Positions 1-64,000 of a DNA stretch of 64,000 nucleotides are shown here, piece after piece. The notes below the pieces were generated by a model. That model saw only the letters and a program-made list of their open reading frames with translations, made no database searches and had not been told where the DNA came from. Source of the DNA: Candidatus Dojkabacteria bacterium (GTDB lineage Bacteria; Patescibacteriota; Dojkabacteria; GCA-002793355). The stretch lies in NCBI GenBank assembly GCA_030583825.1, contig CP129477.1, positions 318,308 through 382,307 of the forward strand, given 5' to 3'. Numbering within the stretch: the first letter of the stretch is position 1; each line of letters opens with the position of its first letter. The position numbers were made by a program, and so were the translations under genes.

Positions 1-45
1 TGCATTGTCGTACCCGTTTTAGCGTTTATTTTCTGGGCGGGGGTT

Positions 46-324
46 ATGTACCTTACCAAAGCACGCTACCGTGAGTACGCATTATTTCTACTGAAAGAGT
101 GGCAAAAAGCTGCGCTTGCAGGAGACCAGATAAAATGCAACGAAATAGAGCAAAAGTTAATGCACGCGCTTCCCGCAGAGGTCAGATCATTTCAGTTTGG
201 AGAAGACGCGCAAAAACATACGCGCCAATTTGCGCTGGAAGAGACATCTCTCGATTTCACCTCATGGCAAAAGCTCTATAATTTCATAGAAAGGACGAAA
301 CCGGAAGATTTCCGCCTACCCTGA
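46..324 (+). CDS. hypothetical protein, possibly 5'-truncated (reading frame is open from nt 1 and the upstream translation looks like a TM helix)
   Basis: ORF track; frame has no stop from position 1; hairpin terminator downstream. Confidence 0.4.
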   Translation: MYLTKARYREYALFLLKEWQKAALAGDQIKCNEIEQKLMHALPAEVRSFQFGEDAQKHTRQFALEETSLDFTSWQKLYNFIERTKPEDFRLP

Positions 325-344
325 AGGTCTTTTCGTTCTTTCGA

Positions 345-397
345 CTGCATTATGCACCTCATATTACCCCTCGCATAATGCAGTTCTCTACCTTTTT
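345..397 (+). terminator. putative rho-independent terminator (11-bp inverted repeat CTGCATTATGC/GCATAATGCAG followed by a T-run)
   Basis: inverted repeat read directly in sequence. Confidence 0.4.
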
Positions 398-453
398 ATA
401 AAACATCCCATTTCTTCAATAATTTCTATTCATTTCCCTTTATCAAAACGCGA

Positions 454-467
454 CTATAGGGTATAAT
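454..467 (+). promoter_or_regulatory. promoter motif CTATAGGGTATAAT (-10 box TATAAT), followed by a 39-nt leader with an AGGAG Shine-Dalgarno
   Basis: motif seen three times in the window (454, 11279, 63492), each upstream of an SD-led small ORF. Confidence 0.5.
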
Positions 468-506
468 ACAGGAGTATTCTTTTATTCTCACAGGAGCACG
501 TAGAAA

Positions 507-1043
507 ATGTCAGACGGACAAATTATCATTCGTAAACATCGGGCGTTTCTCTGTTTTGGAATTGCTGCCAATAATGCAATAGTTGGATGGCTAGCAAAAA
601 ACATGAATCAGGGTATGCGCCTCGCCGAGCAATTCGTAAAGCGAGAATATCCGAAGGTGCTTATAAAGCAACTTGCAAATGAAAGCGGCGGATTCACTTA
701 CCGATGGACAGGAAAGCCGATAACGAGAGTTGTTCCGTGGCCCTTGGTAACAGTGATGCCACTTCAGTACCCGCAGGAGTCCACCGTACCTGGAATGCTT
801 TATACCGCAACCGCGCTCGCGCATCTTGACGGAAATGGGTTTCAGGTTCTCGCATTTCGTTCCCCAGAAGACGCAGTTTTGCACGTAGAAACACTTATCA
901 TGCCACTTGGAGGAACAACCACAACAGATCAGGTGAATTTTTACCACTTCTTAAACAACAACGTCGTCGGATTCACCATGCCTGTCTTTGAGATATGGCT
1001 TCAAACCATAGGTACACTCCCCATCAAGCCCATCCTCAACTGA
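507..1043 (+). CDS. hypothetical protein (178 aa)
   Basis: ORF with an SD (caggag) 10 nt upstream and a terminator hairpin downstream; no recognisable motif. Confidence 0.5.
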   Translation: MSDGQIIIRKHRAFLCFGIAANNAIVGWLAKNMNQGMRLAEQFVKREYPKVLIKQLANESGGFTYRWTGKPITRVVPWPLVTVMPLQYPQESTVPGMLYTATALAHLDGNGFQVLAFRSPEDAVLHVETLIMPLGGTTTTDQVNFYHFLNNNVVGFTMPVFEIWLQTIGTLPIKPILN

Positions 1044-1062
1044 CTTCCCCACGCTCCACGCC

Positions 1063-1110
1063 GAACCCGGGCACAATTTTTACACAGTACCCGGGTTCTC
1101 CTCACTTTTT
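1063..1110 (+). terminator. putative terminator (GAACCCGGG ... CCCGGGTTC stem followed by a T-run)
   Basis: 9-bp perfect inverted repeat followed by CTCACTTTTT. Confidence 0.4.
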
Positions 1111-1145
1111 ACAAAAGTGCCGTGAAAATCACCATTCTCTACAGA

Positions 1146-2978
1146 TTAATACATGATCACAGGAGTGTTTTTCGCTTCTTCCTCCATTTTTGAAAGAATT
1201 GCGCTTATTTGTGCAGTATCTAATGTCCGCATTGTCGGCTTAATTGAATCTGCCGGATCTTTTGAATTCACTGTAAACGTGAATACATACGTTTTTCCTC
1301 TGTATGCAACCACATATGTTTTTATAGATAGCGTTGTTCCTTCAGAGCCAAATCCTCGGTCAGGAGCAGATGGCATTGTTGAATCAGCGCCTACTCCACC
1401 AACGTCCGAATGAGCAATTAATGTTGCCGGAACTTCTGTACCATTTATGCTCAGCGTAGTTGCAGTCTCAGTTCCACTTGAACTATCCCCGCGCTGGCTC
1501 TTAAGATGATCAATTACTTCCCGATCAGAAAGTGAATACACATCAACGTTAAAGGCTGTTACCGTAGTTTCGGTTGTTGCGACAGTTTGCGTTATCAGTG
1601 ACTGGAACTTTTCATTCGACGGACGCTGACTTTGTACCATTGCATCGTACTGTTCCTGTGCTTCTGTTGTCTTTGCATAAAAGTTACGATCATACAGATG
1701 TTTTTCTGAGTCAACGATAATCCGGATACTTCCTGAATATAATCCTTGACTTGAAATGCTCCATGGCCCACTAAAAAGTTGAATACCTTCTTTTTGCAAC
1801 AGATCTCGCATTGCAGCGTTATATTTGCCCTGATAATTATCCTTTGCCTGGTCAACAGTGGTTACTGGAACATTCAGCGTAAATTCGAACTGTGAACCGA
1901 CTTCTGCAACGGTCTGATTTCCCTGATCCACAGCCACTTTTCGTGTATAGAGCATGTTCTGATTTGAGACGCTATTCACATAAAACTGCTCTTCCACAGC
2001 AAGGAATGATTTTGTGTCGAAATATGCAATAATAATTTGTTTCTGTGCCGGCCCCATATCCACTGCGCTAACTTCGGGGTTTCGTGATCGTTTTGCACAG
2101 AAAAACTCTGAGGCATATTCAATTTTATACACTTCTTTTCCTTCACGGGTCTCTTTGCCTATTACTTTTGCATTTTCGCCAAAGTAGTTTTTTATAATTT
2201 CGTTCGGGTCTGTCGGCTGTTGTGGATTCTGTGGCCCTTCAACAGGAAGCGTTTTCATATCATCTGCCACAATGCCAGTTGCCTCATTTCCACCTTCTCG
2301 GGTCAGTGCCAAAATATTCATAGTTAATGGGTTCAATACTTTCACTGCATATGAGCCACCAGCATATGTATAACGCTCTCTTGGACGGTGTAATTCATAG
2401 CTTGTAATTGAACTATTTCGATCTTTGATGATATTTAGCGTGTAATCTGGGAACTGTAGGTCTGCGCTTGAGAATAGCTCGACATGCTCAACCGAAGATA
2501 CCTCCGTCATAAACGGAAATGATGCCGCACATGATGTAGCTTGGCTTCCCCAAGAGTATGTTTCAACAGATTTTCGGTACGTGTACCCACGTGTCTTTGG
2601 ATCAATATAAATCAAACGAGCAGCATCCATTGTTGCAGAAAGCTTTGCTTCAGACTGAGAATCTCTCTGCCGCGCTTCAAGGTTTGCATTCGCAATCTCT
2701 GCAAGAATCGCGTTCATTTCGTTTGCCTGCTGCTTTTGCCAGAGGTACATTCCTCCAGTTACAAAAATTGCAGTCACTGCGAGAAATGCTAATCCCCCGC
2801 CAATAACGAGCTGTTTCTTTGTAGCAGTAAATGCCATAAGGACAGTTGATAATAAATTAGGTTGTTTTCCAGAGCTATGGGTATCCAGGACTTTTTTTTC
2901 TAATGCAAAAACGAATGAATCTCGAGGTTTCCCCGCTTTCTGTAGAAATGTTTTCAATTCTGTATCCTGGTTTTTCAT
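1146..2978 (-). CDS. putative anti-sigma factor / membrane-anchored extracytoplasmic protein (610 aa, single TM near residue 60)
   Basis: lies immediately downstream of an ECF sigma gene in the same orientation; short N-terminal cytoplasmic segment, one TM helix, large extracytoplasmic domain. Confidence 0.5.
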   Translation of the reverse strand: MKNQDTELKTFLQKAGKPRDSFVFALEKKVLDTHSSGKQPNLLSTVLMAFTATKKQLVIGGGLAFLAVTAIFVTGGMYLWQKQQANEMNAILAEIANANLEARQRDSQSEAKLSATMDAARLIYIDPKTRGYTYRKSVETYSWGSQATSCAASFPFMTEVSSVEHVELFSSADLQFPDYTLNIIKDRNSSITSYELHRPRERYTYAGGSYAVKVLNPLTMNILALTREGGNEATGIVADDMKTLPVEGPQNPQQPTDPNEIIKNYFGENAKVIGKETREGKEVYKIEYASEFFCAKRSRNPEVSAVDMGPAQKQIIIAYFDTKSFLAVEEQFYVNSVSNQNMLYTRKVAVDQGNQTVAEVGSQFEFTLNVPVTTVDQAKDNYQGKYNAAMRDLLQKEGIQLFSGPWSISSQGLYSGSIRIIVDSEKHLYDRNFYAKTTEAQEQYDAMVQSQRPSNEKFQSLITQTVATTETTVTAFNVDVYSLSDREVIDHLKSQRGDSSSGTETATTLSINGTEVPATLIAHSDVGGVGADSTMPSAPDRGFGSEGTTLSIKTYVVAYRGKTYVFTFTVNSKDPADSIKPTMRTLDTAQISAILSKMEEEAKNTPVIMY

Positions 2979-2993
2979 AGTCTTCTTACTATA

Positions 2994-3494
2994 TTAGTTT
3001 CTCTTGCTGTACAACAACCGTTTTAATGCCCGAAGTCCGCGCCTTTGTGTTGTACTTACATAGTTTTTATCTTTGCTTAGTTTTGTACAGATTTCTTCGA
3101 TTGTGAGTTTGTCAACAAACCGCAGTGATATTATTTCGCGTTGTTTTGCCGGTATTTTAGGTAATAATTCTTCTAAAACATCAAATATATCTTTTTCATC
3201 AGCGCCACGCTCCACAGTTTCTTCGACCAAAGCTTCAAATTCTTCGTTATCAAGGGGTTCAATTTGTGCTTTATATTTTCCTTTCAAAAATGAAAGAAAT
3301 ACATTTTTTGCAATGCCGTACAAGTATGATTGCGGCGAATTTACTTCCTCTTCTGTGATCTTTTTTGCAAAAGTGAGAAATGTTGTACTTGTTAAATCTT
3401 CGGCAGTTTCGCGATCTAACACTTTATAAAAGAAAAATCGGTATATTTTTTCCACATTGTGCTGATATATTGTTGCAACTTCTTCCTGCCTCAT
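2994..3494 (-). CDS. ECF-type RNA polymerase sigma-70 family factor
   Basis: region 2 and region 4 signatures (…QREIISLRFVDKLTIEEICTKLS…TTQRRGLRALKRLL); 166 aa. Confidence 0.8.
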   Translation of the reverse strand: MRQEEVATIYQHNVEKIYRFFFYKVLDRETAEDLTSTTFLTFAKKITEEEVNSPQSYLYGIAKNVFLSFLKGKYKAQIEPLDNEEFEALVEETVERGADEKDIFDVLEELLPKIPAKQREIISLRFVDKLTIEEICTKLSKDKNYVSTTQRRGLRALKRLLYSKRN

Positions 3495-4549
3495 TTCTTC
3501 TGTGGTTTTTTAGGTATTTCCTTGACGGTATCTCTGAATTGAAAGCTTGGTATAAACGAAACGCCCAGTAACAGTACCATAAGTGCAGCATATGCAAGCA
3601 AATAAAACTGAGTGCGTTCAAAGATTGACTTCCCTGCGCTAAGGATAATACTCGTCACATACGGAATAAATGAAGCCATTTGCGGCGGGAATTTCGCTGT
3701 GATAAATGGCATTGCTACTGTTTCAATCCAATCTCTACCGAAAAATATCACACCATACGAAATAATGAGAAAGGCAAGCATAGAAATACTCACAAATCGC
3801 AATGTTTTCACTTTTCTTGTAGGAAAAATCATGACAATTGCAAGTATTCCGAGCACTGTGAGCAGAAATATTCCTAACGGAAGAAAAGTTAATACTCTGT
3901 AAGTCGTTTGTACATTTCGGGAAAGTTGAGGATCAACTTCGAGCACATCTGAGTTAAACGTCGAGCGAGTGAGTAGTTGCTGGAATTCCGGCCTTTCTTT
4001 ATTCTCAAGCAAATAAGTCTTTACATAGTCTTTTGTTACTCCCGGCGGGCGACACTGGATAGAAAAAGGCGTACTTTCTTGCTGTAATTCTGCCGGAGAA
4101 CATGGAGGAAGATTTAAAAGTCGCTCAGTAAACAAAATGGAAAAAAGGTCTACAACTTCTTCTTCGTCGCCGGCAAGAGCGATAGAAAATTGCGGTTTCG
4201 ACGTTTTTCCATCTATCCAATCGTATGTTGCAATAATTATAGTTTCTGCAGATTCCTGCACAAAAGACGGCGTTAGTTTTGAAGATAGTAGCAAGGAAAG
4301 ATCATCATTTTTGTTTTGTAATCTTGCCGAAAGTTCGGCAAATCCAGGAGATTCTTTTCCTTGTGCAGCAACAGCCTCACGAATGAGAGGATCCACGTTT
4401 ACATATATTTCTGAGTCCCGAACCCATTGCATCACAATTCCTCGGTCAGTAACGACAGTTGTCGTTCCAAGCATGGTAATGCCCGGAATAATGATGAGAA
4501 GAAAAATGATACAAAGCAGTGTTCCCAATATCCATCGCAGCACATTCAT
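3491..4549 (-). CDS. hypothetical polytopic membrane protein (352 aa), co-transcribed with the ECF sigma gene (4-nt overlap)
   Basis: N-terminal TM helix, 3-4 C-terminal TM helices, ATGA overlap with the downstream gene. Confidence 0.55.
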   Translation of the reverse strand: MNVLRWILGTLLCIIFLLIIIPGITMLGTTTVVTDRGIVMQWVRDSEIYVNVDPLIREAVAAQGKESPGFAELSARLQNKNDDLSLLLSSKLTPSFVQESAETIIIATYDWIDGKTSKPQFSIALAGDEEEVVDLFSILFTERLLNLPPCSPAELQQESTPFSIQCRPPGVTKDYVKTYLLENKERPEFQQLLTRSTFNSDVLEVDPQLSRNVQTTYRVLTFLPLGIFLLTVLGILAIVMIFPTRKVKTLRFVSISMLAFLIISYGVIFFGRDWIETVAMPFITAKFPPQMASFIPYVTSIILSAGKSIFERTQFYLLAYAALMVLLLGVSFIPSFQFRDTVKEIPKKPQKK

Positions 4550-4579
4550 AATTCATTCTCGCGCATGAATTGTGAGACG

Positions 4580-5704
4580 TCAACTTGGAAAGATAAGTTT
4601 TTCTAAACGCTGTTGCTCAGAATCAAACGATGATTGCTCTCTTTTCGAAAGCTTTTTTATATCAATATTTTTAATTGTCAGCTTTTTGTCAGGAGTTTTC
4701 TGAAATTCAACTTGCCCAACGAGCTTTCCACTCGCTAACACGGGCATTCCGTAGTATCCAAACTTACGTTTTGCTGCAGGGACATATGCTTCCCATAAGT
4801 AAGAAAAATCAAAAATGTCGGAAATAAGGCGCCGATCAATAACAAATGGATCCAGAGGAGGAAGAAAGGTTACTGCATGCGCGTCGGCATGGGCATTATC
4901 TTTCGCTCCACGAAGCAAGGGGACATCCTCTTTCAACACATAGTACGGAGATTTGACCCCCTCAATTTTCACTCTCACAATTTGCCCTTTTTCCAAAAAC
5001 TGTTTAAAAATATCTTTTAGTGGCATTCTGCGCGAATACCCTGCTCTGTGCACAACGACACTTCGAACTAATCCAAGGTATTTAAAGTTAGCAAGTACTG
5101 TCCATTCAAGAGATTTTTGAGTATTGACAGAACTTTGTAAGAAATCTGCCGGAAGGATGCGCGATGTCAGATCAAAATACTTTCTTAATCCCTCACGATG
5201 TGCAATCATAATCTCGCCTTTGTCCCATAAATACTCTAACAGCGCAGTTTTTGAACCCGAAGAACTCCATGAAAATAGGCTACTTGTGCTTGTCAGGTGA
5301 GATAATTCTTTCGATGAAGTCGGCCCATGCTCAGTAATATACTCAAGCGCAGCTTGGATACTTTTTCGATTATCATTTTCAAATTTTTCGTGCCAACGTT
5401 CACTTCCCGATCGTCTTGCCGATACGTGATGATAAAAATCTAGTGGTAAAATCGAGTAAAGCTGAAGCCAATACTCAAACATTGTGCGTTCTTTGTACAG
5501 CGCGTTAGATAAATCCTGCAACGAAAAGTCTTTAACTCTGTTAAATAATGCCAATTCGTGGCTTTTTGCGACAACTGAAATAGGATCAACCTGAATACAG
5601 GAATATGCTGTAACAACGGTTGACAGATCACTTTTCTCAACAAAGAACGAACGATTCAGTAGAAAGTTCTGCGCTTGCTGTTTTGTCACTGAAATTTCCG
5701 TCAT
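4580..5704 (-). CDS. YcaQ/AlkZ-like winged-helix protein (DUF1006; putative DNA crosslink-repair glycosylase family)
   Basis: N-terminal region matches the DUF1006 pattern (…CIQVDPISVVAKSHELALFNRV…ERTMFEYW…); 374 aa. Confidence 0.5.
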   Translation of the reverse strand: MTEISVTKQQAQNFLLNRSFFVEKSDLSTVVTAYSCIQVDPISVVAKSHELALFNRVKDFSLQDLSNALYKERTMFEYWLQLYSILPLDFYHHVSARRSGSERWHEKFENDNRKSIQAALEYITEHGPTSSKELSHLTSTSSLFSWSSSGSKTALLEYLWDKGEIMIAHREGLRKYFDLTSRILPADFLQSSVNTQKSLEWTVLANFKYLGLVRSVVVHRAGYSRRMPLKDIFKQFLEKGQIVRVKIEGVKSPYYVLKEDVPLLRGAKDNAHADAHAVTFLPPLDPFVIDRRLISDIFDFSYLWEAYVPAAKRKFGYYGMPVLASGKLVGQVEFQKTPDKKLTIKNIDIKKLSKREQSSFDSEQQRLEKLIFPS

Positions 5705-5751
5705 AGAAAATGATACTGCAGTATAGGACTGCGTCTCAAGTAAAAATACTT

Positions 5752-6501
5752 TTAGTGCCCTTCAGATAGCGAAAATGCCCACAGCAAGACAACACCGACA
5801 ATAACGAGTGCAACATTTACAAAAAACTGTGGGAGCTTTGTTTTTGAACGAAGCTCCGGCATCAAGTCGCTAAGCGCAATATATAAAAAGCTTCCTGCAG
5901 CAACAGGCAAAAGATACGCTTCAAACAATTCTGACGACGATGCAAAATACCATCCTGCTAATGCTCCTGCAACTGCCGTGAGTGCAGAAAGAAAGTTAAA
6001 TAACAATGCTTTGGAACGCTTAAACCCTGCATGGATAAGTAAACTAAAATCTGCAAACTCCTGAGGAATCTCGTGCGCCGCAAGCGAAATTGACGTCGCA
6101 ACACCAGCAACTGGACTGACGATAAATGCAGACGCAATAATTAATCCATCAATAAAGTTGTGAATTGCATCACCAATAAGTGACAAATATCCCACCGGAG
6201 CATGGTCATGCTTATGATCTTCTTCATCCTGACAGTGATGCCAGTGCAGTAGTTTTTCCAAAACAAAGTAGAAAATGACTGTAATGAGCATAATTGCGGC
6301 AAATTTCTCTGGCTCAAGAAGTTCTACACCTTCAGGAAGTAGGTGAAAAAACGTATTTCCAAGCATCGCACCCGACGCAAACGCAATCATTGGCTTAAGA
6401 AGCTTATGCGTTTGTTTATTACCTAGTGCAAGCAAAAATACTCCGGCAAATGACAGCGCACTAACAGCAAGCGATGCAATAATGATGTAAAGTAATGTCA
6501 T
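5752..6501 (-). CDS. zupT: ZIP family metal (zinc) transporter ZupT-like; start moved to the internal Met (MTLLYIII…) that sits 7 nt downstream of a GGGTATAAT -10 box
   Basis: HNFIDGLIIASAF ZIP signature and His-rich loop HHCQDEEDHKHDH; the longer ORF (to 6678) would overlap the divergent gene at 6622. Confidence 0.8.
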   Translation of the reverse strand: MTLLYIIIASLAVSALSFAGVFLLALGNKQTHKLLKPMIAFASGAMLGNTFFHLLPEGVELLEPEKFAAIMLITVIFYFVLEKLLHWHHCQDEEDHKHDHAPVGYLSLIGDAIHNFIDGLIIASAFIVSPVAGVATSISLAAHEIPQEFADFSLLIHAGFKRSKALLFNFLSALTAVAGALAGWYFASSSELFEAYLLPVAAGSFLYIALSDLMPELRSKTKLPQFFVNVALVIVGVVLLWAFSLSEGH

Positions 6502-6621
6502 CTGAGAATTATACCCCAACATTGTGGATTTTACTATTACCATGAACTTCAGGCTGCACATGGTAAAGTAAGTGCAAAAGCAGTATTTATATCTTATAGT
6601 ATTTGTGCTATAATAGTAATT

Positions 6622-7188
6622 ATGCAGGAAATCGAAGTAAAAATCCTCAACATTGATGTAGAAGCCACCCTTTTGCAACTTCAGCAGCTTGGAGCCACAT
6701 TTGTCGAAGAAAAAAATCTTTCTGCGATTCTCATTGACACTCCCCGACGCGACTTATCAAAAAGAAACGGATCTCTCCGCCTCCGCCAGGAAAATGACAC
6801 CTGTTACTTGACGTTCAAAGCTTTCGGAGGAAAGCAGCAGTTCAAAAACTTGAAAGAAACAGAAATTATTGTTTCAGACTTTCAGCAAACAAAAAATCTT
6901 CTCGCAGCGATCGGCTATTCCAATATTTACCGTTCTTACCAGAAAAAGCGTTTTGAATTTACGCTGGGTAATGCCACAATTTGTATTGATAAGTATATTA
7001 ACGATCTATCGCATATTCCTGTATTTATGGAGATCGAGACACATAGCGAGGCAGACATGGTGACCGCGCTACAAACATTGGGTATTGAGAAATCTCAAGC
7101 AAAACACTACTCACTGAGTGATCTTTTAAGGATGTATAAACCGGTGCCGAAGCCTATAGAGGAAATGGAGCCGTATTCTGATTACTAA
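6622..7188 (+). CDS. CYTH-domain protein (class IV adenylate cyclase / triphosphatase fold)
   Basis: N-terminal EIEVK motif, R-x-R and C-terminal ExE (FMEIE) motifs; leaderless (TATAAT + 7 nt + ATG). Confidence 0.65.
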   Translation: MQEIEVKILNIDVEATLLQLQQLGATFVEEKNLSAILIDTPRRDLSKRNGSLRLRQENDTCYLTFKAFGGKQQFKNLKETEIIVSDFQQTKNLLAAIGYSNIYRSYQKKRFEFTLGNATICIDKYINDLSHIPVFMEIETHSEADMVTALQTLGIEKSQAKHYSLSDLLRMYKPVPKPIEEMEPYSDY

Positions 7189-7195
7189 CGTCATT

Positions 7196-7432
7196 CATCT
7201 TCAAAAAAGGAAGTACTCGGTTGCTTAACGCTCACAAGTTCGCTACAACCTGCGTGCCTTTTCCTCAGATTCATTCCGTTTTAAGTAGTGATTTCTATCC
7301 GCTTTTACTATCAAACGTAGAATTCACCGCCTCATCTTCGCTCCGCGTCAAACGTATAACAGCCTTTTCTTCAGATTCACTCCGTTTTAGTCTGAGACGC
7401 TTATTCACACTCACTCCGTTTTAGGACACCTT
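7196..7432. repeat. intergenic repeat element, copy R1 (roughly 75-nt conserved core plus degenerate CTC(A/G)CTCCGT sub-repeats)
   Basis: 7203-7280 is the near-exact reverse complement of 34990-35065; related copies at 27350, 38300, 49550 and 54975. Confidence 0.8.
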
Positions 7433-8089
7433 TTTATCCTTGGATTGTTTTTCCAGATCGAGACGCAGGGAGTAAATTGCAGGAATAATAATTATTGCAA
7501 ATATTGCGCTGAAGAATATGACGAGGCGCAACATCATCGGCAGAAATATGCTCAAAAATGTGACAATACCCGCAATGACAATAACTTTTCCGCCAAAACG
7601 ATGAGTTTTGTTCCAATTTTCTTCATCTGCAAGTGTCCATGGCAAGCGAATTCCTACAAAGTAATTTTGTGGAAACTTTCCCATCATATTTCCCAAGAAA
7701 ATCAGAAGCAATGACACTCCTGCCGTAATCAAATCGCCCACATTTAGGGCAACTCCAAGAGACGCAGCATATACCACACCGATAACGCCGGAAATCACGA
7801 GAAGAAGGCACAAGCGCAACATTCGGTAACTATCCAAGAACATAGCATAACTCTTTCTTTTTGGGTCGAAAAATGGGATAAAAAGCAGCAAAAAGTACAT
7901 TCCTACAGCAAGGCCGCTGAGCATTAGTACATTCTGTAATCGTGGCATATATCCATCAACTTCGCCGGCAACATTCCAATGACTAGGCATAATTTCGGGG
8001 AATTTGGGATACAACACAACGCTTGCGATAATAACTGCCGCAACAAGTAGTAAATGCGGCCATTCTTTTTTCCAGTCTACTTTGTACAT
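7421..8089 (-). CDS. SdpI/YhfL-like immunity-type membrane protein (DUF1648 N-terminus)
   Basis: N-terminal IMPSHWNVAGEVDGY motif (DUF1648-like), multiple TM helices, downstream of an ArsR-family regulator as in sdpR-sdpI. Confidence 0.6.
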   Translation of the reverse strand: MYKVDWKKEWPHLLLVAAVIIASVVLYPKFPEIMPSHWNVAGEVDGYMPRLQNVLMLSGLAVGMYFLLLFIPFFDPKRKSYAMFLDSYRMLRLCLLLVISGVIGVVYAASLGVALNVGDLITAGVSLLLIFLGNMMGKFPQNYFVGIRLPWTLADEENWNKTHRFGGKVIVIAGIVTFLSIFLPMMLRLVIFFSAIFAIIIIPAIYSLRLDLEKQSKDKKVS

Positions 8090-8135
8090 AGCTCTCTCTG
8101 TAAAAATTTAGCTTGATTGATCATTTTTAGACACT

Positions 8136-8561
8136 CTAACCATCAGTCGTAGGTTCAGGATTATTAATCGTTATTTCCGTAACTTGGACGGTGATAGGAG
8201 CTTGCCCTTCGCGGTCTGAATCGGCTTCAAGACTTGTTTCCATCTCGATACCGCGGAGCTTTTCTACTCGTGCTTCACGATTTCCACTGCTTCCCTTTTT
8301 CCCAAACATATCGAACATAACTTCGGCAACTTCTTCAAAGACACTTTGGTTCAACGAATAAATAATATGCTGCTTATCCCGTTGTGTCCTGACCAATTCC
8401 GCAACCCGCAACGTTTGCAAATGATGGGTTAATGTTGGCTTTGTGATATCAAAATGGATAATCATATCGCCCGGAGTCATATCGTTTTCTTTGAGCATTT
8501 TAAGGATTTTGCGACGAATGGGATCTGAGAGTGCTGTGAATACATCTTTTATTTTTGCCAT
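8136..8561 (-). CDS. ArsR/SmtB-family transcriptional regulator (SdpR-like)
   Basis: winged HTH (DPIRRKILKML…LTHHLQTLRVAELV); a palindromic operator overlaps its promoter. Confidence 0.8.
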   Translation of the reverse strand: MAKIKDVFTALSDPIRRKILKMLKENDMTPGDMIIHFDITKPTLTHHLQTLRVAELVRTQRDKQHIIYSLNQSVFEEVAEVMFDMFGKKGSSGNREARVEKLRGIEMETSLEADSDREGQAPITVQVTEITINNPEPTTDG

Positions 8562-8573
8562 GTTTCCGTATTT

Positions 8574-8606
8574 ATTAGATTGTTAGATAGTTATCTAAAT
8601 ATCTAA
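8574..8606. promoter_or_regulatory. palindromic operator-like element ATTAGATTGTTAGATAGTTATCTAAATATCTAAT (nested inverted repeats TTAGATA/TATCTAA)
   Basis: located 13-45 nt upstream of the ArsR start codon; a 23/24-nt match occurs at 28257-28283. Confidence 0.55.
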
Positions 8607-8651
8607 TTGTATAAAAGAACAGGCTGAGAGTCAATATTCTCTGTTTTGTTG

Positions 8652-9605
8652 CTATTTCCGGCGAATGATGGCCACATAAAAACCTTCCATATTGGAAGTT
8701 GGCTTTACCCTCTTTGTGAGTGCAAGCTCTTGAGGAAACTTCTTTTTTCGCCACGAGGTCAGACCAGGAACCACTTCAGGAATCATATCAATAGGAAATG
8801 GTTGAATTTCCGCATCTGAAAATTGTTCTAATAAGTGAGCAATAACCTCTTCGTTTTCTTCAGGGCCAAAAGTACATGTTGAATATACAAGTGTTCCGCC
8901 CTTTCTTAGTAGGCGGAAAGCGGCCGTAATCATTTTTTTCTGCTGAAATGCCAATCTTTTGATACGTTTTGTACCCCATACTTTGATTGTTTCAGAGTCG
9001 TTTAAAGTCATCATTCCTTCACCGGAGCATGGTGCGTCAAGCAAAATTTTGTCGAACAGCTCGTTCACAAACTGATCAATTCTTTGCGCAGGAAATGCCG
9101 TAACTCTCTCAGTTTTTACCTTTAATAGTGACAATACTCGTTGCAATTTACTGATTCGCGCGACTGACAAATCATTCGCCCAAAGTTCCGCTTCATTATT
9201 CACTACTGCTGCAATATGGGAAAGTTTTCCTCCCGGAGATGAGCAGATGTCCAGAATTTTCTCCCCCTTTTGAGGGTTGAGCGCAAGAACAGGCAAAAAG
9301 CTCGATGCATTTTGAATATATACTTTGCCCTGAGCAAGTTCTTCGTCGAGGTTTGAGAGAAATGGCGAATGGTACGCACTTTCCATCCAATGAATTGGCT
9401 GAAGGCCAATACCTTTTTCTTTGATTTGTGCAACAATTTCAGGCTCGTTTGCGACAAGCGTATTGATACGCAAACTCTTCTTTTCCGTTTGTGACAAAAG
9501 CTGTCGCGCTTCTTCTTCGGAGATTGCGAATATTGCTGCCACTCTTTCGATAAGCTGACTCCACTTTTTAGCCTCGATTGCGGCAAAATCTTTTTTCTTT
9601 CCCAT
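8652..9605 (-). CDS. NOL1/NOP2/Sun family RNA cytosine-C5 methyltransferase (RsmB/RsmF-like)
   Basis: DAPCSGEGMM catalytic motif and SAM-binding ICSSPGGK motif. Confidence 0.85.
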   Translation of the reverse strand: MGKKKDFAAIEAKKWSQLIERVAAIFAISEEEARQLLSQTEKKSLRINTLVANEPEIVAQIKEKGIGLQPIHWMESAYHSPFLSNLDEELAQGKVYIQNASSFLPVLALNPQKGEKILDICSSPGGKLSHIAAVVNNEAELWANDLSVARISKLQRVLSLLKVKTERVTAFPAQRIDQFVNELFDKILLDAPCSGEGMMTLNDSETIKVWGTKRIKRLAFQQKKMITAAFRLLRKGGTLVYSTCTFGPEENEEVIAHLLEQFSDAEIQPFPIDMIPEVVPGLTSWRKKKFPQELALTKRVKPTSNMEGFYVAIIRRK

Positions 9606-9703
9606 GTATGGAAGAATTGTACTACAAATTCGTGATTATTTTACGCATAGTGGCCTATAAGATATAATAAAGTAACGTTTTAGCGTTTGAATGGAGGCAA
9701 ATC

Positions 9704-9907
9704 GTGAACCCACAAAATCTCACTCTCGACGAGGCTCGGCAACGTTTAGAAGACTTAGAGACATATGCAGCAACCTCAGTTGAGGCATATGAACAAGTCG
9801 CTGACGGAATTTCAGAACTGGAACAACTTATATTGCTCCTCGAAACCGCCGAGTACAACCCTGAAGAAGATACCGTGAAGTTTGAGACACTCGAACTCGA
9901 AGATTAA
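9704..9907 (+). CDS. small acidic hypothetical protein (67 aa), GTG start with GGAGG Shine-Dalgarno
   Basis: ORF with strong RBS (ggagg, 6 nt spacer, GTG). Confidence 0.4.
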   Translation: MNPQNLTLDEARQRLEDLETYAATSVEAYEQVADGISELEQLILLLETAEYNPEEDTVKFETLELED

Positions 9908-10192
9908 CTCCCATCCGCCACGTTACTATGCCGGAGCCTTTTGAATAAATAACCAAAAATCATTAGGACTCCGGCGCTTTTCCTCTCTTCTGTAAAACTT
10001 TTTTAATCATTTTTCCGGTGCTATAATACACTCACAAACGCCAACACTCATTTACTTACAAAATTAGGCTGGAATTCTTTTTTTGAAGAATCAGCACAAG
10101 ACCTTTCGAAGTCCTACTCTCTCGGCAGGATCATTATTGAAGAAAGGCAACGGTACACCATTGCAACAGGTGATTCGTTTATCTATGGCAAA

Positions 10193-11134
10193 GTGGGGAC
10201 AAAAATTCTGAAATCAGCCGCCACACCAAGCGAGTTCCCCAAAGTTGGAGATTGGGTCGCATTTACTCAATATAACTCAGAAAGTGAAGCAGTCATTCAT
10301 TCGGTTCTTCCGCGCAAAACAACTCTTTCTCGCAAAGGTGTTGATCCCAGGCCCGGAGTATCTTCTTCGGTAGAGCAAATTATTGCCACAAATATTGATA
10401 TTATCTGCATTGTGCAGAGCGCTGATCAAAACTTTAATATTCGAAGACTAGAGCGTTACTTAGCAATGGCGCTTGCAGCAAATTGCCAACCCCTCGTTAT
10501 TCTCAACAAAATTGACTTAAACTCACAATGGGAAGATCTCGTACGAAAAATTAAATCCAGACTTACGGTAGATATTCCTATCATCGCAATGAGTGCAAAA
10601 GATTCTCTTGGCAAAGATGAATTGCTAAGCTATTTGAAGCAAGGAACAACTTCGGTATTTGTGGGATCTTCCGGCGTTGGTAAGTCATCTCTTATTAACA
10701 TGCTGCAAGAGGAGGACGTTTTAAAAGTTGGCGAAATTAGTGAAACTCTCGGCAAAGGAAAGCATACGACAACTCATCGCGAGCTATTACAGCTTTCGTC
10801 TGGAGGCATTGTTATTGATACTCCCGGCATGAGAGAGCTTTTTATGTGGGACGCTGACGATGCCGTTGATGAACTCTTTACCCCAATAGTAGAGCTATCG
10901 AAGGCTTGTAAGTTCAAGAATTGCTCGCATACTTCTGAACCTGGCTGTGCTGTTATTGACGCGCTTGAGAATGAAGAGATTGATCCCGACATGTATGAAC
11001 ATTACCTTCAACTAAAAGGGGAACAGCGAAAGTTTTCAAATAAACGAAAGAAAGTTTCACCAGAAAAAGAGAGGCATAAGCGATTTAGCAAGCAAATACG
11101 GCAGGTTGTAAGAGATAAAGAGCGCTGGTATTAG
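10193..11134 (+). CDS. rsgA: ribosome small-subunit-dependent GTPase RsgA (YjeQ); the homologous N-terminal OB domain continues upstream to about nt 10100 with no canonical start codon
   Basis: GTPase motifs VGSSGVGKSSLIN, DTPG, NKIDL; C-terminal zinc finger CKFKNCSHTSEPGC; the upstream in-frame translation GRIIIEERQRYTIATGDSFIYGKVG aligns with the RsgA OB fold. Confidence 0.85.
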   Translation: MGTKILKSAATPSEFPKVGDWVAFTQYNSESEAVIHSVLPRKTTLSRKGVDPRPGVSSSVEQIIATNIDIICIVQSADQNFNIRRLERYLAMALAANCQPLVILNKIDLNSQWEDLVRKIKSRLTVDIPIIAMSAKDSLGKDELLSYLKQGTTSVFVGSSGVGKSSLINMLQEEDVLKVGEISETLGKGKHTTTHRELLQLSSGGIVIDTPGMRELFMWDADDAVDELFTPIVELSKACKFKNCSHTSEPGCAVIDALENEEIDPDMYEHYLQLKGEQRKFSNKRKKVSPEKERHKRFSKQIRQVVRDKERWY

Positions 11135-11278
11135 ACTATTTTCGTGACAAAGTTCGCGACAGGTAGCTGTAAGACCTCTGTCAAACTTCTTACTACCTTA
11201 AATTTTATCCGAATGTCGGTAGTTTAAATTGTACGGTATTTCCGATATATTTCAGCAATCCGATTGAGGTCTTTTATT

Positions 11279-11292
11279 CTATAGGGTATAAT
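11279..11292 (+). promoter_or_regulatory. promoter motif CTATAGGGTATAAT, second copy
   Basis: identical 14-mer to the one at 454-467; followed by an SD-led ORF at 11325. Confidence 0.5.
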
Positions 11293-11324
11293 TCAGCAAT
11301 ATTGGCACATGAAAGGAGCTATTC

Positions 11325-11561
11325 ATGAATACCCCTCGTTACTACGGATTAGACAGTGTGAGTCAACTCCTCCCTGGTGAGGAAGTCGCAATTTTTATGG
11401 CACGTGGACAAGCACCTATTATTGAAATTGTCGTAGCGAGAACAGAATCTTCCGCAACAACGAATTCTGGGCGCGTCCTAACAGATGAAGAAAATGACTA
11501 TTTCACCTGTTTACTCACAGGAAACTATTTCCCTGAGCATGACTCTGCCGCAAGAATTTGA
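11325..11561 (+). CDS. small hypothetical protein (78 aa)
   Basis: good RBS (aaaggag, 8 nt spacer, ATG); dedicated promoter. Confidence 0.45.
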   Translation: MNTPRYYGLDSVSQLLPGEEVAIFMARGQAPIIEIVVARTESSATTNSGRVLTDEENDYFTCLLTGNYFPEHDSAARI

Positions 11562-11675
11562 ATAACACGGTCTCTGCCAACGGGGTCAGAAATTTGCTTT
11601 TATGCGTTCTGGCCCCAGCCCCTTCCACTCTCTTACTACTGTTCACAAAGTCCGGACACCTCTCAATTCGTCGCC

Positions 11676-12689
11676 CTAAATCCCCAATGGAGGGATAATT
11701 CCCATCACTGACAATGCTGCGAGCAAGTTAAATGCCGCAAAACAGATAATTATCATTCCTGCCGTCTTAAAAAATAGTCCCGACTGCAATGTTTTCGACA
11801 ACTTTACTGACGCGACGCTTAAAACTGCAAGTGCGGGAAAGGTTCCAAGCGCAAATACCAGCATTATCAAGGCTCCATGTAAAACATTTCCACTTTGTAA
11901 GGCGTAAACCTGCATTGACTGTGTAAATCCACACGGCAAAAAGAATGTGATAATTCCCAATAAAATTGGCATTATCCAGCCGCGCTTGCCTTCAAACGAT
12001 AATACCCATTTCCCCATGAACTTTGGCATTTGTACTTGAGGAAGTGGAAATAGCTCAAGCATATTGATTCCAACGGAAATCATCACAACAAACAAAATAA
12101 CGTCAATGACAAACGTAAGTAGCGGGTTAAGCGTAAATGCAGAGCCAATTAGTCCCATAACTCCGCCAAGAAAGAAAAATCCAACGATTCTGGCAATGTG
12201 AAAAGCTGAAATCGCAGCAACTTTTTGCGTTTTTGCATATTGCGCCGACAACGTAAGCACTAATCCGCCAACGACGGCCATACAAGACGATACCGATGCG
12301 ATGAGTCCAATTCCAAACACAACAGGCAGCGATGGCGTGCTCGTTGTAATCAGTGTAACAAGTCCCATTCTTTGGAGCAAAATAAAAATGAGAACAATAA
12401 CCATTGTGATAGCTCCGGCTTTTATGTAGTCCGTAATATTTACTTCCTGTTTCTGCTGCTTTGTAGATACCGTATATCCGGTATCTTTCAATAGCTCGTT
12501 AAAGTCTTTTGCCAGTGAATCTGCCTTTTCGGGTGAATCCATAGTTACCACAACTTTGTTTGCAGCGAGATTCGCAGACACGTTTTTCACTTTTTTGTGG
12601 GTTTTTAGATGTTTCTCGATAGTTAGTTCACATGCGGCACAATGCATGCCATCAACCGAAAGTTCACAGGTGTATTGAGGTTTTGCCAT
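11676..12689 (-). CDS. heavy-metal-associated (HMA) domain fused to a polytopic membrane permease-like domain
   Basis: N-terminal GMHCAAC metal-binding motif (HMA fold), then about 8 TM helices; leaderless (GGGTATAAT + 6 nt + ATG). Confidence 0.6.
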   Translation of the reverse strand: MAKPQYTCELSVDGMHCAACELTIEKHLKTHKKVKNVSANLAANKVVVTMDSPEKADSLAKDFNELLKDTGYTVSTKQQKQEVNITDYIKAGAITMVIVLIFILLQRMGLVTLITTSTPSLPVVFGIGLIASVSSCMAVVGGLVLTLSAQYAKTQKVAAISAFHIARIVGFFFLGGVMGLIGSAFTLNPLLTFVIDVILFVVMISVGINMLELFPLPQVQMPKFMGKWVLSFEGKRGWIMPILLGIITFFLPCGFTQSMQVYALQSGNVLHGALIMLVFALGTFPALAVLSVASVKLSKTLQSGLFFKTAGMIIICFAAFNLLAALSVMGIIPPLGI

Positions 12690-12743
12690 TGATCATTATA
12701 CCCCGGCAAGCAACTTTATCAAACCCAAAAAGCGTAAAATTTA

Positions 12744-14291
12744 CTACTTTGCCGAAGGAAAAATACGATACACTGCTCCCTCGTCAGATGAAAACTCTTT
12801 TTGCAGGGATAAAATAGAGAGCACTTCATTTTCTGTTGCGAATCGCGCCTTTAATGCAAAATCATGAGAAAAGAATACCAAATATTGGTCTTCTTCGTTC
12901 ATACGAAGTCTCGAAATATTAGTGACGTATTCTTTTACCAGTGTTCCACCAACCGAATACTTTTGTGGCATTGCACGAACTCTTTTTCCACTCAGAACAT
13001 TTAAAGCCTGCGGAGCATGCGTGTAAACCACGGCATTGCCTGGAATTGAATGCCTTACATATGCGACAGTAGAAGAATGTCTCCATCCGGCCGTTGCATA
13101 CGGCAGTCCATCTCGATAGATTTCTGCAATTGCTGGAAAGGTCTGCCACGCAAAAACGACAAAAAAGTAAGCAAGAATTGCCCATTTAACGTAGAAACGT
13201 GAGTCTTTTAGCATCTGCATTGCAAGCATAATGCCAAGCAGCAACATTACCGAAATTGGAGATAAAAGTCGAAAGTCTAATGGCGTGGAGGAATCTAAAA
13301 ATAGAATAGAAAAGAACACAACAGCAACGTAAAATAGTGAAAATGTGAGCGGAATCCAAAATCTCAGCACTTCTTTAATTTTGACATGCTCACGCTGATA
13401 CAAAATAAAACCGGCAAATAATGTTGCGACTATTCCCCAGAAAAAGACATGGACAGAAATTGAGCTGATAATATCAACAAAAGGTGCAGGAAGTATCCAT
13501 GAAAAGAACGTTGTTGCTCCTTCAGTCAATTTTTCGAAAGGAATTAGTGTAAACCCAAACTCTCGAACGCTTTCTGTCGCACCAAATATACGAGCAATCC
13601 CGTACCATACTACAATTGGAAGGCCAACAATTGCCGAAATCATTGCGCTAAATTTCAGTTTCTCTTTAATAGGTAACGTAAATCCTACCCAAAGAACAAA
13701 TAACAAAAATGGAAGAAAGACAATACCAACGTACCGAACAATCATTGCGTAGCCCCATATGCCGGCAGCAACGAGAAGTCCCCGTTTACGTTGTTTTTGT
13801 ACTGCAACGACAGTTGCCAGCATTCCCGCAACAAGAAGGAATAGAAACAATGGCTCACTCCACATCATAGAGAAAATTCTGAAAACACCCGGAAGAATAA
13901 TACCTAGTGATTGAATTGCAATTGTTAATGGAAGCGATTTTGTTAGTCTGAATGCAAGCAGTCCAATACACAGCAAAAAGCCAAAGAATACGGCTGCATT
14001 AAGAAACACAAAACCGTCTTTAGGATCAAGAAAAGGAATAATTGAGAGCGCAAGGCTAACTCCCGGCGGATAATGTGTTTGCAATTCGGTTTCTCCTGTC
14101 ACAGTATCGGCGACAATACCCTCTCCCTGGCGTAAATTACGGGTCATGGAGACGTAGGCGAGGGAATCCTGCGTGATTCCCGAGCCGAATCTAGTGAGAA
14201 GCAACAATAGAAATGTTCCAATGAGCGGGGCGATGCAAATCGCCACCATGAAAAGAATTTGTTTTGCACGTTTGGGAATCCGCTCGTTCAT
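12744..14291 (-). CDS. GT-C fold glycosyltransferase-like polytopic membrane protein (ArnT/PMT-like), paralog of 25439..26965
   Basis: more than 10 TM helices; N-terminal GxGITxDSLxYxSxxRNLxxGxG loop; divergent from a GT2 polyprenol-phosphate sugar synthase-like gene. Confidence 0.5.
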   Translation of the reverse strand: MNERIPKRAKQILFMVAICIAPLIGTFLLLLLTRFGSGITQDSLAYVSMTRNLRQGEGIVADTVTGETELQTHYPPGVSLALSIIPFLDPKDGFVFLNAAVFFGFLLCIGLLAFRLTKSLPLTIAIQSLGIILPGVFRIFSMMWSEPLFLFLLVAGMLATVVAVQKQRKRGLLVAAGIWGYAMIVRYVGIVFLPFLLFVLWVGFTLPIKEKLKFSAMISAIVGLPIVVWYGIARIFGATESVREFGFTLIPFEKLTEGATTFFSWILPAPFVDIISSISVHVFFWGIVATLFAGFILYQREHVKIKEVLRFWIPLTFSLFYVAVVFFSILFLDSSTPLDFRLLSPISVMLLLGIMLAMQMLKDSRFYVKWAILAYFFVVFAWQTFPAIAEIYRDGLPYATAGWRHSSTVAYVRHSIPGNAVVYTHAPQALNVLSGKRVRAMPQKYSVGGTLVKEYVTNISRLRMNEEDQYLVFFSHDFALKARFATENEVLSILSLQKEFSSDEGAVYRIFPSAK

Positions 14292-14344
14292 GTAAGTTTA
14301 TACCACATTTTTTTAGATTGTGACATAGAAATGTTCCCGCAAAC

Positions 14345-15118
14345 ATGGTACTATTCAATGTTAAGATAACGTATTCACGTATGGCGAAACTTCTCTCCCT
14401 TGTTATTCCGGCGTATAACGAGGAAAAAACAATTGAATCAATTATTCGTACAGTTTTTTCACTGCAGATGCCACAAGATTGGGAGATAGAAGCTATTGTT
14501 GTAAACGATCATTCTAAAGACACCACTGCTTCCATTGTTTCGAAACTTACCTCCGAATTTCCAAAACTGGTATTTGTCTCAAATGAGCAGAACTTGGGTA
14601 AAAGTCGCTCTGTAAAAAAAGGAATCCTTCTGACAAAAGGAGATTTTGTCGCTATTCAAGACGCGGATTTGGAATATGATCCAAAAGACCTCATAACAAT
14701 GCTTAAAAAAGCTATTTCAGAAGATTTAGACGTCGTATTCGGAAACAGGTTTGGCAAACAAAATAAGCTCATCTACCCTACATATTACCTCGGGAATATG
14801 GGAGTATCTCTCTTTTCTAACATTTTTACCTTCCCACGAATGGGAAAAATTGTTCCTGACATGGAGGTTTGTTACAAACTTATAAAAGGAGACGTGTTTC
14901 GAAGTATTGCCCAAAAATTGACAGCTACTTCTACATTTGGATTTGAGCCCGAAGTTACGGCGAAAGTCGCACGATATCGTGATTCAAGCAATAAAAAGCT
15001 TACATTCGGCGTTCTGCCAATTTCTTATAATCCCCGTTCATTTGCCGAAGGAAAAAAGATTCTTTGGAGCGATGGTGTTAAGGCATTAATTGAAATTATG
15101 GCATATAATCTATTATGA
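14345..15118 (+). CDS. GT2 family glycosyltransferase (dolichyl/polyprenyl-phosphate sugar synthase-like, DPM1/ArnC type); start may be at the Met at 14381
   Basis: LSLVIPAYNEE, VVNDHSKD and AIQDADLEYDP motifs (DXD). Confidence 0.8.
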   Translation: MVLFNVKITYSRMAKLLSLVIPAYNEEKTIESIIRTVFSLQMPQDWEIEAIVVNDHSKDTTASIVSKLTSEFPKLVFVSNEQNLGKSRSVKKGILLTKGDFVAIQDADLEYDPKDLITMLKKAISEDLDVVFGNRFGKQNKLIYPTYYLGNMGVSLFSNIFTFPRMGKIVPDMEVCYKLIKGDVFRSIAQKLTATSTFGFEPEVTAKVARYRDSSNKKLTFGVLPISYNPRSFAEGKKILWSDGVKALIEIMAYNLL

Positions 15119-16404
15119 ATATAAAAATCTCCAGCTCGACCGTTACATACGAAAAAATCAGCCCATCTGTACACTTTCTCTATGTTCCTCACAAAAAGGG
15201 ACGATATAAAACAAAACTTGAAGCATTTTTCACCCGCGGAGGATCATTTTTTGAATCAAGAAAAGCTCAAGGTATCTCCCACTTTATGGAGCACTGTATT
15301 GTCACAACATTCGACAATTGGACTCCTGATGCATTAAACAAATATTTGAGTACCAAAGGTATTTCAAGAAATGCAGGAACTGGACTTGCGCACTTAAGTA
15401 CCGAAGTATCAGGCCACCACTCTGACGAAAAAGAGATGTTCGATATTTTTAAAAAGATAACGTTTGATCCAAATATTTCAGAACAAACACTTGAAAGTGA
15501 ACGAAAAATTATCCTTGCAGAAATGGCTCAAAAGTTTGGTCATCCTCAATATCAGCTTGCAAAATATATAGACGAACATATGTACACAACAGGTTCGCCC
15601 AACGCGTACGAAACTCTTGGAACAGAAGAACATGTAAAACAGATCTCACTCGCGAATATAAATGAACGATACAGCAGTATGATCCACGATAGTCACTGTA
15701 TTTTGCTTGGCACAGGATTATCTTCCGCACTTGTGGAAGAAGTAAAGCAATTCTTAAGTGAGAAAAAATCATTGTTTAATCCAGATCACCAAATGCATGA
15801 GCGAACAATTTCTCAGTTTAAAGAGTTCCAGTACCTGCCAATTGTTCATAAATATGCTCGTGATACTGCCCGTATTATCGTTATGATTCCGTGCGAGGTG
15901 GAATATGAAAATCAAGGACAAAGACATCTCCTTAATAGATTACTTATTCGAGGAATGTACGGCTATTTGTACAATACGTTGCGAGAAAAATTAAAAATGA
16001 TTTATCATCTGCAGTCATCTTTTGTTATCCGCATGAATTACCTTGAAATTGAAATGATTGCGAATATCGAACATGTTGAAGAAATTATCAATGTTGTACG
16101 AGGAATGTTTGATCCAAAAATCATAAAACAAACGAAAAAGGACTTCCAAATGATTAAAAAGAGTTTTCTCAAAGTGGAACAGATTCAAAATGAAGATGCG
16201 TATTACAGTGAAATCGGATTTATTTTCAACAACTTAGGTGCGTATAACAAGCCCTACACTCTGAAAGACTATATGGAACTTATTAAGAAAACATCGTTTG
16301 ACGATGTGCTTGAAGTCCACACAAAAATAAAAAATAACCTCGAAAAGATGCGTGTTGTGATTATTTCCAACAATGCAGAAATCGAAAATCTTAAGCTCTT
16401 TTAG
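15115..16404 (+). CDS. M16 (pitrilysin/insulinase) family zinc peptidase
   Basis: HFMEH inverzincin HxxEH motif plus downstream ESERK…AEM Glu motif; ATGA overlap with GT2. Confidence 0.7.
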   Translation: MNIKISSSTVTYEKISPSVHFLYVPHKKGRYKTKLEAFFTRGGSFFESRKAQGISHFMEHCIVTTFDNWTPDALNKYLSTKGISRNAGTGLAHLSTEVSGHHSDEKEMFDIFKKITFDPNISEQTLESERKIILAEMAQKFGHPQYQLAKYIDEHMYTTGSPNAYETLGTEEHVKQISLANINERYSSMIHDSHCILLGTGLSSALVEEVKQFLSEKKSLFNPDHQMHERTISQFKEFQYLPIVHKYARDTARIIVMIPCEVEYENQGQRHLLNRLLIRGMYGYLYNTLREKLKMIYHLQSSFVIRMNYLEIEMIANIEHVEEIINVVRGMFDPKIIKQTKKDFQMIKKSFLKVEQIQNEDAYYSEIGFIFNNLGAYNKPYTLKDYMELIKKTSFDDVLEVHTKIKNNLEKMRVVIISNNAEIENLKLF

Positions 16405-16943
16405 GTAACCATTGTCGAATAGCTTTGCAATAGTTTTCGGACTTTAGGATCAATAATAATCCGACAGTAGGGAGCATTCTTATTATTATTGTAATAATTC
16501 TGATGATAAGATTCCGCTTCGTAAAAATCGGTGAATGGCACAATTTCTGTCACAATCGGATTTTTATATACTTTTTGTCTTTCCAACTCATCGCGAGATA
16601 GTTCCGCTGCTGCCTTTTGTTCGGCATTCATGTAAATAATCATTGAACGATATTGTGTTCCTACATCATTTCCTTGCCTATTCAGCGTTGTTGGATCATG
16701 AAGATGCCAAAAAACGTCTAATAGCTGCTCATACGAAACAATTGCAGGATCAAATTCGAGCTGAACTACTTCTGCATGGCCGGTCTCCCCTGAAGAAACT
16801 TCTTCATATGTCGGCTTTTCGATATTTCCTCCGGCATAGCCAGAAATTACTTTCTGAACACCCTTTACACGCTGAAATACAGCTTCTAAACACCAGAAAC
16901 ACCCACCACCAAATACGGCTTTTTGTATGTTCGATTTTTCCAT
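16401..16943 (-). CDS. msrA: peptide-methionine (S)-S-oxide reductase MsrA; start set at MEKSNIQ (TATACT + 6 nt + ATG), although the ORF extends to 16979
   Basis: GGGCFWCLEAVF active-site motif. Confidence 0.85.
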   Translation of the reverse strand: MEKSNIQKAVFGGGCFWCLEAVFQRVKGVQKVISGYAGGNIEKPTYEEVSSGETGHAEVVQLEFDPAIVSYEQLLDVFWHLHDPTTLNRQGNDVGTQYRSMIIYMNAEQKAAAELSRDELERQKVYKNPIVTEIVPFTDFYEAESYHQNYYNNNKNAPYCRIIIDPKVRKLLQSYSTMVT

Positions 16944-17015
16944 ATTTTTAGTATAGGGCGTTTTATAGCGTAATGCCATAGCTTATATTCGCAGCCGTTT
17001 TTCCGGGGGAAAATA

Positions 17016-17048
17016 TTGACAAATTACGGTAACAGTCATAGTATTGCG
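17016..17048 (+). promoter_or_regulatory. sigma-70-type promoter TTGACA-N17-TAGTAT for the secreted-protein cluster
   Basis: consensus -35 and -10 boxes with 17-nt spacing read directly in sequence. Confidence 0.55.
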
Positions 17049-17080
17049 TAGTACTTAAATAATTTTTCTTTGTATTCTCC

Positions 17081-18166
17081 ATGAAGAGATCATTTCTGCC
17101 CCTGGGAGGTTTACTCCTAATGGTCTTTGTTGCAGGCGTATTCGCTAGCTCCGTAAGCGCAGCAACTTTTACAGAGTTTACAGTTCGACCATCTCGTATA
17201 GAGACATCAGCAACGGACGTAAACTTTTTAATTAAACTTGAACCGGCATCTACTGCCACAGAAGACGCAATCAACGTCATCTTTGGTACAGGATATACAG
17301 TTGACGGCACTGCCTCAAACATTACGGTTAACTCAACTCTTGGAACACTCCAAAGCTGGGACGCTGAATGTGATGCAGCAGTACCAAGCATCGGTGCAAC
17401 AGCAGCTTCGGTTGCAGGCCAAACAGCATCGTTTGCTTCAGGCGACTTAGACACCGGTACAACATACTGCTTCTTAATTACAGCAGGTGTTGATAACCCA
17501 TCTTCCACAGGAAACTATCCAATGACTGTCGAAACAGAAGAATCAAGCGCAATTGTTGACTATGCAATTGTTATGATGCCAGCAGTTGACGACGACGAAG
17601 TTGTCATTACGGCAGCAGTCGCTCCATTTGTTCGCTGCGATGTTGATACAACAGCAGGCACAAACAACAGCATTGACCTTGGCGTTTTGCAGTACGGCAC
17701 AGTGACATCTTCAAGCACACTTGATACACCAGATAACATTCGTGTTTACGGTGGAACAAATGCTTCAGAAGGTATGACTTGGTACTACAGAAGCGATGCT
17801 TCATTCAATGGTTTGCGATCAACAACAGGATCTTACACATTGACAGGTGCTGACGCAGAAGGAACTCTCTCTGCAACAACAGCAAACTGTGCAGGTGGAA
17901 CTCCATGTTACGGTATTTACTACAGTGGCACGAGCTCAACAGTGACAGGATCAATTACCGTTGATACCGACTATACAGGCTTAACAGCAACAACAGCAGT
18001 TGGGCCAATGCGAACTGATATTTGGGGCGATGCAATTGCATCAAGCTCAGCAGCAGTCGCAGGTGCAGAAATTGTGTTTAACGTAAACGCAACAGCATCG
18101 GAACAGGCACCAGCAGCAGTTGACTACACAGATACTTTGATTTTTACGTGTAAAGCTGACTTGTAA
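17081..18166 (+). CDS. secreted protein, family member A1 (signal peptide; C-terminal …AAVDYTDTLIFTCKADL)
   Basis: cleavable signal peptide ending SVSA/ATFTEF; Thr/Ser/Gly/Ala-rich beta-type composition; C-terminal 19 residues shared with 18285..19391 and 21478..22650. Confidence 0.6.
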   Translation: MKRSFLPLGGLLLMVFVAGVFASSVSAATFTEFTVRPSRIETSATDVNFLIKLEPASTATEDAINVIFGTGYTVDGTASNITVNSTLGTLQSWDAECDAAVPSIGATAASVAGQTASFASGDLDTGTTYCFLITAGVDNPSSTGNYPMTVETEESSAIVDYAIVMMPAVDDDEVVITAAVAPFVRCDVDTTAGTNNSIDLGVLQYGTVTSSSTLDTPDNIRVYGGTNASEGMTWYYRSDASFNGLRSTTGSYTLTGADAEGTLSATTANCAGGTPCYGIYYSGTSSTVTGSITVDTDYTGLTATTAVGPMRTDIWGDAIASSSAAVAGAEIVFNVNATASEQAPAAVDYTDTLIFTCKADL

Positions 18167-18178
18167 CCGTTTTATGTA

Positions 18179-18215
18179 AGATGGGGAGGGGTATACTCTC
18201 CTCATCTTCTTTTTT
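18179..18215 (+). terminator. rho-independent terminator (10-bp stem with one G-U pair, followed by TCTTTTTT)
   Basis: inverted repeat AGATGGGGAG / CTCCTCATCT followed by a T-run. Confidence 0.5.
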
Positions 18216-18284
18216 ATGGAGAGCGTTTGCCAATTAAATAATGAGTTTGGTGCGTTGTACATTGCAAAAGAATAAGAATATATA

Positions 18285-19391
18285 GTGATGAAAATATTGC
18301 TTGAAATTATGAAACAGAAAAAAGACTTTTCTCTGCGGTTAATTTTGGCATTTCTATTTGCATGTGTTTGTATTTTTATTTTTTCTCAATCAAAACCTAC
18401 TTCTGCTGCAACATTTAGTGAATTCTCTATTCGATCGTCACGTATCGAAGTATCACAAGCCGATGTACAGATTCTGGTCAGATTTACACCTGATTCAATT
18501 GCTACCGAAGATGAACTCCGAATAACCTATGCTCCAGGCTTTGTTGTTGATCCTACGCCAGGAAACCACAGCGACTATCCATATGGTGCAGGCGACTGGG
18601 ACGGAATTGAATGTAACTCGACGCTAGGGCTTGGAACTCCCTCAGTTTCCGGCCAGGAACTTACCTACACTGTTCCCGACTTGTCAGATGGTCAATACTA
18701 TTGCTTTTTGATAACGGGCGGTATTGATACGCCATCTTCCCCAGGAAACTACCCAATTACAGTTGAAACACGTGAATCAGGCGTGACTATTGATTACGCA
18801 GTATTATCCGTTCCTATCGTAGATAACGATGAAATCACTATGACTGCTGCAGTTGGAGAATTCGTACGATGCGATGTAACAACCGCAGGAAACGATAACT
18901 CTTTAAACTTAGGAACATTACAATACGGAACTATTACACAGTCAGGATCTGGCTTCTTTTCAGGAGAACGATTATACGTACAGGGAGGAACAAATGCTCC
19001 AGAAGGAATGTCTTGGTACTATCGAAGCGATGCTCCGTACAACGGGCTTCACTCTGCAACAGCAAACTATACGCTTGAAGGAGCATCTACAGCATCGAAT
19101 ATGTCTGCTACCACTATCAGTTGTGGCCCAACAACTCCATGTTACGGTATAGTATTTAGTGGCATGTTTGGTTTTGATATGGGTGCACCGAATATTGATA
19201 TAGATTTTGGCGGTGCCACACATATTGGCCCAATGACAACTAATATTTTTGGAGAAAGAATCGCGTATACCAATGGCCCAGCAGCGGGACTAGAGATTCA
19301 CTTTTGGGTACTGGCAACTGCAGCAGAAGATACTCCCGCCGCAAATGACTACACAGACACACTTATTTTTACTTGCAAAGCCGATTTATAA
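18285..19391 (+). CDS. secreted protein, family member A2 (paralog of A1; C-terminal …ANDYTDTLIFTCKADL); start may be at the Met at 18309
   Basis: N-terminal SAATFSEFSIRSSRIEVS… aligns with the A1 sequence SAATFTEFTVRPSRIETS…; shared internal block G(M)(T/S)WYYRSDA and shared C-terminus. Confidence 0.6.
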   Translation: MMKILLEIMKQKKDFSLRLILAFLFACVCIFIFSQSKPTSAATFSEFSIRSSRIEVSQADVQILVRFTPDSIATEDELRITYAPGFVVDPTPGNHSDYPYGAGDWDGIECNSTLGLGTPSVSGQELTYTVPDLSDGQYYCFLITGGIDTPSSPGNYPITVETRESGVTIDYAVLSVPIVDNDEITMTAAVGEFVRCDVTTAGNDNSLNLGTLQYGTITQSGSGFFSGERLYVQGGTNAPEGMSWYYRSDAPYNGLHSATANYTLEGASTASNMSATTISCGPTTPCYGIVFSGMFGFDMGAPNIDIDFGGATHIGPMTTNIFGERIAYTNGPAAGLEIHFWVLATAAEDTPAANDYTDTLIFTCKADL

Positions 19392-19468
19392 CTATGAAGA
19401 TTTTTTATTAATGAGTTTATCTACTTTAGGTAAGCTCATCCGTAAAGAATTATTTAAAAGGGAGAGAA

Positions 19469-20620
19469 ATGAGTAAAAGTTATGTAGAAAAAGCAGCAGC
19501 ATTCATTGTTACGCAGCTTGCAGTCTTATTATTTTTAATTGCTCCAGTGGCAGCGCAATCAACATCGAATACCACTGGAATCATCGTCTCTCCTCCGTCG
19601 TTGCAATTTAACATTGAAAATGGCGGTCAGGTTACTCGAACATTACGCGTGACAAACCAGCGTAAAGAAAGAGATACATTCACAGTTTCAACCAGACAGA
19701 TCGGTATTGACCAGTACGGCGGATACTTTACTCCCGAAAGTGCATTAAGTGATTCACGTAGCACATTTGAAAAGCAGGGATATATTTCGTTCTACCCTCA
19801 GACATTTGACCTTGAAGTCGGACAATCTCAGGACGTAACTGTTATATTTGACCTTCCGGCAAACCTTGAAACAAGCGGCTATTACCTCGAAATTGCAGTA
19901 ATGTCGAAAGTTATTACCCCAGGTGGTTCTCCTGACGGTAATGTAGGTGCTGCTGCAGAAGTCGCTATTCCTATCGGAATGAACTATATCGGAAGCGGTA
20001 CACAAAAGCGACTGCTCGAAGTTATGTACTTTAACACTGTTGAAAAATCTCTCATTCCAAAGTTGGAAACTCCATCAGGACGAGAAGAATACATAAAAAC
20101 GGTAACCTCACAGAAAAAGCGGGAGCTATGGTTTAGTTTTGCACCAATTTACTTTACAGCGTATGTTCAGAATAAAGGAAATGTGAATGTTTCCCCTGCA
20201 GGAAGCATTTTTATTGCACGAGATCCAAGCTTTTCAGACCCGATTGCCGAAGTTCCTTTAGATAAGGACGGGAAATTCGTTTTCTCAAACGCAGGACGCC
20301 TCATTGTTACTCAGTGGCCAGGCGGCTTTATCGAGGTTGACCATGATGGAAAGATGAAAATTAACTGGAACCAATGGAATCATATTCGTTTTGGAAAATA
20401 CTACGCTCAACTCAACCTTATTTGGGATGATGTAAACGGCAAAGCCTTTAAAACAGAGGTTATTAGTTTCTGGGTCTTCCCATGGCAGCTAATTCTTGTC
20501 ATAATTTTACTAGCGGCACTTATTGTTGGATACTTTCATTTCAAGCCATTCGGCAAGAAAAAGGCAAAAAGCTCTCAAAATGACGGCACAAAGAGAAAAA
20601 AGACAACAAAAAGTAAATAG
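19469..20620 (+). CDS. DUF916/CscA-like cell-surface anchor protein (signal peptide, extracellular domain, C-terminal TM helix, Lys-rich cytoplasmic tail)
   Basis: signal peptide; N-terminal IIVSPPSLQFNIENGGQVTRTLRVTNQ pattern; C-terminal WQLILVIILLAALIVGYF followed by a KKKAK…KRKK tail. Confidence 0.5.
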   Translation: MSKSYVEKAAAFIVTQLAVLLFLIAPVAAQSTSNTTGIIVSPPSLQFNIENGGQVTRTLRVTNQRKERDTFTVSTRQIGIDQYGGYFTPESALSDSRSTFEKQGYISFYPQTFDLEVGQSQDVTVIFDLPANLETSGYYLEIAVMSKVITPGGSPDGNVGAAAEVAIPIGMNYIGSGTQKRLLEVMYFNTVEKSLIPKLETPSGREEYIKTVTSQKKRELWFSFAPIYFTAYVQNKGNVNVSPAGSIFIARDPSFSDPIAEVPLDKDGKFVFSNAGRLIVTQWPGGFIEVDHDGKMKINWNQWNHIRFGKYYAQLNLIWDDVNGKAFKTEVISFWVFPWQLILVIILLAALIVGYFHFKPFGKKKAKSSQNDGTKRKKTTKSK

Positions 20621-20644
20621 CACTAATTAATTGCAACATATTCT

Positions 20645-21520
20645 ATGGATCAGAAAGATATCGTTATTGCGCCTTCTTCGTTTACGCTAACAGTTGCTCC
20701 CGGAGAAAATGCACAAATACCTGTAACAATTACTAATAATTCAGATACTGACATTGTGTTTACTGTGAGCTCTGCTCGGTTGCCGATCGCTGCTGCAAAA
20801 GAAAAGAAGCTGGATTTACAGCAATATGAAGATGAGGAAACATCGTGGATTGCAAGTACGCCGTCTTTTTCGATTCAAAAAGGAGAAACAAAAACATTAC
20901 AAGCGACACTAAGTATTCCCACAGGACTTTCTGATATTTCCGAATATCCTGTGCTCCTGCTCCGCCAAAGCAACGAAGGTTCAGGCCAAGTTGCTCTCGC
21001 AACAGACGTCGCAATTCCAGTATTTCTGAACCTGAGAAATGCCCAAGACAATGCAAAAACAGAAATTACACAGTTTAACGCGGCAAAATCAATTGTTTTT
21101 TCACCTGAAAACATCTTTACTGTTCAGGTAAAAAATAGCTCTGAAGGCGAAGTATTCACGCAACCAAAGGGGAAAATCTATATCTATGATAACAATGGGA
21201 CAAGGCTTTCTTCCCAACTAGACATTAATGAAAGTTTCTCACGATTGTATAAAGACCAGTCGTTTGAAGAAGTGCTCTCGTGGCAAGGGAAAAAGTCATA
21301 TATCCCCGTCTTTGGGAAATACACTGCTGTGGCCGAAATTTATACCGGAGGAACGTTTGCAACACAGAAAGTAACTGCAGTACAAACATTCTGGATTATT
21401 CCCGTATATCATATCGTTGGGCTTATTGTCGTTATTGCGGTACTTGCAGGTATCGTATTTTCTGCGTGGAAATCTGTTTACAAGTCTGCTGCAATTAAAA
21501 ATCGCAGTGAATCTGTGTAA
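20645..21520 (+). CDS. second DUF916-like protein with a C-terminal TM anchor (no obvious signal peptide)
   Basis: N-terminal IVIAPSSFTLTVAPGENAQIPVTITNNSDTDIVFTVS repeats the pattern of 19469..20620; C-terminal TM helix plus short basic tail. Confidence 0.45.
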   Translation: MDQKDIVIAPSSFTLTVAPGENAQIPVTITNNSDTDIVFTVSSARLPIAAAKEKKLDLQQYEDEETSWIASTPSFSIQKGETKTLQATLSIPTGLSDISEYPVLLLRQSNEGSGQVALATDVAIPVFLNLRNAQDNAKTEITQFNAAKSIVFSPENIFTVQVKNSSEGEVFTQPKGKIYIYDNNGTRLSSQLDINESFSRLYKDQSFEEVLSWQGKKSYIPVFGKYTAVAEIYTGGTFATQKVTAVQTFWIIPVYHIVGLIVVIAVLAGIVFSAWKSVYKSAAIKNRSESV

Positions 21521-22650
21521 TCAGTTGCTGCAGGAGAAGACTCTTCTGGTCGAGCTTTTACATACAATGCTAATCTTCCTTGATATAAAGGTGACGTACT
21601 TTCCGCAAGCTTTGTTCCATAATCGCTATCGCTGACTTGCCCGACATTATTTCCTGCTCCAGTAAACGAAGACACCACAGTTAATGGGCCAAGATATGTT
21701 TCTGCCGACGAATATTCCTGAATTCCATACCCATGCGTGGATGAAAGATCGGCTGTAACCGAAGGCAATGTATACGCTCCCGTAGATGAGAATAGTCCGC
21801 CATATTGGCTTTTTACATTCACAGTAACACCTTCGATAGCATTTGTTCCAATATCAAGCCAGATCAGGTTTGATGCTGTTGTTACTTCACCAAGGAATAA
21901 TCCTCCCAAACTAATTGTATACGGAGCACCATTTTCAGTAGATATGCCGGATGTATCGGCAATATCAAGATCAAAAGCAATTTGAGGCTCCGCCGTCGTT
22001 GTATTTGCGTGTGGCCCTGGCATAGATTCAGTAAAGTCTCCATGCAACGCTGTAAATCGAACATAGTACATTGTGCCTGGTTCCAGCCCGTACACATTAA
22101 AATTCGAAACAGTGCTCTCCCACGCAGTTTCTGTAAGGTAATCGGCAAGATCATGATTTGCGGCCGATTCGACCAAAAAAGTCGTGCCATCTACATAATT
22201 CCAAGTTGCCCATGTATTATCAGTCGTGATTTGCAATGAATATAGCGTGTCAGAAGGATTTCCCTGCGGATCAATTTCAACACGTGCGCGGTCAAAACAT
22301 CCACCTTGGCCGCATAATGCCACCATTCCGTTGGCAAGGTCGCCATCTGCACAGTCAGTGGATCCCGCACTTGTTGTTTCAAAGCAATGAACTAACGGAA
22401 TATTTGCCATCCATGTATTTACGACACCTGCGCGTGCCTGATAGTTTGATGAAGTAAATCGAACATCATTCACAAATTCGTCCATAGAAAGGTATGCTCT
22501 GTAGTTTGCTGATTGTCCCTCGCCTGCAACTGCTCCAAATGAAGGATCTTTTAATTGATAGTTTGTAGAGGATGGATCCTGCGCAAAGACCGGAACAATA
22601 AATAAAAGTGACGCAAATAGCGTGATAAAAAATGCGAGCAGTTTCTTCAT
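21478..22650 (-). CDS. secreted protein, family member A3 (C-terminal …AATDYTDSLRFLIAADL); leaderless
   Basis: signal peptide MKKLLAFFITLFASLLFIVPVFA; C-terminal motif shared with A1 and A2; TATAAT + 6 nt + ATG. Confidence 0.55.
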   Translation of the reverse strand: MKKLLAFFITLFASLLFIVPVFAQDPSSTNYQLKDPSFGAVAGEGQSANYRAYLSMDEFVNDVRFTSSNYQARAGVVNTWMANIPLVHCFETTSAGSTDCADGDLANGMVALCGQGGCFDRARVEIDPQGNPSDTLYSLQITTDNTWATWNYVDGTTFLVESAANHDLADYLTETAWESTVSNFNVYGLEPGTMYYVRFTALHGDFTESMPGPHANTTTAEPQIAFDLDIADTSGISTENGAPYTISLGGLFLGEVTTASNLIWLDIGTNAIEGVTVNVKSQYGGLFSSTGAYTLPSVTADLSSTHGYGIQEYSSAETYLGPLTVVSSFTGAGNNVGQVSDSDYGTKLAESTSPLYQGRLALYVKARPEESSPAATDYTDSLRFLIAADL

Positions 22651-22668
22651 AAGTATATTATACTATGT

Positions 22669-23526
22669 ATGATGAAAGAATTTGCAGGTGTCACAATTAC
22701 CCATCCTGAACGAGTCATTTTTCCTAAAACAAATATTACCAAGCTAGATATTGCTCAATACTACTCTCAAATTAGTGAAAAGCTGCTTCTGGAACTTATA
22801 GAGCGCCCTGTAAGCCTTGTCAGAAGCCCTGGAGGGCTCCAAAACGGCAAGTTTTATCAGAAGCACCCTTCAGAGGCCTTCCCAAAATATATTGAGCGTA
22901 TAACGATTACAGAGCGTCAGGGAGAGGGTGTGTATATAACCCTAGACGCGCAAAACGACCTCATTTTCCTTTCTAATATTGGGGTGATAGAGTTTCACGC
23001 TTGGTTATCTTCTCTGCCTGATTTAGAAGCTCCCGACCGCATTGTATTTGACTTAGACCCTGCTCCCGATGCTCCTTGGAGCAATGTTATTGACGCAGCA
23101 AAGTATATTCATGATGAATTACAGGAGCATAAACTCTTTTCTTGTATAAAAACTTCCGGGATTAAGGGGCTTCACATTGTTGTTCCTATAAAAAATACAA
23201 CATGGGAGCATTCAAAAGCATTTGCGCGCGGTATTGCCGACCACCTTGCAGAAAAGTATCCAACCAAGTTTACAACGACAATTGCCAAAGACAAGCGCGA
23301 AGGCAAAGTATTCATTGACTACCTACGTAACTCACGAGGAGCAACAAATGTTGCTGCATTTTCACTTCGTACGCACGCCGAAGCAACTATTTCATTTCCA
23401 TTTGCCTGGAAAGATCTTTCTACAGATATCCGTCCGTACATGGTAACAATGAAAAACTACGAAGACTTCACTATTCCTGAAGAGTGGAAGAAACTGTACA
23501 CAGTTTCCCAAAAGCTAATGGATTAG
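22669..23526 (+). CDS. standalone NHEJ polymerase/primase domain (LigD PolDom-like); start may be at the second Met at 22672
   Basis: LigD Pol domain pattern: VTITHPERVIFPK…TKLDIAQYY…FYQKHP…DRIVFDLDP…KTSGIKGLHIVVPI…KVFIDYLRNSRGATNVAAFSLR. Confidence 0.75.
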   Translation: MMKEFAGVTITHPERVIFPKTNITKLDIAQYYSQISEKLLLELIERPVSLVRSPGGLQNGKFYQKHPSEAFPKYIERITITERQGEGVYITLDAQNDLIFLSNIGVIEFHAWLSSLPDLEAPDRIVFDLDPAPDAPWSNVIDAAKYIHDELQEHKLFSCIKTSGIKGLHIVVPIKNTTWEHSKAFARGIADHLAEKYPTKFTTTIAKDKREGKVFIDYLRNSRGATNVAAFSLRTHAEATISFPFAWKDLSTDIRPYMVTMKNYEDFTIPEEWKKLYTVSQKLMD

Positions 23527-23527
23527 C

Positions 23528-24703
23528 TTATCCGGCTAAAAGATAGCTAAATAAACGATGGTCATCCTCCCCATTTTCCGTTTCAAACGCAAAATGCTCC
23601 TGCACCGTGTTTAATTGCGCAATTGCTACGGGATCTTCGGCGCGCAACACAGTAAATGGATGGAATTCTTCTGACTGCGCTGAATACTTCACAAGATGCG
23701 AGTATACTCTTCCAATTGGCACAGGGAGCGTAAAGTCAGCAAATCCGCTTTTGGTAAGGTGGCGCATTGTTTTTGTTGCGCCCCCACGATATCTAATTTT
23801 GCCCTCTTCGTCGTAGTACGCAAAGAAGGCATCGTTATTTGTGCGCATCCATGGAGCTACTTCATCTACGGCGACGGCAAATGCAAGCGGTTCATCGCGA
23901 TAATTTGTATCTAATCCGGTTCCAATAACATGAATTCTTTCTCCGCGCAGATAAAGTAAGGTTTGCACTAATGCACGCGCTTCTGTCAGGCCGTTTGGAA
24001 TAAATGAAATTTCATCAATGCCAACGAGGTTTCTACTGCCGTTTTTATGCTCTGCTGCGTACAATAATCTGCGCTGCAGCTGAGAATACGATACGCGCAT
24101 CGCTTTTAGTCTTCGGACTTCTTCTGCATCGTGGCCACGACCTTTTCCTCCTCTACGGCTCATGATGTAGCGCTCATCTAATACTCTCGCAATAAATGGG
24201 TGAAGTACTGTTCCTCCGGGCAAAAGCTGTTGACTGCTGACGATAAACTCGAGTAATTTATCGGTTTTGGCGGAAAACATGCCGCCAAATTCTATTTCTG
24301 AAACAGGATCTCCACCATTATCAGCGTCATTCATTTGTTCCCGCAAATCCTTTGTACAGCGCGCATTGCGAGTTGAGTGCTTTCTTTCCCATACGCTAAT
24401 TAATGTCTCTTTCTCTCCTTCTGCACGTGCTTTATACGGATCGATTGGCGAAATTAATAACGCTTGAGCCGCAATATGCTCATTCCCTTTTTGTTGCTGA
24501 ATATCTAAGTAAGAACCAACCGCGTGGGCAACAACCGCGATTTCACGAGAATCATAGCCAGCATTTGTTAAATCTTCTTCGTATGCGTCCAACCTTTCTG
24601 CAACAGGCTGATATTCTGGAATTGTGAACAAGTCATCAAGCTCGGACTTTGGATATTGGGCAAAATCACGCTCAGCGACTCCTGCAAGTACTCGTTCTGC
24701 CAT
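23528..24703 (-). CDS. thymidine-kinase-fold P-loop protein, divergent (Walker A GGMFSAKT; TK-like VGIDEISF and GLDTNYRDEPL blocks; no C-terminal zinc ribbon; 130-aa N-terminal extension)
   Basis: my own alignment to type II TK motifs (GPMFSGKS/T; IGIDEAQFF; GLD.DF…P); translationally coupled to the upstream LRR gene. Confidence 0.45.
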   Translation of the reverse strand: MAERVLAGVAERDFAQYPKSELDDLFTIPEYQPVAERLDAYEEDLTNAGYDSREIAVVAHAVGSYLDIQQQKGNEHIAAQALLISPIDPYKARAEGEKETLISVWERKHSTRNARCTKDLREQMNDADNGGDPVSEIEFGGMFSAKTDKLLEFIVSSQQLLPGGTVLHPFIARVLDERYIMSRRGGKGRGHDAEEVRRLKAMRVSYSQLQRRLLYAAEHKNGSRNLVGIDEISFIPNGLTEARALVQTLLYLRGERIHVIGTGLDTNYRDEPLAFAVAVDEVAPWMRTNNDAFFAYYDEEGKIRYRGGATKTMRHLTKSGFADFTLPVPIGRVYSHLVKYSAQSEEFHPFTVLRAEDPVAIAQLNTVQEHFAFETENGEDDHRLFSYLLAG

Positions 24704-24706
24704 AGT

Positions 24707-25240
24707 TTATTGTGATAAGTTATCTGAAGAAATAATAATTTCAATATCTTTTCGCAGAGATTGTAATTTTGTTTGCTCGGCAAGTGGCATCATATCGCGA
24801 GAAATAATCAGAATTTTCAGTGCTTTTATATCAGCAACGTCTTGAGTGGACATAATAAATTCATTATTTGCAATGTTCAGAGTTTGCAGTGCAGGTAATT
24901 CCTTTATTTGCGAAGGAAATGCTACAAAGTCATTATTGCTGATATCTAGCACTTCGAGCGAGTTAAGTTTGGAAATACCGTCCGGGAGGCTACTCAATGC
25001 ATTATTGCTAAGATTTAACTCTTTCGCGTCCGCTCTTTCAAGCACTTCCAATGGAAAAGTATCACCCACCTTGCCGGAATAATTCAGTACTACTTGCTCT
25101 GTAATCGTCGTACTTTTCGGCAAAAACAAAGAATACAGCCACACAATTCCAAAAATAATGAGTAGTGCTACGCCAATACCGAGAGATCCATGCTGTATAC
25201 CTCTTTCGAGTTTGGAAAAAGACGGAAGCCTCATACGCAT
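24707..25240 (-). CDS. membrane-anchored leucine-rich repeat (LRR) protein; start set at the internal Met to avoid overlapping the DUF1232 gene
   Basis: tandem LxxLxLxxNxL repeats (LNLSNNALSSLPDGISKLNSLEVLDISNNDFVAFPSQIKELPALQTLNIANNEF); N-terminal TM helix. Confidence 0.7.
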   Translation of the reverse strand: MRMRLPSFSKLERGIQHGSLGIGVALLIIFGIVWLYSLFLPKSTTITEQVVLNYSGKVGDTFPLEVLERADAKELNLSNNALSSLPDGISKLNSLEVLDISNNDFVAFPSQIKELPALQTLNIANNEFIMSTQDVADIKALKILIISRDMMPLAEQTKLQSLRKDIEIIISSDNLSQ

Positions 25241-25241
25241 A

Positions 25242-25442
25242 CTACGATTTTTCAGGTGAGTTTTCGTTTGAATTTTCTTTGCGTGACACAAAAAATCTAC
25301 GGATAAGCTCTATCACCAAGAGGGAAATATCGTCGGTAAGTCCCAGCGGGCCGAACAAGCTTTCAGGAATTATGTCTATTGGAAGGAGAAGATAGATAAT
25401 TGCGGCAACAAGCATCCAGTTTTTTTGAAGAAATGTCCTCAT
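25242..25442 (-). CDS. DUF1232 (YkvA-like) small membrane protein
   Basis: LLPIDIIPESLFGPLGLTDDISLL matches the DUF1232 P-x-D-x-I-P-D…G-x-x-DD motif. Confidence 0.65.
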   Translation of the reverse strand: MRTFLQKNWMLVAAIIYLLLPIDIIPESLFGPLGLTDDISLLVIELIRRFFVSRKENSNENSPEKS

Positions 25443-26965
25443 TCTTGTTTCTCTAATTTAAATATTATACCATCACGTAAGACCTTCACTGTTGAGACCG
25501 AAAGCATCGAGGCAATCTCCTTTTCTGTAGGATGTTGCGTTGAAATTGACCGAGCCGGCTTAAACACAACAATATATGTTTCCTGATTTTCATAAGTTTT
25601 TTGTAAGTGCTCCATTTCCGACGGAAAACGCGAATTTCTAGTTTTCAGCGATGTTACTTTAAACGGCAATGCCGAATTTTCTCGCTCGCCCAATACATAA
25701 ATTGCGGTTAAGGCATTTGAAAATACTTTCGCGTCTTTGGGAAGATCTTTTACTGCCGCAATTGTCTCAGAATTTTGCCATTCCGGCCCTGCAAGAAACG
25801 TACCATTCGTAAATTGATACGAGATAAGCTGCATTCCATTTATTATGACCGAGACAACCAAAATAAAGCCTACCCACTGGTACTTTTTAAAGGTATGGAG
25901 CAATTGAATAACAATCAGCACTGCAAGTGGGAACAGCGGGCTGAATATTCGGAAATCCATTGGCGTAATAGGGTCAAAGAATGTAATTGTGGCAACAATG
26001 AAGAGAATATACGCCAGACAAAGCCCGACCCAAAGCGAGATATCCTGATGTTTCCGTGCAAAAGAGATGATTTGCGCTCGGTAAGTAAATGACATAATGA
26101 TAGCGACAAGCGTGCCTAAAACCCCAACAAGCGTCGCAAGCACTGCAACAGAATCGGGCAGAGAAAATGGCAAAAACCACTGCAAAAATGTCATATATCC
26201 TTCGATAACGCGGTGGATATCCATAAAATACACATGGAATTCACGAATTGAGCTATCTTTTACAAAAAGCCACAGATACGCAACCCACGAAAGAAACGGC
26301 AATCCCACAATTCCCGCAAAAGGCATAGTCCGCAAAACACTCTCTTTCCAAGTGTTTCCCTGCTGTTTTTTCGACACAAGCAGCACAATAAAGAGTATCG
26401 GAATTAAAAAGAGCCCACTGTATCGAATAACTATGCTTATCCCCCATAAAATAGCGGTAAAGACGACAAAAGATATACGCTGAGTTCGAAGATATTCCGC
26501 AAGCAATACTGCTCCGACAATAAAAAGAACAATAAATAGCGGCTCGCTCCATCCCATCGAATGAACTGTCAGTAAATCCCGAGAAAAAAGTAGTAACCCT
26601 TGTGCAATAACCATCAATGTCAGTGATTTTGTGCGAAACAGCACATATGCTCCAAGGCCGATAACCAGCACAAAGAATGAAATAAATGCAAGAATTTGAA
26701 AAGAAAATAGGTGGTTGTCAGACAGTAGCCATAGCAAAATGCTCATAAGTGGAGGAAAATGTGTCAAAGGCTCAAAAGTTCCCGCGTTTGTAATAGTAAG
26801 CAAGCCTTTTCCCGCTTCGAGGCTACGTGCAACAGAAATATAAAATAGCGTGTCAGTTGTAATACCTACCCCCCATCGCTGCATTGCCCAGATAATTATT
26901 ATCCCAAGAATAGCTCCCGGCAAAGCAAGCAAAAGAAATTCTCGATATTTCAGGAATATTTTCAT
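25439..26965 (-). CDS. GT-C fold glycosyltransferase-like polytopic membrane protein, paralog of 12744..14291; leaderless
   Basis: shared N-terminal loop (GVGITTDTLFYISVARSLEAGKGLL…THFPPL versus GSGITQDSLAYVSMTRNLRQGEGIV…THYPPG); more than 10 TM helices. Confidence 0.5.
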   Translation of the reverse strand: MKIFLKYREFLLLALPGAILGIIIIWAMQRWGVGITTDTLFYISVARSLEAGKGLLTITNAGTFEPLTHFPPLMSILLWLLSDNHLFSFQILAFISFFVLVIGLGAYVLFRTKSLTLMVIAQGLLLFSRDLLTVHSMGWSEPLFIVLFIVGAVLLAEYLRTQRISFVVFTAILWGISIVIRYSGLFLIPILFIVLLVSKKQQGNTWKESVLRTMPFAGIVGLPFLSWVAYLWLFVKDSSIREFHVYFMDIHRVIEGYMTFLQWFLPFSLPDSVAVLATLVGVLGTLVAIIMSFTYRAQIISFARKHQDISLWVGLCLAYILFIVATITFFDPITPMDFRIFSPLFPLAVLIVIQLLHTFKKYQWVGFILVVSVIINGMQLISYQFTNGTFLAGPEWQNSETIAAVKDLPKDAKVFSNALTAIYVLGERENSALPFKVTSLKTRNSRFPSEMEHLQKTYENQETYIVVFKPARSISTQHPTEKEIASMLSVSTVKVLRDGIIFKLEKQE

Positions 26966-27025
26966 CTTTTACATGATACAACGTATGCTTTTGCACGACA
27001 AATCAGAGAGCTGTATAATGGAATT

Positions 27026-27343
27026 ATGAAAAAGACAACTGCCTTAAAATCAAAAGTTGCTGTGAAAGCAAAAAAGACGAAAGAATCTTCAGTTTCAAAT
27101 GCTTATGGACAAAATACACTGGTGGTATTGTTCATGACACTCATCATTGCGATTATCAGTGGTATTATTTTTGTTCGAGGCTATTATCTCGATGGAACGT
27201 TACTCCTCGCGATTGGAATCGCCTTGCTTTCCAGCCTTGTTGATTTGCAAAAGGTTTCCCCGTGGGCAAAGTATTTGGTATATGCAATGACGATTATTCC
27301 AGCGTTGTTATTGATTGCAGTGATTTTTAAGGATTTCACGTAA
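27026..27343 (+). CDS. small membrane protein (105 aa, 2-3 TM helices); leaderless
   Basis: TATAAT + 7 nt + ATG; hydrophobic helices. Confidence 0.45.
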   Translation: MKKTTALKSKVAVKAKKTKESSVSNAYGQNTLVVLFMTLIIAIISGIIFVRGYYLDGTLLLAIGIALLSSLVDLQKVSPWAKYLVYAMTIIPALLLIAVIFKDFT

Positions 27344-27349
27344 CACCTC

Positions 27350-27535
27350 GCTCCCATTCGAAAAAAAGAGTACTCGACTTTAAACGTACATAAATGTACT
27401 AAGTCTGCGTGCTTTTTTTCTCATACTCGCTCCGTTTGACGGTGCGAACTATTACTAATAAATGTTCTGTATTAAAAATTTCGCCTCACCTTCGTTCCGT
27501 ATCAAAAATTTCCTACCGATTCACTGTCATTTCTT
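27350..27535. repeat. intergenic repeat element, copy R3
   Basis: shares the blocks AGAGTACTCG, CTGCGTGCTTTTT, CTCGCTCCGT and ATTTCGCCTCACCTTCG(T/C)TCCG with R1, R2 and R4. Confidence 0.7.
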
Positions 27536-27947
27536 AACCCAGCTTTGATGTGATTAATGATTTATCCCAATCCAGTGTAAGTGGTGAAAGGAGTTTCATG
27601 AGCTCAATGCCGGCGACTGTTTCTACTGCTCCGTTCATAAATACGCACGATACTTGTCCAAGGTTTCTGACCAATTGGGAATTTTCCTGCTCGACAACTG
27701 AGAGATCTACAAGAAATGTAAATGCGGAAACTGTCCGTTCATCTGCAAGTACCATTGTGCTCAAAAAGCCGTCCGTAAATCTAAATTGTGGCAACAACGT
27801 TTTTGGAAATGCAATCCCTAACGAAAATCCGGTATCAAGCAGTAAGTCATACTTTTTCTTGTGAGGAAGCACGAGTTCTCCTGACAAACGTGGGTGATCA
27901 GCCTGGCCAAAACTAAGTGATAGTGACGAAAATGTGAGCGTATTCAT
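27534..27947 (-). CDS. retropepsin-like (clan AA) aspartic protease domain protein
   Basis: LLLDTGFS motif resembling the D-T/S-G-A active site; 137 aa. Confidence 0.45.
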   Translation of the reverse strand: MNTLTFSSLSLSFGQADHPRLSGELVLPHKKKYDLLLDTGFSLGIAFPKTLLPQFRFTDGFLSTMVLADERTVSAFTFLVDLSVVEQENSQLVRNLGQVSCVFMNGAVETVAGIELMKLLSPLTLDWDKSLITSKLG

Positions 27948-27950
27948 GGT

Positions 27951-28175
27951 CTAGGATCTTCGACGTTTTTTAATCCGTTGTGCAGTCCGTCGGTCAATAA
28001 TGACGACATCTTTCACTTTCTGCTTTTTGGAAAGCTTCTTGACTGCGTCAGGAAGCGATGACCCCACCGCACGTTTACGAGTCTTTATATCATAGACTGC
28101 GACATTCCAGTCTTTTTTCAGGCTGTTCACGTAGGAAATAAAGGATCTAAAACCTGAGTAAGGTCGTTTATGCAT
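27951..28175 (-). CDS. small basic hypothetical protein (start set at ATG 28175, after TATACT + 6 nt; the ORF track begins at TTG 28214)
   Basis: leaderless pattern; Lys/Arg-rich C-terminus. Confidence 0.35.
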   Translation of the reverse strand: MHKRPYSGFRSFISYVNSLKKDWNVAVYDIKTRKRAVGSSLPDAVKKLSKKQKVKDVVIIDRRTAQRIKKRRRS

Positions 28176-28256
28176 ATTCTCAGTATAGCACTTTTCTCCG
28201 TTTGTGACTTGCAAATGACTCGGTAAAGATACGATTTAGCAGTCTTGGGGGACAAT

Positions 28257-28283
28257 AATTAGATAAGTATCTAACAATCTAAC
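28257..28283. promoter_or_regulatory. second copy of the palindromic operator-like element (TTAGATAAGTATCTAACAATCTAAC)
   Basis: 23/24-nt identity (in reverse complement) to the element at 8574-8606 upstream of the ArsR gene. Confidence 0.5.
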
Positions 28284-28305
28284 CACTCCTATTTCCCCGG
28301 TACTT

Positions 28306-29391
28306 CTACTTCTTTTTCTCGCCCATAACTGCGTTCCATTTGTTCATCATCAGAGAACCAACAGCCCAACAGCTTAATCCTGCGCCAAGAACAAATACGA
28401 AGAATTCGCCAACGACTGGAACCAAGGATAGAACAAAGAATCCAATAGTCACAGTAAGCACACCAACGACAATCGGCTGCAAGCGTCCGGTATTTTTGCG
28501 GTTAAATCGTTTCAAAATGAGGCGGCCTACTCCATACGTGGCAAGCACATTAGAAAGCATGACTGTGACAAGTCCAAGGACAACTAGAACATACAATAGA
28601 TGCCAGCCAATAATACTGATTGCAAGTGCAATTGCGAGAATAAAGCCTAAGACATATGTCGCTGCTCCAGCGACAACCGACTGAAATGGCATTTTCTGCA
28701 TTGTAACAAGCGCGTTTTCTGAAATGACCGGGAATAATCGTAAGATCAAATATGCCGAAATAATTGTACCAACAAGCATAATTGTATTGAAAATAAGTGC
28801 TCCAACGGTTACTTTTCCTAATAGCTTTTTATCTGTTTTTCGTTCATTATCGCGGTAGTTTCCAACCATAACTCTGTACTGAGACACGTCTTTTGTTGGA
28901 TTTTCGACATCTCGTCGCAGTGAATCCGAATTCGGGATCATTTCAATTCCCCCAATAGAAAGACCTTTTGCAAGCTCAGTTTTTCCTGCACTGACAACAA
29001 GATCACCAGTAACCTGTTTCGAGTTTACAAACACTTGTCCGCCAAATACACGAATATCTCCACTGACATCTCCGTTTACAACGACATATCCTCCCGCTGC
29101 GGCAATGTCTCCGCCGACATTTCCATCAATTTGGACGGTTCCACCGGCCACGAGCACGTTTCCGTTTACATTGGCCGAAATATGAATATTACTTCCCGCG
29201 GCAACGACATCACCAACAACATCTTCTGTGATAGAGACATCCTGATCGGCCTTATATACATTTTCAGTCTGCTGCTGATACAACTCAATGTACGGCTCAG
29301 CTTGACCATTTGCAGCAACTACCGGAACAAAAGCAAGTACGATTGCCCCTGCGACCGCTGCGATCCCCCACAGTTTGAATGAAGTTTTCAT
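28306..29391 (-). CDS. membrane protein with a signal peptide, an extracytoplasmic beta-helix-like repeat domain (bactofilin/DUF4097-like GDV/GDI repeats) and a C-terminal polytopic TM domain
   Basis: repeats VGDVVAAGSNIHISANVNGNVLVAGGTVQIDGNVGGDIAAAGGYVVVNGDVSGDIRVFGG; 5-6 C-terminal TM helices. Confidence 0.5.
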   Translation of the reverse strand: MKTSFKLWGIAAVAGAIVLAFVPVVAANGQAEPYIELYQQQTENVYKADQDVSITEDVVGDVVAAGSNIHISANVNGNVLVAGGTVQIDGNVGGDIAAAGGYVVVNGDVSGDIRVFGGQVFVNSKQVTGDLVVSAGKTELAKGLSIGGIEMIPNSDSLRRDVENPTKDVSQYRVMVGNYRDNERKTDKKLLGKVTVGALIFNTIMLVGTIISAYLILRLFPVISENALVTMQKMPFQSVVAGAATYVLGFILAIALAISIIGWHLLYVLVVLGLVTVMLSNVLATYGVGRLILKRFNRKNTGRLQPIVVGVLTVTIGFFVLSLVPVVGEFFVFVLGAGLSCWAVGSLMMNKWNAVMGEKKK

Positions 29392-29524
29392 TACACGACA
29401 GGTAAAATAATTTATCTTTCATAGTAAGGCTTTTGAAAACATCTGTAAAGAAACGTTATTTCGTGCGTAACGAACACATAGCTTTTCTCACTCTTTTGCA
29501 TGTGATTTTTGTTCAGTATAAGTG

Positions 29525-30871
29525 CTACTTCTTTAGTTCGAAGTAGTCAACAATTGTTTTGGCGTAAATTTCCGATGTTTGCGGAAGTGAATCAATCGCA
29601 ACATATTCATCGTATGAGTGAACATTTCCACCGACAGGCCCTTTTACAATGACTGGAATTTTATACTTTGCAAGTAAGTTACCAACATGAGCCTGACCAT
29701 TTACGATAAGTTCTGGCTTAATATTGATCGTCGTTTGAATTGCATTAAGCACAGTTCCAATAATTTTGTCAGTTTTTTTGATAACATATCCTTCATTGCC
29801 GGCACCATAGGTCATTGTCACTGAAAATTCAGGATCTTGCTTTTTTAACTTTTTAATCACTTCATTAATTTTTGCATCAACCTGCTTTCTCGAAAGATCC
29901 GGCGGAATTCTTGTGTCAATATCTATCACACATTCGTCAGGAACAACGTTAATTGCATTTCCACCTTCAATAATGGCAGGCGTTATACGTGAACCAAACC
30001 AGAATAAATCATACTTTGACTTTGGAAATGTGATCATATCAAGCTCTCTAATCAATGCTGCAGCTTTTGTAATCGCATTAATTCCGTAATGAGTTCTACT
30101 TCCGGTGTGAGCAGCTTTTCCTTTTACTCGAAACTTATAGCGATGATACCCTCGTGATCCAATTGCCAATTCGTGGGCATTTCCTGCATAGCCAACAATA
30201 CCGGCCTCTACATCAATTCCGCGATCGAGTGTGCTCTGCATACCAACATACTGGCCATTTTGTTCTCCGCCATCGAATACAAGCTCTACACGAACCTTAT
30301 GCTCATCTACATACTCTCTAAGCGCAAGTACCGAGTAAATCATAGCGACAATACCAGCTTTACAATCGGCTGTGCCACGTCCATACATTTTTCCATTTTT
30401 AATAAGCCCATCATGCGGAGGATATGACCAACGGTCTGGATCTCCCACAGGAACGGTATCAAGCGGGCAATCAAACAACAAGCCCTTTTTCGCATATCCA
30501 AACGTTGCGTGTACTGTTGAGGATTCTCCTTCGCCATACATAACAGTACGAAGTCCCATATTTTCAAGCGTTGCCTTTAAGAACTTTGCGAGATTTTCTT
30601 GTGACTCAGGAATGTCTGCTTCTGATGGCATTGCAACCAGCCTTTGCAGCAGGTTGACCATGTCATACTTCTTAGACTGACAAAACTTTGTAACTTTTTC
30701 TTCAAGCTCGAGTGCATCTTTTTGGAAGTAGCGCTCAAGCGCAACGTCGGAAATAAGAAATTTTCTCCCGACACGATTTGCAACTAGCTTACCTCTTCTG
30801 ATTTCTCGCTGAATCGTGCGAGTACTTACTTTTAGCTTTTTAGCTATATCAGTGACCGAATATTCTGCCAT
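29525..30871 (-). CDS. fusion of an excisionase/MerR-type HTH domain and an M20 family metallopeptidase (ArgE/DapE-like); leaderless start at MAEYSV
   Basis: HTH: YSVTDIAKKLKVSTRTIQREIRRGKL; M20: GRGTADCKAGIVAMIY plus downstream His/Glu metal-ligand blocks; TACAAT + 6 nt + ATG. Confidence 0.7.
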   Translation of the reverse strand: MAEYSVTDIAKKLKVSTRTIQREIRRGKLVANRVGRKFLISDVALERYFQKDALELEEKVTKFCQSKKYDMVNLLQRLVAMPSEADIPESQENLAKFLKATLENMGLRTVMYGEGESSTVHATFGYAKKGLLFDCPLDTVPVGDPDRWSYPPHDGLIKNGKMYGRGTADCKAGIVAMIYSVLALREYVDEHKVRVELVFDGGEQNGQYVGMQSTLDRGIDVEAGIVGYAGNAHELAIGSRGYHRYKFRVKGKAAHTGSRTHYGINAITKAAALIRELDMITFPKSKYDLFWFGSRITPAIIEGGNAINVVPDECVIDIDTRIPPDLSRKQVDAKINEVIKKLKKQDPEFSVTMTYGAGNEGYVIKKTDKIIGTVLNAIQTTINIKPELIVNGQAHVGNLLAKYKIPVIVKGPVGGNVHSYDEYVAIDSLPQTSEIYAKTIVDYFELKK

Positions 30872-30941
30872 GCTGTAATTGTACTTTCGCGACAGCAACA
30901 AGTCAATACGAACATATGGGGAGAAAACTACGGTCGCCAAA

Positions 30942-31799
30942 CTAATTTAATGGCATGGAGATAAGGACTAAACCTATTCCGACAAGTATCGTTCCAAAGA
31001 TTTTCGCTCTAATATTTTTTCTTTCCTTAAGCACAAAAATACCCAATAGTTCGGTAAAAACTACTCCTGCGACCGACGCCGCAATAACCTGTGAACTTTG
31101 CGTCATTGATAGCGCATAATACAATGCAAGTATTGCCAAAGAGTAAATAAACCCGGAAATACTTAACTTTTGGAGCATTTCTTTTTTGAAGAATGTTTTA
31201 TATTTTGTTAGTGCCTTTGGATACGCCATAAACAGAATAATGCCTGGAATCAAAAATCCAATGAATAAATACAAGTATAAGTCCATCTGACCGATGATAA
31301 ACTTGTCATTAACTCTGGCAAAACCAAAACACATTGCCGCAAGCACTGCGAAAATTTCGTCTTTATCGAAAGAAAGACTATCTGGCGTAAAACTTATAAG
31401 TATAACGCTCAAGAGAATAATAAAAACGCCAATCCACTGGAATAAAAGGAGAGATTCTCCTAAGAAAAAGTACGCAGCAGCAATAGCAAACAAGCTTTGT
31501 AATGAGAATATCACCGTGAATTTTGACGCTTCTCCCTTTTGTAATGCTTTGAATATGAAAATTGTTCCCGCAGCATACAATACGCCCGACAAAAGAATGT
31601 TTTGCCAATATCCTGACACATCAGGAATAGAAAAACCACGAACGATTAGCCATAAAATACCGAAAATTACTGCTCCGGCAATTTGAAACCACGCGGAAAA
31701 ATATTCAGGAACAACACTTTTATCTTTTAAGACCCATCGTTGAAAGGTTGTTGAAACAGATGCAAGCGCTGCGTGTAAAAGAATAAATAGTTGCCACAT
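30942..31799 (-). CDS. EamA/DMT-superfamily transporter-like membrane protein (10 TM helices)
   Basis: two 5-TM repeats; hydrophobic 285-aa protein. Confidence 0.5.
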   Translation of the reverse strand: MWQLFILLHAALASVSTTFQRWVLKDKSVVPEYFSAWFQIAGAVIFGILWLIVRGFSIPDVSGYWQNILLSGVLYAAGTIFIFKALQKGEASKFTVIFSLQSLFAIAAAYFFLGESLLLFQWIGVFIILLSVILISFTPDSLSFDKDEIFAVLAAMCFGFARVNDKFIIGQMDLYLYLFIGFLIPGIILFMAYPKALTKYKTFFKKEMLQKLSISGFIYSLAILALYYALSMTQSSQVIAASVAGVVFTELLGIFVLKERKNIRAKIFGTILVGIGLVLISMPLN

Positions 31800-31888
31800 T
31801 TCGGGACAGTTTTACTAAGTTATCATGCAGTGTGAGCTGCGAAATCACCCTCATTATAATCTGAAAGTAAAATATTGTATAATGGCGT

Positions 31889-32842
31889 ATGCCTCGAACA
31901 CGGAATCTTATTACCTCTTTGCTGTTTGTTCTCTTTGGCGTCGTGGTCATTACCGGAATCTCCTATTATACACAGCAAGTAAACCTCGATCAGAACGACC
32001 CTTCCGCACTATACGGAGGAGAGGCAGAATTCGGTTATACAAACGCCGGATACCTTATCGCATTCCAAAACGACACACCGCACGCAATCTGCGGAGCAGT
32101 ATTCATGAACTCATCAAAAGTTATTACTGCAGCACATTGTATTGACGAAGGAGACTCATTTGCCCTAGGAACTGGCCAGTTAAACCTGTTAACGCCGCAG
32201 AAAACACAAAAATCTGCCATTAGTCACCCAAGCTGGGATAGAAAAACAAGCAACAACGATGTTGCAACATTAGAGCTCGACAACCCATTACCGCAAAATA
32301 CTGTTTCGGCATTGACGACTGCGAGCCCCGACATGTCGTGTGATTACCGTGTTGTTTCGTATGGACGAACAGAACTTGATCCGCAGGAGCGTTTAGAAGT
32401 AGAACGTCCACGCAAAGGCGCTGATGTCTGTATTACAAATATCAGTGAAAATATCTTTTACCTGCAAGGCCCAAGCGGTGGAATCTGCGTAGGAGACAGT
32501 GGTAGCCCGATCTTTAAGAAAAGTACCGGTCAACCTGTGGGAGTTATTTCTGCAATTATTGTTTCGCAGCGGGACATCCCCTGCTATGTTGGCAACACTG
32601 CAATTGCCGTCCGATTAGATTCGCATCAGGCATTTCTGAACAATGCCGTACCTCAACCACCAACAGGAAACAGTGCTGCACAAGGGACTTTCAGCACAAT
32701 CACATTCTCGTCTGAATCAATTTTCACACAGTTACGCTATATTGAGTGGAATACAACAACAATTCTTATTGTCGTTGCAATTATGCTGTCGCTAGTGATC
32801 GCAATCATGTACGTATTCAGTTTCCTCGATAAGATTCGATAA
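31889..32842 (+). CDS. trypsin-like (S1 family) serine protease with N- and C-terminal membrane anchors; leaderless
   Basis: catalytic His motif TAAHCI and Ser motif GDSGSPIF. Confidence 0.8.
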   Translation: MPRTRNLITSLLFVLFGVVVITGISYYTQQVNLDQNDPSALYGGEAEFGYTNAGYLIAFQNDTPHAICGAVFMNSSKVITAAHCIDEGDSFALGTGQLNLLTPQKTQKSAISHPSWDRKTSNNDVATLELDNPLPQNTVSALTTASPDMSCDYRVVSYGRTELDPQERLEVERPRKGADVCITNISENIFYLQGPSGGICVGDSGSPIFKKSTGQPVGVISAIIVSQRDIPCYVGNTAIAVRLDSHQAFLNNAVPQPPTGNSAAQGTFSTITFSSESIFTQLRYIEWNTTTILIVVAIMLSLVIAIMYVFSFLDKIR

Positions 32843-32884
32843 TCACTTACTCTCTCTCAAACGCGAATAAAAATTCAGGGGAAA

Positions 32885-34030
32885 TTACTTCTTTTTCTTT
32901 GCGGGTGGAGTTGTTGACACAGGCAAAATCACTTCTGTAGGAGAACTTACCGGCATTGGCAAAACATCGTCTTCTTTTGTAAGTAACACTTGGGGACGAT
33001 AATATTTCAAATATACTTCGAGCGTTGTCAAAAAGATACTCATGATTAATGGGCCATAGATGATACCAAGGAATCCAAAGATCTGTACTCCTCCAAGAAT
33101 GCTGAGCAGTAACAAAATTGGGTGAATTTCTGCGTCTTTTGGTACAAGCATCGGGCGTAACACATTATCAATATTACTGATAACAACAATTTGCATAAAA
33201 AGTAGCACTATTCCCTGCCAATAATGTCCAGTGGCAAGCAACAAAAGCGACACAGGGAATGTTACGAATCCTGCACCAAGAGGTACAATCGAGAGAAATA
33301 TCATTAAAATGGTAAGAAAAAAGACATAAGGAACACCAAGAAGCCATAATACGATTCCTCCGAATGCTCCCTGAATCAACGCGATTGTAAATGATCCTTT
33401 AACCATCGCATTGGTCGTTGCCGTGATTCTTTTGAAGTAGAGATCGTCAAGCTCATCGTTAAATGGACTGAGCCTTTTAATAATTGCAATTAGCTTTTTA
33501 TAGTCAGAGAAAGCACTCCATAATACGAATGCAAATACCACAACAAGCGGTACAATCGCAATAAGTTTTCCTCCAATATTGAGCGTATTATTCAGTAAAT
33601 AGCTGGTCACAGGCTTAATACTGTCTGCAACAAGCGATTGAAGCTCGGAAACACTGATTCTATATTCGTTGTAAGGAATTTGTGCCAAAAATTCGTTTGT
33701 CGTATCAATAAACGAGTTCAGTGCTTCAGGAATATTTCCCCCTGAAATAAAGGCGTTAATATCGCGATACAACACTGCAATCTGTGCAGCAGAAATATTA
33801 ATAAGAAAAATTGCTGGGATTAAAAGACATGCCCCAATAATGAGTAATGTCAGCAATGTTGCAATTGTTTTATGAAGCTTGAGTTTATCTTCGAAGTATC
33901 TGAAAGTCGGATGAAAAAGGTTAACAATAATAAAACTAACGAGAATAAGATCCATGTAAGGACGCAGTACCCAAAACGCGAGTAATGCGCACACACCGAA
34001 AAAAAGGTAAAAATATGTTTTATTCATCAT
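32885..34030 (-). CDS. AI-2E (PerM/YhhT, UPF0118) family transporter-like membrane protein
   Basis: about 8 TM helices, 381 aa, typical architecture; leaderless -10 box. Confidence 0.5.
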   Translation of the reverse strand: MMNKTYFYLFFGVCALLAFWVLRPYMDLILVSFIIVNLFHPTFRYFEDKLKLHKTIATLLTLLIIGACLLIPAIFLINISAAQIAVLYRDINAFISGGNIPEALNSFIDTTNEFLAQIPYNEYRISVSELQSLVADSIKPVTSYLLNNTLNIGGKLIAIVPLVVVFAFVLWSAFSDYKKLIAIIKRLSPFNDELDDLYFKRITATTNAMVKGSFTIALIQGAFGGIVLWLLGVPYVFFLTILMIFLSIVPLGAGFVTFPVSLLLLATGHYWQGIVLLFMQIVVISNIDNVLRPMLVPKDAEIHPILLLLSILGGVQIFGFLGIIYGPLIMSIFLTTLEVYLKYYRPQVLLTKEDDVLPMPVSSPTEVILPVSTTPPAKKKK

Positions 34031-34146
34031 TACAGTGAATTATAGCATTTCCATTGAAAGTCATAAAAAGGAACATGTCTTTGCTTTATGGACAAAGAGT
34101 TTCATACGACTTGCGTTAATGGCACACGATTCATTATACTTATCCT

Positions 34147-34851
34147 ATGCCCGCAAAAACTGAGTCTATAGAAAAGCTCGTAAAAAGCCTTATTTCAAAG
34201 AGTGAGCCGACGAAACATCACTCAATTAGAGCGTTACAACCGGCAGTTATAGACACGCTCCGTCCAACTATTATTCTACTCTTTGGGCCATCTACTGTAG
34301 GAAAAGACACAATTATTTTGAAAGCCCTTGATTTACCGTTTGTAAGCTTAGTGCAGACAGCAACGTCCCGGCCTCGCCGGCCCGATGAAGATGAGTCTGC
34401 ATATCTATGGCTGAGACAACCTCATAAAAAAGAAACTATCCAGCATTACATTCACTCGATGGTAACAACGTATTCCCTCGTAGAATGGGATATTCATAAC
34501 CGTTATCTTTACGGAATTCCTCGAAAAAACATTGAAAAAAGCCTTTCTTCCGGTGTTGCTATTATAAAAACGAACTTTCATGGAGCAAAAGTGCTAAAAA
34601 CTGTATTAATCTACACAGCAAACGTGCTTGTAATGGCTGTTCACCCGGAATCATGGAAAGAGCTTGAAGAGCGAATCGTACAGATGAGAAAGCGACCAAA
34701 GCTGCGAATACACGAAGCAATTCAATCTATTGAAGCAGCAAGTGAAATTGCCGACTATTTGGTTATCAATTCGTTTAAAGAAGGAAAATTGGAGCAAGTA
34801 CAAAACGACATTCTTCAATTTTTCACCGAGATTTACGAAAAACGGAGCTAA
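34147..34851 (+). CDS. guanylate-kinase-like P-loop protein
   Basis: GPSTVGKDT P-loop and TSRPRRPDEDESAY (compare GK TTRxPRxGExDGxDY); leaderless TATACT + 6 nt + ATG. Confidence 0.5.
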   Translation: MPAKTESIEKLVKSLISKSEPTKHHSIRALQPAVIDTLRPTIILLFGPSTVGKDTIILKALDLPFVSLVQTATSRPRRPDEDESAYLWLRQPHKKETIQHYIHSMVTTYSLVEWDIHNRYLYGIPRKNIEKSLSSGVAIIKTNFHGAKVLKTVLIYTANVLVMAVHPESWKELEERIVQMRKRPKLRIHEAIQSIEAASEIADYLVINSFKEGKLEQVQNDILQFFTEIYEKRS

Positions 34852-34904
34852 TTTCTTAGTGGCTCTCAATTCTTGGGCTATTTCTCGCTATGTCTATGCG
34901 GAGC

Positions 34905-35125
34905 GATTAAAAAGTGAAAGGTACAACATATGAGTTTACCGGACACTCATGCGGAGCGAAGATTAGGCGAAATCCCAGATACGGAGTGAGGCTGAAGAAA
35001 AGGCACGCAGGTTGTAGCGAACTTGTGAGCGCCAAGCAACCGAGTACTTCCTTTTCTGAAGATGAACGAGGTTTTCGTCATACACAAAGACTTTTGTGTA
35101 CTCCTCAATAAGACCAAACCTTGCA
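34905..35125. repeat. intergenic repeat element, copy R2 (inverted relative to R1)
   Basis: 34990-35065 is the reverse complement of 7203-7280 with more than 90% identity; the small ORFs inside are repeat-derived. Confidence 0.8.
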
Positions 35126-35199
35126 ACACAATAGCAAATCGTTGCTATTGGTCGCTGTGGTTCCGCTTTTTCATTAAAACATTTACTCTTGGGAAAAGC

Positions 35200-36417
35200 T
35201 CATTCAAATCTCAGTGCCTCAATTGGGCTCATCAGGCTTGCCTGGCGGGCAGGATAAATTCCAAATACCAAGCCAATTGCGGCTGAAATTCCTACTGCCA
35301 TACTGACAGATTGCAACGAGATAACTGGTTCTAAATTCGCGACTGCTGCAAAAATATACGTGAGCAGTACACCCAGAATTGTTCCGATTATTCCTCCAAG
35401 CACCGTTACAACAACGGCTTCCGTCAGAAATTGAAGCAAAATATCTCTATTCGTTGCACCTAACGCCTTTCGTAAGCCAATTTCACGAGTTCTTTCCCGA
35501 ACAGTGACAAACATAATGTTCATAATGCCGATACCTCCAACAAGAAGAGAAATACCTCCGATTGCACTTAAGAATAACGTGAAGATTCCCGTAATTTGAT
35601 TAATTGTACTCAGAATTTCACCGGACGTCTGAATAGAAAAATCGGATTCTTCGCCACTTGCAATGCCTCGATGTCTTCGAAGCACAAGTGTTACTTCTCG
35701 CTGTGCATATTCCATATTGTCGGTAGATTTAGAGTTTGCATAGATAATTTGCACCGAATCATCTCCTGTCAAAAGTTTCTGGTATGTTCCTAACGGAACA
35801 TAGATAATTTCATTTGGATCCATAAACGGAACTGCATCTTTAGGCTTTTGTACACCAATAACCGTGAACGGAATACCATTTATTCGAATCTTCTTACCGA
35901 GCGCAAGCTGCACTTCTCCAAAATACTCTTCAGCGACTTTTGGCCCAATTACCGCGATCCTTGCAAGTGACTGACTATCTTCATTTGAAAAATTCCTTCC
36001 ATAGGCAATTTCCATATTTCGCAATGTGAAATAGTCACCATAAATGCCATCTACAGTGTAACGACGTGTTTTATCTTCGTATTGGGTCATAAGACCTTGC
36101 GCATTCATAGCAGCAACTCCGCCATAATACAGTGCATCATGCTCTTCGAGTGCACGAACATCGTCAACAGTAAAAGGCTTATCCAAAACAATTCCAGTAA
36201 TAGAGCTGACATCAATTTTGCCGGGAATAATCGAAATTAAGTCCGACCCAAACGAGTTTACCGAATTGGTAATAGAATTTTGTGCACTTTCACCAACGTT
36301 TAATAGCGTAATAACAGACATAATTCCGATGATAATGCCAAGGATTGTCAGAAATGTGCGCAATTTATTCGTAACAAGCGAGCGCATTGCGGTTGTAAAT
36401 AATTCTTTTATTGACAT
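35200..36417 (-). CDS. ABC transporter permease, MacB/FtsX-like
   Basis: N-terminal TM helix, large extracytoplasmic domain, C-terminal FtsX-type 3-TM bundle. Confidence 0.8.
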   Translation of the reverse strand: MSIKELFTTAMRSLVTNKLRTFLTILGIIIGIMSVITLLNVGESAQNSITNSVNSFGSDLISIIPGKIDVSSITGIVLDKPFTVDDVRALEEHDALYYGGVAAMNAQGLMTQYEDKTRRYTVDGIYGDYFTLRNMEIAYGRNFSNEDSQSLARIAVIGPKVAEEYFGEVQLALGKKIRINGIPFTVIGVQKPKDAVPFMDPNEIIYVPLGTYQKLLTGDDSVQIIYANSKSTDNMEYAQREVTLVLRRHRGIASGEESDFSIQTSGEILSTINQITGIFTLFLSAIGGISLLVGGIGIMNIMFVTVRERTREIGLRKALGATNRDILLQFLTEAVVVTVLGGIIGTILGVLLTYIFAAVANLEPVISLQSVSMAVGISAAIGLVFGIYPARQASLMSPIEALRFE

Positions 36418-36418
36418 A

Positions 36419-37150
36419 TTACTTCTCCTTTTTTTCGGTTGTCATGTTAGTACGGGCCTTCTGCTTTTCATCTGAAACAACCTCTCCATCGCGAAGTTTT
36501 ACGATTCTTTTCGCATATGCAGCAATATCATCTTCGTGAGTGACAAGAATAATAGTATTTCCCTGCTCATTTAGCTTTGCGAGAATAGACATGATTTCAT
36601 GGCTTGTTTTTGAATCGAGGTTTCCGGTTGGCTCGTCTGCAAAGATAATTGCAGGATTCATTACCAAGCTGCGGGCAATCGCCGTACGTTGAATTTGTCC
36701 TCCAGATAATTGATTTGTTTTGTTACTTTTCTTTGACTCAAGACCGACCTTTTCAAGAGCTTTGTTTGCTCGCTCCATTTGTTCGGCACGAGGAATACGC
36801 GAATATGTAAACGGAACAAGCACATTATCGAGCACCGTCATACGTTGAAGCAAGTTAAATGCCTGAAAAACAAAACCAATTTTTTCATTACGGATTTTTG
36901 CAAGGTCTTTGTCGGCGAGTTTGCCGATTTCTTTACTTTCAAGAAAATACTCGCCGGAAGATGGAGAGTCCAAACAACCGAGAATATGCATCAATGTAGA
37001 TTTTCCTGAGCCAGATGGCCCCATGATTGCGAGAAAATCGCCTTTTTCTACCGTGAGTGAAACGCCTTTTAAGGCTTGATATTCAGTTTCACCCATTTTG
37101 TAGGTCTTTCGGATGTCTATAAGTTTGATCAACGGCTCTGCCATGCTCAA
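36419..37150 (-). CDS. ABC transporter ATP-binding protein (MacB/LolD type)
   Basis: Walker A GPSGSGKST, signature LSGGQIQR, Walker B IIFADEPTGNLD. Confidence 0.9.
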   Translation of the reverse strand: MSMAEPLIKLIDIRKTYKMGETEYQALKGVSLTVEKGDFLAIMGPSGSGKSTLMHILGCLDSPSSGEYFLESKEIGKLADKDLAKIRNEKIGFVFQAFNLLQRMTVLDNVLVPFTYSRIPRAEQMERANKALEKVGLESKKSNKTNQLSGGQIQRTAIARSLVMNPAIIFADEPTGNLDSKTSHEIMSILAKLNEQGNTIILVTHEDDIAAYAKRIVKLRDGEVVSDEKQKARTNMTTEKKEK

Positions 37151-38182
37151 TTATTCTTCAAAAGTCAAAACAACTTCATCTCCTTCGTTAAGTCCTGATT
37201 CTACTTCTGCATACGAATTATTGTTTAATCCTACGACAATTTCGCGGTCTTCTGTTTGAGGTTGTCCCTGCGCATTTTTAGAGGTTACTACTTTTACAAA
37301 AGATTTATTCTCTCTTTTTGTAATTGCTGCAGATGGAACAAGAATAACATCTTTTTTACTTGCAACCTCAATGTCGGCATTTAATGACATTCCTGGGCGC
37401 AAGTTTTTGATATCCTCAAAACGAACTTTTGCAAGATACGTTACTACTCCATTCACAAGGTCTCCGGTATTTACAACCGAGTAAATCGAGGCTTTGCGTG
37501 TTTCACGAACAGCATCAATCTCTGCAAGGACGACTTGCCCTTCTGTCACATTCATAATATCTATTTCATTGATTTGCAACGTTGCTTCCAAATCAGTGCT
37601 TGTTTGCATAGAAAATGCCGGCTGAGCTGGACTTGCCATATCTCCTACATTAACATTCACTTTTGTAACTTCTCCCGCAAACGGAGCTTTTATTTTTAAT
37701 GTTTCTGCTGCCTCTCGTGCTGCATCGAGATTACTTTTTGCGCGATTAACCATTCCTTGTGCAGCCGATACTTGCTGAGCTTTTGCTGCTTCTTGCCCTG
37801 GCATTGTAGGAGCATTTCGTATTGCATTTCTTGCACTTGATGCTGCATTAAACGCTGACTCTGCAGCTTTTACTGCATCGGTGATTTGCTTATTTTCAAT
37901 TTCTGCAAGAACTTGTCCGGCATTTACTTCATCACCGGTACCAACATACACTAATGATATTTTCCCACTCGTTTCTGGAGAGACATTTCGTGACTGCTTA
38001 GCAACAACACGGCCGGAAGCTGCGACTGTTAGAGCAATATCTCCTTTTCTGACAGTTTCCGTCAAAGAATTAGCCTGCGGTTGTGCTCCACCACGTGGAG
38101 AAAAGAGGAAAAATAACACAATAATGGCAAGAATGCCGATGATTCCATACAGCACTTTTTTATTCTGGAAAAACTTTTTCAT
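37151..38182 (-). CDS. efflux membrane fusion protein / periplasmic adaptor subunit (HlyD/MacA family)
   Basis: N-terminal TM helix, coiled-coil-rich middle region, beta-barrel C-terminus; adjacent to the ABC pair. Confidence 0.7.
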   Translation of the reverse strand: MKKFFQNKKVLYGIIGILAIIVLFFLFSPRGGAQPQANSLTETVRKGDIALTVAASGRVVAKQSRNVSPETSGKISLVYVGTGDEVNAGQVLAEIENKQITDAVKAAESAFNAASSARNAIRNAPTMPGQEAAKAQQVSAAQGMVNRAKSNLDAAREAAETLKIKAPFAGEVTKVNVNVGDMASPAQPAFSMQTSTDLEATLQINEIDIMNVTEGQVVLAEIDAVRETRKASIYSVVNTGDLVNGVVTYLAKVRFEDIKNLRPGMSLNADIEVASKKDVILVPSAAITKRENKSFVKVVTSKNAQGQPQTEDREIVVGLNNNSYAEVESGLNEGDEVVLTFEE

Positions 38183-38299
38183 AATTTTTGTAATACACTA
38201 TAGTGAAATATTAGAACACATGTATTATACCACTTTTAGCCTTACTTTTCTACTATGAATCACCTCCTTATCGTAAGTTTTGAGCATATAGTACGATTG

Positions 38300-38480
38300 C
38301 CGGAATACTTCACCTACCTAAAAACAGAGCGAAGTTACAGAAAAGGTACACTCTTTAAAATGGAGCGACCATGAGAAAAAAGCACGCTATAGAAACAGAG
38401 CGAAGGTGAGGCGAAATCCCAAAGTGTTTGTAGGACATATGTAGCTATCAAACCTTTGGACATTGAGACGAACCTGAGCG
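38300..38480. repeat. intergenic repeat element, copy R4 (same orientation as R2)
   Basis: contains ACAGAGCGAAGGTGAGGCGAAATCCCA, matching 34950-34985 and the reverse complement of 27470-27495. Confidence 0.7.
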
Positions 38481-38487
38481 ATGTTCA

Positions 38488-40416
38488 TTATTTTTCATCC
38501 CATACCCACACTCCGTTAAACTCCTTCATGTTGCGGATATGCTTAATTCTTTCAATCATGACAGAAGATGGGCCGTCGTCTTCAAGCTGAGCAAATAGCT
38601 CCAACGCAGTTTCAAAGTCTTTCTGCTGATACGCCAAAAGTGCTTTCACGTATGTTGAGGAAAGCTCTAAATTTTCGTGAGAATATCTGAGTGGCTCAAA
38701 TATCGCAACAGGATTCTCTTTTCCTTTAACTTGCACAATGTCAAGCTGGCGAAAGACGATTTTTCCATCTAAATCTGTTCCTAATCCTTTTACAGTCTGC
38801 TCAGAAACAATAATTGCTGACTTATACTTTTTCGTCAGCCCTTCAAGTCTTGAGGCAAGGTTTACTTCGTCTCCCAGCACTGTATAGGTAAAACGACGCT
38901 TACTGCCGACATTTCCTACAACCATATCTCCCGTGTTTATTCCGATTCCCATAGATAATCCGCGCCCCTTCTTCATGCTGCGGTTCATTACTTTGAGTGC
39001 TTCGGTCATATCAAGCGCTGTCAGCACTGCGTGCAATGCATGTTTAGAATCGTTCACAGGAGCATTCCAAAACGCCATAATCGCGTCACCGATATATTTA
39101 TCAATTGTTCCACCGTGCATTAAAACAACCTCTGACATGCCATCAAGATACGTGTTAAGCAACTCGACAAGCTCTTCAGGTTCCATTTTCTCAGAAAGCT
39201 GAGTAAATCCACGGATATCACTGAATAGAACGGTCATATTTCGACGATCTCCTCCAAGCTTAAGCAATGCCGGCTCTTCAATAATTTTATTCAAAATATG
39301 AGGATTCACATACTTAGCAAAGCTATCGGAAATAACGCGATTCTTACGCTGCACTTCCAAGTATCTGACAACTGTTGTGACAATATATTGGGTAATAAGC
39401 AGGAGAATAATCGAAATGACAGGTACAATTACTCCAAATTCATATAAGACAATACTAATAATAAATGCCGCTATCAACGAAGAAATCAATGTAGCAACAG
39501 CCACAATAGTCCTCTGGTTTTTATAGATTAACGAAAGTACAAAGCCCGCTACTGCGACGGCAAGGGTTACTATCCAATATGGAACATACGAAAAGGACAC
39601 ATTTTGTAACAATGTATTCACTGCCTGAGCATGAATAAACACACCGGGAATTTTATTTCCAAATATATCTATGAACGTATCCGACAAATTTGATGCAATA
39701 TCACTTGTTGTTGCGCCAATAAGCACAACTTTATTTTTAAATGTTCCAGGCTCAACGACATTATTAAGCACATCCGCAGCGCTAATAACCTGAAACGGTG
39801 CTCTCGAGTAAGAAACACCAAATTCACGTGATGGAGTCACAGCATCTGCTTGAGCTGCCGCACATTCGCGCGCAGACGGATTTCTATATAACGTGTACAG
39901 TGCCTTTGAAAATGACTCTACACATCCGCTTGCCGACGTAAATTTGCTATAAATTGTCCTGACTTTGCCGTCTACATCAGTTGAAACATTCACAACTCCA
40001 GGAACAATATTGTTCCCCGAAAATTTTGACAAATATAAAGCATCATCCTGAACTTTTGTGCTTACAACAATGGGAACTCCGGCATTAAGCAATGCTGCCG
40101 AGAGAGTCTCATCTCCAGAACGGGAATCAATAAATAAAATGTCTATACCGATGACACGAGGATCATCCTGCGCAATGCGGGAAACAAGCGAAGCAGTTGT
40201 TTCTCTTGGCCAAGGCCAAGGATGTCCACCCTGCAATGTGGCATCATCTATGCCAATAATAACGATTTCGCCACGAACCGGTGTTTCTCCTTGTAACAAA
40301 TCGGTAAAAAACGTATTAACTTTGTGCAAAAATGGCACACTGAGTAAAATCGCGACAAAAATTGTCGAAATTATGACAATGAACCCTATGTAATATTTCT
40401 GTAAGACTTTTGTCAT
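38488..40416 (-). CDS. CHASE2 sensor-domain adenylate/guanylate cyclase (class III)
   Basis: class III cyclase core VLFSDIRGFTQLSE…KYIGDAIMAFWNAP; N-terminal TM helix and periplasmic sensor domain, then 3-4 TM helices. Confidence 0.85.
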   Translation of the reverse strand: MTKVLQKYYIGFIVIISTIFVAILLSVPFLHKVNTFFTDLLQGETPVRGEIVIIGIDDATLQGGHPWPWPRETTASLVSRIAQDDPRVIGIDILFIDSRSGDETLSAALLNAGVPIVVSTKVQDDALYLSKFSGNNIVPGVVNVSTDVDGKVRTIYSKFTSASGCVESFSKALYTLYRNPSARECAAAQADAVTPSREFGVSYSRAPFQVISAADVLNNVVEPGTFKNKVVLIGATTSDIASNLSDTFIDIFGNKIPGVFIHAQAVNTLLQNVSFSYVPYWIVTLAVAVAGFVLSLIYKNQRTIVAVATLISSLIAAFIISIVLYEFGVIVPVISIILLLITQYIVTTVVRYLEVQRKNRVISDSFAKYVNPHILNKIIEEPALLKLGGDRRNMTVLFSDIRGFTQLSEKMEPEELVELLNTYLDGMSEVVLMHGGTIDKYIGDAIMAFWNAPVNDSKHALHAVLTALDMTEALKVMNRSMKKGRGLSMGIGINTGDMVVGNVGSKRRFTYTVLGDEVNLASRLEGLTKKYKSAIIVSEQTVKGLGTDLDGKIVFRQLDIVQVKGKENPVAIFEPLRYSHENLELSSTYVKALLAYQQKDFETALELFAQLEDDGPSSVMIERIKHIRNMKEFNGVWVWDEK

Positions 40417-40420
40417 AGTT

Positions 40421-41461
40421 CTACCTTGAGTTAATTCCTCTTACTGCCTGTGTTACTGTCGGCGTAGGAGTTACTGTTCCTGATCCATTCGGCACTTTTC
40501 CTAATGAATTCAGAATTCCTTTGAGTGATTCTGCTTCCTGTTCCGTAAGCGTACCATCACGGCAAATTACTTCCAAAGCTGCTCTAAATTCTTGAATTGT
40601 TGCAAGATCCTTTTGCGTGACACCTCGAGCCTTCATTTGTGCAATTCTTTGGTCAAAGTAGTCTGCTGTCGGCTGAAATGGCGTACATGATTTATCAGAT
40701 ATTGTAATATCAATTGGCACATCGCCAGTGATTTTTATCTGAAATTCCACCTTTTTTTGAATTGCCTGCACTTTTACTGATTTAATTTTCTGCTTTATTT
40801 GCTCACGATCTAATGTTTCAAAATTGGAATCCAACTGTTTGTTATACAAGAACCATTCATGTTTTTTAAGCTCTTCGGGGATATCCTGAATATCAAACCC
40901 TTGCTTCTCGCCAAACTCATTCACAGACGTGAGTTGCCCTTCCAAGAGCACTTTTACTTCCATAAGCTGACCACTTTCATTTTTCTGCTGAACATCTACG
41001 CTATGTTCAACGACATAAATGTCGGTAATATTTGTTACTTCAATGCCCAGTACTGTTCCACGGACAGTTGCGAGCGCAGTCGGAGTATTCACTTTATACG
41101 CTCCCGAGCCGATATTTCTGACTCTATTCCACGTTTTACCAATGAATTGCATGACATCAATGCCTTCAGCGGTGTAAGTGACTTGGATTTCAGTATTTTT
41201 GTCTAATGTCATCAATGAATTATTAGGAAACAACACATGCCCTTTTCCGGAACCGGTTTTTACAAATGTGCCACTTTTAACTGTTGTTTCATCACTTGTT
41301 ACTTCGACATATTCGGCATCTTGGGCAGATTTTACATACATAGTTCCATCTTCACGAAGTACAAGAATATCTTCTGCTTTGCGATTAGCAACAACAAGAA
41401 GCATCACAAGACCAATACCACATACAACGAGTAGAAACACAGGAAAAATAATCTTATTCAT
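40421..41461 (-). CDS. FecR-domain membrane protein (partner of the CHASE2 cyclase)
   Basis: FecR-like block YKVNTPTALATVRGTVLGIEV; N-terminal TM helix. Confidence 0.55.
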   Translation of the reverse strand: MNKIIFPVFLLVVCGIGLVMLLVVANRKAEDILVLREDGTMYVKSAQDAEYVEVTSDETTVKSGTFVKTGSGKGHVLFPNNSLMTLDKNTEIQVTYTAEGIDVMQFIGKTWNRVRNIGSGAYKVNTPTALATVRGTVLGIEVTNITDIYVVEHSVDVQQKNESGQLMEVKVLLEGQLTSVNEFGEKQGFDIQDIPEELKKHEWFLYNKQLDSNFETLDREQIKQKIKSVKVQAIQKKVEFQIKITGDVPIDITISDKSCTPFQPTADYFDQRIAQMKARGVTQKDLATIQEFRAALEVICRDGTLTEQEAESLKGILNSLGKVPNGSGTVTPTPTVTQAVRGINSR

Positions 41462-41474
41462 GCGTTATAGTAGC

Positions 41475-42569
41475 TTAAAACGTTAATTTACTCAAAAATT
41501 CTTCGATGATAGCTCGGGATAAGCCAGAAGCTTCTTCCATTGGCAAATGTCCGACATCGGGAATAACGTAGATTTCCGATTGAGGAACTTTTTCAGCAAA
41601 GGCAATCCCACGCTCAACGGGAATAATATAATCTTCTTTACCCCAAATGATAATTGTAGGAGTTTCAGACGTCGCGAGTGGTTCAGTAGAAACAACCGAC
41701 GACGATGTATCGCGAGCGATAGCGAGCGTTCCAATATCCCAATCTCGCACCTTTTGAGAAAGCATTGAGCGAGTAACTAGTTCATCTGTAACAATTTCAT
41801 CTTTATATACCGCGTTTTTAAGCCGTTCACGAACATTATCAGAAGTATATGCACGTTGCAGATACTGCCTTTTAATACGATATGTGTACATATTCGTTCC
41901 TTTTATAGCGCTTTTTGTAGAAGTGTGCGATGAAAAAGATTCATCTCCCGATAAAAATACGTATCCTGCGGCCAATTCACCATACTGATGTGAATACTCC
42001 AGTATAACCGGCGTGCTTGTTCCATGAGCAATAAATGCCGCAGAGTTTACTTGCTTCTCTTTCAAAACCTCTGAAACAAGCGTTGCTTGCCCTTTATATG
42101 AATGATCAAATGCCCAATCTCGCTGAGAAAATCCACTTCCTTTAAGGTCAATTGCAATTGTTCTGTATCCGCTTTCTGCAAAGACTTCCATGTGCGGACG
42201 CCATATTTCGGCACTTAACTCAAATTCAGAAATAAATACTAATACTTTTTCTGACTCCGGATTAAGATCTATCACATACGTTATATACCCATCTATCGTT
42301 AGAAACTCGCCTCTTTTCTCTAAAGTAGATGCTACTTCCTGTGGCGAAGATAAGCTTCTTTCCATTGGCAAAGGCATGAGAAATGGGAACGATATGATCA
42401 CTAACAATATGAAAATCACAATAACAACAATAATTCCAAGCGTACTTTTCCTTCTCAGTGGAGGGATATTCTTCTCCGACACCTTCGACACAATACTATC
42501 TTTCGCGGAAGTATCAAGTATCTGTTTTGATTTATCTTTCTCTTTATCGCTCATTTTCAGCCAATCCAC
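41475..42569 (-). CDS. membrane-anchored alpha/beta-hydrolase-fold protein
   Basis: N-terminal TM helix; hydrolase-like core with a non-canonical nucleophile elbow HGTSTP. Confidence 0.45.
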   Translation of the reverse strand: MDWLKMSDKEKDKSKQILDTSAKDSIVSKVSEKNIPPLRRKSTLGIIVVIVIFILLVIISFPFLMPLPMERSLSSPQEVASTLEKRGEFLTIDGYITYVIDLNPESEKVLVFISEFELSAEIWRPHMEVFAESGYRTIAIDLKGSGFSQRDWAFDHSYKGQATLVSEVLKEKQVNSAAFIAHGTSTPVILEYSHQYGELAAGYVFLSGDESFSSHTSTKSAIKGTNMYTYRIKRQYLQRAYTSDNVRERLKNAVYKDEIVTDELVTRSMLSQKVRDWDIGTLAIARDTSSSVVSTEPLATSETPTIIIWGKEDYIIPVERGIAFAEKVPQSEIYVIPDVGHLPMEEASGLSRAIIEEFLSKLTF

Positions 42570-42888
42570 TCATAATATGCACATGTTCATGCTCAAGATG
42601 GTTATACCCTGCACCGTTAATTACCAACTTATACCCCTGAGTATCGAGCTTTCGAAGTTGAATCACTTCAGTAACTGCGGACATAATATCACCCCAAAAT
42701 GGCTGTGTTTTTACTGTCATAACATCATCCTTTTCGATATGTAACTTTGGCATAACAAGAACATGAATTGGTGCTTCTGGATATTTATTTTGAATCGCAA
42801 TAAACGAACTATTCTCCCATACTTTCGTACTTTCGAGTTCTCCTGCAATAATTTTACAAAATATACAGTCTTGAGAATGCGTTGCCAT
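42544..42888 (-). CDS. HIT (histidine triad) family protein; start set at MATHSQDC
   Basis: histidine triad HEHVHIM and N-terminal IFCKII. Confidence 0.8.
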   Translation of the reverse strand: MATHSQDCIFCKIIAGELESTKVWENSSFIAIQNKYPEAPIHVLVMPKLHIEKDDVMTVKTQPFWGDIMSAVTEVIQLRKLDTQGYKLVINGAGYNHLEHEHVHIMSGLAENER

Positions 42889-42908
42889 AAAATGTTCTGA
42901 AAAATTAG

Positions 42909-45068
42909 TTACTTTACGACGACAGCTTTTCTTCCCAAATATGCCCATTTTGCATTAAATTCTCCTGCCGTATATGTTTCTTTCGAAAACCATGGATCTT
43001 TTACAAGAATATGTGTTGGATTTGATTCAGGGCCTTTATACCCGTATACCGTTACAGAGTGCATTCCAGGCCGTGCTCCATGCGCCGAATACCAACTATT
43101 CATTGTTTGATTGCTTACTCCGTTATACCAAAAGATAATAACCGGATTTCCGTTGCGAATCTCAGATGCAATTTGCGAAAGAGACATACCGCTTCGCGCT
43201 TCTGCACCACGCCAGTTACGAATCCCTCGCGCTAAAGGCTCCCAATGAGTTCCATAGTACTGAATCCAGTGCGTATTTGGATTTCCGCCGCTCGGGCCGC
43301 TACTGTTATAGTCTTCGCCACGCCCAATCGCATTAATTAATTGATCGTTTGAAATATGCACACCACGATACGCAAGCGCCATTCTTGCGGCAACAACATT
43401 ACACACAAATGTTCCCGCTCCCTGTGTGTATCGAGGAATTGACAGAGTCACAGTTTCCGGCTGCGTTGTAAATGAATAAGTAAAAGTCTCGCGAGAGTTT
43501 GTACCTTCGATACTTTTTACATCCGGATTGATCGTCACTTTATATTGCGTGTTATATGCCAGATTGCCTTTTGGATCTATGACTAATGTATTGCCATCCC
43601 AACCGTAGGCAGCGTTTACACCTGGAGAGATTGCTACTTTGCTTTGTGCATCTCCATGATCTACCGGTTGGTCAAAGTCAATTCTCATAGAAGAAGTCAC
43701 AGAAACACTTTTTGCACCATTCCACGGAGAGAATCCGGTAACCTTTACCGCACCGATTGTTTCAAATTTATGAATAATATCTGTGTACGTAATGCCGCCT
43801 TTCTTGGTGCGAATTCCGGACTTTAGTATGACTGAATACCATGTTTCTTTAAGATATTCCTCATCGGGGGTAAATGTCATTTTTGTATCCGATTCCCACA
43901 TAATTGTCCCATTTACAGCAGGTTCTACTGTAAATAACTGCTCGACTGTTTCGCGCTCTACAGGCTCTGTAAAGTTCATAACGATCGGAGTTTTAACACG
44001 TACAGCATTTCCTTGCGGCGCGACTGATTCAAGGCCAGGTGGAGTTACGGTTTTAAATCGAAGAGTTCCAAGCAATTCAGGATCTTCCGCATTGAGTACT
44101 TCTTTACTTTCAAGTTCTACAAGTTGCGCAACTTTAAATACTTTAATGACATAGTCTGTCCCTTGCTGCAATGGCTGTTTATATCGGATTTGCATCTGTT
44201 TTTCGCTGTCACGCACAATTTCGTACTCAACCTGCGGAGTAATCTCTGCAACAAGCGTCATCGCATCGGTAATAGGGTTATCAAACTCGATTTCTAACGG
44301 TGCATGAGGGAGAACATCACCTTGTAAGTCTGCAATAGATGTCGAAATGACTTTTGGGTTGTCAGGAGTATGTACTTCGTAAGAATGCTCATGTTGTCCA
44401 CCATTTCCTGTGGTACTTTGAAGTCCTGACATATAAAACACTACTTTCTGTTCATATGCGATGCTTCGCTTGGGTTCAATTTCAATCCCAATATACAGAG
44501 GAATTTCGATATTTACTCCGGTCACACTTTCTAAAAACTTTGAGAAGTCTTCATATACAGGGCGGTAATCAACATCTACGGTCAAATCATCCGGCATAAT
44601 TTTTAGGTTCAATGTTTCCTGGTTAAACGGACGATCAAAGAGTACTGATAATGGTACATGTGGATCGGCATACAATGCACCATGGTTCGGTACAGTATGA
44701 ATAATATACGGACGTGCAAAGAAGTATTTGGACACAAATACCCCTACAAAAATATATCCTCCAATGACGATGAATAGTGACGCAAATCGAGGCATCAGCT
44801 TAAAAACAAGCGGTGTTGTTAGCTTTGGAAATGTAATTTTGGGAAGAGAAAGTCGTGCATTCGTTTTTTCTCCTTTCTCTTTCTTCTCTTTTGGAGCTTC
44901 TTCTTTCTTTTTTTCCTTTTCTTTGTCTTTACTCTGAGCTGTCGCGAGTTTTTTATACAGCTTTTTGGCAAGTGGAACAAAGAAATCAAGCGCATACTTA
45001 AACACAACAATTGTTGCAATTCCCCCAGCTATCGAAGCAATCAGTAAATCTCGTTCGAAGTCAGTCAT
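42909..45068 (-). CDS. membrane-anchored surface protein with bacterial Ig-like domains and a C-terminal C39-like (papain-fold) peptidase domain
   Basis: 2 TM helices, a Lys/Glu-rich linker, the Ig-like block VTGFSPWNGAKSVSVTSSMRIDFDQPV, and the C-terminal block FVCNVVAARMALAYRG…HSVTVYGY…ILVKDPW. Confidence 0.5.
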   Translation of the reverse strand: MTDFERDLLIASIAGGIATIVVFKYALDFFVPLAKKLYKKLATAQSKDKEKEKKKEEAPKEKKEKGEKTNARLSLPKITFPKLTTPLVFKLMPRFASLFIVIGGYIFVGVFVSKYFFARPYIIHTVPNHGALYADPHVPLSVLFDRPFNQETLNLKIMPDDLTVDVDYRPVYEDFSKFLESVTGVNIEIPLYIGIEIEPKRSIAYEQKVVFYMSGLQSTTGNGGQHEHSYEVHTPDNPKVISTSIADLQGDVLPHAPLEIEFDNPITDAMTLVAEITPQVEYEIVRDSEKQMQIRYKQPLQQGTDYVIKVFKVAQLVELESKEVLNAEDPELLGTLRFKTVTPPGLESVAPQGNAVRVKTPIVMNFTEPVERETVEQLFTVEPAVNGTIMWESDTKMTFTPDEEYLKETWYSVILKSGIRTKKGGITYTDIIHKFETIGAVKVTGFSPWNGAKSVSVTSSMRIDFDQPVDHGDAQSKVAISPGVNAAYGWDGNTLVIDPKGNLAYNTQYKVTINPDVKSIEGTNSRETFTYSFTTQPETVTLSIPRYTQGAGTFVCNVVAARMALAYRGVHISNDQLINAIGRGEDYNSSGPSGGNPNTHWIQYYGTHWEPLARGIRNWRGAEARSGMSLSQIASEIRNGNPVIIFWYNGVSNQTMNSWYSAHGARPGMHSVTVYGYKGPESNPTHILVKDPWFSKETYTAGEFNAKWAYLGRKAVVVK

Positions 45069-47902
45069 TATTTGGCGTAATTCATATAATATTCTTTCAG
45101 CGTGGTGTAGATTAGCGGCCCTCCATCATTATACCCTGAAAAGTATCGAGTATACCAAAGAACAGTATCTATTTTGGGGCCTTCTGTATTAAAGAAGTCC
45201 GGATGTGAGAGGAAAACAACAACTTTTGGCGCACCAAGTGCATCACCATTATGAATGTCTTTAAAACGTTGAATCATATGCTGTGTGCTGTGTGCCCATG
45301 AATCTGCTCCATTATTCGGCATCTCGTACAAGCCGATGCTTGCAGCTTTGTTTGTACTTCGATTCTGATTCGACGGAGAAATCCAGTACGGCTGCTGCGT
45401 TGTACTCAGTTCCCACGGGCCTGTTACTCCTGGCCCACTACCAAATGAGCGGGATGTATATCTATTTCGTCCGGAAGTATCAATTAATAATCCTTCATCT
45501 TTTGCTGCACGAAGATTATCAAGGTTTGCAAACCATCCTCCCGCACGAAATGACACAGGTGCCGGTAATCCGATTTTCTTAAACTCAGCAATTGCCCATT
45601 TGAACATTTTTCGGGAATCTTCGTAACCATACCTTGTAAGCGGCACATCATAGCCATCGGCGCGGTTGCTCCAACCGGCTTCTTCGTTAACCGTAACACC
45701 AGCAAGAGAAAGCATATCTCGAAACATATGAAGGTGTAATGCAACTTCATCGCCAAATTGATCTGCGCGATCTTTCACAAACTTTGCTTGTGCTTGTCCA
45801 TTTGACCTTGCAACTTGTGACGAATTCCACGAGCGAGGGTTTAACATGTGAGTAATTTTCATATGAGGATTACTGCTACGTATTTGATCCAATGTTTCCA
45901 TTGTTTTTGTTGTGACAGCAAATCCATCCCAATCAAGCGACCATACTAAGTAATACGGATGTGTAACAAAAAACGTATGCTTTATTGCATATTCTTTATT
46001 CTCTTCATCTGTTGCAAGCACCAACCGATAGGAAACTTCCTGTTTGCCTGGCTTATCTTTAAATCCATCGGCAGAAAACGGTAATTCTGCATACGAGTAG
46101 GCTCTTCCCTCTACGACAGGAATATTTTGCACAGAAGAAAGATCTTTACATTCGGGCTTTTGAACCTTATTCTGCAAATCGTAGTATTCCACACGAAACT
46201 GTTTTGCTTCTAATAATCGTTGTTCTGCACACGAAAACGGAAGAAATGCCTTAACTGTGCCATCCTTTTCTTTATCTGTTGAGAGAATAACCCATTTACG
46301 GCCTTCAATGGAGTATCCACGATGCATCCACTCACCAAACTCTTTATTTATTTTTGTCAGTAACGCGCCGGACGCGCTTCCTGGATTTGAAATTTGCTGC
46401 TCCAATGTTCCTCTGTCAGGAAGTGCAACATTCTCATTAAAAGATACAGCAATCGCGGTTGTATTATCAGGCAGAGAAAACGATACAAAATATTCTGCTC
46501 CTTTTGTCAACGACACTTTATGATCCATTTTTATAAACGGCTGTTGTGCCTGAGACACATATACCGTAACATCCTGGCCAGCAAGATTTGTCCCTATTTC
46601 ATCCGGACGAACCTCAACATGGTAATCCCCCTTTTGGTAAGGAGTCTCCTGCGACATGACCGCAACTTTGCTTCCTGCAAATGGCCATTCCTGCTGATTT
46701 ACAAACGTACTATCAATATTTGAAAGAATTTTCTCATCCTGCTTAAGAATTCCGTTCATCTCGGCCAAGACAACTTTGAACATATTTCCTGTCGAAAAAG
46801 AAATACCTGCGAATGGCTCAATCATGTACAAAATTAGCAAGTGGACAACAACAAATTGCAGCGAATTTTTCCCAAGAAAACCCAACGCACGAGGAATAAA
46901 TTTTTGCATATGAACTTCGCTTTGCATTGCAACAATCAACAACAAAATGGCAACTGTCAGGCTTGAAAAGATGAAAAACAGCGTTGGAGGCCAACGAATC
47001 GCGTCCAAATTAAGGGTCATCAGCGAAATATTTTCAAACGGAATCGAAACAAACATAATTGCGGCAGAAAGTAGCGTAAAAATAAGCGATTCACGCATAA
47101 ATTCTTTCGGAGATTCTTCACGCTTTGACCAGCCGAGCCATGCACCAACCCCGAACACAATACCGTACGAAACAATCGGAAAAGTATGAAGCGACTGCGA
47201 CCCAATAAGCAATGATAGCGCCAAGTCCTGCGTAAATCCCGCAGCGAATTTTCCAATAAGCACACCGGCTATTCCCAAAATAATGACATAAAAGGCGCCA
47301 GTTTGATGCTTAAGAATATTCTTCACAAAAGTCAGTTTATTCAAAATCCATACAGCGATATACCCAAGTATTGGGAAAAATGCCAATGTCAGTAAGTATT
47401 CCTGTAGGTAAATCGGCGTTTTTAGCAAAGAGCGAAATTCTTGCTCACGCGGAACCAAGTACACAATTGCCAATATGAGATACACAATAAGAATAATCAC
47501 TGAACGCTTTACAATAGATGCAAAATTCAACGTTTTATAGCGTAAACCAATCAAGAAGCCACTCACCATCAAAAAGATTGTGAAACTAATAAATCCTCCA
47601 AAATACGAAAGACTCTTACCTACAGGATTGTCTGACATCCAGAAAAGGACGATCCATACGTGAGTAATAAGCATTGTTACAACTGCAAATCCACGCAAAA
47701 CATCAAGTCCAGGGAGCTTTGGTGTTGGCCTTGGAGCTTCAATAAACTCATCCTGCGGAGCTTCGATCATGCCTGCACCGCGAACAATTCTAGGTTCAAG
47801 TACTTCAGGTTTCCCGCCTTTTAGTCGCCGACTTTCGGTAGACCCCGAAACGTCTTCGATTACGCGAACTTTCTTCGATTGTGCTTTCTTTACTTTTGCC
47901 AT
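45068..47902 (-). CDS. acyltransferase-3 family (OafA/YrhL-like) membrane protein with a large C-terminal extracytoplasmic domain (possible NodB/CE4-like deacetylase motifs); leaderless start at MAKVKK
   Basis: conserved acyltransferase-3 motif LDVLRGFAVVTMLITHVW plus about 10 TM helices; C-terminal SLDWDGF and HLHMF motifs; TATAAT + 7 nt + ATG. Confidence 0.6.
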   Translation of the reverse strand: MAKVKKAQSKKVRVIEDVSGSTESRRLKGGKPEVLEPRIVRGAGMIEAPQDEFIEAPRPTPKLPGLDVLRGFAVVTMLITHVWIVLFWMSDNPVGKSLSYFGGFISFTIFLMVSGFLIGLRYKTLNFASIVKRSVIILIVYLILAIVYLVPREQEFRSLLKTPIYLQEYLLTLAFFPILGYIAVWILNKLTFVKNILKHQTGAFYVIILGIAGVLIGKFAAGFTQDLALSLLIGSQSLHTFPIVSYGIVFGVGAWLGWSKREESPKEFMRESLIFTLLSAAIMFVSIPFENISLMTLNLDAIRWPPTLFFIFSSLTVAILLLIVAMQSEVHMQKFIPRALGFLGKNSLQFVVVHLLILYMIEPFAGISFSTGNMFKVVLAEMNGILKQDEKILSNIDSTFVNQQEWPFAGSKVAVMSQETPYQKGDYHVEVRPDEIGTNLAGQDVTVYVSQAQQPFIKMDHKVSLTKGAEYFVSFSLPDNTTAIAVSFNENVALPDRGTLEQQISNPGSASGALLTKINKEFGEWMHRGYSIEGRKWVILSTDKEKDGTVKAFLPFSCAEQRLLEAKQFRVEYYDLQNKVQKPECKDLSSVQNIPVVEGRAYSYAELPFSADGFKDKPGKQEVSYRLVLATDEENKEYAIKHTFFVTHPYYLVWSLDWDGFAVTTKTMETLDQIRSSNPHMKITHMLNPRSWNSSQVARSNGQAQAKFVKDRADQFGDEVALHLHMFRDMLSLAGVTVNEEAGWSNRADGYDVPLTRYGYEDSRKMFKWAIAEFKKIGLPAPVSFRAGGWFANLDNLRAAKDEGLLIDTSGRNRYTSRSFGSGPGVTGPWELSTTQQPYWISPSNQNRSTNKAASIGLYEMPNNGADSWAHSTQHMIQRFKDIHNGDALGAPKVVVFLSHPDFFNTEGPKIDTVLWYTRYFSGYNDGGPLIYTTLKEYYMNYAK

Positions 47903-47927
47903 ACAGACTATTATACTGTTTTTAAAT

Positions 47928-48485
47928 ATGGCCTTAAACAAGGGATCCATTAATCTGCTTACTGCCTCGATTCAACCTCAGGGACGGTGGGACAGGATTT
48001 ATCAATGGACAGTCAATACTGCAAAATATATCATTATTGTCACAGAACTCATAGTCCTGTTCGCTATTGGTGTCCGTTTTACCCTCGATGGGCGAATTAA
48101 CGACCTCGACAAAGAGATCGAAGCACAAAAATCTATTCTCGATAGCCGAAAAGAAGAAGACTTTGCTGTACGCCAGCTTGCACAGACAATAGAAAACATC
48201 GCTCGAATGGAAAAAACCGACTATACCCTAACAACCTATTACAAACAGATTATTGATCTTATCCCTCAGGATGTAGAAATTACCACAATTACTGTAGATA
48301 TCGCATTGGTCAGTATTAACGGACGTGTAGATTCCTACGATAAACTGCAACAGTTGGAAAGTCGTATCCGTAGTGCAGACTTTATTCTTGACGAATCATT
48401 TTCGACAAACCAGCAATCCGGAGGAAACGTTGTTTTCTCCACAACATTTAAATTAGCCTTCAGAGACGATGGCGGTAGTCAGTAG
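47928..48485 (+). CDS. PilN-like bitopic protein (N-terminal INLL motif, TM helix, coiled coil)
   Basis: MALNKGSINLLTAS… resembles the PilN INLLP PilM-binding motif; TM helix followed by a coiled coil. Confidence 0.45.
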   Translation: MALNKGSINLLTASIQPQGRWDRIYQWTVNTAKYIIIVTELIVLFAIGVRFTLDGRINDLDKEIEAQKSILDSRKEEDFAVRQLAQTIENIARMEKTDYTLTTYYKQIIDLIPQDVEITTITVDIALVSINGRVDSYDKLQQLESRIRSADFILDESFSTNQQSGGNVVFSTTFKLAFRDDGGSQ

Positions 48486-49083
48486 CTCAACAAGAGATTT
48501 ATCAGATATTCTGAAAACAAGTCAACAAAAGGCATTTTCAACAGGTGCGCTGACAGTCGCTCTTATCGCTATTCTTGTATGGGGATCGCTTCGCCCGACT
48601 ATTATCACGATCTTTGAAACAGGCGAAAAATTTAATCAGAAAACTCAGCTTCTTGAAGCATTAAAATCTCAAAACTCGACACTTACTCAACTTTTGGCTG
48701 AAAGAGAAGAAGCAAAAGATGAATTACAAAATATTGACTTGTACTTCCCTTACGACGGAAATTTCTCTCTTTTTATTATCAACTTGAACCAAGTCGCTCA
48801 CCAATACGATTTTAGAATGCCAAATGTGTCGTTTGCTGAAACTTCGAGCCGACAGATTGAGAACAACCCAACATTTCAATTTATTGGTATGCGTCCTACG
48901 ACTTTTCAAATCGGACTTGAAGGAAACCCTGCAAATATATTTCAGTTCTCTTCGTATGTTGAGAATACTCCGTTTTTCCCAAAGCTGATCAACATTTCAT
49001 ATTCAAACCCGAAAGATGGTAACACTACCGCAGTAGATCTCACCTACCTCGTATATAAACTGGACACTCCTTTGTACAAATGA
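48469..49083 (+). CDS. PilO-like bitopic protein
   Basis: short cytoplasmic N-terminus, TM helix, coiled coil, then about 110-aa domain; overlaps its neighbours on both sides. Confidence 0.35.
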   Translation: MAVVSSSTRDLSDILKTSQQKAFSTGALTVALIAILVWGSLRPTIITIFETGEKFNQKTQLLEALKSQNSTLTQLLAEREEAKDELQNIDLYFPYDGNFSLFIINLNQVAHQYDFRMPNVSFAETSSRQIENNPTFQFIGMRPTTFQIGLEGNPANIFQFSSYVENTPFFPKLINISYSNPKDGNTTAVDLTYLVYKLDTPLYK

Positions 49084-49445
49084 ACTCTAACGTAAAGTTT
49101 TTCATCGCTGTGTCGCTCGTACTTGGTGTGCTGGTTATTGTCGTTGAAGTGGGAAATATCATACTTGGCGGAAATAAAAACGAAGACACAATCACTTTTG
49201 ACCAAATTCTTACATTGCCTGGATCATACGATAAAGACGTGATTACTAGGTTCCAAGATAGAGAAAAATACCTGCTGGTGAATAAAGAGCAATTTTCTGG
49301 AGCAGCTCCAATAACTTCTGGAGTTCCTCAGCCATCTCCTTCTGTATCAGATACACCTTCAGTTTCTGTAACGCCATCCGTATCGGTGACTGTCACTCCA
49401 AGCGTAAGTGTTACTCCCTCTGCGACTCCAACACCTACAAATTAA
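49080..49445 (+). CDS. small bitopic protein with a C-terminal low-complexity (TPSVSV)n tail
   Basis: TM helix; tandem 18-nt nucleotide repeats encoding SVSDTPSVSVTPSVSVTVTPSVSVTPSATPTPT. Confidence 0.4.
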   Translation: MNSNVKFFIAVSLVLGVLVIVVEVGNIILGGNKNEDTITFDQILTLPGSYDKDVITRFQDREKYLLVNKEQFSGAAPITSGVPQPSPSVSDTPSVSVTPSVSVTVTPSVSVTPSATPTPTN

Positions 49446-49549
49446 AGGATTATTCTGTCTAATAATAGTGTGCAATTAGCAGTCTCAATAAAAAACAGGG
49501 GCTGAATTTAACAGGTTTTATAGGAAAATTGTAAACACTTCACTTATAA

Positions 49550-49600
49550 TCTCAAAAAGAAAAACTTTTTTCGATTACTCGCTCCGTACTATTCGCGCGA
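49550..49600. repeat. short copy (R5) of the intergenic repeat family
   Basis: ACTCGCTCCGTACT resembles the CTCGCTCCGT units of R1 and R3. Confidence 0.4.
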
Positions 49601-49645
49601 TTTTTATTCAAGCTTGTTCAGAAACTGTGTTACGTGAAGTACTTC

Positions 49646-50737
49646 TTAGCGTATATAACTAGACAATCTCTTCTCTTCAGCGATTTCGCGGAGTCTATAT
49701 AGTGCTTTTGCTTCAATTTGTCGGATACGCTCACGCGTAACTTTGAATTCCTTACCGACTTCTTCCAAGGTTCTGACAACACCGTCAACTAAACCAAAGC
49801 GAAGCTCGAGTACGCGGCGCTCGCGGTCTGGCAATTCTTTTAGCAAATCAATAAGCTCTTTGTGCAAAATTTCACGTGTTGCCTGGTCTTCAGGACTCTC
49901 AACTCGAGTGTCTGCAACAATTTCGCTCAACTGTACATCATCATCGTCAGTACTTGATGACTGTCGTTCTCCTGTTAAGGAAGTTGGATACTGAGAAATC
50001 TGGTCAATATATTCTAGCTTTTCGCGGTCAAGCTCCATTTCTTTTGAAAGCTCGGCAACTGTTGGAGTGCGTCCAAACTTCGATGCAAGCTGTGTTTTTA
50101 CTTTTCGGAGCTTGTTAATTGTTTCATGCATGTGAACCGGAATACGGATTGTACGTCCTTGATCTGCAATTGCACGAGTAATAGACTGTCGAATCCACCA
50201 TGTTGCGTAAGTAGAAAACTTGAACCCTTTTGTATAGTCGAATTTATCAACAGCTTTCATAAGTCCGATATTTCCCTCTTGAATCAAATCAAGAAAGTCT
50301 AGGCCTTTTCGAGCATATTTCTTTGCAACGCTGACTACCAATCGTAAGTTTGCAAGAATCAACAATTGCTTTGATTTCTCGTCTCCTTCGGCAATTCTCT
50401 GTGCCAACACGACTTCTTCTTTTCCATTAAGCAACGGAATTTTTCCAATTTCCTGCAAGTATGAACGCAATGGGTTACCGGTTACTGATGCCTGAATACT
50501 TTCAAGAATTTTAATTTTCTCTTCTAAAGAAAGCTCTTTTGCTTTTGCTGGAACATCGTCTGCATACAATACTTCAATGCCCTGTTTGTCGAGGACTTCT
50601 AAAAATAATTCTAAAGAATCAATATCAACTTCGGGGTTAGGAAACACAACCAGAATATCACCTTCTGTAAGGAAACCTTGGTTCTGTCCTTTTTCAAGGA
50701 GGGTTCGTACTTTTTTACGGGAAAAGAGGTCTTTCAT
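49646..50737 (-). CDS. rpoD: primary RNA polymerase sigma factor RpoD (sigma-70)
   Basis: regions 1.2 to 4: [54 protein letters not shown]; C-terminal region 4 HTH. Confidence 0.9.
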
Positions 50738-50761
50738 TCGCTGCTATGATATAATTAATAT

Positions 50762-52276
<1,515 letters not shown>

Positions 52277-52277
<1 letters not shown>

Positions 52278-53227
52278 TGGATACTATGTCAAAGATTAAC
52301 TCTTACATAAAAATTTACTCGCATATCTGTCAGGAAAAAGGAATTTCTTACGAATACTTCGGGCCTTTCCACCGGGGAATGATACTTACAAAAAAGAACG
52401 GGCTCCCCGCATTTATTTATAAATCAGCAACGTCGCTGAACAACCATTCTTCGAGAATTATCTCGCATAGCAAAGTATTTACCGTAAAGTTCTTACGCCA
52501 AGCTGGAATTCCTACATCTGAGCAATATCGGGTAAAAACGCTCGAAGGGCTTCAGGAAGTGTTTGCGCAGGTAAAAGATATTGTTGTAAAGCCAGCAGAT
52601 TCAAAAGGCGGAAACGGCGTCACAATGCTCCCAAGTAATGAAGAACTACAGCTAGCATTCGAGTTTGCTAAAAAGTATTCCAACACCATTATAGTAGAAC
52701 GATATATTCCGGGAGAAAATTACCGATTTTTAGTACTTGATGACAAAGTCTTATCTATTGTTCATCGAGATCCTCCATTTATTATTGGCGATGGCGTGAG
52801 CACTATTCGATCACTGGTTGAGGATAAAAACCTCATTGAACAGCAAAAAGGTGTGCCAAGCATTAAATTTTCGGCTGAGACACTCCGTGTATTAAAACAT
52901 CAGAATATAACGCCGAAAACAGTTCCTACAACTGGGCAAAAAGTATTCGTACGACTTACAGGAAATTTATCAAAAGGAGCAACTGCTCGAGATATCACTG
53001 ACCTCGTTCCTGAAAAACATAAGAAAGTTGCAATCGCCGGAGCAAAAGCCTTAGGGTTACGATTTGCCGGAGTTGATATTATCTGTCAGGACATTTACAG
53101 CGACTCGACACAGTCTTACATTATTGAAATAAACGCTACGCCCGGATTAAAAATGCACTACTTTGAAGAGATCGGTCAAAAACGAAATGTGGCAGAAGCA
53201 ATAATTGATGCGATCTATACGTCTTGA
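52277..53227 (+). CDS. ATP-grasp fold ligase-like protein (RimK/cyanophycin-synthetase-like); TAATG overlap with tgt
   Basis: ATP-grasp blocks IVVKPADSKGGNGV, ERYIPGENYRFLVLDDKV, GVDII…IIEINATPG. Confidence 0.55.
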
Positions 53228-53256
53228 CACTCCATAATTGCTTGCCTATAATAACT

Positions 53257-53283
53257 TTAGCATTTGTCTTAATAGACTGCTAA
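53257..53283 (+). promoter_or_regulatory. CIRCE-like inverted repeat TTAGCATTT-N9-GACTGCTAA (putative HrcA operator) downstream of the -10 box TATAAT at 53245
   Basis: 15/18 matches to the CIRCE consensus TTAGCACTC-N9-GAGTGCTAA with correct 9-nt spacer; 45 nt upstream of groEL. Confidence 0.45.
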
Positions 53284-53324
53284 AAATATATTTTCGTAAT
53301 TATAAATAATATAAATCTCAATAA

Positions 53325-54953
<1,629 letters not shown>

Positions 54954-54996
54954 TCACGTCGAACGCTGAATTCACAGAGTGAGTACTCGGTTCTTA

Positions 54997-55023
54997 AAAG
55001 AGGGGGTAACTCCCCTCTTTTTT
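54997..55023 (+). terminator. rho-independent terminator of groEL (AAAGAGGGG-gtaact-CCCCTCTTT followed by TTT)
   Basis: perfect 9-bp GC-rich stem, 6-nt loop, T-run. Confidence 0.75.
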
Positions 55024-55042
55024 ATGCACGGTATAATCTCCT

Positions 55043-55861
55043 ATGACAGTACAGCAAATTCAGGACTTTCAGCAAACAATTTGGGAACACTATAATGCGA
55101 ATAAAAGAAGTTTCCCGTGGAGAGAAACGAAAAATCCGTACCATATTCATGTGTCGGAAATAATGCTGCAGCAGACACAAACTAATCGCGTAGTGGCAAA
55201 ATATAATGAATTCTTAGAGCAGTATCCGACTGTTTTTGACTTATCTCACGCACCTATCGCAGAAGTGCTCATTCTTTGGAGTGGACTTGGATATAACAGA
55301 CGTGCCAAATTTTTATGGATCGCAGCAAAAGAAATTGCTTTACGGCATAAGGGAATCTACCCCGGAACTGAAAAAGAGCTGGAAGATTTACCTGGAATCG
55401 GCCATTACACAGCTCGAGCGATTGCAACATTTGCATATGACCGTAAGCACACATTTGTAGAAACAAATATTCGCACTGTTATAATTCACTTTTTCTTTAA
55501 AGATGTAGAAAAAGTCAGCGATAAGGAAATTTCACAAACTGTAGAGCAAACTCTTCCTGACAAGAATTTTCGTGAGTGGTATTACGCATTGATGGATTAC
55601 GGTAATTACTTAAAATCCACGGGAGTTTCGTATTTCGAGAAGCAAAAGCATTATAAAAAGCAATCTCCATTTAAGGGCTCTTTGAGATATATCCGCGGAT
55701 ACATTCTAAAATATCTCTCAAAAAATAAGTCTTTGAATGTCAGCGACATTGTGCTGCCAGGATATTCACAGGAACAGATCACAAGTGTTGTAGATGCACT
55801 CGCTACAGAAGAGCTAGTCTCCCGCCAGAAGAATATATTACGACTTCCTACTCACGAATAA
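55043..55861 (+). CDS. HhH-GPD base-excision DNA glycosylase (MutY/Nth-like) lacking the 4Fe-4S Cys cluster; leaderless
   Basis: FPWRETKNPYHIHVSEIMLQQTQ…WSGLGYNRRAKFL…LPGIGHYTARAIATFAY matches the MutY N-terminal domain; no C-x6-C-x2-C-x5-C motif. Confidence 0.75.
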   Translation: MTVQQIQDFQQTIWEHYNANKRSFPWRETKNPYHIHVSEIMLQQTQTNRVVAKYNEFLEQYPTVFDLSHAPIAEVLILWSGLGYNRRAKFLWIAAKEIALRHKGIYPGTEKELEDLPGIGHYTARAIATFAYDRKHTFVETNIRTVIIHFFFKDVEKVSDKEISQTVEQTLPDKNFREWYYALMDYGNYLKSTGVSYFEKQKHYKKQSPFKGSLRYIRGYILKYLSKNKSLNVSDIVLPGYSQEQITSVVDALATEELVSRQKNILRLPTHE

Positions 55862-56966
55862 TTTGAATTTTTCCGCTTGTCATGTCGGCACGTATTTCTA
55901 GCTTTTTTTCTGCTGTATCGAAGTTATCGCTCATAAATGTGCCATCTCTCATGACTTTGATCTCTCCGATCTCTAAACTGCCACTTGTAATATCATGATT
56001 TACACGAATTCCGACAGAAGCTGGAACATACAATGTAACGTTTCCCGCCGTCATATCAATAACAAATGATTCTTGAGGAATAGCTTTATCACTCAAACGA
56101 ATATCTGCATGGCCAGATGTCATATCAAACGAAAGTCTTTTCAGGTTTAAGTCCTGCAGTTCCATCACACCATTTCCGGAAGTCATACTTACTGACAAAT
56201 CTGTCGCAATTTCCGGCGTTGGAAGATTAATTGAAAGATCAGATTCTTCCGGTGCAATCAAAAAGAAATTCTTTGTTTTTAGCGCTACGTTAGTAGTTAA
56301 AGTCGAGTCCTTTTCTTCAGCATGAAGAGAAAAATCAACACGTGGCTTTTGCACTGCTCCACCGATAGTTATCCACTCTCCTCCAAGGTTATCAGTTACT
56401 CTATAACGGCCTTCGTTAAATGTCATACTTACTTTGTGACGCTCAATATTGCTAAACTCACTGCGAAGGATTTGCTCATTAATGATTTCTTTTTCTGTTT
56501 TAAAGCTCTCAAGCTTGCCCAGCTGAAGCGATGGAAACTGCTGATTAACTCTATTACGCAGTTCTGTATCGTGGATAAGTACCGCAAACCCTGCAACAAT
56601 ACATAGTGCGCCTAAGGTAATAATAAATGTGATAATTTTTCCAATCCAAGATTTTCCCACAATTAACTGGACACCCCACAATACGAGAAGAACTGGCCAA
56701 AATCGCCATAATGTTCCCCACACAGACCATGGAAGCAATCCAACGTTATTTAAAAGAAGAATAATACCTCCAACGATGAGCAAAATTGCCCATGTGATAT
56801 CGCCATCATCGTGGTTGTATCTTTTTACGCGAGGAGATTCCACTCTAACTTCCGGCATTTTTGGCGTTGCAGGCATTTCTGGAATAGTAGGAATTGTTTT
56901 TGGCGCTGTTGTTTCCTCTCTTTTTGCTTCTGCAGCCGTTGCTTTTGTAGTTTTCTTGGATGTCAT
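55848..56966 (-). CDS. LiaF-like membrane protein with a C-terminal DUF4097 'toast-rack' repeat domain
   Basis: N-terminal Pro/Thr-rich region, 3 TM helices (WAILLIVGGIILLLNNVGLL…), then repeated MTSG/DMTAG beta-strand units. Confidence 0.5.
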   Translation of the reverse strand: MTSKKTTKATAAEAKREETTAPKTIPTIPEMPATPKMPEVRVESPRVKRYNHDDGDITWAILLIVGGIILLLNNVGLLPWSVWGTLWRFWPVLLVLWGVQLIVGKSWIGKIITFIITLGALCIVAGFAVLIHDTELRNRVNQQFPSLQLGKLESFKTEKEIINEQILRSEFSNIERHKVSMTFNEGRYRVTDNLGGEWITIGGAVQKPRVDFSLHAEEKDSTLTTNVALKTKNFFLIAPEESDLSINLPTPEIATDLSVSMTSGNGVMELQDLNLKRLSFDMTSGHADIRLSDKAIPQESFVIDMTAGNVTLYVPASVGIRVNHDITSGSLEIGEIKVMRDGTFMSDNFDTAEKKLEIRADMTSGKIQIIRE

Positions 56967-57159
56967 ATGGATTTTATTATCTTAGTTGTGAATATATCGG
57001 TTTTCCCTATAGTGAATGCTCTAGTATAGCGCTTTTCATGAACGCTGTGTATATCTCTTGGAGAATGGGCAAAATCAGATAAAAAAGGTGAAAAAGTTAC
57101 CTAAAAATGGTATAATACGTGTATTGCTCTTTGCTAGCATGTTCCCTGAAGGATATTTT

Positions 57160-57378
57160 ATGCCTCCCTATATCAAACGTACTACCTGTTCTTGTTGCAC
57201 AGGAAGCGCACGGGTCAATTGCCCCGATTGCCACAACGGTGTAAACAAAAAGAATTGCACCCGGTGTGAAGGAACAGGGAAAGTGAAATGTCCGAGGTGC
57301 TGTGCACCAGGTATGCCTGAATCAGACGCTGGGTTAGAGCCTCTGCGCCACCAGTGGAAAGTTTCAGACTACCAATGA
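57160..57378 (+). CDS. small Cys-rich protein with four CxxCxGxG (DnaJ-type zinc-finger-like) repeats; start set at the SD-preceded Met
   Basis: CSCCTGSA, CPDCHNGV, CTRCEGTG, CPRCCAPG repeats; GAAGGA + 6 nt + ATG; -10 box at 57111. Confidence 0.5.
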   Translation: MPPYIKRTTCSCCTGSARVNCPDCHNGVNKKNCTRCEGTGKVKCPRCCAPGMPESDAGLEPLRHQWKVSDYQ

Positions 57379-57462
57379 CTAGCGAAGGCGGCTTGCAAAA
57401 TTACTTTTATTGAAAAAATAAACTTAATTCCTGCGAGCCGCTCTTACGTTTGTGTCCCGCTT

Positions 57463-57882
57463 TTAACTTTTTGTATCTTTTTCACTATTTTCCGGTTTAA
57501 AATTCAGTGCGCATGAGTTTATACAATATCTCTGCCCGGTCGGAGTTGGCCCATCCTGAAACACATGTCCCAAATGTGACCCACACCGTTTACATGCTAC
57601 TTCTACTCGATACATGCCATAGCTGTGGTCATCACGAAACTCGATAACTCCTTTTGCGGCAAGATCTGAAAAGCTCGGCCATCCTGACCCAGAATCATAT
57701 TTTTGCTCAGAAGAAAACAATATCAACCCACATGCGGCACATTCATACACTCCTTTCTCTTTTGTATTCACATACTTACCTAAAAATGCAGGCTCTGTTG
57801 CTTTTTGTCTCAGTACTTTATATTGCGCGGGAGTAAGTTTTTCTTTCCAGTACGACTCAGGCATATTTTTCATATCTTCCAT
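57463..57882 (-). CDS. msrB: peptide-methionine (R)-S-oxide reductase MsrB
   Basis: CAACGLILF…RCGSHLGHVFQDGP…RYCINS (zinc CxxC pairs and catalytic Cys). Confidence 0.9.
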   Translation of the reverse strand: MEDMKNMPESYWKEKLTPAQYKVLRQKATEPAFLGKYVNTKEKGVYECAACGLILFSSEQKYDSGSGWPSFSDLAAKGVIEFRDDHSYGMYRVEVACKRCGSHLGHVFQDGPTPTGQRYCINSCALNFKPENSEKDTKS

Positions 57883-57925
57883 GTGTTACCGCATAAACTT
57901 AGCTATTCCAGTATAATATAGGGAT

Positions 57926-58636
57926 ATGCTTTTGTCTCGAGAAACAGTTAAAAACCTCATTATCTCCGCGGAAAATCTCTTATATTCGAGAGTTATTGCT
58001 TCCCCAAAAGATGCATCCTACGGAAAAGAGCTTCAATTGCCTGTTATTGACCAGCTAGCGTCGCCTGCACCAGGAACATTTCCAGAGCATTACGGAAAAA
58101 TTTCAGACGAGGCAGCAGCAAAACGCTTTGGAACACAATCACTTGACGACTACTCTTTTTGGGCATGGCGTGCATGCGGAATTGCCCTTATCTCGACAAT
58201 AATTTCATCCACCGGCAAAACTCCAGACACGCTCTTTGCTATCTCTAAACGATTAGATAAAGAAAACGGATACATTCACTCCCACAAACAAGGAAATGAC
58301 CTTGGATGGAAGTATTCAGCTCTCGCGACATATCTTACAGAACGAGGTATTCAGACCAAAATATCGGGACTTCTCAGCGTTAATAGGCTCCTTACATACT
58401 TACAGCAGGATAAATGGGTGATTGCGTCGGTAAAAAGCAGAATCTCGGCAGGAACACATCTTGTGCTCGTAACAAACTACCAACAAGATAAAGGCAGTAT
58501 ATTTATCACTTATCATGACCCTTTTTACGATAGATCGGGAGGAAAACAGCTTGTGTATCTCTCAGAATTTCAAGAAATATTTAACAGCCGGGGAATTATC
58601 GTAAGTCCAGAACTAAAACCTACACCTCGAAAATGA
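57926..58636 (+). CDS. C39-like (papain-fold, Peptidase_C39_2-like) domain protein
   Basis: [20 protein letters not shown] (Cys block) and [10 protein letters not shown]…ITYHDP (His block) resemble the C-terminus of 42909..45068. Confidence 0.4.
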
Positions 58637-59393
58637 TTCCTACAGGGCAATGATCTGAGCCAAGTACTTCCATACGAATAAATGCGTCTTTTATTCGCTC
58701 TTTTAAGCTTGAGGATGCGACAAAGTAATCAATTCGCCACCCAATATTTCGCTGCCGCGCGCTTCCCATGTAGCTCCACCACGAATATACGTCTTTTACT
58801 TCAGGATAGTGCAAACGGAATGTATCAATAAACCCGGCATTTACGATATTATCAAATCCTGCTCGTTCTTCGGGAGTAAAGCCTGCATTCCCAACATTTT
58901 GCTTCGGGCGCGCAATATCAATTTCTTTATGCGCGACATTTAAGTCACCACAAAAAATAACTGGCTTTTTCTCTTCTAACTTTTTCATGTACGCAAGAAA
59001 GTCTTTATCCCACTGTTGGCGGTATTCTAAACGTGTTAGTTCTCTCTGCGAGTTTGGTGTGTACACAGTCACTAAGTAGAAATCTTCGAATTCCAGCGCA
59101 ATCACACGGCCTTCATTGTCATGATCTTTATTTCCCATGTCATATGTTATAGAAATTGGCGCAATTTTCGTAAAAATTGCTGTTCCTGAATAGCCCTTTC
59201 GACCTTTTGAAGAGTTCCAATATTCTGTATATTGAGGCAAATCAATCACTGCCTGGCCTTGCTCGGCTTTTGTTTCTTGCAAACAGATGATGTCAGGATT
59301 TTCCCTTTCAATAAATGCGAGAAAGCCTTTATTTAACGCTGCGCGGATGCCATTTACATTCCACGAGACAAATTTTACTTGTTTTTTACTCAT
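58620..59393 (-). CDS. xth: exodeoxyribonuclease III (Xth/APE1 family AP endonuclease)
   Basis: [10 protein letters not shown]…ICLQETK N-terminus and a full-length 257-aa EEP fold. Confidence 0.9.
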
Positions 59394-59485
59394 AAATTAT
59401 TATACAGCAATTGCGGCAAAACCCCATACATTCATAGAATTTCATATTGTAAAATGGTATAATACGATGTTACAGGAGACATAGC

Positions 59486-60271
59486 ATGACACTTACTACC
59501 GCGACTGACATCGCCACAATTCGCAAAGCAGCCGAGATTTCAACCGATATTTTAGATACATTAAGAAAAAATCTCAAAGTTGGTATTTACCCTTTTGATA
59601 TCGAGCAAAAAGCATGGCAACTGACTGCCAAATATAAAGTTTCCCCATCATTTTTCGGCGTACGTAATGGCCATTACGGCAAATATAAGTATAGCTGCTG
59701 TATTTCCGTTAACGAAGAAATTTTGCACGGAATCCCAAGCAATACTCGAAAGTTCCAATCCGGCGACGTTGTAAAACTCGACTTTGGCATTGTGTATAAA
59801 GGGTACTATACAGATCATTGTTACACATTTATTATTGGAGAACCTTCGGCCGAAGACTTAAAGTTAGTACAGACAAGTAAAAAAGCAACAGAAAGTGCAA
59901 TGATGATGGCAGTTCACGGCAATAGAATCGGTGATATTGGCGCAATTATGTATGCAACTGTTCAAAAAGAAGGCTATGACGTACTAAAAGACTATGTCGG
60001 CCATGGAATCGGAAAGCACTTGCACGAAGATCCGGACATACCTGCGTATGGAATTCCAGGCCATGGAGAGCTCTTAAAAGAAGGCATGACGCTTTGTATA
60101 GAAAGCCAAGTTGTTTCCGGCACAGATATGACAATAGTTCAGCCAAATGGGTGGACAATTGTTTCTGCAGATGGTAAAAAGGCGAGCATGTTCGAATATA
60201 TGGTCATTGTTCGTCAGCAAAAGCCTGAAATTCTGACAAAAATGCAAGACTGGCCAATTGTGATCGCTTAA
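59486..60271 (+). CDS. map: type I methionine aminopeptidase
   Basis: metal-ligand blocks GDVVKLDFG, GYYTDHCYTF, GHGIGKHLHEDP, LCIESQV. Confidence 0.9.
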   Translation: MTLTTATDIATIRKAAEISTDILDTLRKNLKVGIYPFDIEQKAWQLTAKYKVSPSFFGVRNGHYGKYKYSCCISVNEEILHGIPSNTRKFQSGDVVKLDFGIVYKGYYTDHCYTFIIGEPSAEDLKLVQTSKKATESAMMMAVHGNRIGDIGAIMYATVQKEGYDVLKDYVGHGIGKHLHEDPDIPAYGIPGHGELLKEGMTLCIESQVVSGTDMTIVQPNGWTIVSADGKKASMFEYMVIVRQQKPEILTKMQDWPIVIA

Positions 60272-60280
60272 ATCGTTGAT

Positions 60281-60907
60281 ATGAATGAAATTATGGACGT
60301 AGATATACTCAAAAAAGACCTTGTATTCGTTGATCTCGAAACAACAGGGTTCAAAAATACAGACTCAAAAATTATTGAAATTGGACTCTTAAAAGTACGA
60401 AACAACGAAATTGTTGAAACAATGAATACTCTTGTTAACCCTGAAGTACCGTTAACTCCGGATGTAACTCGTATTTCCGGTATTACCGAAGCTGATTTAA
60501 TTGGAGCACCAACATTTCGTGATATTAAAGACGATCTTTATCGCCTGTTAGCGGGAAGTATATTTTTTGCTCATAATGCTGCATTTGACTACTCATTTGT
60601 CGAAGCAAATCTTCATGAGCATAGAATTCCATTTAGCGCACCGCAGGTGTGCACAGTAAAGCTTTCTCAGTACTTATACCCTACGCATCAACGGCATAAT
60701 CTTGACGCAATAGCATCACGCTTTAATATTGCGGTAGAAAGACGACATCGCGCATACGACGATGCCGCTGTTCTATGGGAATTTTTCAAAATTGTGACAA
60801 AGTCATTTGACTCATACACACTCAATCTCGCTTTTTCTGCAGTTGAGAAGCCTGCCAAAATGGTAAAGTTCTCTACAGAAGCAGAAAATCAAATGTCTCT
60901 CTTCTAA
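60281..60907 (+). CDS. DEDDh 3'-5' exonuclease (DnaQ / DNA polymerase III epsilon-like)
   Basis: Exo I VFVDLETTG, Exo II, Exo III AHNAAFDYSFV. Confidence 0.8.
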   Translation: MNEIMDVDILKKDLVFVDLETTGFKNTDSKIIEIGLLKVRNNEIVETMNTLVNPEVPLTPDVTRISGITEADLIGAPTFRDIKDDLYRLLAGSIFFAHNAAFDYSFVEANLHEHRIPFSAPQVCTVKLSQYLYPTHQRHNLDAIASRFNIAVERRHRAYDDAAVLWEFFKIVTKSFDSYTLNLAFSAVEKPAKMVKFSTEAENQMSLF

Positions 60908-60965
60908 TATTCACAATTAGTACGATTACCTTTATAATGCCTCGTAACATTATTTTTCACTGAAT

Positions 60966-62369
60966 ATGACTTTGAAAACAAAAATTGTGTGTACAATCGG
61001 GCCTGCAAGCTGGGATCCAGAAGTTATGCGCCAAATGATTGAAAACGGTATGAATGTCGCCCGTGTTAACGGCGCTTTTGCTGATACGGATGAACTCGAC
61101 ATGGTTCGAGCACTTGTGAGAAATGTTAGTGATTCCGCGAGCTTAATGGTTGATGTAAAAGGCCCGGAAATTCGCCTAAACAAGTTTGATGAACCAATTC
61201 CACTAAAAGTAGGTGAAACTTTCGTTATTGGAAATACTTCTCGTGATAAAATATATCCTGCAAACTATAAGGATGTATATACTTACGTAAAACCCGGCCA
61301 GCGTATCGTTATTGGTGATGGAGACGTTGAATTTGTCGTAGAAAAGATCATTGACGATCAAATGTACTGCACTGTGCAATATGGTGAAGTACTTAAGCCT
61401 GGAAAAGCAATGAATTTGCCAAACTGCGATTATACTACCGACATTTTGACTGAGAAAGACAAAGAAAACCTGCAGCATGCAATAAAAACCGGCTGGGAGT
61501 TTGTTTCTGCGTCTTTTGTGCAAGATGCTGACTCTGCCCGAAAAATTAAAGAATTTATTGGCGACGCACCTATGAAGTTAATCGCTAAGATCGAAAACCA
61601 GGCTGGAATTGACAATATTGACGAAATTCTTGAAGTTGTAGACGGTGTTATGATTGCACGTGGAGGACTTGGCGTTGAACTAGGCTTAGAAAAAGTGCCG
61701 TATATTCAAAAGCTGCTCATAGACAAATGCAATCGTCTAGGCAAGATCGTCATTACTGCAACTCAAATGCTCGAATCAATGACAACGTTGCCTCGGCCAA
61801 CTCGAGCAGAAGTAAATGATGTTGCAACAGCCGTTTTTCAAGGTACCGACGCCGTAATGCTTTCGGCTGAAAGCTCAGCAGGAAAATTCCCAATTGGCGC
61901 GGTTGCAATGCTCCACTCTATTTCTACCCAATCAGAAGACCATGTTGTACCTCAAATTATTCAATCTGATATTCCTTACGCCGAGACCGCTGATGCTCTC
62001 ACAAAAGCAATTGCCGCAATGTGCATGAGTAATGATAAGATTTCAAAAGTTGTGATTGTTTCCAAAACGGGAACAACACCTCGATTGCTGGCACGACATC
62101 GAATAAAGCAGGATATTTTCGCATATGTCAGTAACTCGTTTTATCGAAATACACTTATGCTTACAAAAGGGATTACTCAAGCATTTGTTTTTGACGGAGT
62201 CACAAGAGATAGCGATTTTTCCAGGGATGCGGCTGTTTCTCTCTTACTTGAGCAAGGAAAACGAGATAATGTATTGCAGTCCGGCGAAACTGTGCTGATT
62301 GTTGGAAAAACTCCAATGTCGGGAGAAGAATACTTTCCGAATATCTTTGAAATTGTCACGGTTTCGTAA
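60966..62369 (+). CDS. pyk: pyruvate kinase
   Basis: TKIVCTIGPAS…GMNVARVNGAF N-terminus; 467 aa with a C-terminal regulatory domain. Confidence 0.9.
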   Translation: MTLKTKIVCTIGPASWDPEVMRQMIENGMNVARVNGAFADTDELDMVRALVRNVSDSASLMVDVKGPEIRLNKFDEPIPLKVGETFVIGNTSRDKIYPANYKDVYTYVKPGQRIVIGDGDVEFVVEKIIDDQMYCTVQYGEVLKPGKAMNLPNCDYTTDILTEKDKENLQHAIKTGWEFVSASFVQDADSARKIKEFIGDAPMKLIAKIENQAGIDNIDEILEVVDGVMIARGGLGVELGLEKVPYIQKLLIDKCNRLGKIVITATQMLESMTTLPRPTRAEVNDVATAVFQGTDAVMLSAESSAGKFPIGAVAMLHSISTQSEDHVVPQIIQSDIPYAETADALTKAIAAMCMSNDKISKVVIVSKTGTTPRLLARHRIKQDIFAYVSNSFYRNTLMLTKGITQAFVFDGVTRDSDFSRDAAVSLLLEQGKRDNVLQSGETVLIVGKTPMSGEEYFPNIFEIVTVS

Positions 62370-62420
62370 AAAACAACTCTACTGCGTAAATGTTTCGCTG
62401 GAGAATTGGAAGTAATTCAA

Positions 62421-63455
62421 CTATGTTTTTACAACAAGAATATGTGGATCTTGCCCATTAATGCTGATTTCGTATTTATTAATTTCAGCGTGGGGAAATT
62501 CTGACTTGACGATTTTTGTTAATAAGTCTGAGCGTTTGCATAGGAAAACCATGGATCTCCCGGCAGTAGTGATCCTGCGATACTCTTTTACAACGTTTTT
62601 ATAGAGTGTCGTGAGTGACGCAACTTTTACTTTTTCATTCCACGGGAAATTGGTAACTACTGCGTCAAAATAATGATCTGACCACTTTGTCTTTGTCGCA
62701 TCCTGGACAAAAATTTGATCACTATTTCCTCCACTTGCAAGAAGGTTTTTCTTTGCATCGGAAACCGCTTCAGGATTGATATCGCCACCCCATACTTCGT
62801 AGCCAGCAGCCAATGCTTCGCAGAGAATTGTGCCGGTACCGCAAAAGTTATCAACAAGTCTTTTACTTTCGGAGTTTACGCCAAGAAGGCGAATCATCGC
62901 CGCCGCAAGAGTCGGCCGTACCGCCGCTGTTTTTGATTCATTGTATTGTTTTCTATCGTGAAGAGGTTGCTGGAAAAGCCTGACGGAGACGTACCATTCA
63001 TGCTCTTCGACATTAATCCTAACGTCAAAGTTTGAATGATCCTTTTCTGTAAACTCCCATCCTGTCTTTTGGGTAATAATCTGAGCAGCGACTTGTTGCA
63101 ATTCTGATTGCGACATTCCTTTGATAAGCGGCGCGCTAATGGTAATAGAGAATGTATTATTCACTTCTCTGTGTGCAGATATCTTTTCCCGAACTTCCGA
63201 AAAGTCTAAAGATTCGAGCATTTTCTCGCATTGTTCCGGCGAAAGAGGAAATGCCCTTTCGAAAGGAAAATCTGCAACAAGTACGCTTATGTCGTCAACT
63301 GTACGTAAATCGTGGAATAATGTGACATCCTGCCCATTTACAAAAATGATTTTCTTTGGAAGTACTTGCGACTCAGAAACATGAAGCTTCTCGTGGAGTT
63401 CATCAAGGCAAATCTCTTCAATACCCCGAACTGTATGGGCGATGTAAGTTGTCAT
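62421..63455 (-). CDS. THUMP-domain class I SAM-dependent RNA methyltransferase (RlmL/Trm14-like)
   Basis: N-terminal THUMP-like region; SAM motif FCGTGTILCEA; motif IV VVTNFPWNEK. Confidence 0.65.
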   Translation of the reverse strand: MTTYIAHTVRGIEEICLDELHEKLHVSESQVLPKKIIFVNGQDVTLFHDLRTVDDISVLVADFPFERAFPLSPEQCEKMLESLDFSEVREKISAHREVNNTFSITISAPLIKGMSQSELQQVAAQIITQKTGWEFTEKDHSNFDVRINVEEHEWYVSVRLFQQPLHDRKQYNESKTAAVRPTLAAAMIRLLGVNSESKRLVDNFCGTGTILCEALAAGYEVWGGDINPEAVSDAKKNLLASGGNSDQIFVQDATKTKWSDHYFDAVVTNFPWNEKVKVASLTTLYKNVVKEYRRITTAGRSMVFLCKRSDLLTKIVKSEFPHAEINKYEISINGQDPHILVVKT

Positions 63456-63491
63456 TGTTAGTTACATAATAGCAGGATTGTCAACTTTTAG

Positions 63492-63514
63492 CTATAGGGT
63501 ATTTAAGGTATAAT
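63492..63514 (+). promoter_or_regulatory. third copy of the CTATAGGGTAT… promoter motif, with -10 box TATAAT at 63509
   Basis: same 11-mer CTATAGGGTAT as at 454 and 11279; followed by an SD-led small ORF. Confidence 0.4.
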
Positions 63515-63549
63515 AGTGGTATCGTTGGCATATTGAAAAGGAACAATCA

Positions 63550-63708
63550 ATGCGTGATAGAAATGAACAAGTTACTCTTGGCCCGGCTCATAACCTCAGA
63601 TTGAGTAATAAGAAAAGAAAATTCCCCGTCAAGCTATTCCTGATTGTTTTTATTCTCACCCTGAGCCACTTGGCGTGCGCTATTACAGCGCTCTATCTCT
63701 TTCAATAG
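63550..63708 (+). CDS. possible small membrane protein (52 aa; not in the ORF track because it is under 60 aa)
   Basis: AAAGGA + 7 nt + ATG; C-terminal hydrophobic helix LFLIVFILTLSHLACAITALYLF; dedicated promoter. Confidence 0.3.
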   Translation: MRDRNEQVTLGPAHNLRLSNKKRKFPVKLFLIVFILTLSHLACAITALYLFQ

Positions 63709-63893
63709 CTCCAACAAAAGGGGAGGTTCTTACCATTCACAATACTATTGAACCTCCTTCTTTCTCCATATTCGCGACAACGCGACAGTGTTTTAGTAAC
63801 TATAAGGCTCTAATTAACTTATAGTCTGTTGTTTTTGTCTCAATTATGCTATAATACATCAACGAAAGATCCTTAGAATAAGGGAGGCCAGAA

Positions 63894-64000
63894 ATGGCAC
63901 AAAACACGCACCTGCTTATTGGACGAATTCCCCCTGAGACATTATATACGCGTCTTTGGGACAAAATTCGTTTAAAAGCACAAAAGAAAAGAATCAAATC
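63894..64000 (+). CDS. 5' end of an unidentified gene (MAQNTHLLIGRIPPETLYTRLWDKIRLKAQKKRIKS…), truncated by the window edge
   Basis: strong SD AGGGAGG + 6 nt + ATG; TATAAT at 63850; frame open to the end of the window. Confidence 0.35.
   Translation, partial: MAQNTHLLIGRIPPETLYTRLWDKIRLKAQKKRIK

Follow-up and report, generated by a model that had tools for sequence, protein, structure and literature searches.

A lineage-specific family of palindromic repeats at gene 3' ends in a CPR bacterium: a putative non-autonomous mobile element

Six intergenic regions and the copies of the repeat

The window, i.e. the whole analyzed stretch of 64 kb, was assigned by exact protein look-ups to the MAG of a Candidatus Dojkabacteria bacterium (CPR/Patescibacteria), in which it is part of a contig of 1,090,595 bp that also encodes WKZ30467.1, WKZ30510.1 and WKZ30514.1. 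It has a GC content of 40.8% and comprises, based on an approximate gene map, 59 gene junctions, 14 of which are convergent, 13 divergent and 32 tandem. Copies or possible copies of one repeat family were located in six of its intergenic regions and are designated A to F. Element A (7187..7423, plus strand) fills the spacer between the convergent CYTH and SdpI-like genes from stop codon to stop codon. It carries a left unit at 7191-7199, which is followed by a palindromic core (~7199-7268) with the box AGTACTCG at 7212-7219 and the box CTGCGTGC at 7250-7257, and by further units at 7271-7279, 7338-7346, 7377-7385 and 7411-7419, all of them on the plus strand. In addition, a 28-nt module, GCCTTTTCYTCAGATTCAYTCCGTTTTA, is duplicated within A (7256-7283 and 7362-7389).

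Element B (34842..35073, minus strand) is 90% identical to A over 34981-35073. Its palindromic core lies at ~34992-35061 with boxes at 35041-35048 and 35003-35010, its units at 34981-34989, 34951-34959 and 34898-34906, and a further module termed U2, ATTTCGCCTAATCTTCG, at 34957-34973, again all on the element strand (minus). The unit-like sequence at its end (34842-34850) is native C-terminal coding sequence plus the stop codon of the guanylate-kinase-like gene. Between B and the stop codon of the MacB permease on the other side, a unique segment of 126 nt was found (35074..35199, minus strand), which comprises two small hairpins, has no second copy in the window and is absent from the related genome described below.

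Element C (27344..27533, plus strand) is a diverged full copy, the full-copy part of which covers 27344-27446. The left unit CTCGCTCC (27347-27354) and the core (~27356-27424, boxes at 27369-27376 and 27405-27412) are followed by the right unit CTCGCTCCGT at 27426-27435, a U2 module at 27478-27494 and a further unit at 27492-27500, all on the plus strand. Element D (38313..38485, minus strand) is degenerate and rearranged. Its left unit lies at ~38472-38480, and in the same place as the hairpin of A, B and C it carries a different one, CCAAAGGTTTG...CAAACACTTTGG (38418-38460), with a loop related to that of C. The U2 module (38401-38417), a solo right-arm box GCGTGCTTTTT (38377-38387) and units at 38395-38403, 38360-38368 and 38324-38332, which recur with a period of 35-36 nt, are likewise found on the minus strand.

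The remaining two regions contain shorter sequences. E (49536..49597, plus strand) is a possible hairpin-less fragment in a convergent spacer beside rpoD and consists of a unit-like sequence, AAAAAGAAAAACTTTTTT, and then TCGCTCCGT at 49579-49587. F (54970..54993, plus strand) is a truncated left arm, TTCACAGAGTGAGTACTCGGTTC, situated between the groEL stop codon and the canonical, conserved groEL terminator (~54999-55025).

As proposed in an earlier note on this DNA, all copies are intergenic and occur in both orientations (A, C, E and F on the plus strand, B and D on the minus strand). Four of them are located at convergent junctions (A, B, C, E), two at tandem junctions (D, F) and none at a divergent one. 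Apart from one spacer holding a small gene, the copies in the six regions represent the longest convergent spacers in the window. The orientation relative to the flanking genes is informative at the two tandem sites only, where the copies are co-oriented with the genes (n=2); the convergent geometry is uninformative. The neighbouring genes (CYTH, SdpI-like, MacB/FtsX permease, guanylate-kinase-like, CHASE2 cyclase, HlyD, rpoD, groEL) are mutually unrelated housekeeping, transport or signalling genes. Since the genes abut or overlap (gap <=1 nt) in half of the window's convergent pairs, a spacer element is not required at convergent junctions.

Regarding the coding capacity, the only ORFs inside the elements are repeat-derived ones of 67 aa and 60 aa, and the former (7221-7424) showed no homologue among 5.8 billion predicted proteins. 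A Pfam search revealed no transposase, integrase or HUH domain in the window or in its flanks of ~12 kb. Both findings agree with the previous description of short repeat-derived ORFs and an absent transposase.

The starting point for the family had been the observation that 7203-7280 is the reverse complement of ~34990-35065. This was borne out by repeat finding, which returned an inverted match of 93 nt between 7187-7279(+) and 34981-35073(-) with 90% identity, and by blastn (90.3% identity, E=1e-26). Near-identity of this kind is restricted to A and B, and E scores no better than a coding-region false positive, as would fit a segmental duplication of A and B accompanied by chance matches of low complexity. 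However, C carries both 8-nt boxes at the right spacing, since the pattern AGTACTCG-N20-50-CTGCGTGC gave three matches in a scan of the window compared to 0.00 expected, and shows compensatory changes in the stem. By blastn, C is 63% identical to A across ~160 nt (E=8e-7). Furthermore, the 17-mer ATTTCGCCTMAYCTTCG from U2 is common to B, C and D (three matches vs 0.05 expected), and the 11-mer AGTACTCGGTT occurs identically in A, B and, downstream of groEL, in F (three vs 0.01 expected), while D shares 69 nt with C at 71% identity. The relationship claimed for the copies near 27350-27535 and 38300-38480 and for the fragment near 54975-54995 is thus supported, and with it a family of more than two copies. 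A segmental duplication with chance similarity elsewhere is extremely improbable and effectively refuted.

A covariance model calculated from A, B and C and run on the 64-kb window gave three strong matches, i.e. the training copies, and one significant match, which was D (21.9 bits, E=0.013). E reached 17.3 bits (E=0.14) and is individually weak; a match in coding sequence at 42212, which is probably spurious, scored at the same level. Hence the proposed number of six regions holds for the three full copies A, B and C, in which alone the full core is present, the degenerate copy D and the truncated copy F, while 49536-49597 (E) is doubtful. Together with the centre-deleted stretches at 7334-7396 and 38313-38372, full, degenerate and truncated copies form a decay series, which is typical of mobile families.

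The sub-repeat described before as CTC(A/G)CTCCGT also proved to be part of the family. Allowing up to one mismatch, TCRCTCCGT was found 33 times in the window (16.2 +/- 4.5 expected). The six regions account for almost half of these matches (16 of 33, including 14 on the element strand), while the 17 matches outside correspond to the chance expectation. The examined DNA amounts to ~76 kb (the 64-kb window plus ~12 kb of flanks) of a genome of 1.09 Mb, and no further copies appeared when Logan contigs were used to extend the window by 9.5 kb on its left and 2.7 kb on its right side.

Architecture and folding of the element

The copies follow a common layout, in which a unit of approximately TCRCTCC is followed by an A-run, a long imperfect palindrome, a T-run, the unit TCRCTCCGT and then more units. 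In the alignment of A, B and C, the left unit reads yTCryTCm and is followed by TTCr and the A-run, while the palindrome is followed by the T-run, yTCA and the right unit yTCRCTCCGT. The core comprises 65-75 nt and the whole inserts 190-348 nt. The basal arms of the palindrome are conserved in sequence (rAGTAC-U-CGryU / ArryC-U-G-C-GUGCy), and A, B and C agree at every position of the two 8-nt boxes (100% identity), although A and C are only 63% identical overall. The apical 18-22 nt of A and B are unrelated to those of C, and the inner stem is formed by GACTT/AAGTC in C compared to GGTTG/CAACC in A and B. As a separate explanation for AGTACT, avoidance of a restriction site was discarded, because the hexamer is not avoided (23 matches vs 9.4 expected). 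A template/variable repeat pair of a diversity-generating retroelement (DGR) was likewise dismissed, as the positions that differ between A and B are not confined to adenines and a reverse transcriptase is absent.

Of the pairs in the structural model, 95% form on the alignment of A, B and C. Two inner-stem pairs show compensatory changes (GC to AU and UA to CG), while the bulges and one U.G pair are invariant. The covariation score was reached by 53 of 500 shuffles, the three copies corresponding effectively to two independent sequences, and the covariation evidence for the hairpin is therefore thin and suggestive only. The folding-energy z-scores relative to shuffled sequence were -0.03 for A, -0.78 for B and -3.06 for C, i.e. 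for A and B the hairpin is not more stable than expected from shuffling. The two strands form it about equally well, and a strand asymmetry, which was sought as a sign of a function at the RNA level, was not found. Equal folding on both strands is expected of an inverted repeat at the DNA level. A search against Rfam gave no match at the gathering thresholds and, at E<=5, only an unrelated chance match inside groEL. Taken together with the relatives that lack the element, these results lend little support to the structured regulatory RNA that had been considered in the earlier note; the MITE/REP-like reading offered beside it is the better one.

The position and the borders of the hairpin also recall a transcription terminator. 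In A and C the hairpin starts 0-20 nt past the upstream stop codon, the stem is followed by a T-run of 4-7, and the A-run provides a T-run on the opposite strand. The element strand is C-rich and G-poor in the tails (C/G of 1.3-1.9), and the accumulation at convergent 3' ends (four of six copies, none at divergent junctions) has a precedent in SPRITE, which is a terminator-like repeat with the same positional bias (PMC3184786). These features could be explained by a portable SPRITE-like terminator or 3'-UTR module that is kept for insulating convergent genes. Transcripts arriving from the converging genes in both directions would be terminated or stabilised by the hairpin and its A- and T-runs, and the C-rich, G-poor UCGCUCCGU tail would be a putative Rho-loading or RNA-binding-protein site.

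However, a simple intrinsic-terminator scan, which called canonical terminators elsewhere, did not call the element hairpins, and these do not combine a short GC-rich stem with a loop of 3-8 nt and a U-tract. Short, GC-rich hairpins with tight loops characterise the native terminators of the genome, as seen for groEL and at 18178-18208, while A and B are not stabilised compared to shuffled sequence, and the invariant mismatched boxes are not a requirement of a terminator. Moreover, the same sites overlap or abut in relatives, as do half of the convergent pairs in the window. As the primary explanation, a terminator or insulator module is therefore disfavoured and appears unlikely, while such a role is possible as a by-product.

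The invariant mismatches point in another direction as well. In all copies, the imperfect hairpin is conserved together with its bulge and U.G pair, and a short motif is found at a fixed distance on both sides, since the distance from the left to the right unit across the hairpin is 77-80 nt in the four copies A, B, C and D. This would be consistent with an element that derives from REP/REPIN or IS200/IS605 sequences (PATE-like) and is mobilised in single-stranded form. A HUH Y1 transposase (RAYT/TnpA) would use the imperfect hairpin for recognition and the conserved motif beside it as the cleavage site. Y1 systems such as IS200/IS605 and REP/RAYT are not expected to leave a clear target-site duplication (TSD), and a clear TSD is absent here. 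Against this origin, the hairpin has two to three times the length of a REP and lacks a GTAG-type head, the copies are not arranged in inverted REP doublets, and a protein of the Y1_Tnp type is absent from the window. The orientation of the copies is mixed within 64 kb, which indicates no bias towards one replication strand. A single-strand mechanism of the Y1/RAYT or IS200/605 type is a live alternative, if one of low probability.

The trailing units that follow the right unit are on the same strand and 30-67 nt apart. Several periods of 34-39 nt, which were matched by the covariance model at 7334-7396, 38313-38372 and 49536-49597, resemble a centre-deleted element consisting of unit, A-run, T-run and unit, and the best-conserved part of each period is a head of 9-11 nt. 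A CRISPR array was considered for this arrangement and rejected, because only the 9-11-nt head is repeated, the periods vary from 30 to 80 nt, the hairpin core and U2 as would-be spacers are shared between loci, and TRF finds none. As 14 units of the same strand are concentrated in ~0.9 kb of element DNA and the units occur at chance level elsewhere, the arrays of TCGCTCCGT direct repeats with a spacing of 30-80 nt could themselves be the functional part. In that case they would be putative sites for a DNA- or RNA-binding protein and could serve as an insulator, as a nucleoid site or, in 3' UTRs, as a protein sponge, and the hairpin would be accessory; the conservation of the head in every period would fit. 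On the other side, the spacing is irregular (30-67 nt), one unit is native coding sequence of a neighbouring gene, and the arrays come without a candidate binding protein and without conservation in relatives. This makes an array of binding sites very improbable as the explanation for the family.

Empty sites in relatives and distribution of the family

The nearest relative is represented by contig 32089 of Logan SRR13020431, corresponding to JGI Ga0394881_0005441. Compared to the proteins of the window, its CYTH protein shows 85% and its MacB protein 67% amino acid identity, while rpoD and groEL fall into the same 90% clusters. The gene order is the same around all six sites, and the element is missing at each of them (6/6). 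The spacer between the CYTH and SdpI-like genes (site A) comprises 25 nt in the relative compared to 232 nt in the window, and that between MacB and the guanylate-kinase-like gene (site B) 2 nt compared to 348 nt. At site C, the two convergent genes overlap by 8 nt in the relative and are 190 nt apart in the window, where the insert replaces the last residues of one of the two proteins (KLSVM* to KLG*) and supplies its stop codon. The distance from the CHASE2 cyclase to HlyD (site D) is 99 nt in the relative and 305 nt in the window, and the rpoD junction (site E) comprises 49 nt and 200 nt, respectively. Downstream of groEL (site F), the terminator is conserved in the relative, while the left-arm fragment is present in the window only. 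A second, more distant relative (SRR10663361) is also empty, with 27 nt at site B and 62 nt at site E, and the covariance model from A, B and C gave nothing above 13 bits in ~96 kb of relatives. The presence of the same genes without the element also speaks against attC sites of an integron, which were considered and rejected, as the genes are not cassettes.

Filled and empty sites between related genomes, as known for MITEs, suggest that the element is mobile. This is deduced from a relative that is 67-85% identical in the flanking proteins, and loss in the relatives is a less probable origin of the empty sites. Among same-species assemblies, no polymorphism of filled and empty sites was seen. 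No same-species contig showed an empty site at A, B or C; the contigs, which stem from independent assemblies of several runs, either carry the element unchanged or break inside it. A and B have an exact repeat of 35 nt in common, inside which four of the short-read contigs end at 7258 and five at 35026; this explains the fragmentation of short-read assemblies of the species at these points. In a strain of 99% identity, element A is present with an A-run that is one base shorter.

A comparison of the 8-mers to the left and to the right of the palindrome showed 8 of 8 identical positions for C (CTCGCTCC), 6 of 8 for both A and D and 5 of 8 for B. Between A and B, the inner ~70 nt are 94% identical, the flanking units only ~75%. 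In A, the variant TCATTC is present on both flanks and resembles the native TCATTTCA of the relative at that spot. The contrast in identity between inner core and flanks, the matching 8-mers and the TCATTC of A fit a duplicated preferred target of the TCRCTCC type. Since all 8-mers fit one consensus, the flanking repeats may, however, be part of the element instead of target-site duplications. At site C, TAAC flanks the insert as a whole on both sides, and the relative has a single copy of it.

Beyond the relatives, the box pattern AGTACTCG-N20-50-CTGCGTGCYTTTT was scanned in GTDB species genomes (4 matches) and JGI metagenomes (11 matches), numbers which are compatible with chance. The matching sequences are unrelated, mostly GC-rich contigs without units. 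One of them, L012, was inspected as a distant copy and rejected, since the complementarity of its inner stem is fortuitous and the sequence, which lacks units, is apparently coding. No match to the pattern was obtained in IMG/VR, and blastn against phage and plasmid collections gave none to the element. The proposed restriction of the family to this lineage was thereby substantiated: all six orthologous sites and ~96 kb of relatives lack it, and the searches of GTDB, JGI, IMG/VR, phages and plasmids recovered no copy. A full-text search of the literature yielded no description of REP- or MITE-type repeats in CPR/Patescibacteria.

Interpretation and comparison with known systems

Altogether, the family is best read as a lineage-specific, non-autonomous, palindromic mobile DNA element that lands at gene 3' ends, a reading to which we assign a probability of roughly 55%. 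The MITE type fits because of the conserved arms around a free centre, the lack of coding sequence, the dispersal, the decay series, the lineage restriction and the empty sites at all six positions. The mobile part would be the imperfect palindrome of 65-75 nt, the centre of which is free to vary, while the conserved arms (TTCr-A-run-rAGTACTCGryT ... ArryCTGCGTGCy-T-run-yTCA) would act as terminal inverted repeats for a transposase encoded elsewhere in the genome. Landing is presumed to take place at gene 3' ends, beside or within a TCRCTCC(GT)-like sequence, which would then border the palindrome on both sides either as a duplicated preferred target or as part of the element. The trailing hairpin-less units of 30-40 nt could have arisen when the element inserted repeatedly next to older copies and the palindrome centres were then lost by slippage, and the hairpin with its A-run and T-run could serve as an incidental weak bidirectional terminator. 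As a net effect, spacers of 0-99 nt at convergent or tandem gene ends now measure 190-348 nt, and in some cases the adjoining gene has acquired a new stop codon or C-terminus. The best reading of this difference is a recent expansion of gene-end intergenic spacers by the element.

A slim chance is given to a less conventional origin, for which two versions were considered. The family could be a domesticated portable module for insulating 3' ends, in which the hairpin and the C-rich UCGCUCCGU array would recruit Rho, a KH/S1-type protein or a nucleoid protein. Alternatively, it could reflect a self-targeting, array-building transposition of an undescribed type; the units would then be both target and footprint, and new copies would insert beside old ones.

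The genomes of CPR/Patescibacteria are small (~1 Mb) and tightly packed, and in the relative SRR13020431 several of the gene pairs discussed here abut or overlap. In this context, the family is mildly notable for its place in a streamlined CPR genome and for the visible expansion of spacers which in the relative are close to zero. An inflation of spacers by ~150-350 nt at five sites in 64 kb would mean that reduced genomes still host active selfish DNA. The repeat may also be used as a marker at the level of strain and lineage. If the hairpin and the unit array do terminate or insulate transcription, this would exemplify how a mobile element introduces regulatory sequence into an unculturable organism. 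As it stands, the element type is routine and the mobilising enzyme putative.

Among known systems, the family is a new one of an ordinary kind, similar to MITE, REP and SPRITE. SPRITE, likened here by description, is likewise small, dispersed and non-coding and centres on a hairpin with a T-run, and its placement is alike, as convergent junctions hold four of the six copies while making up only 14 of the 59 junctions, and the 13 divergent ones hold none. In contrast to SPRITE, the present element has a long hairpin, which includes a large variable centre and does not resemble a terminator in a simple scan, arrays of direct units trail behind it, and the host is a CPR bacterium and not a firmicute. 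Canonical bidirectional intrinsic terminators are comparable in their succession of A-run, hairpin and T-run between convergent genes, but the present family has a stem that is not GC-rich, an apical region of 18-22 nt and boxes with a conserved sequence.

The BOX elements of S. pneumoniae (boxA-boxB(n)-boxC) are likewise modular, non-autonomous and intergenic, with one module present once and another variably tandem-repeated. The module sequences are unrelated, however, and the repeated module of the present family has a period of 30-40 nt with a conserved head of 9-11 nt. REP/BIME and REPIN-RAYT sequences of E. coli and Pseudomonas resemble it as extragenic imperfect palindromes with conserved stem mismatches, which form mosaic arrays at gene 3' ends. 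REPs, though, are shorter (20-40 nt), have a GTAG-like head and are usually paired in inverted orientation, together with an associated RAYT gene, none of which was seen in the window; instead, a palindrome of 65-75 nt without a GTAG head occurs once per locus and is followed by direct-repeat tails.

Of the earlier designation as MITE/REP-like, the MITE part is favoured by the empty sites and by conserved arms around a variable centre. With the MITEs (Correia/NEMIS of Neisseria, RUP, ERIC, Nezha), the family shares a size below 250 nt without a real ORF, a long hairpin with inverted arms around a variable, non-coding core (in A, B and C, with imperfect arms), dispersal in intergenic DNA and filled versus empty sites between relatives. 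It differs from them in flanking repeats that share a consensus across copies, in the solo units that follow, and in having neither a clear TSD nor a known parent IS.

Insert boundary at site C and surroundings of element B

In the nearest syntenic relative (Logan SRR13020431 contig 32089), the convergent gene pair at site C shows an 8-nt overlap (TTACATAA; 18300-18330 of the relative's sequence L021), whereas in the window the copy C insert (27344-27533(+)) keeps both genes apart. The tetranucleotide TAAC was found at both ends of the whole insert, compared to a single copy in the relative. For the gene 27534-27947(-), the stop codon comes from the insert boundary, and the encoded 137-aa protein ends in ...KLG* in the window compared to ...KLSVM* in the relative.

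At element B (34842-35073(-)), the repeat copy is separated from the stop codon of MacB by a 126-nt segment (35074-35199). This segment, which comprises two small hairpins (CAATAGCAA...TTGCTATTG and ACACAAAAG...CTTTGTGT), occurred only once within the window and showed no counterpart in the relative.

Short motifs

The left-arm box, one of the two conserved 8-nt pieces of the repeat family's palindrome, contains the ScaI-type palindrome AGTACT. In the whole window this hexamer occurred 23 times, compared to 9.4 +/- 2.6 expected from dinucleotide shuffles, and only 4 of the 23 occurrences belong to the repeat family, too few to account for the excess.

A 28-nt sequence, TTAGATTGTTAGATAGTTATCTAAATAT, with the palindrome TTAGATAnnTATCTAA inside it, was found in two inverted copies of 93% identity. 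One copy (8575-8602) is located immediately upstream of an ArsR-family HTH gene (8136-8561), and the other (28255-28282) lies within the 358-nt spacer upstream of the gene 27534-27947. The pair looks like a common operator for the ArsR-family repressor.

Two pairs of near-identical 25-mers (454-478 and 11279-11303; 38215-38239 and 57101-57125), with the sequences CTATAGGGTATAAT... and CTAAAAnTGGTATAATACrTGT, each comprise an extended -10 box at the centre. This suggests strongly conserved promoter cores with unrelated genes downstream.

Further coding sequences

The Logan contig that extends the window rightward terminates, about 2.7 kb beyond the window, in repetitive coding sequence rich in histidine (L025 1-90; CACACATGAACATCA... 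/ CATGAGCACGATCATG); this is a further assembly break-point and has no relation to the repeat family.

Within the window, a 78-aa ORF (11325-11561(+)) with a good promoter and the Shine-Dalgarno sequence AAAGGAG takes up most of the spacer between the genes 10193-11134 and 11676-12689, which measures 541 nt on an approximate gene map limited to ORFs of at least 90 aa. Furthermore, this small CPR genome codes for a stand-alone LigD primase-polymerase-domain protein (22669-23526(+); Pfam PF21686, E=1e-78).

Follow-up and report, generated by a model that had tools for sequence, protein, structure and literature searches.

SdpR of Bacillus subtilis is an autorepressor that is sequestered at the membrane by SdpI (PMC2910880, PMC3210768), and no other member of the very large family of membrane proteins to which SdpI belongs is described as characterised (PMC11995493). 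A related pair of genes is present in the DNA analysed here, a stretch of 64,000 nucleotides (64 kb) to which we refer as the window. Like the SdpR-SdpI pair of B. subtilis (yvbA-yvaZ), it consists of a regulator gene that passes the NCBIfam SdpR model, followed by the gene for a membrane protein with an SdpI domain, and an operator is located at the regulator's own promoter, which predicts autorepression. Unlike in B. subtilis, no sdpABC toxin genes were noticed close to the operon, nor a gene next to it for an SdpC-like toxin ligand, the DNA comes from a Candidatus Dojkabacteria (CPR) host, the regulator carries an extra acidic C-terminal tail, the SdpI protein has a DUF1648 N-terminal half, and a second copy of the operator is found 19.7 kb away. 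The tie between the window system and SdpR of B. subtilis, the only characterised one, is one of family membership as read from sequence. The operon comprises the following features.

8136..8561, minus strand: sdpR, encoding an ArsR/SmtB-type winged-helix protein of the SdpR subfamily, 141 aa
7421..8089, minus strand: gene for an sdpI-like membrane protein (PF13630 SdpI, 1.6e-21; PF07853 DUF1648, 3e-14)
7187..7279, minus strand: terminator-like long hairpin with a U-run, downstream of sdpI (dG -29.5 kcal/mol, z -2.8)

The NCBIfam model NF033789 (repress_SdpR) matched the sdpR product with 104.3 bits, above its curated cutoff of 100. Pfam PF01022 and PF12840 matched as well, and the protein was 100% identical to an 'autorepressor SdpR family transcription factor' of a Candidatus Dojkabacteria MAG. 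Its acidic C-terminal extension of ~50 aa was missing from the 25 relatives that were compared. The sdpI-like gene lies on the same strand and follows sdpR at a distance of 46 nt. An earlier note on this DNA, made from its letters, had called the two genes SdpR (ArsR) and SdpI-like; both calls hold, given the subfamily match above the cutoff and the DUF1648 and SdpI domains of the downstream gene, and the gene layout that it described around both operator copies was correct too. At the sequence level, the pair thus fits the SdpR/SdpI module by the subfamily model, by the downstream SdpI gene and by an operator at its own promoter. The hairpin at 7187..7279 is a member of a repeated family of intergenic elements in the window.

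The PDB sequence neighbours of the window SdpR were SrnR, HlyU, SmtB, NolR, BigR and CzrA (E 3e-9 to 1e-5), with the NolR structures 4omy, 4omz and 4on0 among them, and no structure of an SdpR-family protein was found in the PDB. SmtB and CzrA share the protein fold family, and their operators are, like the one described here, AT-rich imperfect inverted repeats over the promoter of the regulator gene itself; it is plausible that the window SdpR, like the ArsR/SmtB metalloregulators, binds as more than one dimer. In contrast to these metalloregulators, there is no cysteine in the 141-aa translation of sdpR, so the protein should be without an ArsR-type metal site of the cysteine-based kind (the one type that was assessed, by reading the sequence), and its inducer would presumably be a protein partner (SdpI) and not a metal. 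NolR of Sinorhizobium, also of the ArsR family, recognises the operator (A/T)TTAG-N9-A(T/A) and has nodulation targets. The window SdpR resembles NolR as an ArsR-type repressor without a metal site (again of the cysteine type) and with a TTAG-containing half-site, and differs in the spacing and symmetry of its operator, in having an SdpI partner and in having targets unrelated to nodulation. A further parallel is offered by CIRCE, the operator of HrcA, and by the NrdR box, which stand nearly unchanged before the same regulon in very distant phyla; the SdpR box is likewise kept across distant phyla, with a different protein family and a different biology.

SdpR operators, regulogs or box sequences were not found in the searchable literature, which did not include the curated regulon databases, so that an earlier description is possible. 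By the tests applied here the window feature would belong to the known SdpR-SdpI family, for which the same literature yielded no earlier cross-phylum SdpR box.

The operator in front of sdpR (site 1) and the promoter that it meets are arranged as follows.

8575..8606, no strand assigned: SdpR box, site 1, four hexamers TTAGAT-TG-TTAGAT-AGTT-ATCTAA-AT-ATCTAA
8606..8634, minus strand: sigma-70-type promoter of sdpR-sdpI, TTGACT-17-TACAAT, 10/12 matches

The 34-nt string ATTAGATTGTTAGATAGTTATCTAAATATCTAAT occupies positions 8574-8607. The earlier note had given the same sequence with an end at 8606, one base short. The hexamers start at 8575 (TTAGAT), 8583 (TTAGAT), 8593 (ATCTAA) and 8601 (ATCTAA), in an 8-bp register around a symmetry centre at 8590/8591. 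At the core is the 7-2-7 inverted repeat TTAGATA-GT-TATCTAA (general form TTAGATA-NN-TATCTAA), flanked on each side by one extra TTAGAT hexamer 8 bp further out, which gives the whole site the layout 6-2-7-2-7-2-6. Site 1 is therefore not the imperfect 12-2-12 inverted repeat that is the classical form of ArsR/SmtB operators such as those of SmtB and CzrA, and the '12-2-12' label that had been attached to it was a loose one for a 7-2-7 core with flanking direct hexamer repeats. The window box is a predicted ArsR-type operator in function, and it is not 12-2-12 in form.

The 24-mer TTAGATTGTTAGATAGTTATCTAA (8575-8598) recurs in inverted orientation at 28259-28282 with 23/24 identity and one central mismatch, which bears out the claim of a second, inverted 23/24 copy on the minus strand. 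A repeat search extended the match between the two sites to 28 nt at 93% (8575-8602 and 28255-28282), and beyond it the flanks showed no similarity. With up to 3 mismatches allowed, the 24-mer had exactly two matches in the 64-kb window, with no third copy, and none at all in 100 dinucleotide-preserving shuffles. We also constructed a position weight matrix (PWM) of 32 nt from 51 non-identical sites upstream of SdpR genes that had been chosen by protein similarity. With this matrix, site 1 scored 41.3 and 32.5 bits in its two orientations, and the copy (site 2) scored 25.8 bits in the plus and 17.8 bits in the minus orientation. A scan of the window returned these two sites only; the next best site reached 8.7 bits and the maximum of 50 shuffles was 15.6 bits. 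Counted against the consensus, site 1 matched 28/30 positions and site 2 matched 23/30, with a background window maximum of 22, so that no shuffle and no background window reached the level of either site.

Two inverted copies 19.7 kb apart, in a window that holds another family of repeated intergenic elements, could be thought of as a dispersed repeat or the end of a mobile element (REP/MITE-like) without any regulatory role. We find this scarcely credible, because the copies number just two in 64 kb and have unrelated flanks, the other repeat family of the window is unrelated in sequence, and other genomes have a single copy of the box, associated with a promoter. Within the 64-kb window, the 24-mer did not show the many copies, conserved flanks or terminal repeats of a dispersed or MITE-like element.

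To see how the box is distributed in other genomes, we searched 185,579 species, each represented by one genome, for the three-hexamer pattern TTAGATNNTTAGATANNTATCTAA, for which about one match is expected by chance according to our own calculation with equiprobable bases. At least 118 loci were found. A tblastn comparison placed an sdpR homologue 13-155 nt downstream of the box in 103 of the 118 listed loci, the box always being upstream, and an SdpI-like match was present in 92 of these 118. The hosts include Bacillota (Clostridia, Bacilli, Erysipelotrichales, Halanaerobiales), at least eight Patescibacteria lineages, Gammaproteobacteria MAGs, Bacteroidota, Calditrichales, Planctomycetia and others. 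Several matches to TTAGATNNTTAGATANNTATCTAA fell inside coding regions and were clearly unrelated, and two or three matches without sdpR were at the edges of 8-kb blocks, where the gene may be lost to the cut.

Since this set of 118 loci had been picked by the motif itself, we ran the reverse test on loci picked by the SdpR protein only. For this, 80 metagenome loci were selected by SdpR protein similarity alone (42-61% identity), 77 of which had enough upstream sequence. A box with at least 23/30 consensus positions was present within 200 nt upstream in 56 of these 77 loci, and the highest count in 1,099 background windows, which were taken from those loci too, was 22/30. About a quarter of the protein-selected SdpR homologues had no recognisable box, or had variants of it. 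The family as a whole is large, a profile search with Bacilli SdpR sequences having returned at least 7,998 clusters at E<=1e-8. The comparison with orthologous upstream regions that had been proposed as a footprinting check thus came out in favour of site 1, both in the listed loci (103/118) and in the protein-selected ones (56/77).

The layout around the box was conserved as well. The nearest relative of the window SdpR (75% identity) has TTGACA-17-GATAAT, then TAGATAGTTATCTAATTATCTAA-5 nt-ATG, and a Bacillaceae chromosome has the same layout with TTGACT-17-TATTAT-AT-ATTTAGATAATTGCCTAAATACCTAA. Written in the direction of the gene, the consensus reads (-10 element)…ATAt-TTAGATA-nT-TATCTAA-AT-ATCTAA, with the strongest conservation in the core and the gene-proximal hexamer. 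A sigma-70-type promoter with at least 9/12 matches was found in 136 of 150 non-identical boxes adjoining sdpR genes. The -10 element began at -18 from the core, directly before a four-hexamer box, in 39 cases, and at -6/-5, where it replaces the distal hexamer of a three-hexamer box, in 58 cases; offsets of -10 (9 cases) and -13 (6 cases) were rarer. The three-hexamer box is the complete sdpR operator in two of the compared loci (L210 and L028) and in many others. Because the -10 element is found at a few fixed offsets, the stretch between it and about +25 is always covered by the box, as is classical for repression by promoter occlusion.

Site 1 of the window falls in the -13 class. It is situated 13 nt upstream of the ATG of sdpR (8561, minus strand), the last bases of the TACAAT -10 hexamer overlap its outer hexamer, and the predicted transcription start of sdpR-sdpI falls within the box, 13-40 nt before the ATG. 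The overlap with the -10 box of the ArsR-family gene that had been claimed before is therefore real, the -10 of TTGACT-17-TACAAT touching the outer hexamer. Since the box meets this promoter, the mechanism to be expected is autorepression by promoter occlusion. SdpR bound to site 1, likely as two dimers given the four half-sites, would exclude or trap RNA polymerase and so repress its own operon. If the operon works as in Bacillus subtilis, SdpI that senses its ligand would hold SdpR at the membrane, and the operon would then be released.

The SdpR family keeps its recognition helix, S(I/L)SHHL, almost without variation, which would explain why the operator is so conserved. One clade with the helix SLSYHF has TTTTGA..TCAAAA where the family has TTTAGA..TCTAAA, and this matching operator variant is suggestive of a direct read-out. 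We did consider the covariation of helix and operator as independent proof of binding and rejected it, since it was seen in one clade only (79-97% mutual identity) and therefore counts as a single evolutionary event.

In principle the palindrome could be bound by another factor, or be a mere shared promoter element, with SdpR as a bystander gene. Box-like repeats form a cluster of five beside a parA gene in a Saprospiraceae contig (L084), from which it follows that the box sequence is not exclusive to SdpR, and in another locus (L061) two boxes adjoin a different ArsR-type gene. Against this stand the observations that no gene other than sdpR accompanies the box consistently from phylum to phylum, that autorepression by SdpR has been demonstrated in B. 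subtilis (summary in PMC2910880), that the clade with the variant recognition helix has a matching operator variant, and that the palindromic geometry suits a winged-helix dimer. We therefore regard a bystander role of SdpR as very unlikely, and site 1 is most likely the DNA site of the neighbouring SdpR-type repressor. The earlier idea that the palindrome is the operator of the ArsR protein, with an implied autoregulation of sdpR-sdpI, receives strong comparative support from at least 103 genomes, the protein-selected loci and the fixed offset of the -10 element. Taking both copies together, we consider it likely, on the comparative sequence evidence, that the palindrome is the operator ('SdpR box') of the SdpR-subfamily repressor, with an autoregulatory role at site 1 and a copy at site 2 that may hinder downstream transcription.

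The box, kept from Bacillota to CPR, would provide a simple handle in any genome for the genes that answer the SdpI-SdpR signal. If this is true, such a near-universal box would allow the biology of the SdpR/SdpI family to be read from its regulons, and for Dojkabacteria the circuit is one of few regulatory circuits that are readable from sequence in a reduced genome. Since the design is that of an ordinary autorepressor, its value would be in annotation and in the generation of hypotheses and not in new principles.

In other genomes, boxes were also found at genes other than sdpRI. One Patescibacteria contig has two near-identical promoter-box cassettes 6.2 kb apart, one before sdpR and the other before a gene for an Rce1/CPBP-type membrane protease. 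Where sdpR is not adjacent, the box was seen before ABC transporter operons (Clostridium ihumii; Anaeromonas, there with a PLDc_N mini-protein) and before a secreted alpha/beta-hydrolase in Paenibacillus, and in a gut Bacillota contig the box precedes an operon of lipoprotein hydrolase, sdpR and sdpI. SdpR regulons, as predicted from these boxes, reach beyond sdpRI in other genomes. The secondary boxes precede genes for envelope and export functions, in agreement with the envelope-associated theme of the regulon that had been suggested for the window.

Site 2 of the window and its surroundings are as follows.

28306..29391, minus strand: gene for a membrane protein with bactofilin-like repeats, with its stop 23 nt upstream of site 2
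28251..28282, no strand assigned: SdpR box, site 2, three hexamers (24-mer 28259-28282) and a degenerate fourth, inverted relative to site 1
28182..28210, minus strand: candidate promoter of the small-protein gene, AAGTCA-17-(TGC)TATACT, then 6 nt (gagaat) and the ATG at 28175; 8/12 matches plus a TG extension
27951..28175, minus strand: gene for a small basic protein of 74 aa, the first gene downstream of site 2
27534..27947, minus strand: gene for a retropepsin-like protein of 137 aa, starting 3 nt beyond the small-protein stop codon

On the minus strand the 24-mer of site 2 reads TTAGATTGTTAGATACTTATCTAA. Three of the four hexamers are kept and the fourth position reads ATTGTC. By the statistics given above, site 2 is a genuine SdpR box at the level of its sequence, and since three hexamers make up a complete operator in many genomes, it is expected to bind the same protein. 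In both sites of the window, the spacer that separates the outer hexamer from the core is TG (CA when read on the opposite strand) and not the AT of the family. In the family, C and A were each seen at 4 of 102 sites and T, at the mirror position, at 0 of 102; the closest relative has TT at that spacer. That this atypical TG is common to both sites argues for copying of one from the other, and a duplication of site 1 is the most probable origin of site 2.

Site 2 is situated between the stop of the membrane-protein gene (28306..29391) and the start of the small-protein gene (27951..28175), both on the minus strand. Terminator prediction gave nothing in the gap between 28306 and site 2. A reading of site 2 itself as a hairpin or terminator was rejected, since a folded core would amount to a 7-bp A/T stem closed by 2 nt and the prediction returned no terminator there. 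A strict scan found no promoter overlapping site 2, and a relaxed scan returned only candidates with 7-8/12 matches, the best overlapping one having 7/12. A weak promoter, TTGTCC-18-TATCTT, has its -35 element abutting the site. The canonical orientation of site 2 faces the 3' end of a convergent gene.

The candidate promoter of the small-protein gene at 28182..28210, about 70 nt downstream of site 2, was not found by the strict scan. Its layout, with the -10 hexamer 5-6 nt before the ATG, recurs in two syntenic relatives (TACAAT agtat ATG in L213 and TACAAT tgtat ATG in L214). Because this layout is common to the window and the relatives, the small-protein mRNA is probably leaderless, with a start at about 28175. 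Site 2 would then be at -76 to -107, which is not an occluding position.

The same two relatives (43-46% identity) were used to determine whether site 2 itself is conserved. An SdpR box was absent from the corresponding position in both of them, L213 having a 45-nt spacer there and L214 a GC-rich terminator. The footprinting check therefore gave no box for site 2 in these relatives; the contig of the closest relative (L209, with a DTG protein of 71% identity) begins inside the small-protein gene. In a second sample (L010), the copy at site 2 was identical. With these results, the regulon that had been proposed for the window is upheld in part: site 2 is a genuine box and secondary boxes occur elsewhere, but a recognisable overlap with a promoter is missing and the box is absent in L213 and L214. 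A regulon of SdpR that includes the site 2 locus is plausible in view of the box sequence.

Several outcomes of SdpR binding at site 2 can be envisaged. Most likely, bound SdpR would hinder transcription that enters the pair of small-protein and retropepsin-like genes. It might act as a roadblock against polymerase reading through from the membrane-protein gene, or it might clash with the weak promoter whose -35 element TTGTCC (28252..28247) abuts the box. This regulatory output is the weakest and a purely inferred step of our explanation. It competes with the possibility that site 2 is a recent and functionally neutral duplicate or decoy of site 1, which may bind SdpR without any change in expression. 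Such a neutral copy would be consistent with the shared TG spacer, the match of 26/28 positions to site 1 between unrelated flanks, the missing promoter overlap, the absence of the box from the syntenic relatives, and the conserved promoter of the leaderless type that belongs to the small-protein gene itself and lies further downstream. On the other hand, three hexamers are perfectly kept and the site is identical in the second sample, a protein bound in this terminator-less intergenic gap would meet the elongating polymerase, and in other genomes secondary boxes come with evident promoters. A neutral copy is in our view possible though doubtful, and we favour roadblock or weak-promoter interference over it only slightly.

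Since the plus orientation of site 2 scores higher than the minus orientation, the site might alternatively be a plus-strand promoter-operator cassette for an antisense RNA that is controlled by SdpR and covers the 3' end of 28306..29391. An AATAAT at -5 is placed where 22 family members have their -10 hexamer, and site 2 aligns with the three-hexamer cassettes of L210, L028 and L031. However, its -35 element is essentially missing (ACGATT, 7/12 overall) whereas the family cassettes have a strong one, no credible ORF follows on the plus strand, and no Rfam family matched. We consider an antisense RNA of this kind improbable.

Returning to interference with downstream transcription, the picture at its fullest would be that of a near-universal, cross-phylum SdpR box whose regulon was extended here by an operator copied into a terminator-less gap, where SdpR would act as a signal-dependent roadblock that gates the retropepsin-like operon. 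We put this forward as a tentative idea, rather less likely than not to be right in all its parts. It nominates the rare pair with the retropepsin-like protease as a possible second output of the circuit.

Explanations of the genes at site 2 by defence systems, phages or structured RNAs were tried and rejected, as PADLOC returned nothing, PHROGs gave weak matches without an assigned function, and Rfam contained no family for the region. The L214 homologue of the product of 28306..29391 matches PF26514 (DUF8173). The small basic protein had no Pfam, NCBIfam or PADLOC family match, and homologues of it are found at the same position in L209, L213 and L214. For the 137-aa protein, the earlier assignment as a retropepsin-like protease agrees with its AlphaFold model (pLDDT 91), which is predicted to adopt a retropepsin-like fold. 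The best PDB structure matches were the Rickettsia retropepsin-like protease APRc (5c9b) and the EIAV protease, both with a probability of 1.00. The protein carries a conserved L-x-D-T-G-F-S-L-G motif, in which D38 and G40 are invariant and T39 is nearly so, and it belongs to a rare family (12 representatives among 1.84 billion).

We found that a -10 hexamer was located 5-6 nt 5' of the ATG of the small basic protein gene (27951..28175, minus strand) in three lineages, these being the window itself and the relatives L213 and L214, which are syntenic with the region of the second predicted SdpR operator:

window 28173-28190, -10 hexamer before the small basic protein ATG
L213 640-652, the same
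L214 3652-3666, the same

This short distance, shared by all three, suggests that the small basic protein mRNA is leaderless and that this property is conserved across the three lineages. The family of the retropepsin-like protein encoded next to it (27534-27947; relatives P0047 and P0168-P0177) is very small: among 1.84 billion clusters it has 12 representatives. The two genes were paired in all three relatives for which contigs were fetched, and in two of these the synteny of the retropepsin-like gene with the bactofilin-repeat (DUF8173-type) membrane protein gene was also conserved. A perfect 21-nt match, AGCAGGAAAATTCCCAATTGG, was observed between the retropepsin-like gene (27671-27691) and the pyruvate kinase gene (61877-61897). 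Both copies are on the sense strand but are read in different frames, and the calculated chance expectation for such a match is about 0.001 per 64 kb.

An intergenic repeat family was also observed in the window:

7187-7424, 27420-27505, 34890-35075, 38350-38425 and 49579, members of the family
7187-7279 / 34981-35073, 93-nt inverted pair, 90%

The family additionally contains clustered sub-units of ∼20 nt with the form yCTCAyyTTCRCTCCGyrT, and it matched no family in Rfam. Two of the clusters are positioned at the 3' ends of both box-linked operons and two at other places. With a dG of -29.5 kcal/mol and a z of -2.8, the minus strand of 7185-7300 gives a long hairpin followed by a U-run, and this structure looks like a terminator 3' of sdpI.

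In other genomes, two near-identical promoter-operator cassettes were found 6.2 kb apart on Patescibacteria contig JBAQCS010000057.1, one 5' of sdpR and the other 5' of a gene for an Rce1/CPBP-type membrane protease:

L028 5340-5440 and L031 7130-7240, cassettes with TTGAyT-17-TATAAT|TAGATAnnTATCTAAATATCTAA

On a human-gut Bacillota contig (L187 / L182 1831-3947) the box is placed not directly before sdpR but 5' of a three-gene operon encoding a lipoprotein alpha/beta-hydrolase, SdpR and SdpI. Five SdpR-box-like repeats adjoin the parA gene of a Saprospiraceae contig (L084, 326-550 and 1847-1878); these look like iterons or the centromere of a plasmid-like element rather than an SdpR site.

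The SdpR protein of the window has an acidic, low-complexity C-terminal extension of ∼50 amino acids (8136-8300, the C-terminal third), which was found in none of 25 aligned relatives, including one that is 75% identical. Within a clade of homologues (L141, L151, L163 and L185) the recognition helix reads SLSYHF in place of S(I/L)SHHL. The operator of this clade is the variant TTTTGA-N6-TCAAAA, with a hybrid form in L185, and readout of the fourth half-site base by residue 46 may be the basis of this variant.

Follow-up and report, generated by a model that had tools for sequence, protein, structure and literature searches.

Four closely packed genes on the chromosome of a member of the Candidatus Dojkabacteria probably bring together two unrelated functions: a cell-envelope module, comprising a GT-C, a DUF1232 and an LRR gene, and a lineage-specific nucleoside kinase derived from the TK1-type thymidine kinases (TKs). 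The product of the last gene, here called the TK-like protein, belongs to a family that is homologous to TK1-type enzymes, and it is a rare, heavily remodelled TK1 relative found so far only in Dojkabacteria. A preliminary description of this DNA had raised the prospect of a new sensor system pairing the LRR protein with a P-loop NTPase; that claim does not hold, and the LRR neighbour looks like a coincidental cell-surface gene.

The stretch analysed (the window; 64,000 nucleotides, 64 kb) is chromosomal DNA from a Candidatus Dojkabacteria MAG (CPR), to whose NCBI proteins, from a 1.09-Mb contig, the window protein shows 100% identity. The four minus-strand genes lie where they were first placed (Table 1). 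Read from the sequence, the GT-C and DUF1232 genes overlap by 4 nt (ATGA), DUF1232 is followed by LRR after 1 nt, and LRR by the TK-like gene after 3 nt. Facing them is the standalone LigD polymerase domain (PolDom) gene, convergent with the TK-like gene as originally reported, although the gap between the two stop codons is 1 nt and not 2. The tight packing of the four genes is real, but it is the norm for this compact genome and nothing unusual: of the 33 neighbouring pairs in the 64-kb window that share a strand, 15 lie no more than 5 nt apart, convergent pairs abut or overlap in 5 of 13 cases, and the coding density of the chromosome is ~90%. The TK-like gene may be co-transcribed with the genes upstream. 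Scanning the window against Rfam and for tRNA genes gave no matches.

Table 1. Genes, protein regions and candidate promoter of the locus (nucleotide positions in the window unless given as residues)
Feature	Position	Strand	Remarks
LigD PolDom gene	22669..23526	plus	285 aa; convergent neighbour, outside the minus-strand unit
TK-like gene, WKZ30485.1 / QY314_01790	23528..24703	minus	391 aa; annotated 'hypothetical protein'
TK-like N-terminal helical domain	~residues 1-130		family-specific; hhalign alignment starts at residue 133
TK-like TK1 alpha/beta core	~residues 133-285		
TK-like remodelled, zinc-free lasso region	~residues 287-343		
TK-like C-terminal helical tail	residues 344-391		
LRR gene	24707..25240	minus	177 aa counted from ATG; one N-terminal TM helix, ~4 LRRs, conserved C-terminal PLAEQTKLQ motif
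DUF1232 gene	25242..25442	minus	66 aa
GT-C gene, QY314_01805	25439..26965	minus	508 aa
Sigma-70-like match, TTGTCG-17-TATCAT	26973..27001	minus	ends 7 nt before the GT-C ATG; possible promoter

A leaderless promoter had been proposed to drive the four genes. The hexamer TATCAT is indeed present at the proposed distance from the GT-C start codon, but its role as a promoter is unproven, with 11 promoter-like matches found in the region against 12.2 expected from shuffles. At the start of the counterpart gene in the related locus L001 a -10-like hexamer lies ~36 nt away, and the arrangement seen in the window is not obviously conserved there; with a consensus match no better than chance, we do not count the promoter as evidence.

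That the last gene encodes a TK-related protein, yet no ordinary TK, had been suggested from its motifs, and this is supported. Against Pfam TK (PF00265) the protein scores 16.6 bits, below the GA of 20.6, and against NCBIfam NF003296 37.1 bits, below the cut-off of 183; TK models cover residues ~137-274, and Pfam TK touches 25 of 27 family members. The family profile matches PDB TK1 chains at 3.8e-15, and hhalign against a TK1 alignment gives 99.2% probability (E 3.4e-19), laying residues 133-316 over human TK1 residues 11-167. With an AF2 model of the TK-like protein (pLDDT 90.9, pTM 0.89; a model from just two sequences, pLDDT 40, was set aside), the top 50 Foldseek matches in the PDB were all TK1, at target-normalised TM scores of 0.61-0.77 (about 0.7), and 13 of the 16 best matches in a viral fold library are named, 12 of those as 'thymidine kinase'. 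PHROGs gave nothing beyond a weak TK match. The family profile, hhalign and Foldseek thus make the homology to TK1 firm, and the fold is that of TK1 and not of a STAND NTPase; neither Pfam nor PADLOC matched a STAND (NACHT/NB-ARC-type) NTPase domain in this protein. An ordinary tdk is ruled out by the sub-threshold scores together with the absent zinc site, and the additions at both termini and an altered Walker A likewise set the protein apart.

The family is small. Among 1.84 billion proteins it numbers 32 representatives, ~26 of them full length (360-447 aa), and its named members, the window protein and a second one, are all from Dojkabacteria; three members are already called 'thymidine kinase' in the IMG annotation. 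A word-index homology search returned one relative with the single TK-like protein and two with a 27-sequence profile. Two GTDB genome scans and a metagenome scan recovered only ordinary short TKs (L007, L008, L019-L021) and no extra family loci, and literature searches found no description of the family.

With TK1-type enzymes (PF00265; human, Ureaplasma, Bacillus, Thermotoga) the TK-like protein has in common the P-loop core, the overall fold and the lasso region, and at the level of motifs the P-loop Lys/Thr, (I/V)-D-E-x-x-F, G-L-D-x-(D/N)-(F/Y)-R and the A-x-x-T-x-R of the lasso start; the three blocks from which the relationship was first read, GGMFSAKT, VGIDEISF and GLDTNYRDEPL, are all present. 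Whereas TK1-type TKs measure ~190-230 aa, this protein is about double that length, adding a C-terminal tail of roughly 50 aa and a helical N-terminal domain of 130 aa, an extension whose reported size agrees with the residue at which the hhalign alignment begins. The four-Cys zinc ribbon of TK1 is gone, as had been noted: the C-terminal half contains no Cys, and the four-Cys pattern occurs in no family member, only the first Cys position being kept, in 17 of 27. The lasso is ~10 residues longer than that of TK1 and has a conserved motif of its own (G-F-x-D-x-x-L-P-V-x-I-x-R). Nor is the second Walker-A Gly conserved; the replacement described earlier is Ala145, and across the family this position is Ala in 13 members, Gly in five, Glu in four, Ser in three and Asp in two.

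Set against these changes is a core of residues that do not vary. G140, M142, K146, T/S147, R183, E231, L264, T312, R314 and Y340 are invariant in 27 of 27 members, position 230 is D/E in all 27, and F234 is found in 26. The two catalytic residues singled out earlier for inspection, the Glu that follows the ID(E) block (Glu231) and the Arg with which the lasso begins (Arg314), are among these invariants. D/E230, E231 and F234 align with human TK1 D97, E98 and F101, and hhalign pairs T312 and R314 with the lasso residues T163/R165, in the site numbering of the TK1 structure papers (catalytic Glu98 and stacking Phe101 among them). Y340 is probably the counterpart of the pocket tyrosine Y181 of human TK1, judging by its position and the predicted strand order; for TK1 Asp58/Arg60, the HMMER and hhalign alignments disagree on the counterpart. 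It seems most improbable, given these invariants, that we are dealing with a TK1 relic that has lost catalysis and been retained in a structural or regulatory role. Such a relic could explain the non-canonical Walker A, where Ala or Glu stands in for Gly, the loss of the zinc site and the scores below family thresholds, but the Walker-A Lys/Thr, catalytic Glu, lasso Arg and pocket Tyr stay invariant across members only 17-43% identical, the pattern expected of an active enzyme, and the P-loop of E. coli Tdk, SAMNAGKS, is likewise non-canonical.

The TK-like gene most likely encodes a nucleoside-salvage enzyme, whose catalytic activity, substrate and extra-domain roles we infer. The protein would be cytoplasmic and most likely still an ATP-dependent (deoxy)nucleoside 5'-kinase, in which the P-loop, G140-x-M-x-S-x-K146-T147, would bind the phosphate donor and Mg2+, Glu231 (the equivalent of human TK1 Glu98) would deprotonate the 5'-OH, and Arg183 and Arg314 (the latter equivalent to Arg165) would stabilise the transferred phosphate, next to a nucleoside pocket presumably lined by Phe234, Leu264, Tyr268 and Tyr340. 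The zinc ribbon, in TK1 the usual brace of the lasso, has been lost, the lasso is longer and has its own motif, and the family-specific 130-aa helical domain is predicted to pack on the core. Through this enzyme, thymidine, deoxyuridine or a related nucleoside could, once salvaged, enter the dNTP pools; since the zinc site is lost and the base-reading element of TK1, the lasso, has been remodelled, the substrate may not be thymidine. Somewhat unlikely is the fuller proposal that a new, longer base-recognition loop in place of the zinc-braced lasso, together with the added N-terminal domain, alters substrate range or regulation (towards broad deoxynucleoside, ribonucleoside or modified-nucleoside use) and that the enzyme is the phylum's main entry for nucleosides scavenged from a host, possibly replacing a canonical tdk.

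Dojkabacteria and other CPR are believed to live at the expense of other cells. WS6/Dojkabacteria genomes are reported to be without nucleotide biosynthesis pathways, de novo purine and pyrimidine synthesis included (PMC5113843). Having no nucleotide synthesis of their own makes nucleoside-capturing enzymes central to CPR biology. The family illustrates that the TK1 scaffold, otherwise very uniform, can shed its structural zinc and take on two extra modules without giving up its catalytic residues. If active, the TK-like protein would be a compact system in which to test how nucleoside specificity depends on the lasso, a matter of relevance to TK1-activated nucleoside analogues, and 'hypothetical protein' annotations in Dojkabacteria would be corrected.

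Across the 12 lineages compared, the family is represented by a vertical, chromosomal gene in three syntenic contexts, and the four-gene 'operon' does not survive as a conserved unit: upstream of the TK-like gene an LRR gene occurs in only three lineages, GT-C in two and DUF1232 in two, and PolDom is found nearby in two (the window and L017). The envelope genes vary from locus to locus as inserts placed between p137 and the TK-like gene. Flat composition, conserved chromosomal synteny and the lack of any defence match argue against a mobile or defence island.

These neighbourhoods also bear on the suggestion that the protein was recruited to DNA repair or the handling of damaged nucleotides, phosphorylating polynucleotide 5'-OH ends or some modified nucleoside, or supplying dNTPs locally for repair synthesis, and not serving bulk thymidine salvage, which we regard as improbable. 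Repair genes do turn up repeatedly in the vicinity of the TK-like gene (MGMT, Tag, GIY-YIG, AlkD-like and PolDom): five class B loci have MGMT/DNA_binding_1 one gene away from it, L016 has Adenine_glyco (Tag) nearby, and L013 has GIY-YIG/UvrC_M and DNA_alkylation; a remodelled lasso and a new N-terminal domain could, moreover, shift the substrate. Most of these neighbours, however, are on the opposite strand or behind intervening genes, their counts are inflated by shared synteny and reduce to ~3-4 independent events, FolD and the CCA-adding enzyme are just as constant as neighbours, and the residues of the small nucleoside pocket of TK1 are conserved in the family. The PolDom itself is well defined (PF21686, 1.2e-78, 264.6 bits; TIGR02778, 280 bits against a cut-off of 214.7), and L017 has its orthologue two genes downstream from the TK-like gene, while the remaining family loci have none. 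What it shares with bacterial NHEJ (Ku + LigD) is a genuine primase-polymerase domain of the LigD type, carrying a metal motif of FDLDP type; in contrast to that system it stands alone, without a ligase or nuclease domain, and, in line with the initial reading, neither Ku nor an ATP-dependent ligase domain was found among the scanned or annotated ORFs of at least 120 aa in the 64-kb window.

The LRR protein (LRR_8, 1e-9; LRR_4, 1.5e-8) prompted the comparison with split NLR-like sensors. As in NLR/STAND sensors, including the bacterial Avs/NLR-like proteins, an LRR protein and a P-loop NTPase are here encoded side by side, and this adjacency recurs in two diverged relatives, so that the objection raised at the outset, conservation in no related genome, does not apply: in L001 (E 1.9e-32) and L017 (E 1.4e-20), too, an orthologue of the LRR gene directly precedes the TK-like gene, with spacers of 3, 16 and 14 nt in the window species, L001 and L017 respectively, even though the TK-like proteins of the three are only 26-43% identical. 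Retention of the LRR gene beside such diverged partners could reflect more than inertia. The two proteins might form a two-component module, whether a sensor of the split NLR-like or defence kind or else a receptor at the surface coupled to a nucleotide-metabolising effector. We consider such a module very unlikely. The NTPase has a TK1 fold and not a STAND, NACHT or NB-ARC one, which rules out a STAND/NLR identity; PADLOC gave no match for any of the four operon proteins, and there is no effector domain. The LRR protein is short and membrane-anchored, and its repeats most likely lie outside the cell, as positive charges precede the N-terminal anchor (the positive-inside rule), which would place them across the membrane from the kinase. 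An NTPase without a STAND fold and an LRR protein predicted to be anchored and extracytoplasmic leave the NLR-like reading unsupported. The pairing is, furthermore, absent from most family loci, with no LRR gene within the flanks fetched in 9 of 12 independent lineages, and where it occurs it is explained by shared synteny in one clade (class A).

The juxtaposition of an envelope module with a salvage kinase, which we favour, instead treats the GT-C, DUF1232 and membrane-anchored LRR genes as what would be a variable cell-envelope or surface insert. The GT-C product is hydrophobic throughout and drew no match in a Pfam scan, and its profile found no sequence relative in the PDB; its earlier assignment as a GT-C paralogue is supported indirectly, through profile homologues (E 1e-51 to 1e-43) that carry PF13231 (PMT_2) or PF02366 (PMT), and by this indirect route it appears to belong, as a polytopic membrane protein, to the GT-C (PMT/ArnT-like) superfamily. 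A paralogue (28% identity) lies at 12744..14291 and an orthologue in L001; Asp38, which follows TM1, is invariant across the three aligned paralogues/orthologues and may be catalytic. As in PMT/ArnT-like systems with surface-protein partners, a GT-C-related gene directly precedes genes for small membrane and LRR surface proteins; unlike in those systems, the protein falls below Pfam detection and no lipid-carrier or sugar-donor genes were identified adjoining it. That the LRR protein is a substrate of the GT-C protein is only a guess. The small membrane protein between them is a clear DUF1232 member (PF06803, 8.8e-12; 45 bits, cut-off 23); it is missing in L001, L009 and L017, and L013 has an orthologue in the same syntenic slot.

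The 391-aa protein encoded by the last gene of the cluster (hereafter TK-like; identical to NCBI QY314_01790, WKZ30485.1, annotated 'hypothetical protein') is a genuine but strongly derived homologue of TK1-type thymidine kinases, not an ordinary tdk product. It reaches thymidine kinase models only below threshold (16.6 versus 20.6 bits for Pfam, 37 versus 183 bits for NCBIfam; residues ~137–274), and when 1.84 billion representative proteins were searched exhaustively with HMMER, just 32 relatives emerged, ~26 of them full length (360–447 aa) and matching the whole protein, including its N-terminal part. Named members come from Dojkabacteria (WKZ30485.1 and MCA9379110.1/A0A955I578), and three others bear the IMG label 'thymidine kinase'. 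Used as a profile, a 27-member family alignment matched TK1-type thymidine kinase structures at 3.8e-15, with 25 of the 27 members touching the Pfam TK model; hhalign against a small TK1 alignment gave 99.2% probability (E 3.4e-19), pairing residues 133–316 of the window protein with human TK1 residues 11–167. A confident AlphaFold2 model built from the 27-member alignment (pLDDT 90.9, pTM 0.89) retrieved only TK1 among its top 50 PDB matches in Foldseek (E down to 2e-9, target-normalised TM 0.61–0.77), and in a viral fold library 13 of the 16 best matches were named, 12 of those 13 as 'thymidine kinase'. We regard the homology to TK1 as firm.

In the 27-member alignment (numbering of the window protein), the family keeps the residues that matter in TK1. 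The P-loop residues G140, M142, K146 and T/S147 are present in all 27 members, as are D/E230 and E231 (human TK1 D97 and the catalytic E98), T312 and R314 (T163 and R165), Y340 (probably Y181) and R183, which falls in the β-hairpin region of TK1 with ambiguous exact equivalence. F234 (F101 in TK1) is found in 26 members; G263 (26/27) and the invariant L264 (approximately L124) open the G-L-D-x-(D/N)-(F/Y)-R block, which continues with Y/F268 (24/27; F128) and R/K269 (25/27), which corresponds to the Arg in the 'DFR' of bacterial thymidine kinases. Compared with TK1, TK-like adds a ~130-aa helical N-domain with conserved motifs of its own (RDF..P, HA..SY, AQFLLP..IDP, WE..H..RN), a lasso lengthened by ~10 residues with a conserved G-F-x-D-x-x-L-P-V-x-I-x-R motif, and an extra ~50-aa helical tail. 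The zinc ribbon is absent—the window protein has no Cys beyond residue 115, and of the four Cys positions only the first survives, in 17 of 27 members—and the second Walker-A Gly position varies (A13, G5, E4, S3, D2). The preliminary description, which had noted the missing ribbon, the altered Walker A and the N-terminal extension, was accurate for this protein.

Most likely, TK-like is an ATP-dependent (deoxy)nucleoside 5'-kinase, which would use the TK1 catalytic apparatus for ATP-dependent 5'-phosphorylation of a (deoxy)nucleoside and would serve nucleoside salvage. According to PMC5113843, biosynthesis of purines and pyrimidines is missing from the phylum. With the lasso remodelled and an N-domain added, the substrate may be thymidine or another nucleoside.

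Comparing the neighbourhoods of TK-like in 12 independent lineages, we distinguish three genomic contexts. Class A loci share a backbone of HTH_17–Peptidase_M20, DUF8173, p87 and p137 (small proteins of 87 and 137 aa), a variable slot and TK-like. The window itself has a divergent TM gene, then GT-C, DUF1232 and LRR before TK-like, with PolDom convergent; the other class A loci have GT-C and LRR (L001), LRR, with PolDom two genes downstream of TK-like (L017), DUF1232 and a GIY-YIG/UvrC_M protein (L013), or p137 followed directly by TK-like (L009). Class B (L006, L011, L012, L015, L016, L018) comprises FolD, MGMT or CYTH, DUF2085, TK-like and, where the contig extends, a CCA-adding enzyme; in class C (L022), TK-like stands alone between opposite-strand genes. 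The four-gene unit as such is confined to this species among the 12 lineages, and the GT-C, DUF1232 and LRR genes are occupants of the variable slot in one clade. From these syntenic neighbourhoods we conclude that TK-like is an old, vertically inherited chromosomal gene; base composition is flat across the window, and the genes surrounding the cluster are ordinary chromosomal ones (sigma factors, RsgA, RsmB, GroEL, TGT, pyruvate kinase). TK-like repeatedly lies close to genes of DNA repair (MGMT, Tag, GIY-YIG, AlkD-like, PolDom) and to FolD. Shared synteny accounts for part of this recurrence, and we regard a repair-linked role as a minor rival.

An ORF map bore out the four consecutive minus-strand genes and the convergent plus-strand gene at the coordinates first proposed, together with their tight packing: GT-C and DUF1232 share an ATGA overlap, 1 nt separates DUF1232 from LRR, and 3 nt separate LRR from TK-like. 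TK-like and PolDom do meet stop to stop, but at 1 nt rather than the claimed 2 nt. Coding share in the window is ~90%; because 15 of 33 same-strand neighbour pairs lie ≤5 nt apart and 5 of the 13 convergent pairs touch or overlap, both the packing and the stop-to-stop contact are the genomic norm and carry no information on functional coupling. A TATCAT hexamer does lie 7 nt 5' of the first ATG, within a 9/12 sigma-70-like match, but since such matches are no commoner than in shuffled sequence (11 in the region versus 12.2), the leaderless promoter proposed ahead of GT-C stays a conjecture. Genome compaction and local synteny account for both the operon-as-system and the adjacency of PolDom. 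The object of interest is a single gene, TK-like, which represents a variant within a known family of enzymes; the preliminary description stands as observation, and as interpretation only in part.

Domain scans identified DUF1232 (45 bits, cut-off 23) and PolDom (LigD_Prim-Pol 1.2e-78; TIGR02778 280 bits, cut-off 214.7); as first claimed, no Ku or ATP-dependent ligase domain accompanies the latter among ORFs ≥120 aa covered by Pfam scans or precomputed annotation in the 64-kb window. The 508-aa membrane protein (identical to NCBI QY314_01805) has no Pfam match of its own, and its assignment as GT-C is supported by profile homologues (1e-51 to 1e-43) that bear PMT_2 (PF13231) or PMT (PF02366). 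This NCBI entry and that of TK-like both belong to a Candidatus Dojkabacteria MAG whose contig measures 1,090,595 bp. The LRR protein (LRR_8 1e-9, LRR_4 1.5e-8) combines positive charges ahead of a single N-terminal hydrophobic helix, about four 23-residue repeats and a conserved PLAEQTKLQ tail; by the positive-inside rule its repeats are predicted to face outward, which fits the GT-C neighbour, as GT-C enzymes have their active site on the outer face. That LRR and TK-like might form an NLR-like sensor, as had been suggested, or another coupled sensor retains a small residual probability: phmmer and a motif scan of all fetched loci recover their adjacency in L001 and L017, although TK-like identity is only 26–43%. 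The same searches find the LRR gene only there and in the window species, leaving 9 of 12 lineages without it near TK-like; this, the predicted outward topology, an NTPase fold of TK1 rather than STAND type and the lack of any defence-model match for the cluster proteins argue against either kind of sensor.

Coordinates of the cluster and of other features in the window
Feature	Coordinates	Strand	Remarks
AlkZ-like glycosylase, HhH-GPD glycosylase, Exo_endo_phos nuclease	4580..5704, 55043..55861, 58620..59393		DNA-repair genes, frequent in the window
GT-C paralogue	12744..14291	-	polytopic membrane protein, 28% identity to GT-C; no Pfam match of its own
Five predicted secreted/anchored proteins	17081..22650		361–390 aa and 291 aa; signal-peptide-like N-termini; no Pfam match
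PolDom	22669..23526	+	
TK-like	23528..24703	-	
LRR	24707..25240	-	
DUF1232	25242..25442	-	
GT-C	25439..26965	-	
p137	27534..27947	-	no Pfam match
p87	27951..28214	-	
HTH_17 fused to Peptidase_M20/M20_dimer	29525..30940	-	in all class A loci reaching far enough upstream
CHASE2-adenylate/guanylate cyclase (642 aa), directly downstream of FecR-domain protein (346 aa)	38488..41461	-	pair uncommon in reduced CPR genomes
Acyl_transf_3 protein (960 aa); protein with Big_5 Ig-like repeats and Peptidase_C39-like domain (719 aa)	42909..47950	-	two large genes, 1-nt overlap

Repair genes are also frequent near TK-like elsewhere: five class B loci have MGMT, L016 has Tag, and L013 has both GIY-YIG/UvrC_M and DNA_alkylation. 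In class B, TK-like is always divergent from the DUF2085 membrane-protein gene and two genes from folD, and in L015, L016 and L018 the CCA-adding enzyme gene follows it directly or one gene on. All class A loci (window, L001, L009, L013, L017) have the p137–p87 pair immediately upstream of the variable slot, and p137 contains 'LLDTGFS', whose D-T-G motif is reminiscent of retropepsin-type aspartic proteases; the HTH_17 DNA-binding domain further upstream is an unusual addition to an M20 peptidase. Three of the five predicted secreted or anchored proteins are paralogous (p390-like), and in this episymbiont-type bacterium the run may encode adhesins or other surface proteins.

Follow-up and report, generated by a model that had tools for sequence, protein, structure and literature searches.

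The window analysed here is a 64,000-nt stretch of a tiny-genome bacterium, Candidatus Dojkabacteria (GenBank assembly GCA_030583825.1, contig CP129477.1, positions 318,308–382,307). A check of its open reading frames and their junctions reveals a minus-strand cluster of six genes, G1–G6, running from 47902 down to 38488; the initial annotation spoke of seven, although its own list also gives six. Every junction is an overlap or a gap of at most 20 nt, in line with the close packing claimed earlier but not with the limit of 12 nt then given, which is exceeded between G2 and G3 (20 nt) and between G4 and G5 (13 nt). The domain content is borne out by Pfam, with all calls above curated cut-offs: Acyl_transf_3 in G1 (45068..47902, 944 aa), three Big_5 domains and a Peptidase_C39_2 domain in G2 (42909..45068, 719 aa), HIT/DcpS_C in G3 (42544..42888, 114 aa), Abhydrolase_1 in the membrane-anchored alpha/beta-fold protein G4 (41475..42554, or from a GTG at 42569), FecR (31.9 bits) in the signal-anchored G5 (40421..41461), and CHASE2 (144 bits) plus Guanylate_cyc (107 bits) in the class III adenylate cyclase G6 (38488..40416). 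The 305-nt gap after G6 contains a minus-strand promoter-like site, TAGAAA-17-TATAAT preceded by TG (38224..38252), where a separate MacA/MacB ABC-transporter unit (35200..38182) probably begins.

As previously noted, a TATAAT −10 box (47910..47915, minus strand) lies exactly 7 nt upstream of the ATG at 47902 assigned as the G1 start, within an ORF that extends to 47950. It overlaps a plus-strand TATACT box (47912–47917) located 10 nt before ATG 47928 of a divergent PilN-like gene. Orthologous genes at three other loci (L007, L010, L014) likewise have TATAAT at 5–7 nt, and 13 of the 49 TATAAT hexamers in the window stand 5–8 nt before the ATG of a long ORF. The leaderless-type start of G1 looks real but, judged by this pattern, appears to be a genome-wide habit and the norm in this genome, not the special feature it had been taken for; what stands of the proposed leaderless operon is a probable single unit behind a leaderless-type promoter. 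Within the cluster the signature is found at G1 only, being absent from the starts of G2–G6. Internal promoters or terminators, named at the outset as possible evidence against a single transcript, are not in excess over shuffled sequence (27 versus 31.8 ± 5.3 promoter-like and 13 versus 9.4 ± 3.2 terminator-like sites), and the six genes probably form a single transcription unit.

G1, which is 100% identical to a protein from a Candidatus Dojkabacteria MAG, begins with an AT3 acyltransferase domain (residues ∼64–368; PF01757, 48.2 bits) in which the R70-X10-H81 motif is invariant among homologues; the corresponding motif is essential in OafA (PMC7448272). Hydropathy analysis gives nine hydrophobic segments, with loop charges fitting an N-in/C-out topology; fused AT3 proteins would be expected to have 10+1, and this difference counts against the reading proposed below. 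A beta-rich, lineage-specific middle region (∼400–630) with two invariant cysteines, C558 and C585, leads to the C-terminal domain (residues ∼635–944; 45074..45973, minus strand). The full-length AlphaFold2 model of G1 is poor. The isolated C-terminal domain, in contrast, is modeled with a pLDDT of 94.7 and a pTM of 0.91, and its top Foldseek matches are the CE4/NodB proteins HP0310 PgdA, Mycobacterium smegmatis 3RXZ, ArnD, and an insect chitin deacetylase (E = 1e-8 to 2e-7). The model thus supports the "NodB-like" fold suggested earlier; Pfam lends the window protein no such support, giving zero matches to its C-terminus even at E ≤ 10, and homologues show weak DUF2334 or Polysacc_deac_1 matches; the domain is of a distant DUF2334 type. 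The family comprises 456 cluster representatives, and its invariant residues are D657, H723, H725, D752, R786, W830, and H900; in a weak profile alignment, its FRAGGW motif aligns with the YRAP motif of 3RXZ. Stand-alone homologues bear signal anchors or lipoprotein signals (lipoboxes), and the domain is presumably extracytoplasmic in G1 as well.

The start of G2 shares a single nucleotide, 45068, with the G1 stop. By hydropathy, its N terminus has two hydrophobic segments around a Lys/Glu-rich loop; the three Big_5 Ig-like domains follow, and the cysteine-peptidase domain is C-terminal, with Q549, C556, H670, and D691 invariant in eight orthologues. Profile comparison matches G2 to the C39-like peptidase structure 3ERV (E = 9e-18) and to the Ig-like domains of M. 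tuberculosis LdtMt2 (E ≈ 3e-5). G2 is not a bacteriocin-processing C39 peptidase, as it carries no ABC-transporter fusion. A second C39-like protein had been proposed at 57926..58636; it does score in Pfam (22.9 bits, E = 1.4e-4), but below the cut-off of 24, so that the claim is not borne out at threshold, and BLAST finds no similarity between it and the G2 C39 domain.

To ask how far this arrangement extends, we scanned GTDB and applied HMM analysis, which yielded 36 non-redundant Big+C39 loci, 12 of them cut by contig ends and not assessable. An AT3-CE4-like gene lies directly upstream of the Big_5-Ig/Peptidase_C39_2 gene in 15 of the 24 assessable loci (15 of all 36), spread over Dojkabacteria, Saccharibacteria-labelled, and other Patescibacteria MAGs; the nine assessable loci without it imply that G2-family proteins can work alone. 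Each homologue neighbourhood that was looked up individually has the pair, and one further locus has a split version, in which an AT3-like gene is followed by a CE4-like gene and this by a Big_5-C39 gene that overlaps by 1 nt. The gene order on which the operon claim had been staked is, for genes 3–6, not conserved in relatives beyond the closest: all six genes are found in order only in a 73%-identical relative (L007/L008), a 46% relative (L009) has G1-G2-HIT followed directly by MacAB, and in a 40% relative, as in every more distant one, G1-G2 is all that remains. The first two genes occur together at 16 non-redundant loci; two of these have HIT in the neighbourhood, and a single one has the hydrolase, FecR, and cyclase genes. 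The G1-G2 pair is thus conserved and widespread, and appears to be undescribed.

G3 has an intact histidine triad (H100-E-H-V-H-I-M106), with NCBIfam HinT-like matches below cut-off; its start at 42888 is backed by 112-aa orthologues, whose lengths disfavour the 42948 start chosen by gene callers. G4, which overlaps G3 from either candidate start, is only 44% identical to its L007 orthologue and has lost both the nucleophile Ser (FIAHGTSTP versus FIGHSMGV in the orthologue) and the HG oxyanion motif (VFISEFE versus VFVHGFG), so it is probably non-catalytic. G6 retains all the canonical catalytic residues as read from its motifs (D400, K440, D444, D516, N519, R523), and its homologues number in the thousands, many of them from Patescibacteria. 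In three of three distant Patescibacteria homologues, a FecR gene is directly upstream of the CHASE2 cyclase in otherwise unrelated surroundings, confirming the pairing named in the initial annotation, and in the Dojkabacteria MAG GCA_014729085.1 the G1-G2 pair (L016) and the FecR-cyclase pair (L063) are on different contigs. The FecR-CHASE2 cyclase pair is therefore an ordinary two-gene module, separate and independent; a FecR gene also adjoins a CHASE2 sensor in the Burkholderia BiofilmReg operon (PMC5192318).

Taken as a whole, the explanation that we favour, and consider somewhat more probable than all others combined, is that independent units have come to be juxtaposed by chance and are probably co-transcribed in this lineage from one leaderless-type promoter. 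G1 and G2 would form a cassette, conserved in Patescibacteria, that modifies the cell envelope. Judging by OatA/OafA, the AT3 domain may pass acyl groups from cytoplasmic acyl-CoA across the membrane; the CE4/NodB-like domain outside it would work on the same wall glycan as a metal-dependent de-acylase, preparing or editing the acceptor; and G2, a membrane-tethered cysteine peptidase on an Ig-like stalk, could cut the peptide moiety of this wall polymer or else a surface protein. Peptidoglycan or a wall-linked glycopolymer is the likeliest substrate. G5 and G6 would act as a self-contained sensor converting an extracytoplasmic signal into cAMP, with G3 (Hint-type) and the degenerate G4 as lineage-specific passengers. 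CE4 enzymes are not known to relay acyl groups in transfer reactions, so what the AT3-CE4 fusion achieves is not obvious. Given its H-x-H in place of the canonical H-x-x-x-H, the CE4-like domain could be non-hydrolytic; that it is a pseudoenzyme, a glycan-binding module whose sole role is to place the AT3 domain on its substrate, seems very improbable. The His spacing, the missing Pfam match, and the existence of CE4 pseudoenzymes (BA3943 is among the Foldseek matches) would suit this idea, but D657, H723, H725, R786, and H900 are invariant over 124 sequences at ∼30% identity, and the model puts them where predicted strands reach their C-terminal ends or immediately beyond, the arrangement seen in CE4 active sites.

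Another view concerns the substrate. In L012, L013, and L015 the next gene downstream of the pair encodes a PMT_2 glycosyltransferase, and one BLAST cluster of six loci consists of PMT_2-like ORFs; so frequent a neighbour favours glycoprotein or lipid-linked glycan substrates over peptidoglycan. PMT_2, a GT-C enzyme, might then add a sugar, G1 edit its acyl groups, and G2 cleave the glycoprotein (e.g., a pilin or S-layer protein), making the pair part of surface-protein or lipid-linked-glycan maturation. AT3 enzymes such as PglI do acetylate pilin glycans (PMC9558356), ArnD, among the top fold matches, is a CE4 enzyme with a lipid-linked sugar as its substrate, upstream of the GT-C enzyme ArnT, and the PilN-like gene in the window is divergent from G1, though its counterparts at L007 and L009 have no Pfam match. 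However, the window has no PMT_2 gene and neither do about half of the loci with the pair, pilus-gene synteny is limited to close relatives, C39_2 is otherwise known as a catalytic domain of endolysins (PMC8223927), and the G2 stalk is similar to the one in a peptidoglycan transpeptidase, leaving maturation an unlikely alternative to a wall polymer. Improbable, too, is a single six-gene system, as first proposed, in which the FecR/CHASE2 cyclase senses the envelope and is tied via cAMP to the AT3/C39 enzymes while HIT acts on a nucleotide by-product. Tight same-strand spacing behind one promoter and the shared order in the 73% relative speak for it; the adjacency counts, the independence of the FecR-cyclase module, and L009, which keeps HIT without the cyclase, speak against it and against a meaningful HIT-cyclase pairing. 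The known substrates of Hint-type enzymes are nucleoside phosphoramidates or acyl-adenylates; cAMP is not known to be one. Comparative sequence data largely refute such coupling, and the interest of the locus lies not in the neighbouring cyclic-nucleotide sensor but in the AT3/deacetylase-like fusion paired with a membrane-tethered cysteine peptidase.

Among known systems, G5-G6 resembles BiofilmReg in having a FecR-domain gene immediately upstream of a CHASE2-containing transducer; it differs in its output, which here is a class III adenylate cyclase and there a histidine kinase, and in a FecR protein without LysM. G2 shares its papain-like Cys/His/Asp domain with Peptidase_C39_2 proteins (3ERV, endolysin domains) and its layout of membrane anchor, Ig-like stalk, and catalytic Cys domain with LdtMt2, whose YkuD fold is unrelated. 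G1 is most like the AT3-SGNH acyltransferases (OatA, OafA, OafB, PglI), with an N-terminal AT3 membrane domain, the essential R/K-X10-H motif, and a fused C-terminal extracytoplasmic enzyme domain acting on cell-surface carbohydrate. In G1, however, that domain is predicted to form a CE4/NodB-like barrel instead of an SGNH fold, the two domains are set apart by ∼230 aa of beta-rich sequence, and the conserved downstream Big_5-C39 partner has no counterpart in OatA/OafA systems. Described AT3 fusions involve SGNH and alanine- or serine-racemase domains, to which later papers add NRF, HGSNAT, CASD1, and GWT1/PIGW; these sources (PMC9558356, PMC9833829, PMC12423673) make no mention of a deacetylase or CE4 domain fused to AT3. 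The best structural matches of the G1 domain, CE4/NodB deacetylases (TM ∼0.54/0.60), share only ∼10–12% sequence identity with it, and some of its homologues weakly match PF10096 (DUF2334) or PF01522; its conserved Asp, pair of His, Arg, and a C-terminal His are reminiscent of CE4 motifs 1, 2, 3, and 5, and what sets it apart from CE4 deacetylases, beyond its His spacing, is that it is fused to, or adjoins, an AT3 domain.

Inspection of the open reading frames resolves the same-strand cluster into six genes, rather than the seven counted in the initial annotation, all on the minus strand: G1 (45068..47902, 944 aa), encoding an acyltransferase-3 (AT3) domain fused to a CE4/NodB-like domain; G2 (42909..45068, 719 aa), encoding a Big_5 Ig-repeat/Peptidase_C39_2 protein; G3 (42544..42888, 114 aa), a HIT protein; G4 (41475..42554, 359 aa), an alpha/beta-fold protein; G5 (40421..41461, 346 aa), a FecR-domain protein; and G6 (38488..40416, 642 aa), a CHASE2 class III cyclase. 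The families originally named (Acyl_transf_3, Big_5, Peptidase_C39_2, HIT, Abhydrolase_1, FecR, CHASE2, and Guanylate_cyc) are all confirmed by Pfam above the curated cut-offs. G1 and G2 have one nucleotide in common; gaps of 20, 13, and 4 nt separate G2 from G3, G4 from G5, and G5 from G6, respectively; and G3 and G4 overlap by 11 nt (or by 26 nt with a GTG start at 42569). At 100% identity, G1 corresponds to QY314_01895, an NCBI-listed hypothetical protein of a Candidatus Dojkabacteria (Patescibacteria/CPR) MAG, and the gene callers used for public assemblies give it the same start; for G3 they choose a start that gives a longer protein, and the shorter form proposed initially is backed by 112-aa orthologues.

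The decisive comparison, that of gene order in relatives, separates this cluster into parts. In the 73% relative (locus L007), the order of the six genes is identical and MacAB follows; in the 46% relative (L009), G1-G2-HIT leads directly into MacAB, the hydrolase, FecR, and cyclase genes being absent; and in a 40% relative, G1-G2 stand alone, with unrelated genes after them. Directly after each of four much more distant AT3-CE4-like fusions (36–40% identical in the C-terminal domain) comes a gene for a Big_5+Peptidase_C39_2 protein of 659–722 aa, and in three of the four the next gene encodes PMT_2, a GT-C glycosyltransferase. When GTDB species representatives were scanned with a five-sequence G2 alignment, 46 loci were obtained, and these, analysed together with the earlier loci using home-built HMMs, yielded 36 non-redundant Big+C39 genes. 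An AT3-CE4-like gene lies directly upstream on the same strand at 15 of the 36 loci and is missing from 9 assessable ones, while 12 loci end at a contig end. The AT3-CE4-like and Big_5-C39 genes, often with PMT_2, form a conserved Patescibacteria cassette. Among 16 non-redundant loci bearing the pair, HIT is found nearby in two, and the hydrolase, FecR, and cyclase in one. The idea that cNMP sensing is coupled to surface-modification enzymes, put forward in the initial annotation, thus finds no support in gene order beyond the close lineage, and as a cNMP-surface system the six-gene operon is a shallow, lineage-specific arrangement. The FecR/CHASE2 pairing claimed at the same time fared better: three CHASE2 cyclases with 36–42% identity (L062, L063, and L064), one each from WWE3, a second Dojkabacterium, and another Patescibacterium, all have FecR directly upstream amid otherwise unrelated neighbours. 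FecR adjoining a CHASE2 sensor has already been described in Burkholderia (PMC5192318), and in the MAG GCA_014729085.1 the G1-G2 pair and the FecR-cyclase pair are found on separate contigs (those of L016 and L063, respectively). On this distribution, FecR and the CHASE2 adenylate cyclase constitute an independent sensor unit.

Several further observations concern the comparison loci. A PMT_2 gene often comes after the pair (L012, L013, L015, L016, L017, L022, and L029) and is absent from the window. At L065 and L066 (5893..8344), a stand-alone membrane-anchored CE4-like gene (P0155) shares 1 nt with the Big_5-C39 gene and is preceded by an AT3-like gene spread over two frames (ORFs 5893–6360 and 6107–6958); the same break is present in both loci and may mark a pseudogene with a frameshift, a mistake in assembly, or the fusion in split form. 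The 12 contig-end loci (L025, L031, L033–L039, L041, L043, and L048) are mostly from Saccharibacteria-labelled MAGs, including Nanosynbacter, and their Big_5-C39 gene begins no more than about 900 nt from the contig end, a recurrence that hints at a hard-to-assemble element upstream of this gene. MAGs titled “uncultured Gammaproteobacteria bacterium” (L020, L021, L023, L025, and L030) carry a CPR-type Big_5-C39 gene with about 30% identity to G2, and their Gammaproteobacteria labels look doubtful.

G1 matches the AT3 family (PF01757) with 48.2 bits (cut-off 31) over residues 80–384 of the 960-aa ORF, and its TMH1 contains the R/K-X10-H motif (R70-GFAVVTMLIT-H81; R70 and H81 invariant in five orthologues) that is essential in OafA (PMC7448272). 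By hydropathy, nine clear hydrophobic segments are seen, compared with the 10 transmembrane helices of the AT3 core, and basic residues are concentrated in alternate loops; the sequence is consistent with an N-in/C-out topology. Two cysteines in the middle region, C558 and C585, are both invariant, which fits an external location of this region. A full-length AlphaFold2 model of G1 from a five-sequence input has a pLDDT of 53 and is unusable for topology or domain packing.

The C-terminal region of G1 gives no Pfam match (even at E ≤ 10, the SGNH family included), no NCBIfam match, and no phmmer match to PDB sequences; in a profile search of the PDB the best hit is only 3RXZ at E = 0.32, and this sole sequence-level alignment pairs FRAGGW with the YRAP motif. 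HMMER, run exhaustively over 1.84 billion cluster representatives, picked up 456 relatives of the final ∼310 residues, including 209 with E < 1e-30. One group includes many proteins of 800–1000 aa with an N-terminal AT3 domain, which Pfam finds in six of six long relatives tested and a narrow home-made HMM finds in 54 of the 153 cluster representatives examined; the other consists of 440–600-aa stand-alone proteins, which bear a signal anchor in CPR and a lipoprotein-type signal in Chloroflexota. Because the stand-alone homologues carry signal anchors or lipoboxes, in agreement with the loop-charge topology, we infer that the G1 domain is located outside the cytoplasm. Some homologues are annotated as “DUF2334 domain-containing” or “predicted deacetylase”; against PF10096 they score below threshold (about 19–21 bits; cut-off 26), and some have precomputed PF10096/PF01522 matches.

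AlphaFold2 modeling of this domain from a 124-sequence alignment (pLDDT 94.7, pTM 0.91) gave a distorted (beta/alpha) barrel, and a Foldseek search of the PDB placed CE4/NodB-type enzymes at the top, with H. pylori PgdA HP0310 the best match (E = 1.6e-8), followed among others by M. smegmatis 3RXZ, ArnD, insect chitin deacetylase, and PuuE; the Foldseek probability is 1.00 to 3QBU, 3RXZ, 8T0J, and 5ZNS. Seven residues (D657, H723, H725, D752, R786, W830, and H900) do not vary across the 124 sequences, and the model places them at or just past the C-terminal ends of predicted strands. The His motif, as read from the sequence rather than from coordinates, is H-x-H, versus H-x-x-x-H in CE4, whose motifs 1–5 comprise an Asp-His-His metal triad and catalytic Asp/His residues. 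A GH57/GH38-type glycosidase identity was considered, and these folds do occur lower in the Foldseek list; it was rejected because CE4 enzymes head that list and the invariant Asp/His/His/Arg/His residues agree with CE4. The original label “NodB-like” is therefore appropriate at the level of the fold and does not extend to membership in the PF01522 or PF10096 profiles.

The partner protein, G2, contains three Big_5 stretches and a Peptidase_C39_2 domain (PF13529; 51.7 bits, cut-off 24, residues 542–693) with catalytic residues Q549, C556, H670, and D691, none of which varies among eight orthologues with identities as low as 29%. Against the PDB, the G2-orthologue profile matches 3ERV, a structural-genomics “putative C39-like peptidase” (E = 9e-18), and, in the Ig-like region, the Ig-like stalk domains of M. 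tuberculosis L,D-transpeptidase 2 (E about 3e-5); LdtMt2, a membrane-anchored peptidoglycan enzyme, and G2 have the same anchor-stalk-catalytic-Cys layout. In classical C39 bacteriocin-processing peptidases, the domain is N-terminal on an ABC exporter and cleaves double-glycine leaders, whereas in G2 it is C-terminal, following the Ig-like repeats, without an ABC-transporter fusion. Peptidase_C39_2 has been catalogued among the endolysin catalytic domains of phages of Gram-positive bacteria (PMC8223927). Between two N-terminal hydrophobic segments of G2, residues about 27–90 form a highly charged, Lys/Glu-rich low-complexity loop that varies in length and is missing from distant orthologues. 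The plus-strand gene at 57926..58636, previously listed as encoding a second C39-like protein, specifies a stand-alone 236-aa protein with plausible Cys/His/Asp residues and its own leaderless-type start (TATAAT+8), and its Peptidase_C39_2 match, at 22.9 bits, falls below the cut-off of 24. Since BLAST detected no similarity to the G2 domain and the Pfam score is sub-threshold, we dropped the idea that this protein and the G2 peptidase domain are paralogues.

In G3, the histidine triad is intact (H100-E-H-V-H-I-M106); with 44.3 bits to Pfam HIT and scores well below the cut-offs of the NCBIfam HinT models, it is best described as a putative Hint-type HIT protein. G4 has an Abhydrolase_1 fold match above the Pfam threshold, with AHGTS and ISEFE at the sites where its L007 orthologue (L007:15196–16212) has GHSMG and VHGFG; that is, the nucleophile Ser is replaced by Gly and the HG oxyanion motif by SE. 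It is only 44% identical to this orthologue, compared with 63–78% for the neighbouring genes, and is probably non-catalytic, either a pseudoenzyme or under relaxed constraint. G5 scores 31.9 bits to FecR and G6 144 bits to CHASE2 (Pfam). The six residues canonical for class III cyclases are all present in G6 (FSD400IRGFT, DK440YIGD444, and LGD516EVN519LASR523): two metal-binding Asp, the substrate Lys/Asp, and the transition-state Asn/Arg. The Lys/Asp pair of G6 is of the type typical of adenylate cyclases.

As initially noted, a TATAAT hexamer lies 7 nt ahead of the G1 ATG, and the orthologous ATGs in L007, L010, and L014 also have TATAAT 5–7 nt upstream. Within the window, 13 of 49 TATAAT hexamers sit 5–8 nt before the ATG of an ORF of ≥100 aa, compared with only six for all remaining spacings between 0 and 40 nt together, so the leaderless-type start of G1 is a general habit of the genome, a pattern suggesting that first genes of this Dojkabacterium have leaderless mRNAs by default. 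ATGs preceded in this way are found, for example, at 6501, 12689, 22650, 34030, and 59393 on the minus strand and at 6622, 15115, 27026, 31889, 50762, 55043, and 57926 on the plus strand. Because G2–G6 have neither a TATAAT+7-type signature nor a clear Shine-Dalgarno sequence upstream, and generic promoter-like and terminator-like matches within the cluster show no excess over shuffled expectation, co-transcription of G1–G6 from the G1 promoter is plausible. The 305-nt gap past G6 contains an extended −10 promoter-like site (TAGAAA-17-TATAAT, with TG before it) and is followed on the same strand by a MacA/MacB-type ABC transporter; Rfam returned zero families at the gathering score across the entire 64-kb window (1..64000), so a riboswitch or sRNA does not explain this gap. 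On the other side, a divergent PilN-like gene (ATG at 47928) is only 25 nt (47903..47927) from G1, its −10-like box (TATACT, 47912–47917) overlapping that of G1 (TATAAT, 47915–47910) on the opposite strand, and the spacing between the G1 orthologue and the divergent gene in L007 is identical.

The cluster thus reads as a juxtaposition of independent parts, namely the cassette, the sensor, and two lineage-specific passengers, the Hint-type HIT protein and the degenerate alpha/beta-fold protein. What is observed is the domain identities, the fold, the residues that stay invariant, and the adjacency counts; the functional steps of the cassette are proposed. By analogy with OatA/OafA, acyl groups drawn from acyl-CoA would cross the membrane by way of the AT3 domain; outside, the CE4-like domain would de-acylate or prepare the same wall glycan; and the tethered G2 cysteine peptidase may act on the peptide part of the same polymer or on a surface protein. 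The substrate is most likely peptidoglycan or a wall-linked glycopolymer; a role in glycoprotein or lipid-linked-glycan modification, toward which the PMT_2 association and the ArnD fold match point, is less probable. A bolder proposal, which we consider improbable, is that the cassette edits the Patescibacteria envelope in a way not described before, exchanging acyl groups on a wall glycan: the CE4-like domain would strip N-acetyl groups outside the cell, AT3 would add to the resulting free amine an acyl group brought over the membrane from acyl-CoA, and the tethered cysteine peptidase would trim the attached peptide, in what would be a membrane-coupled analogue of NodB/NodA chemistry. Some relatives also match the HGSNAT N-acetyltransferase family.

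AT3 proteins are the main bacterial route by which acyl groups are moved across the membrane onto peptidoglycan, O-antigen, and other surface glycans, and AT3 reviews ask by what path the acyl group gets to the acceptor and for what reason a fused partner domain is required in some of these proteins. The family described here occurs chiefly in Patescibacteria (CPR), a group in which little is understood of the envelope and of the surfaces used for host attachment; its Big_5-C39 partner family extends to relatives of oral Saccharibacteria. The cNMP part carries little weight, being a common, independent sensor module. Literature searches on DUF2334, on Patescibacteria acyltransferases with deacetylases, and on leaderless Patescibacteria found nothing relevant. 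The AT3 architectures described in PMC9558356, PMC9833829, and PMC12423673 are AT3-only, AT3-SGNH, AT3-alanine/serine racemase, NRF, HGSNAT, CASD1, and GWT1/PIGW, and these papers mention neither a deacetylase/CE4 fusion nor a conserved C39-like partner, which is why we count the cassette as a new variant among AT3 systems. Where fusions of the OatA/OafA type carry a C-terminal SGNH hydrolase, G1 instead carries a CE4/NodB-like barrel, and such a third bacterial AT3 fusion class, with its conserved cysteine-peptidase neighbour, would offer a new test case.
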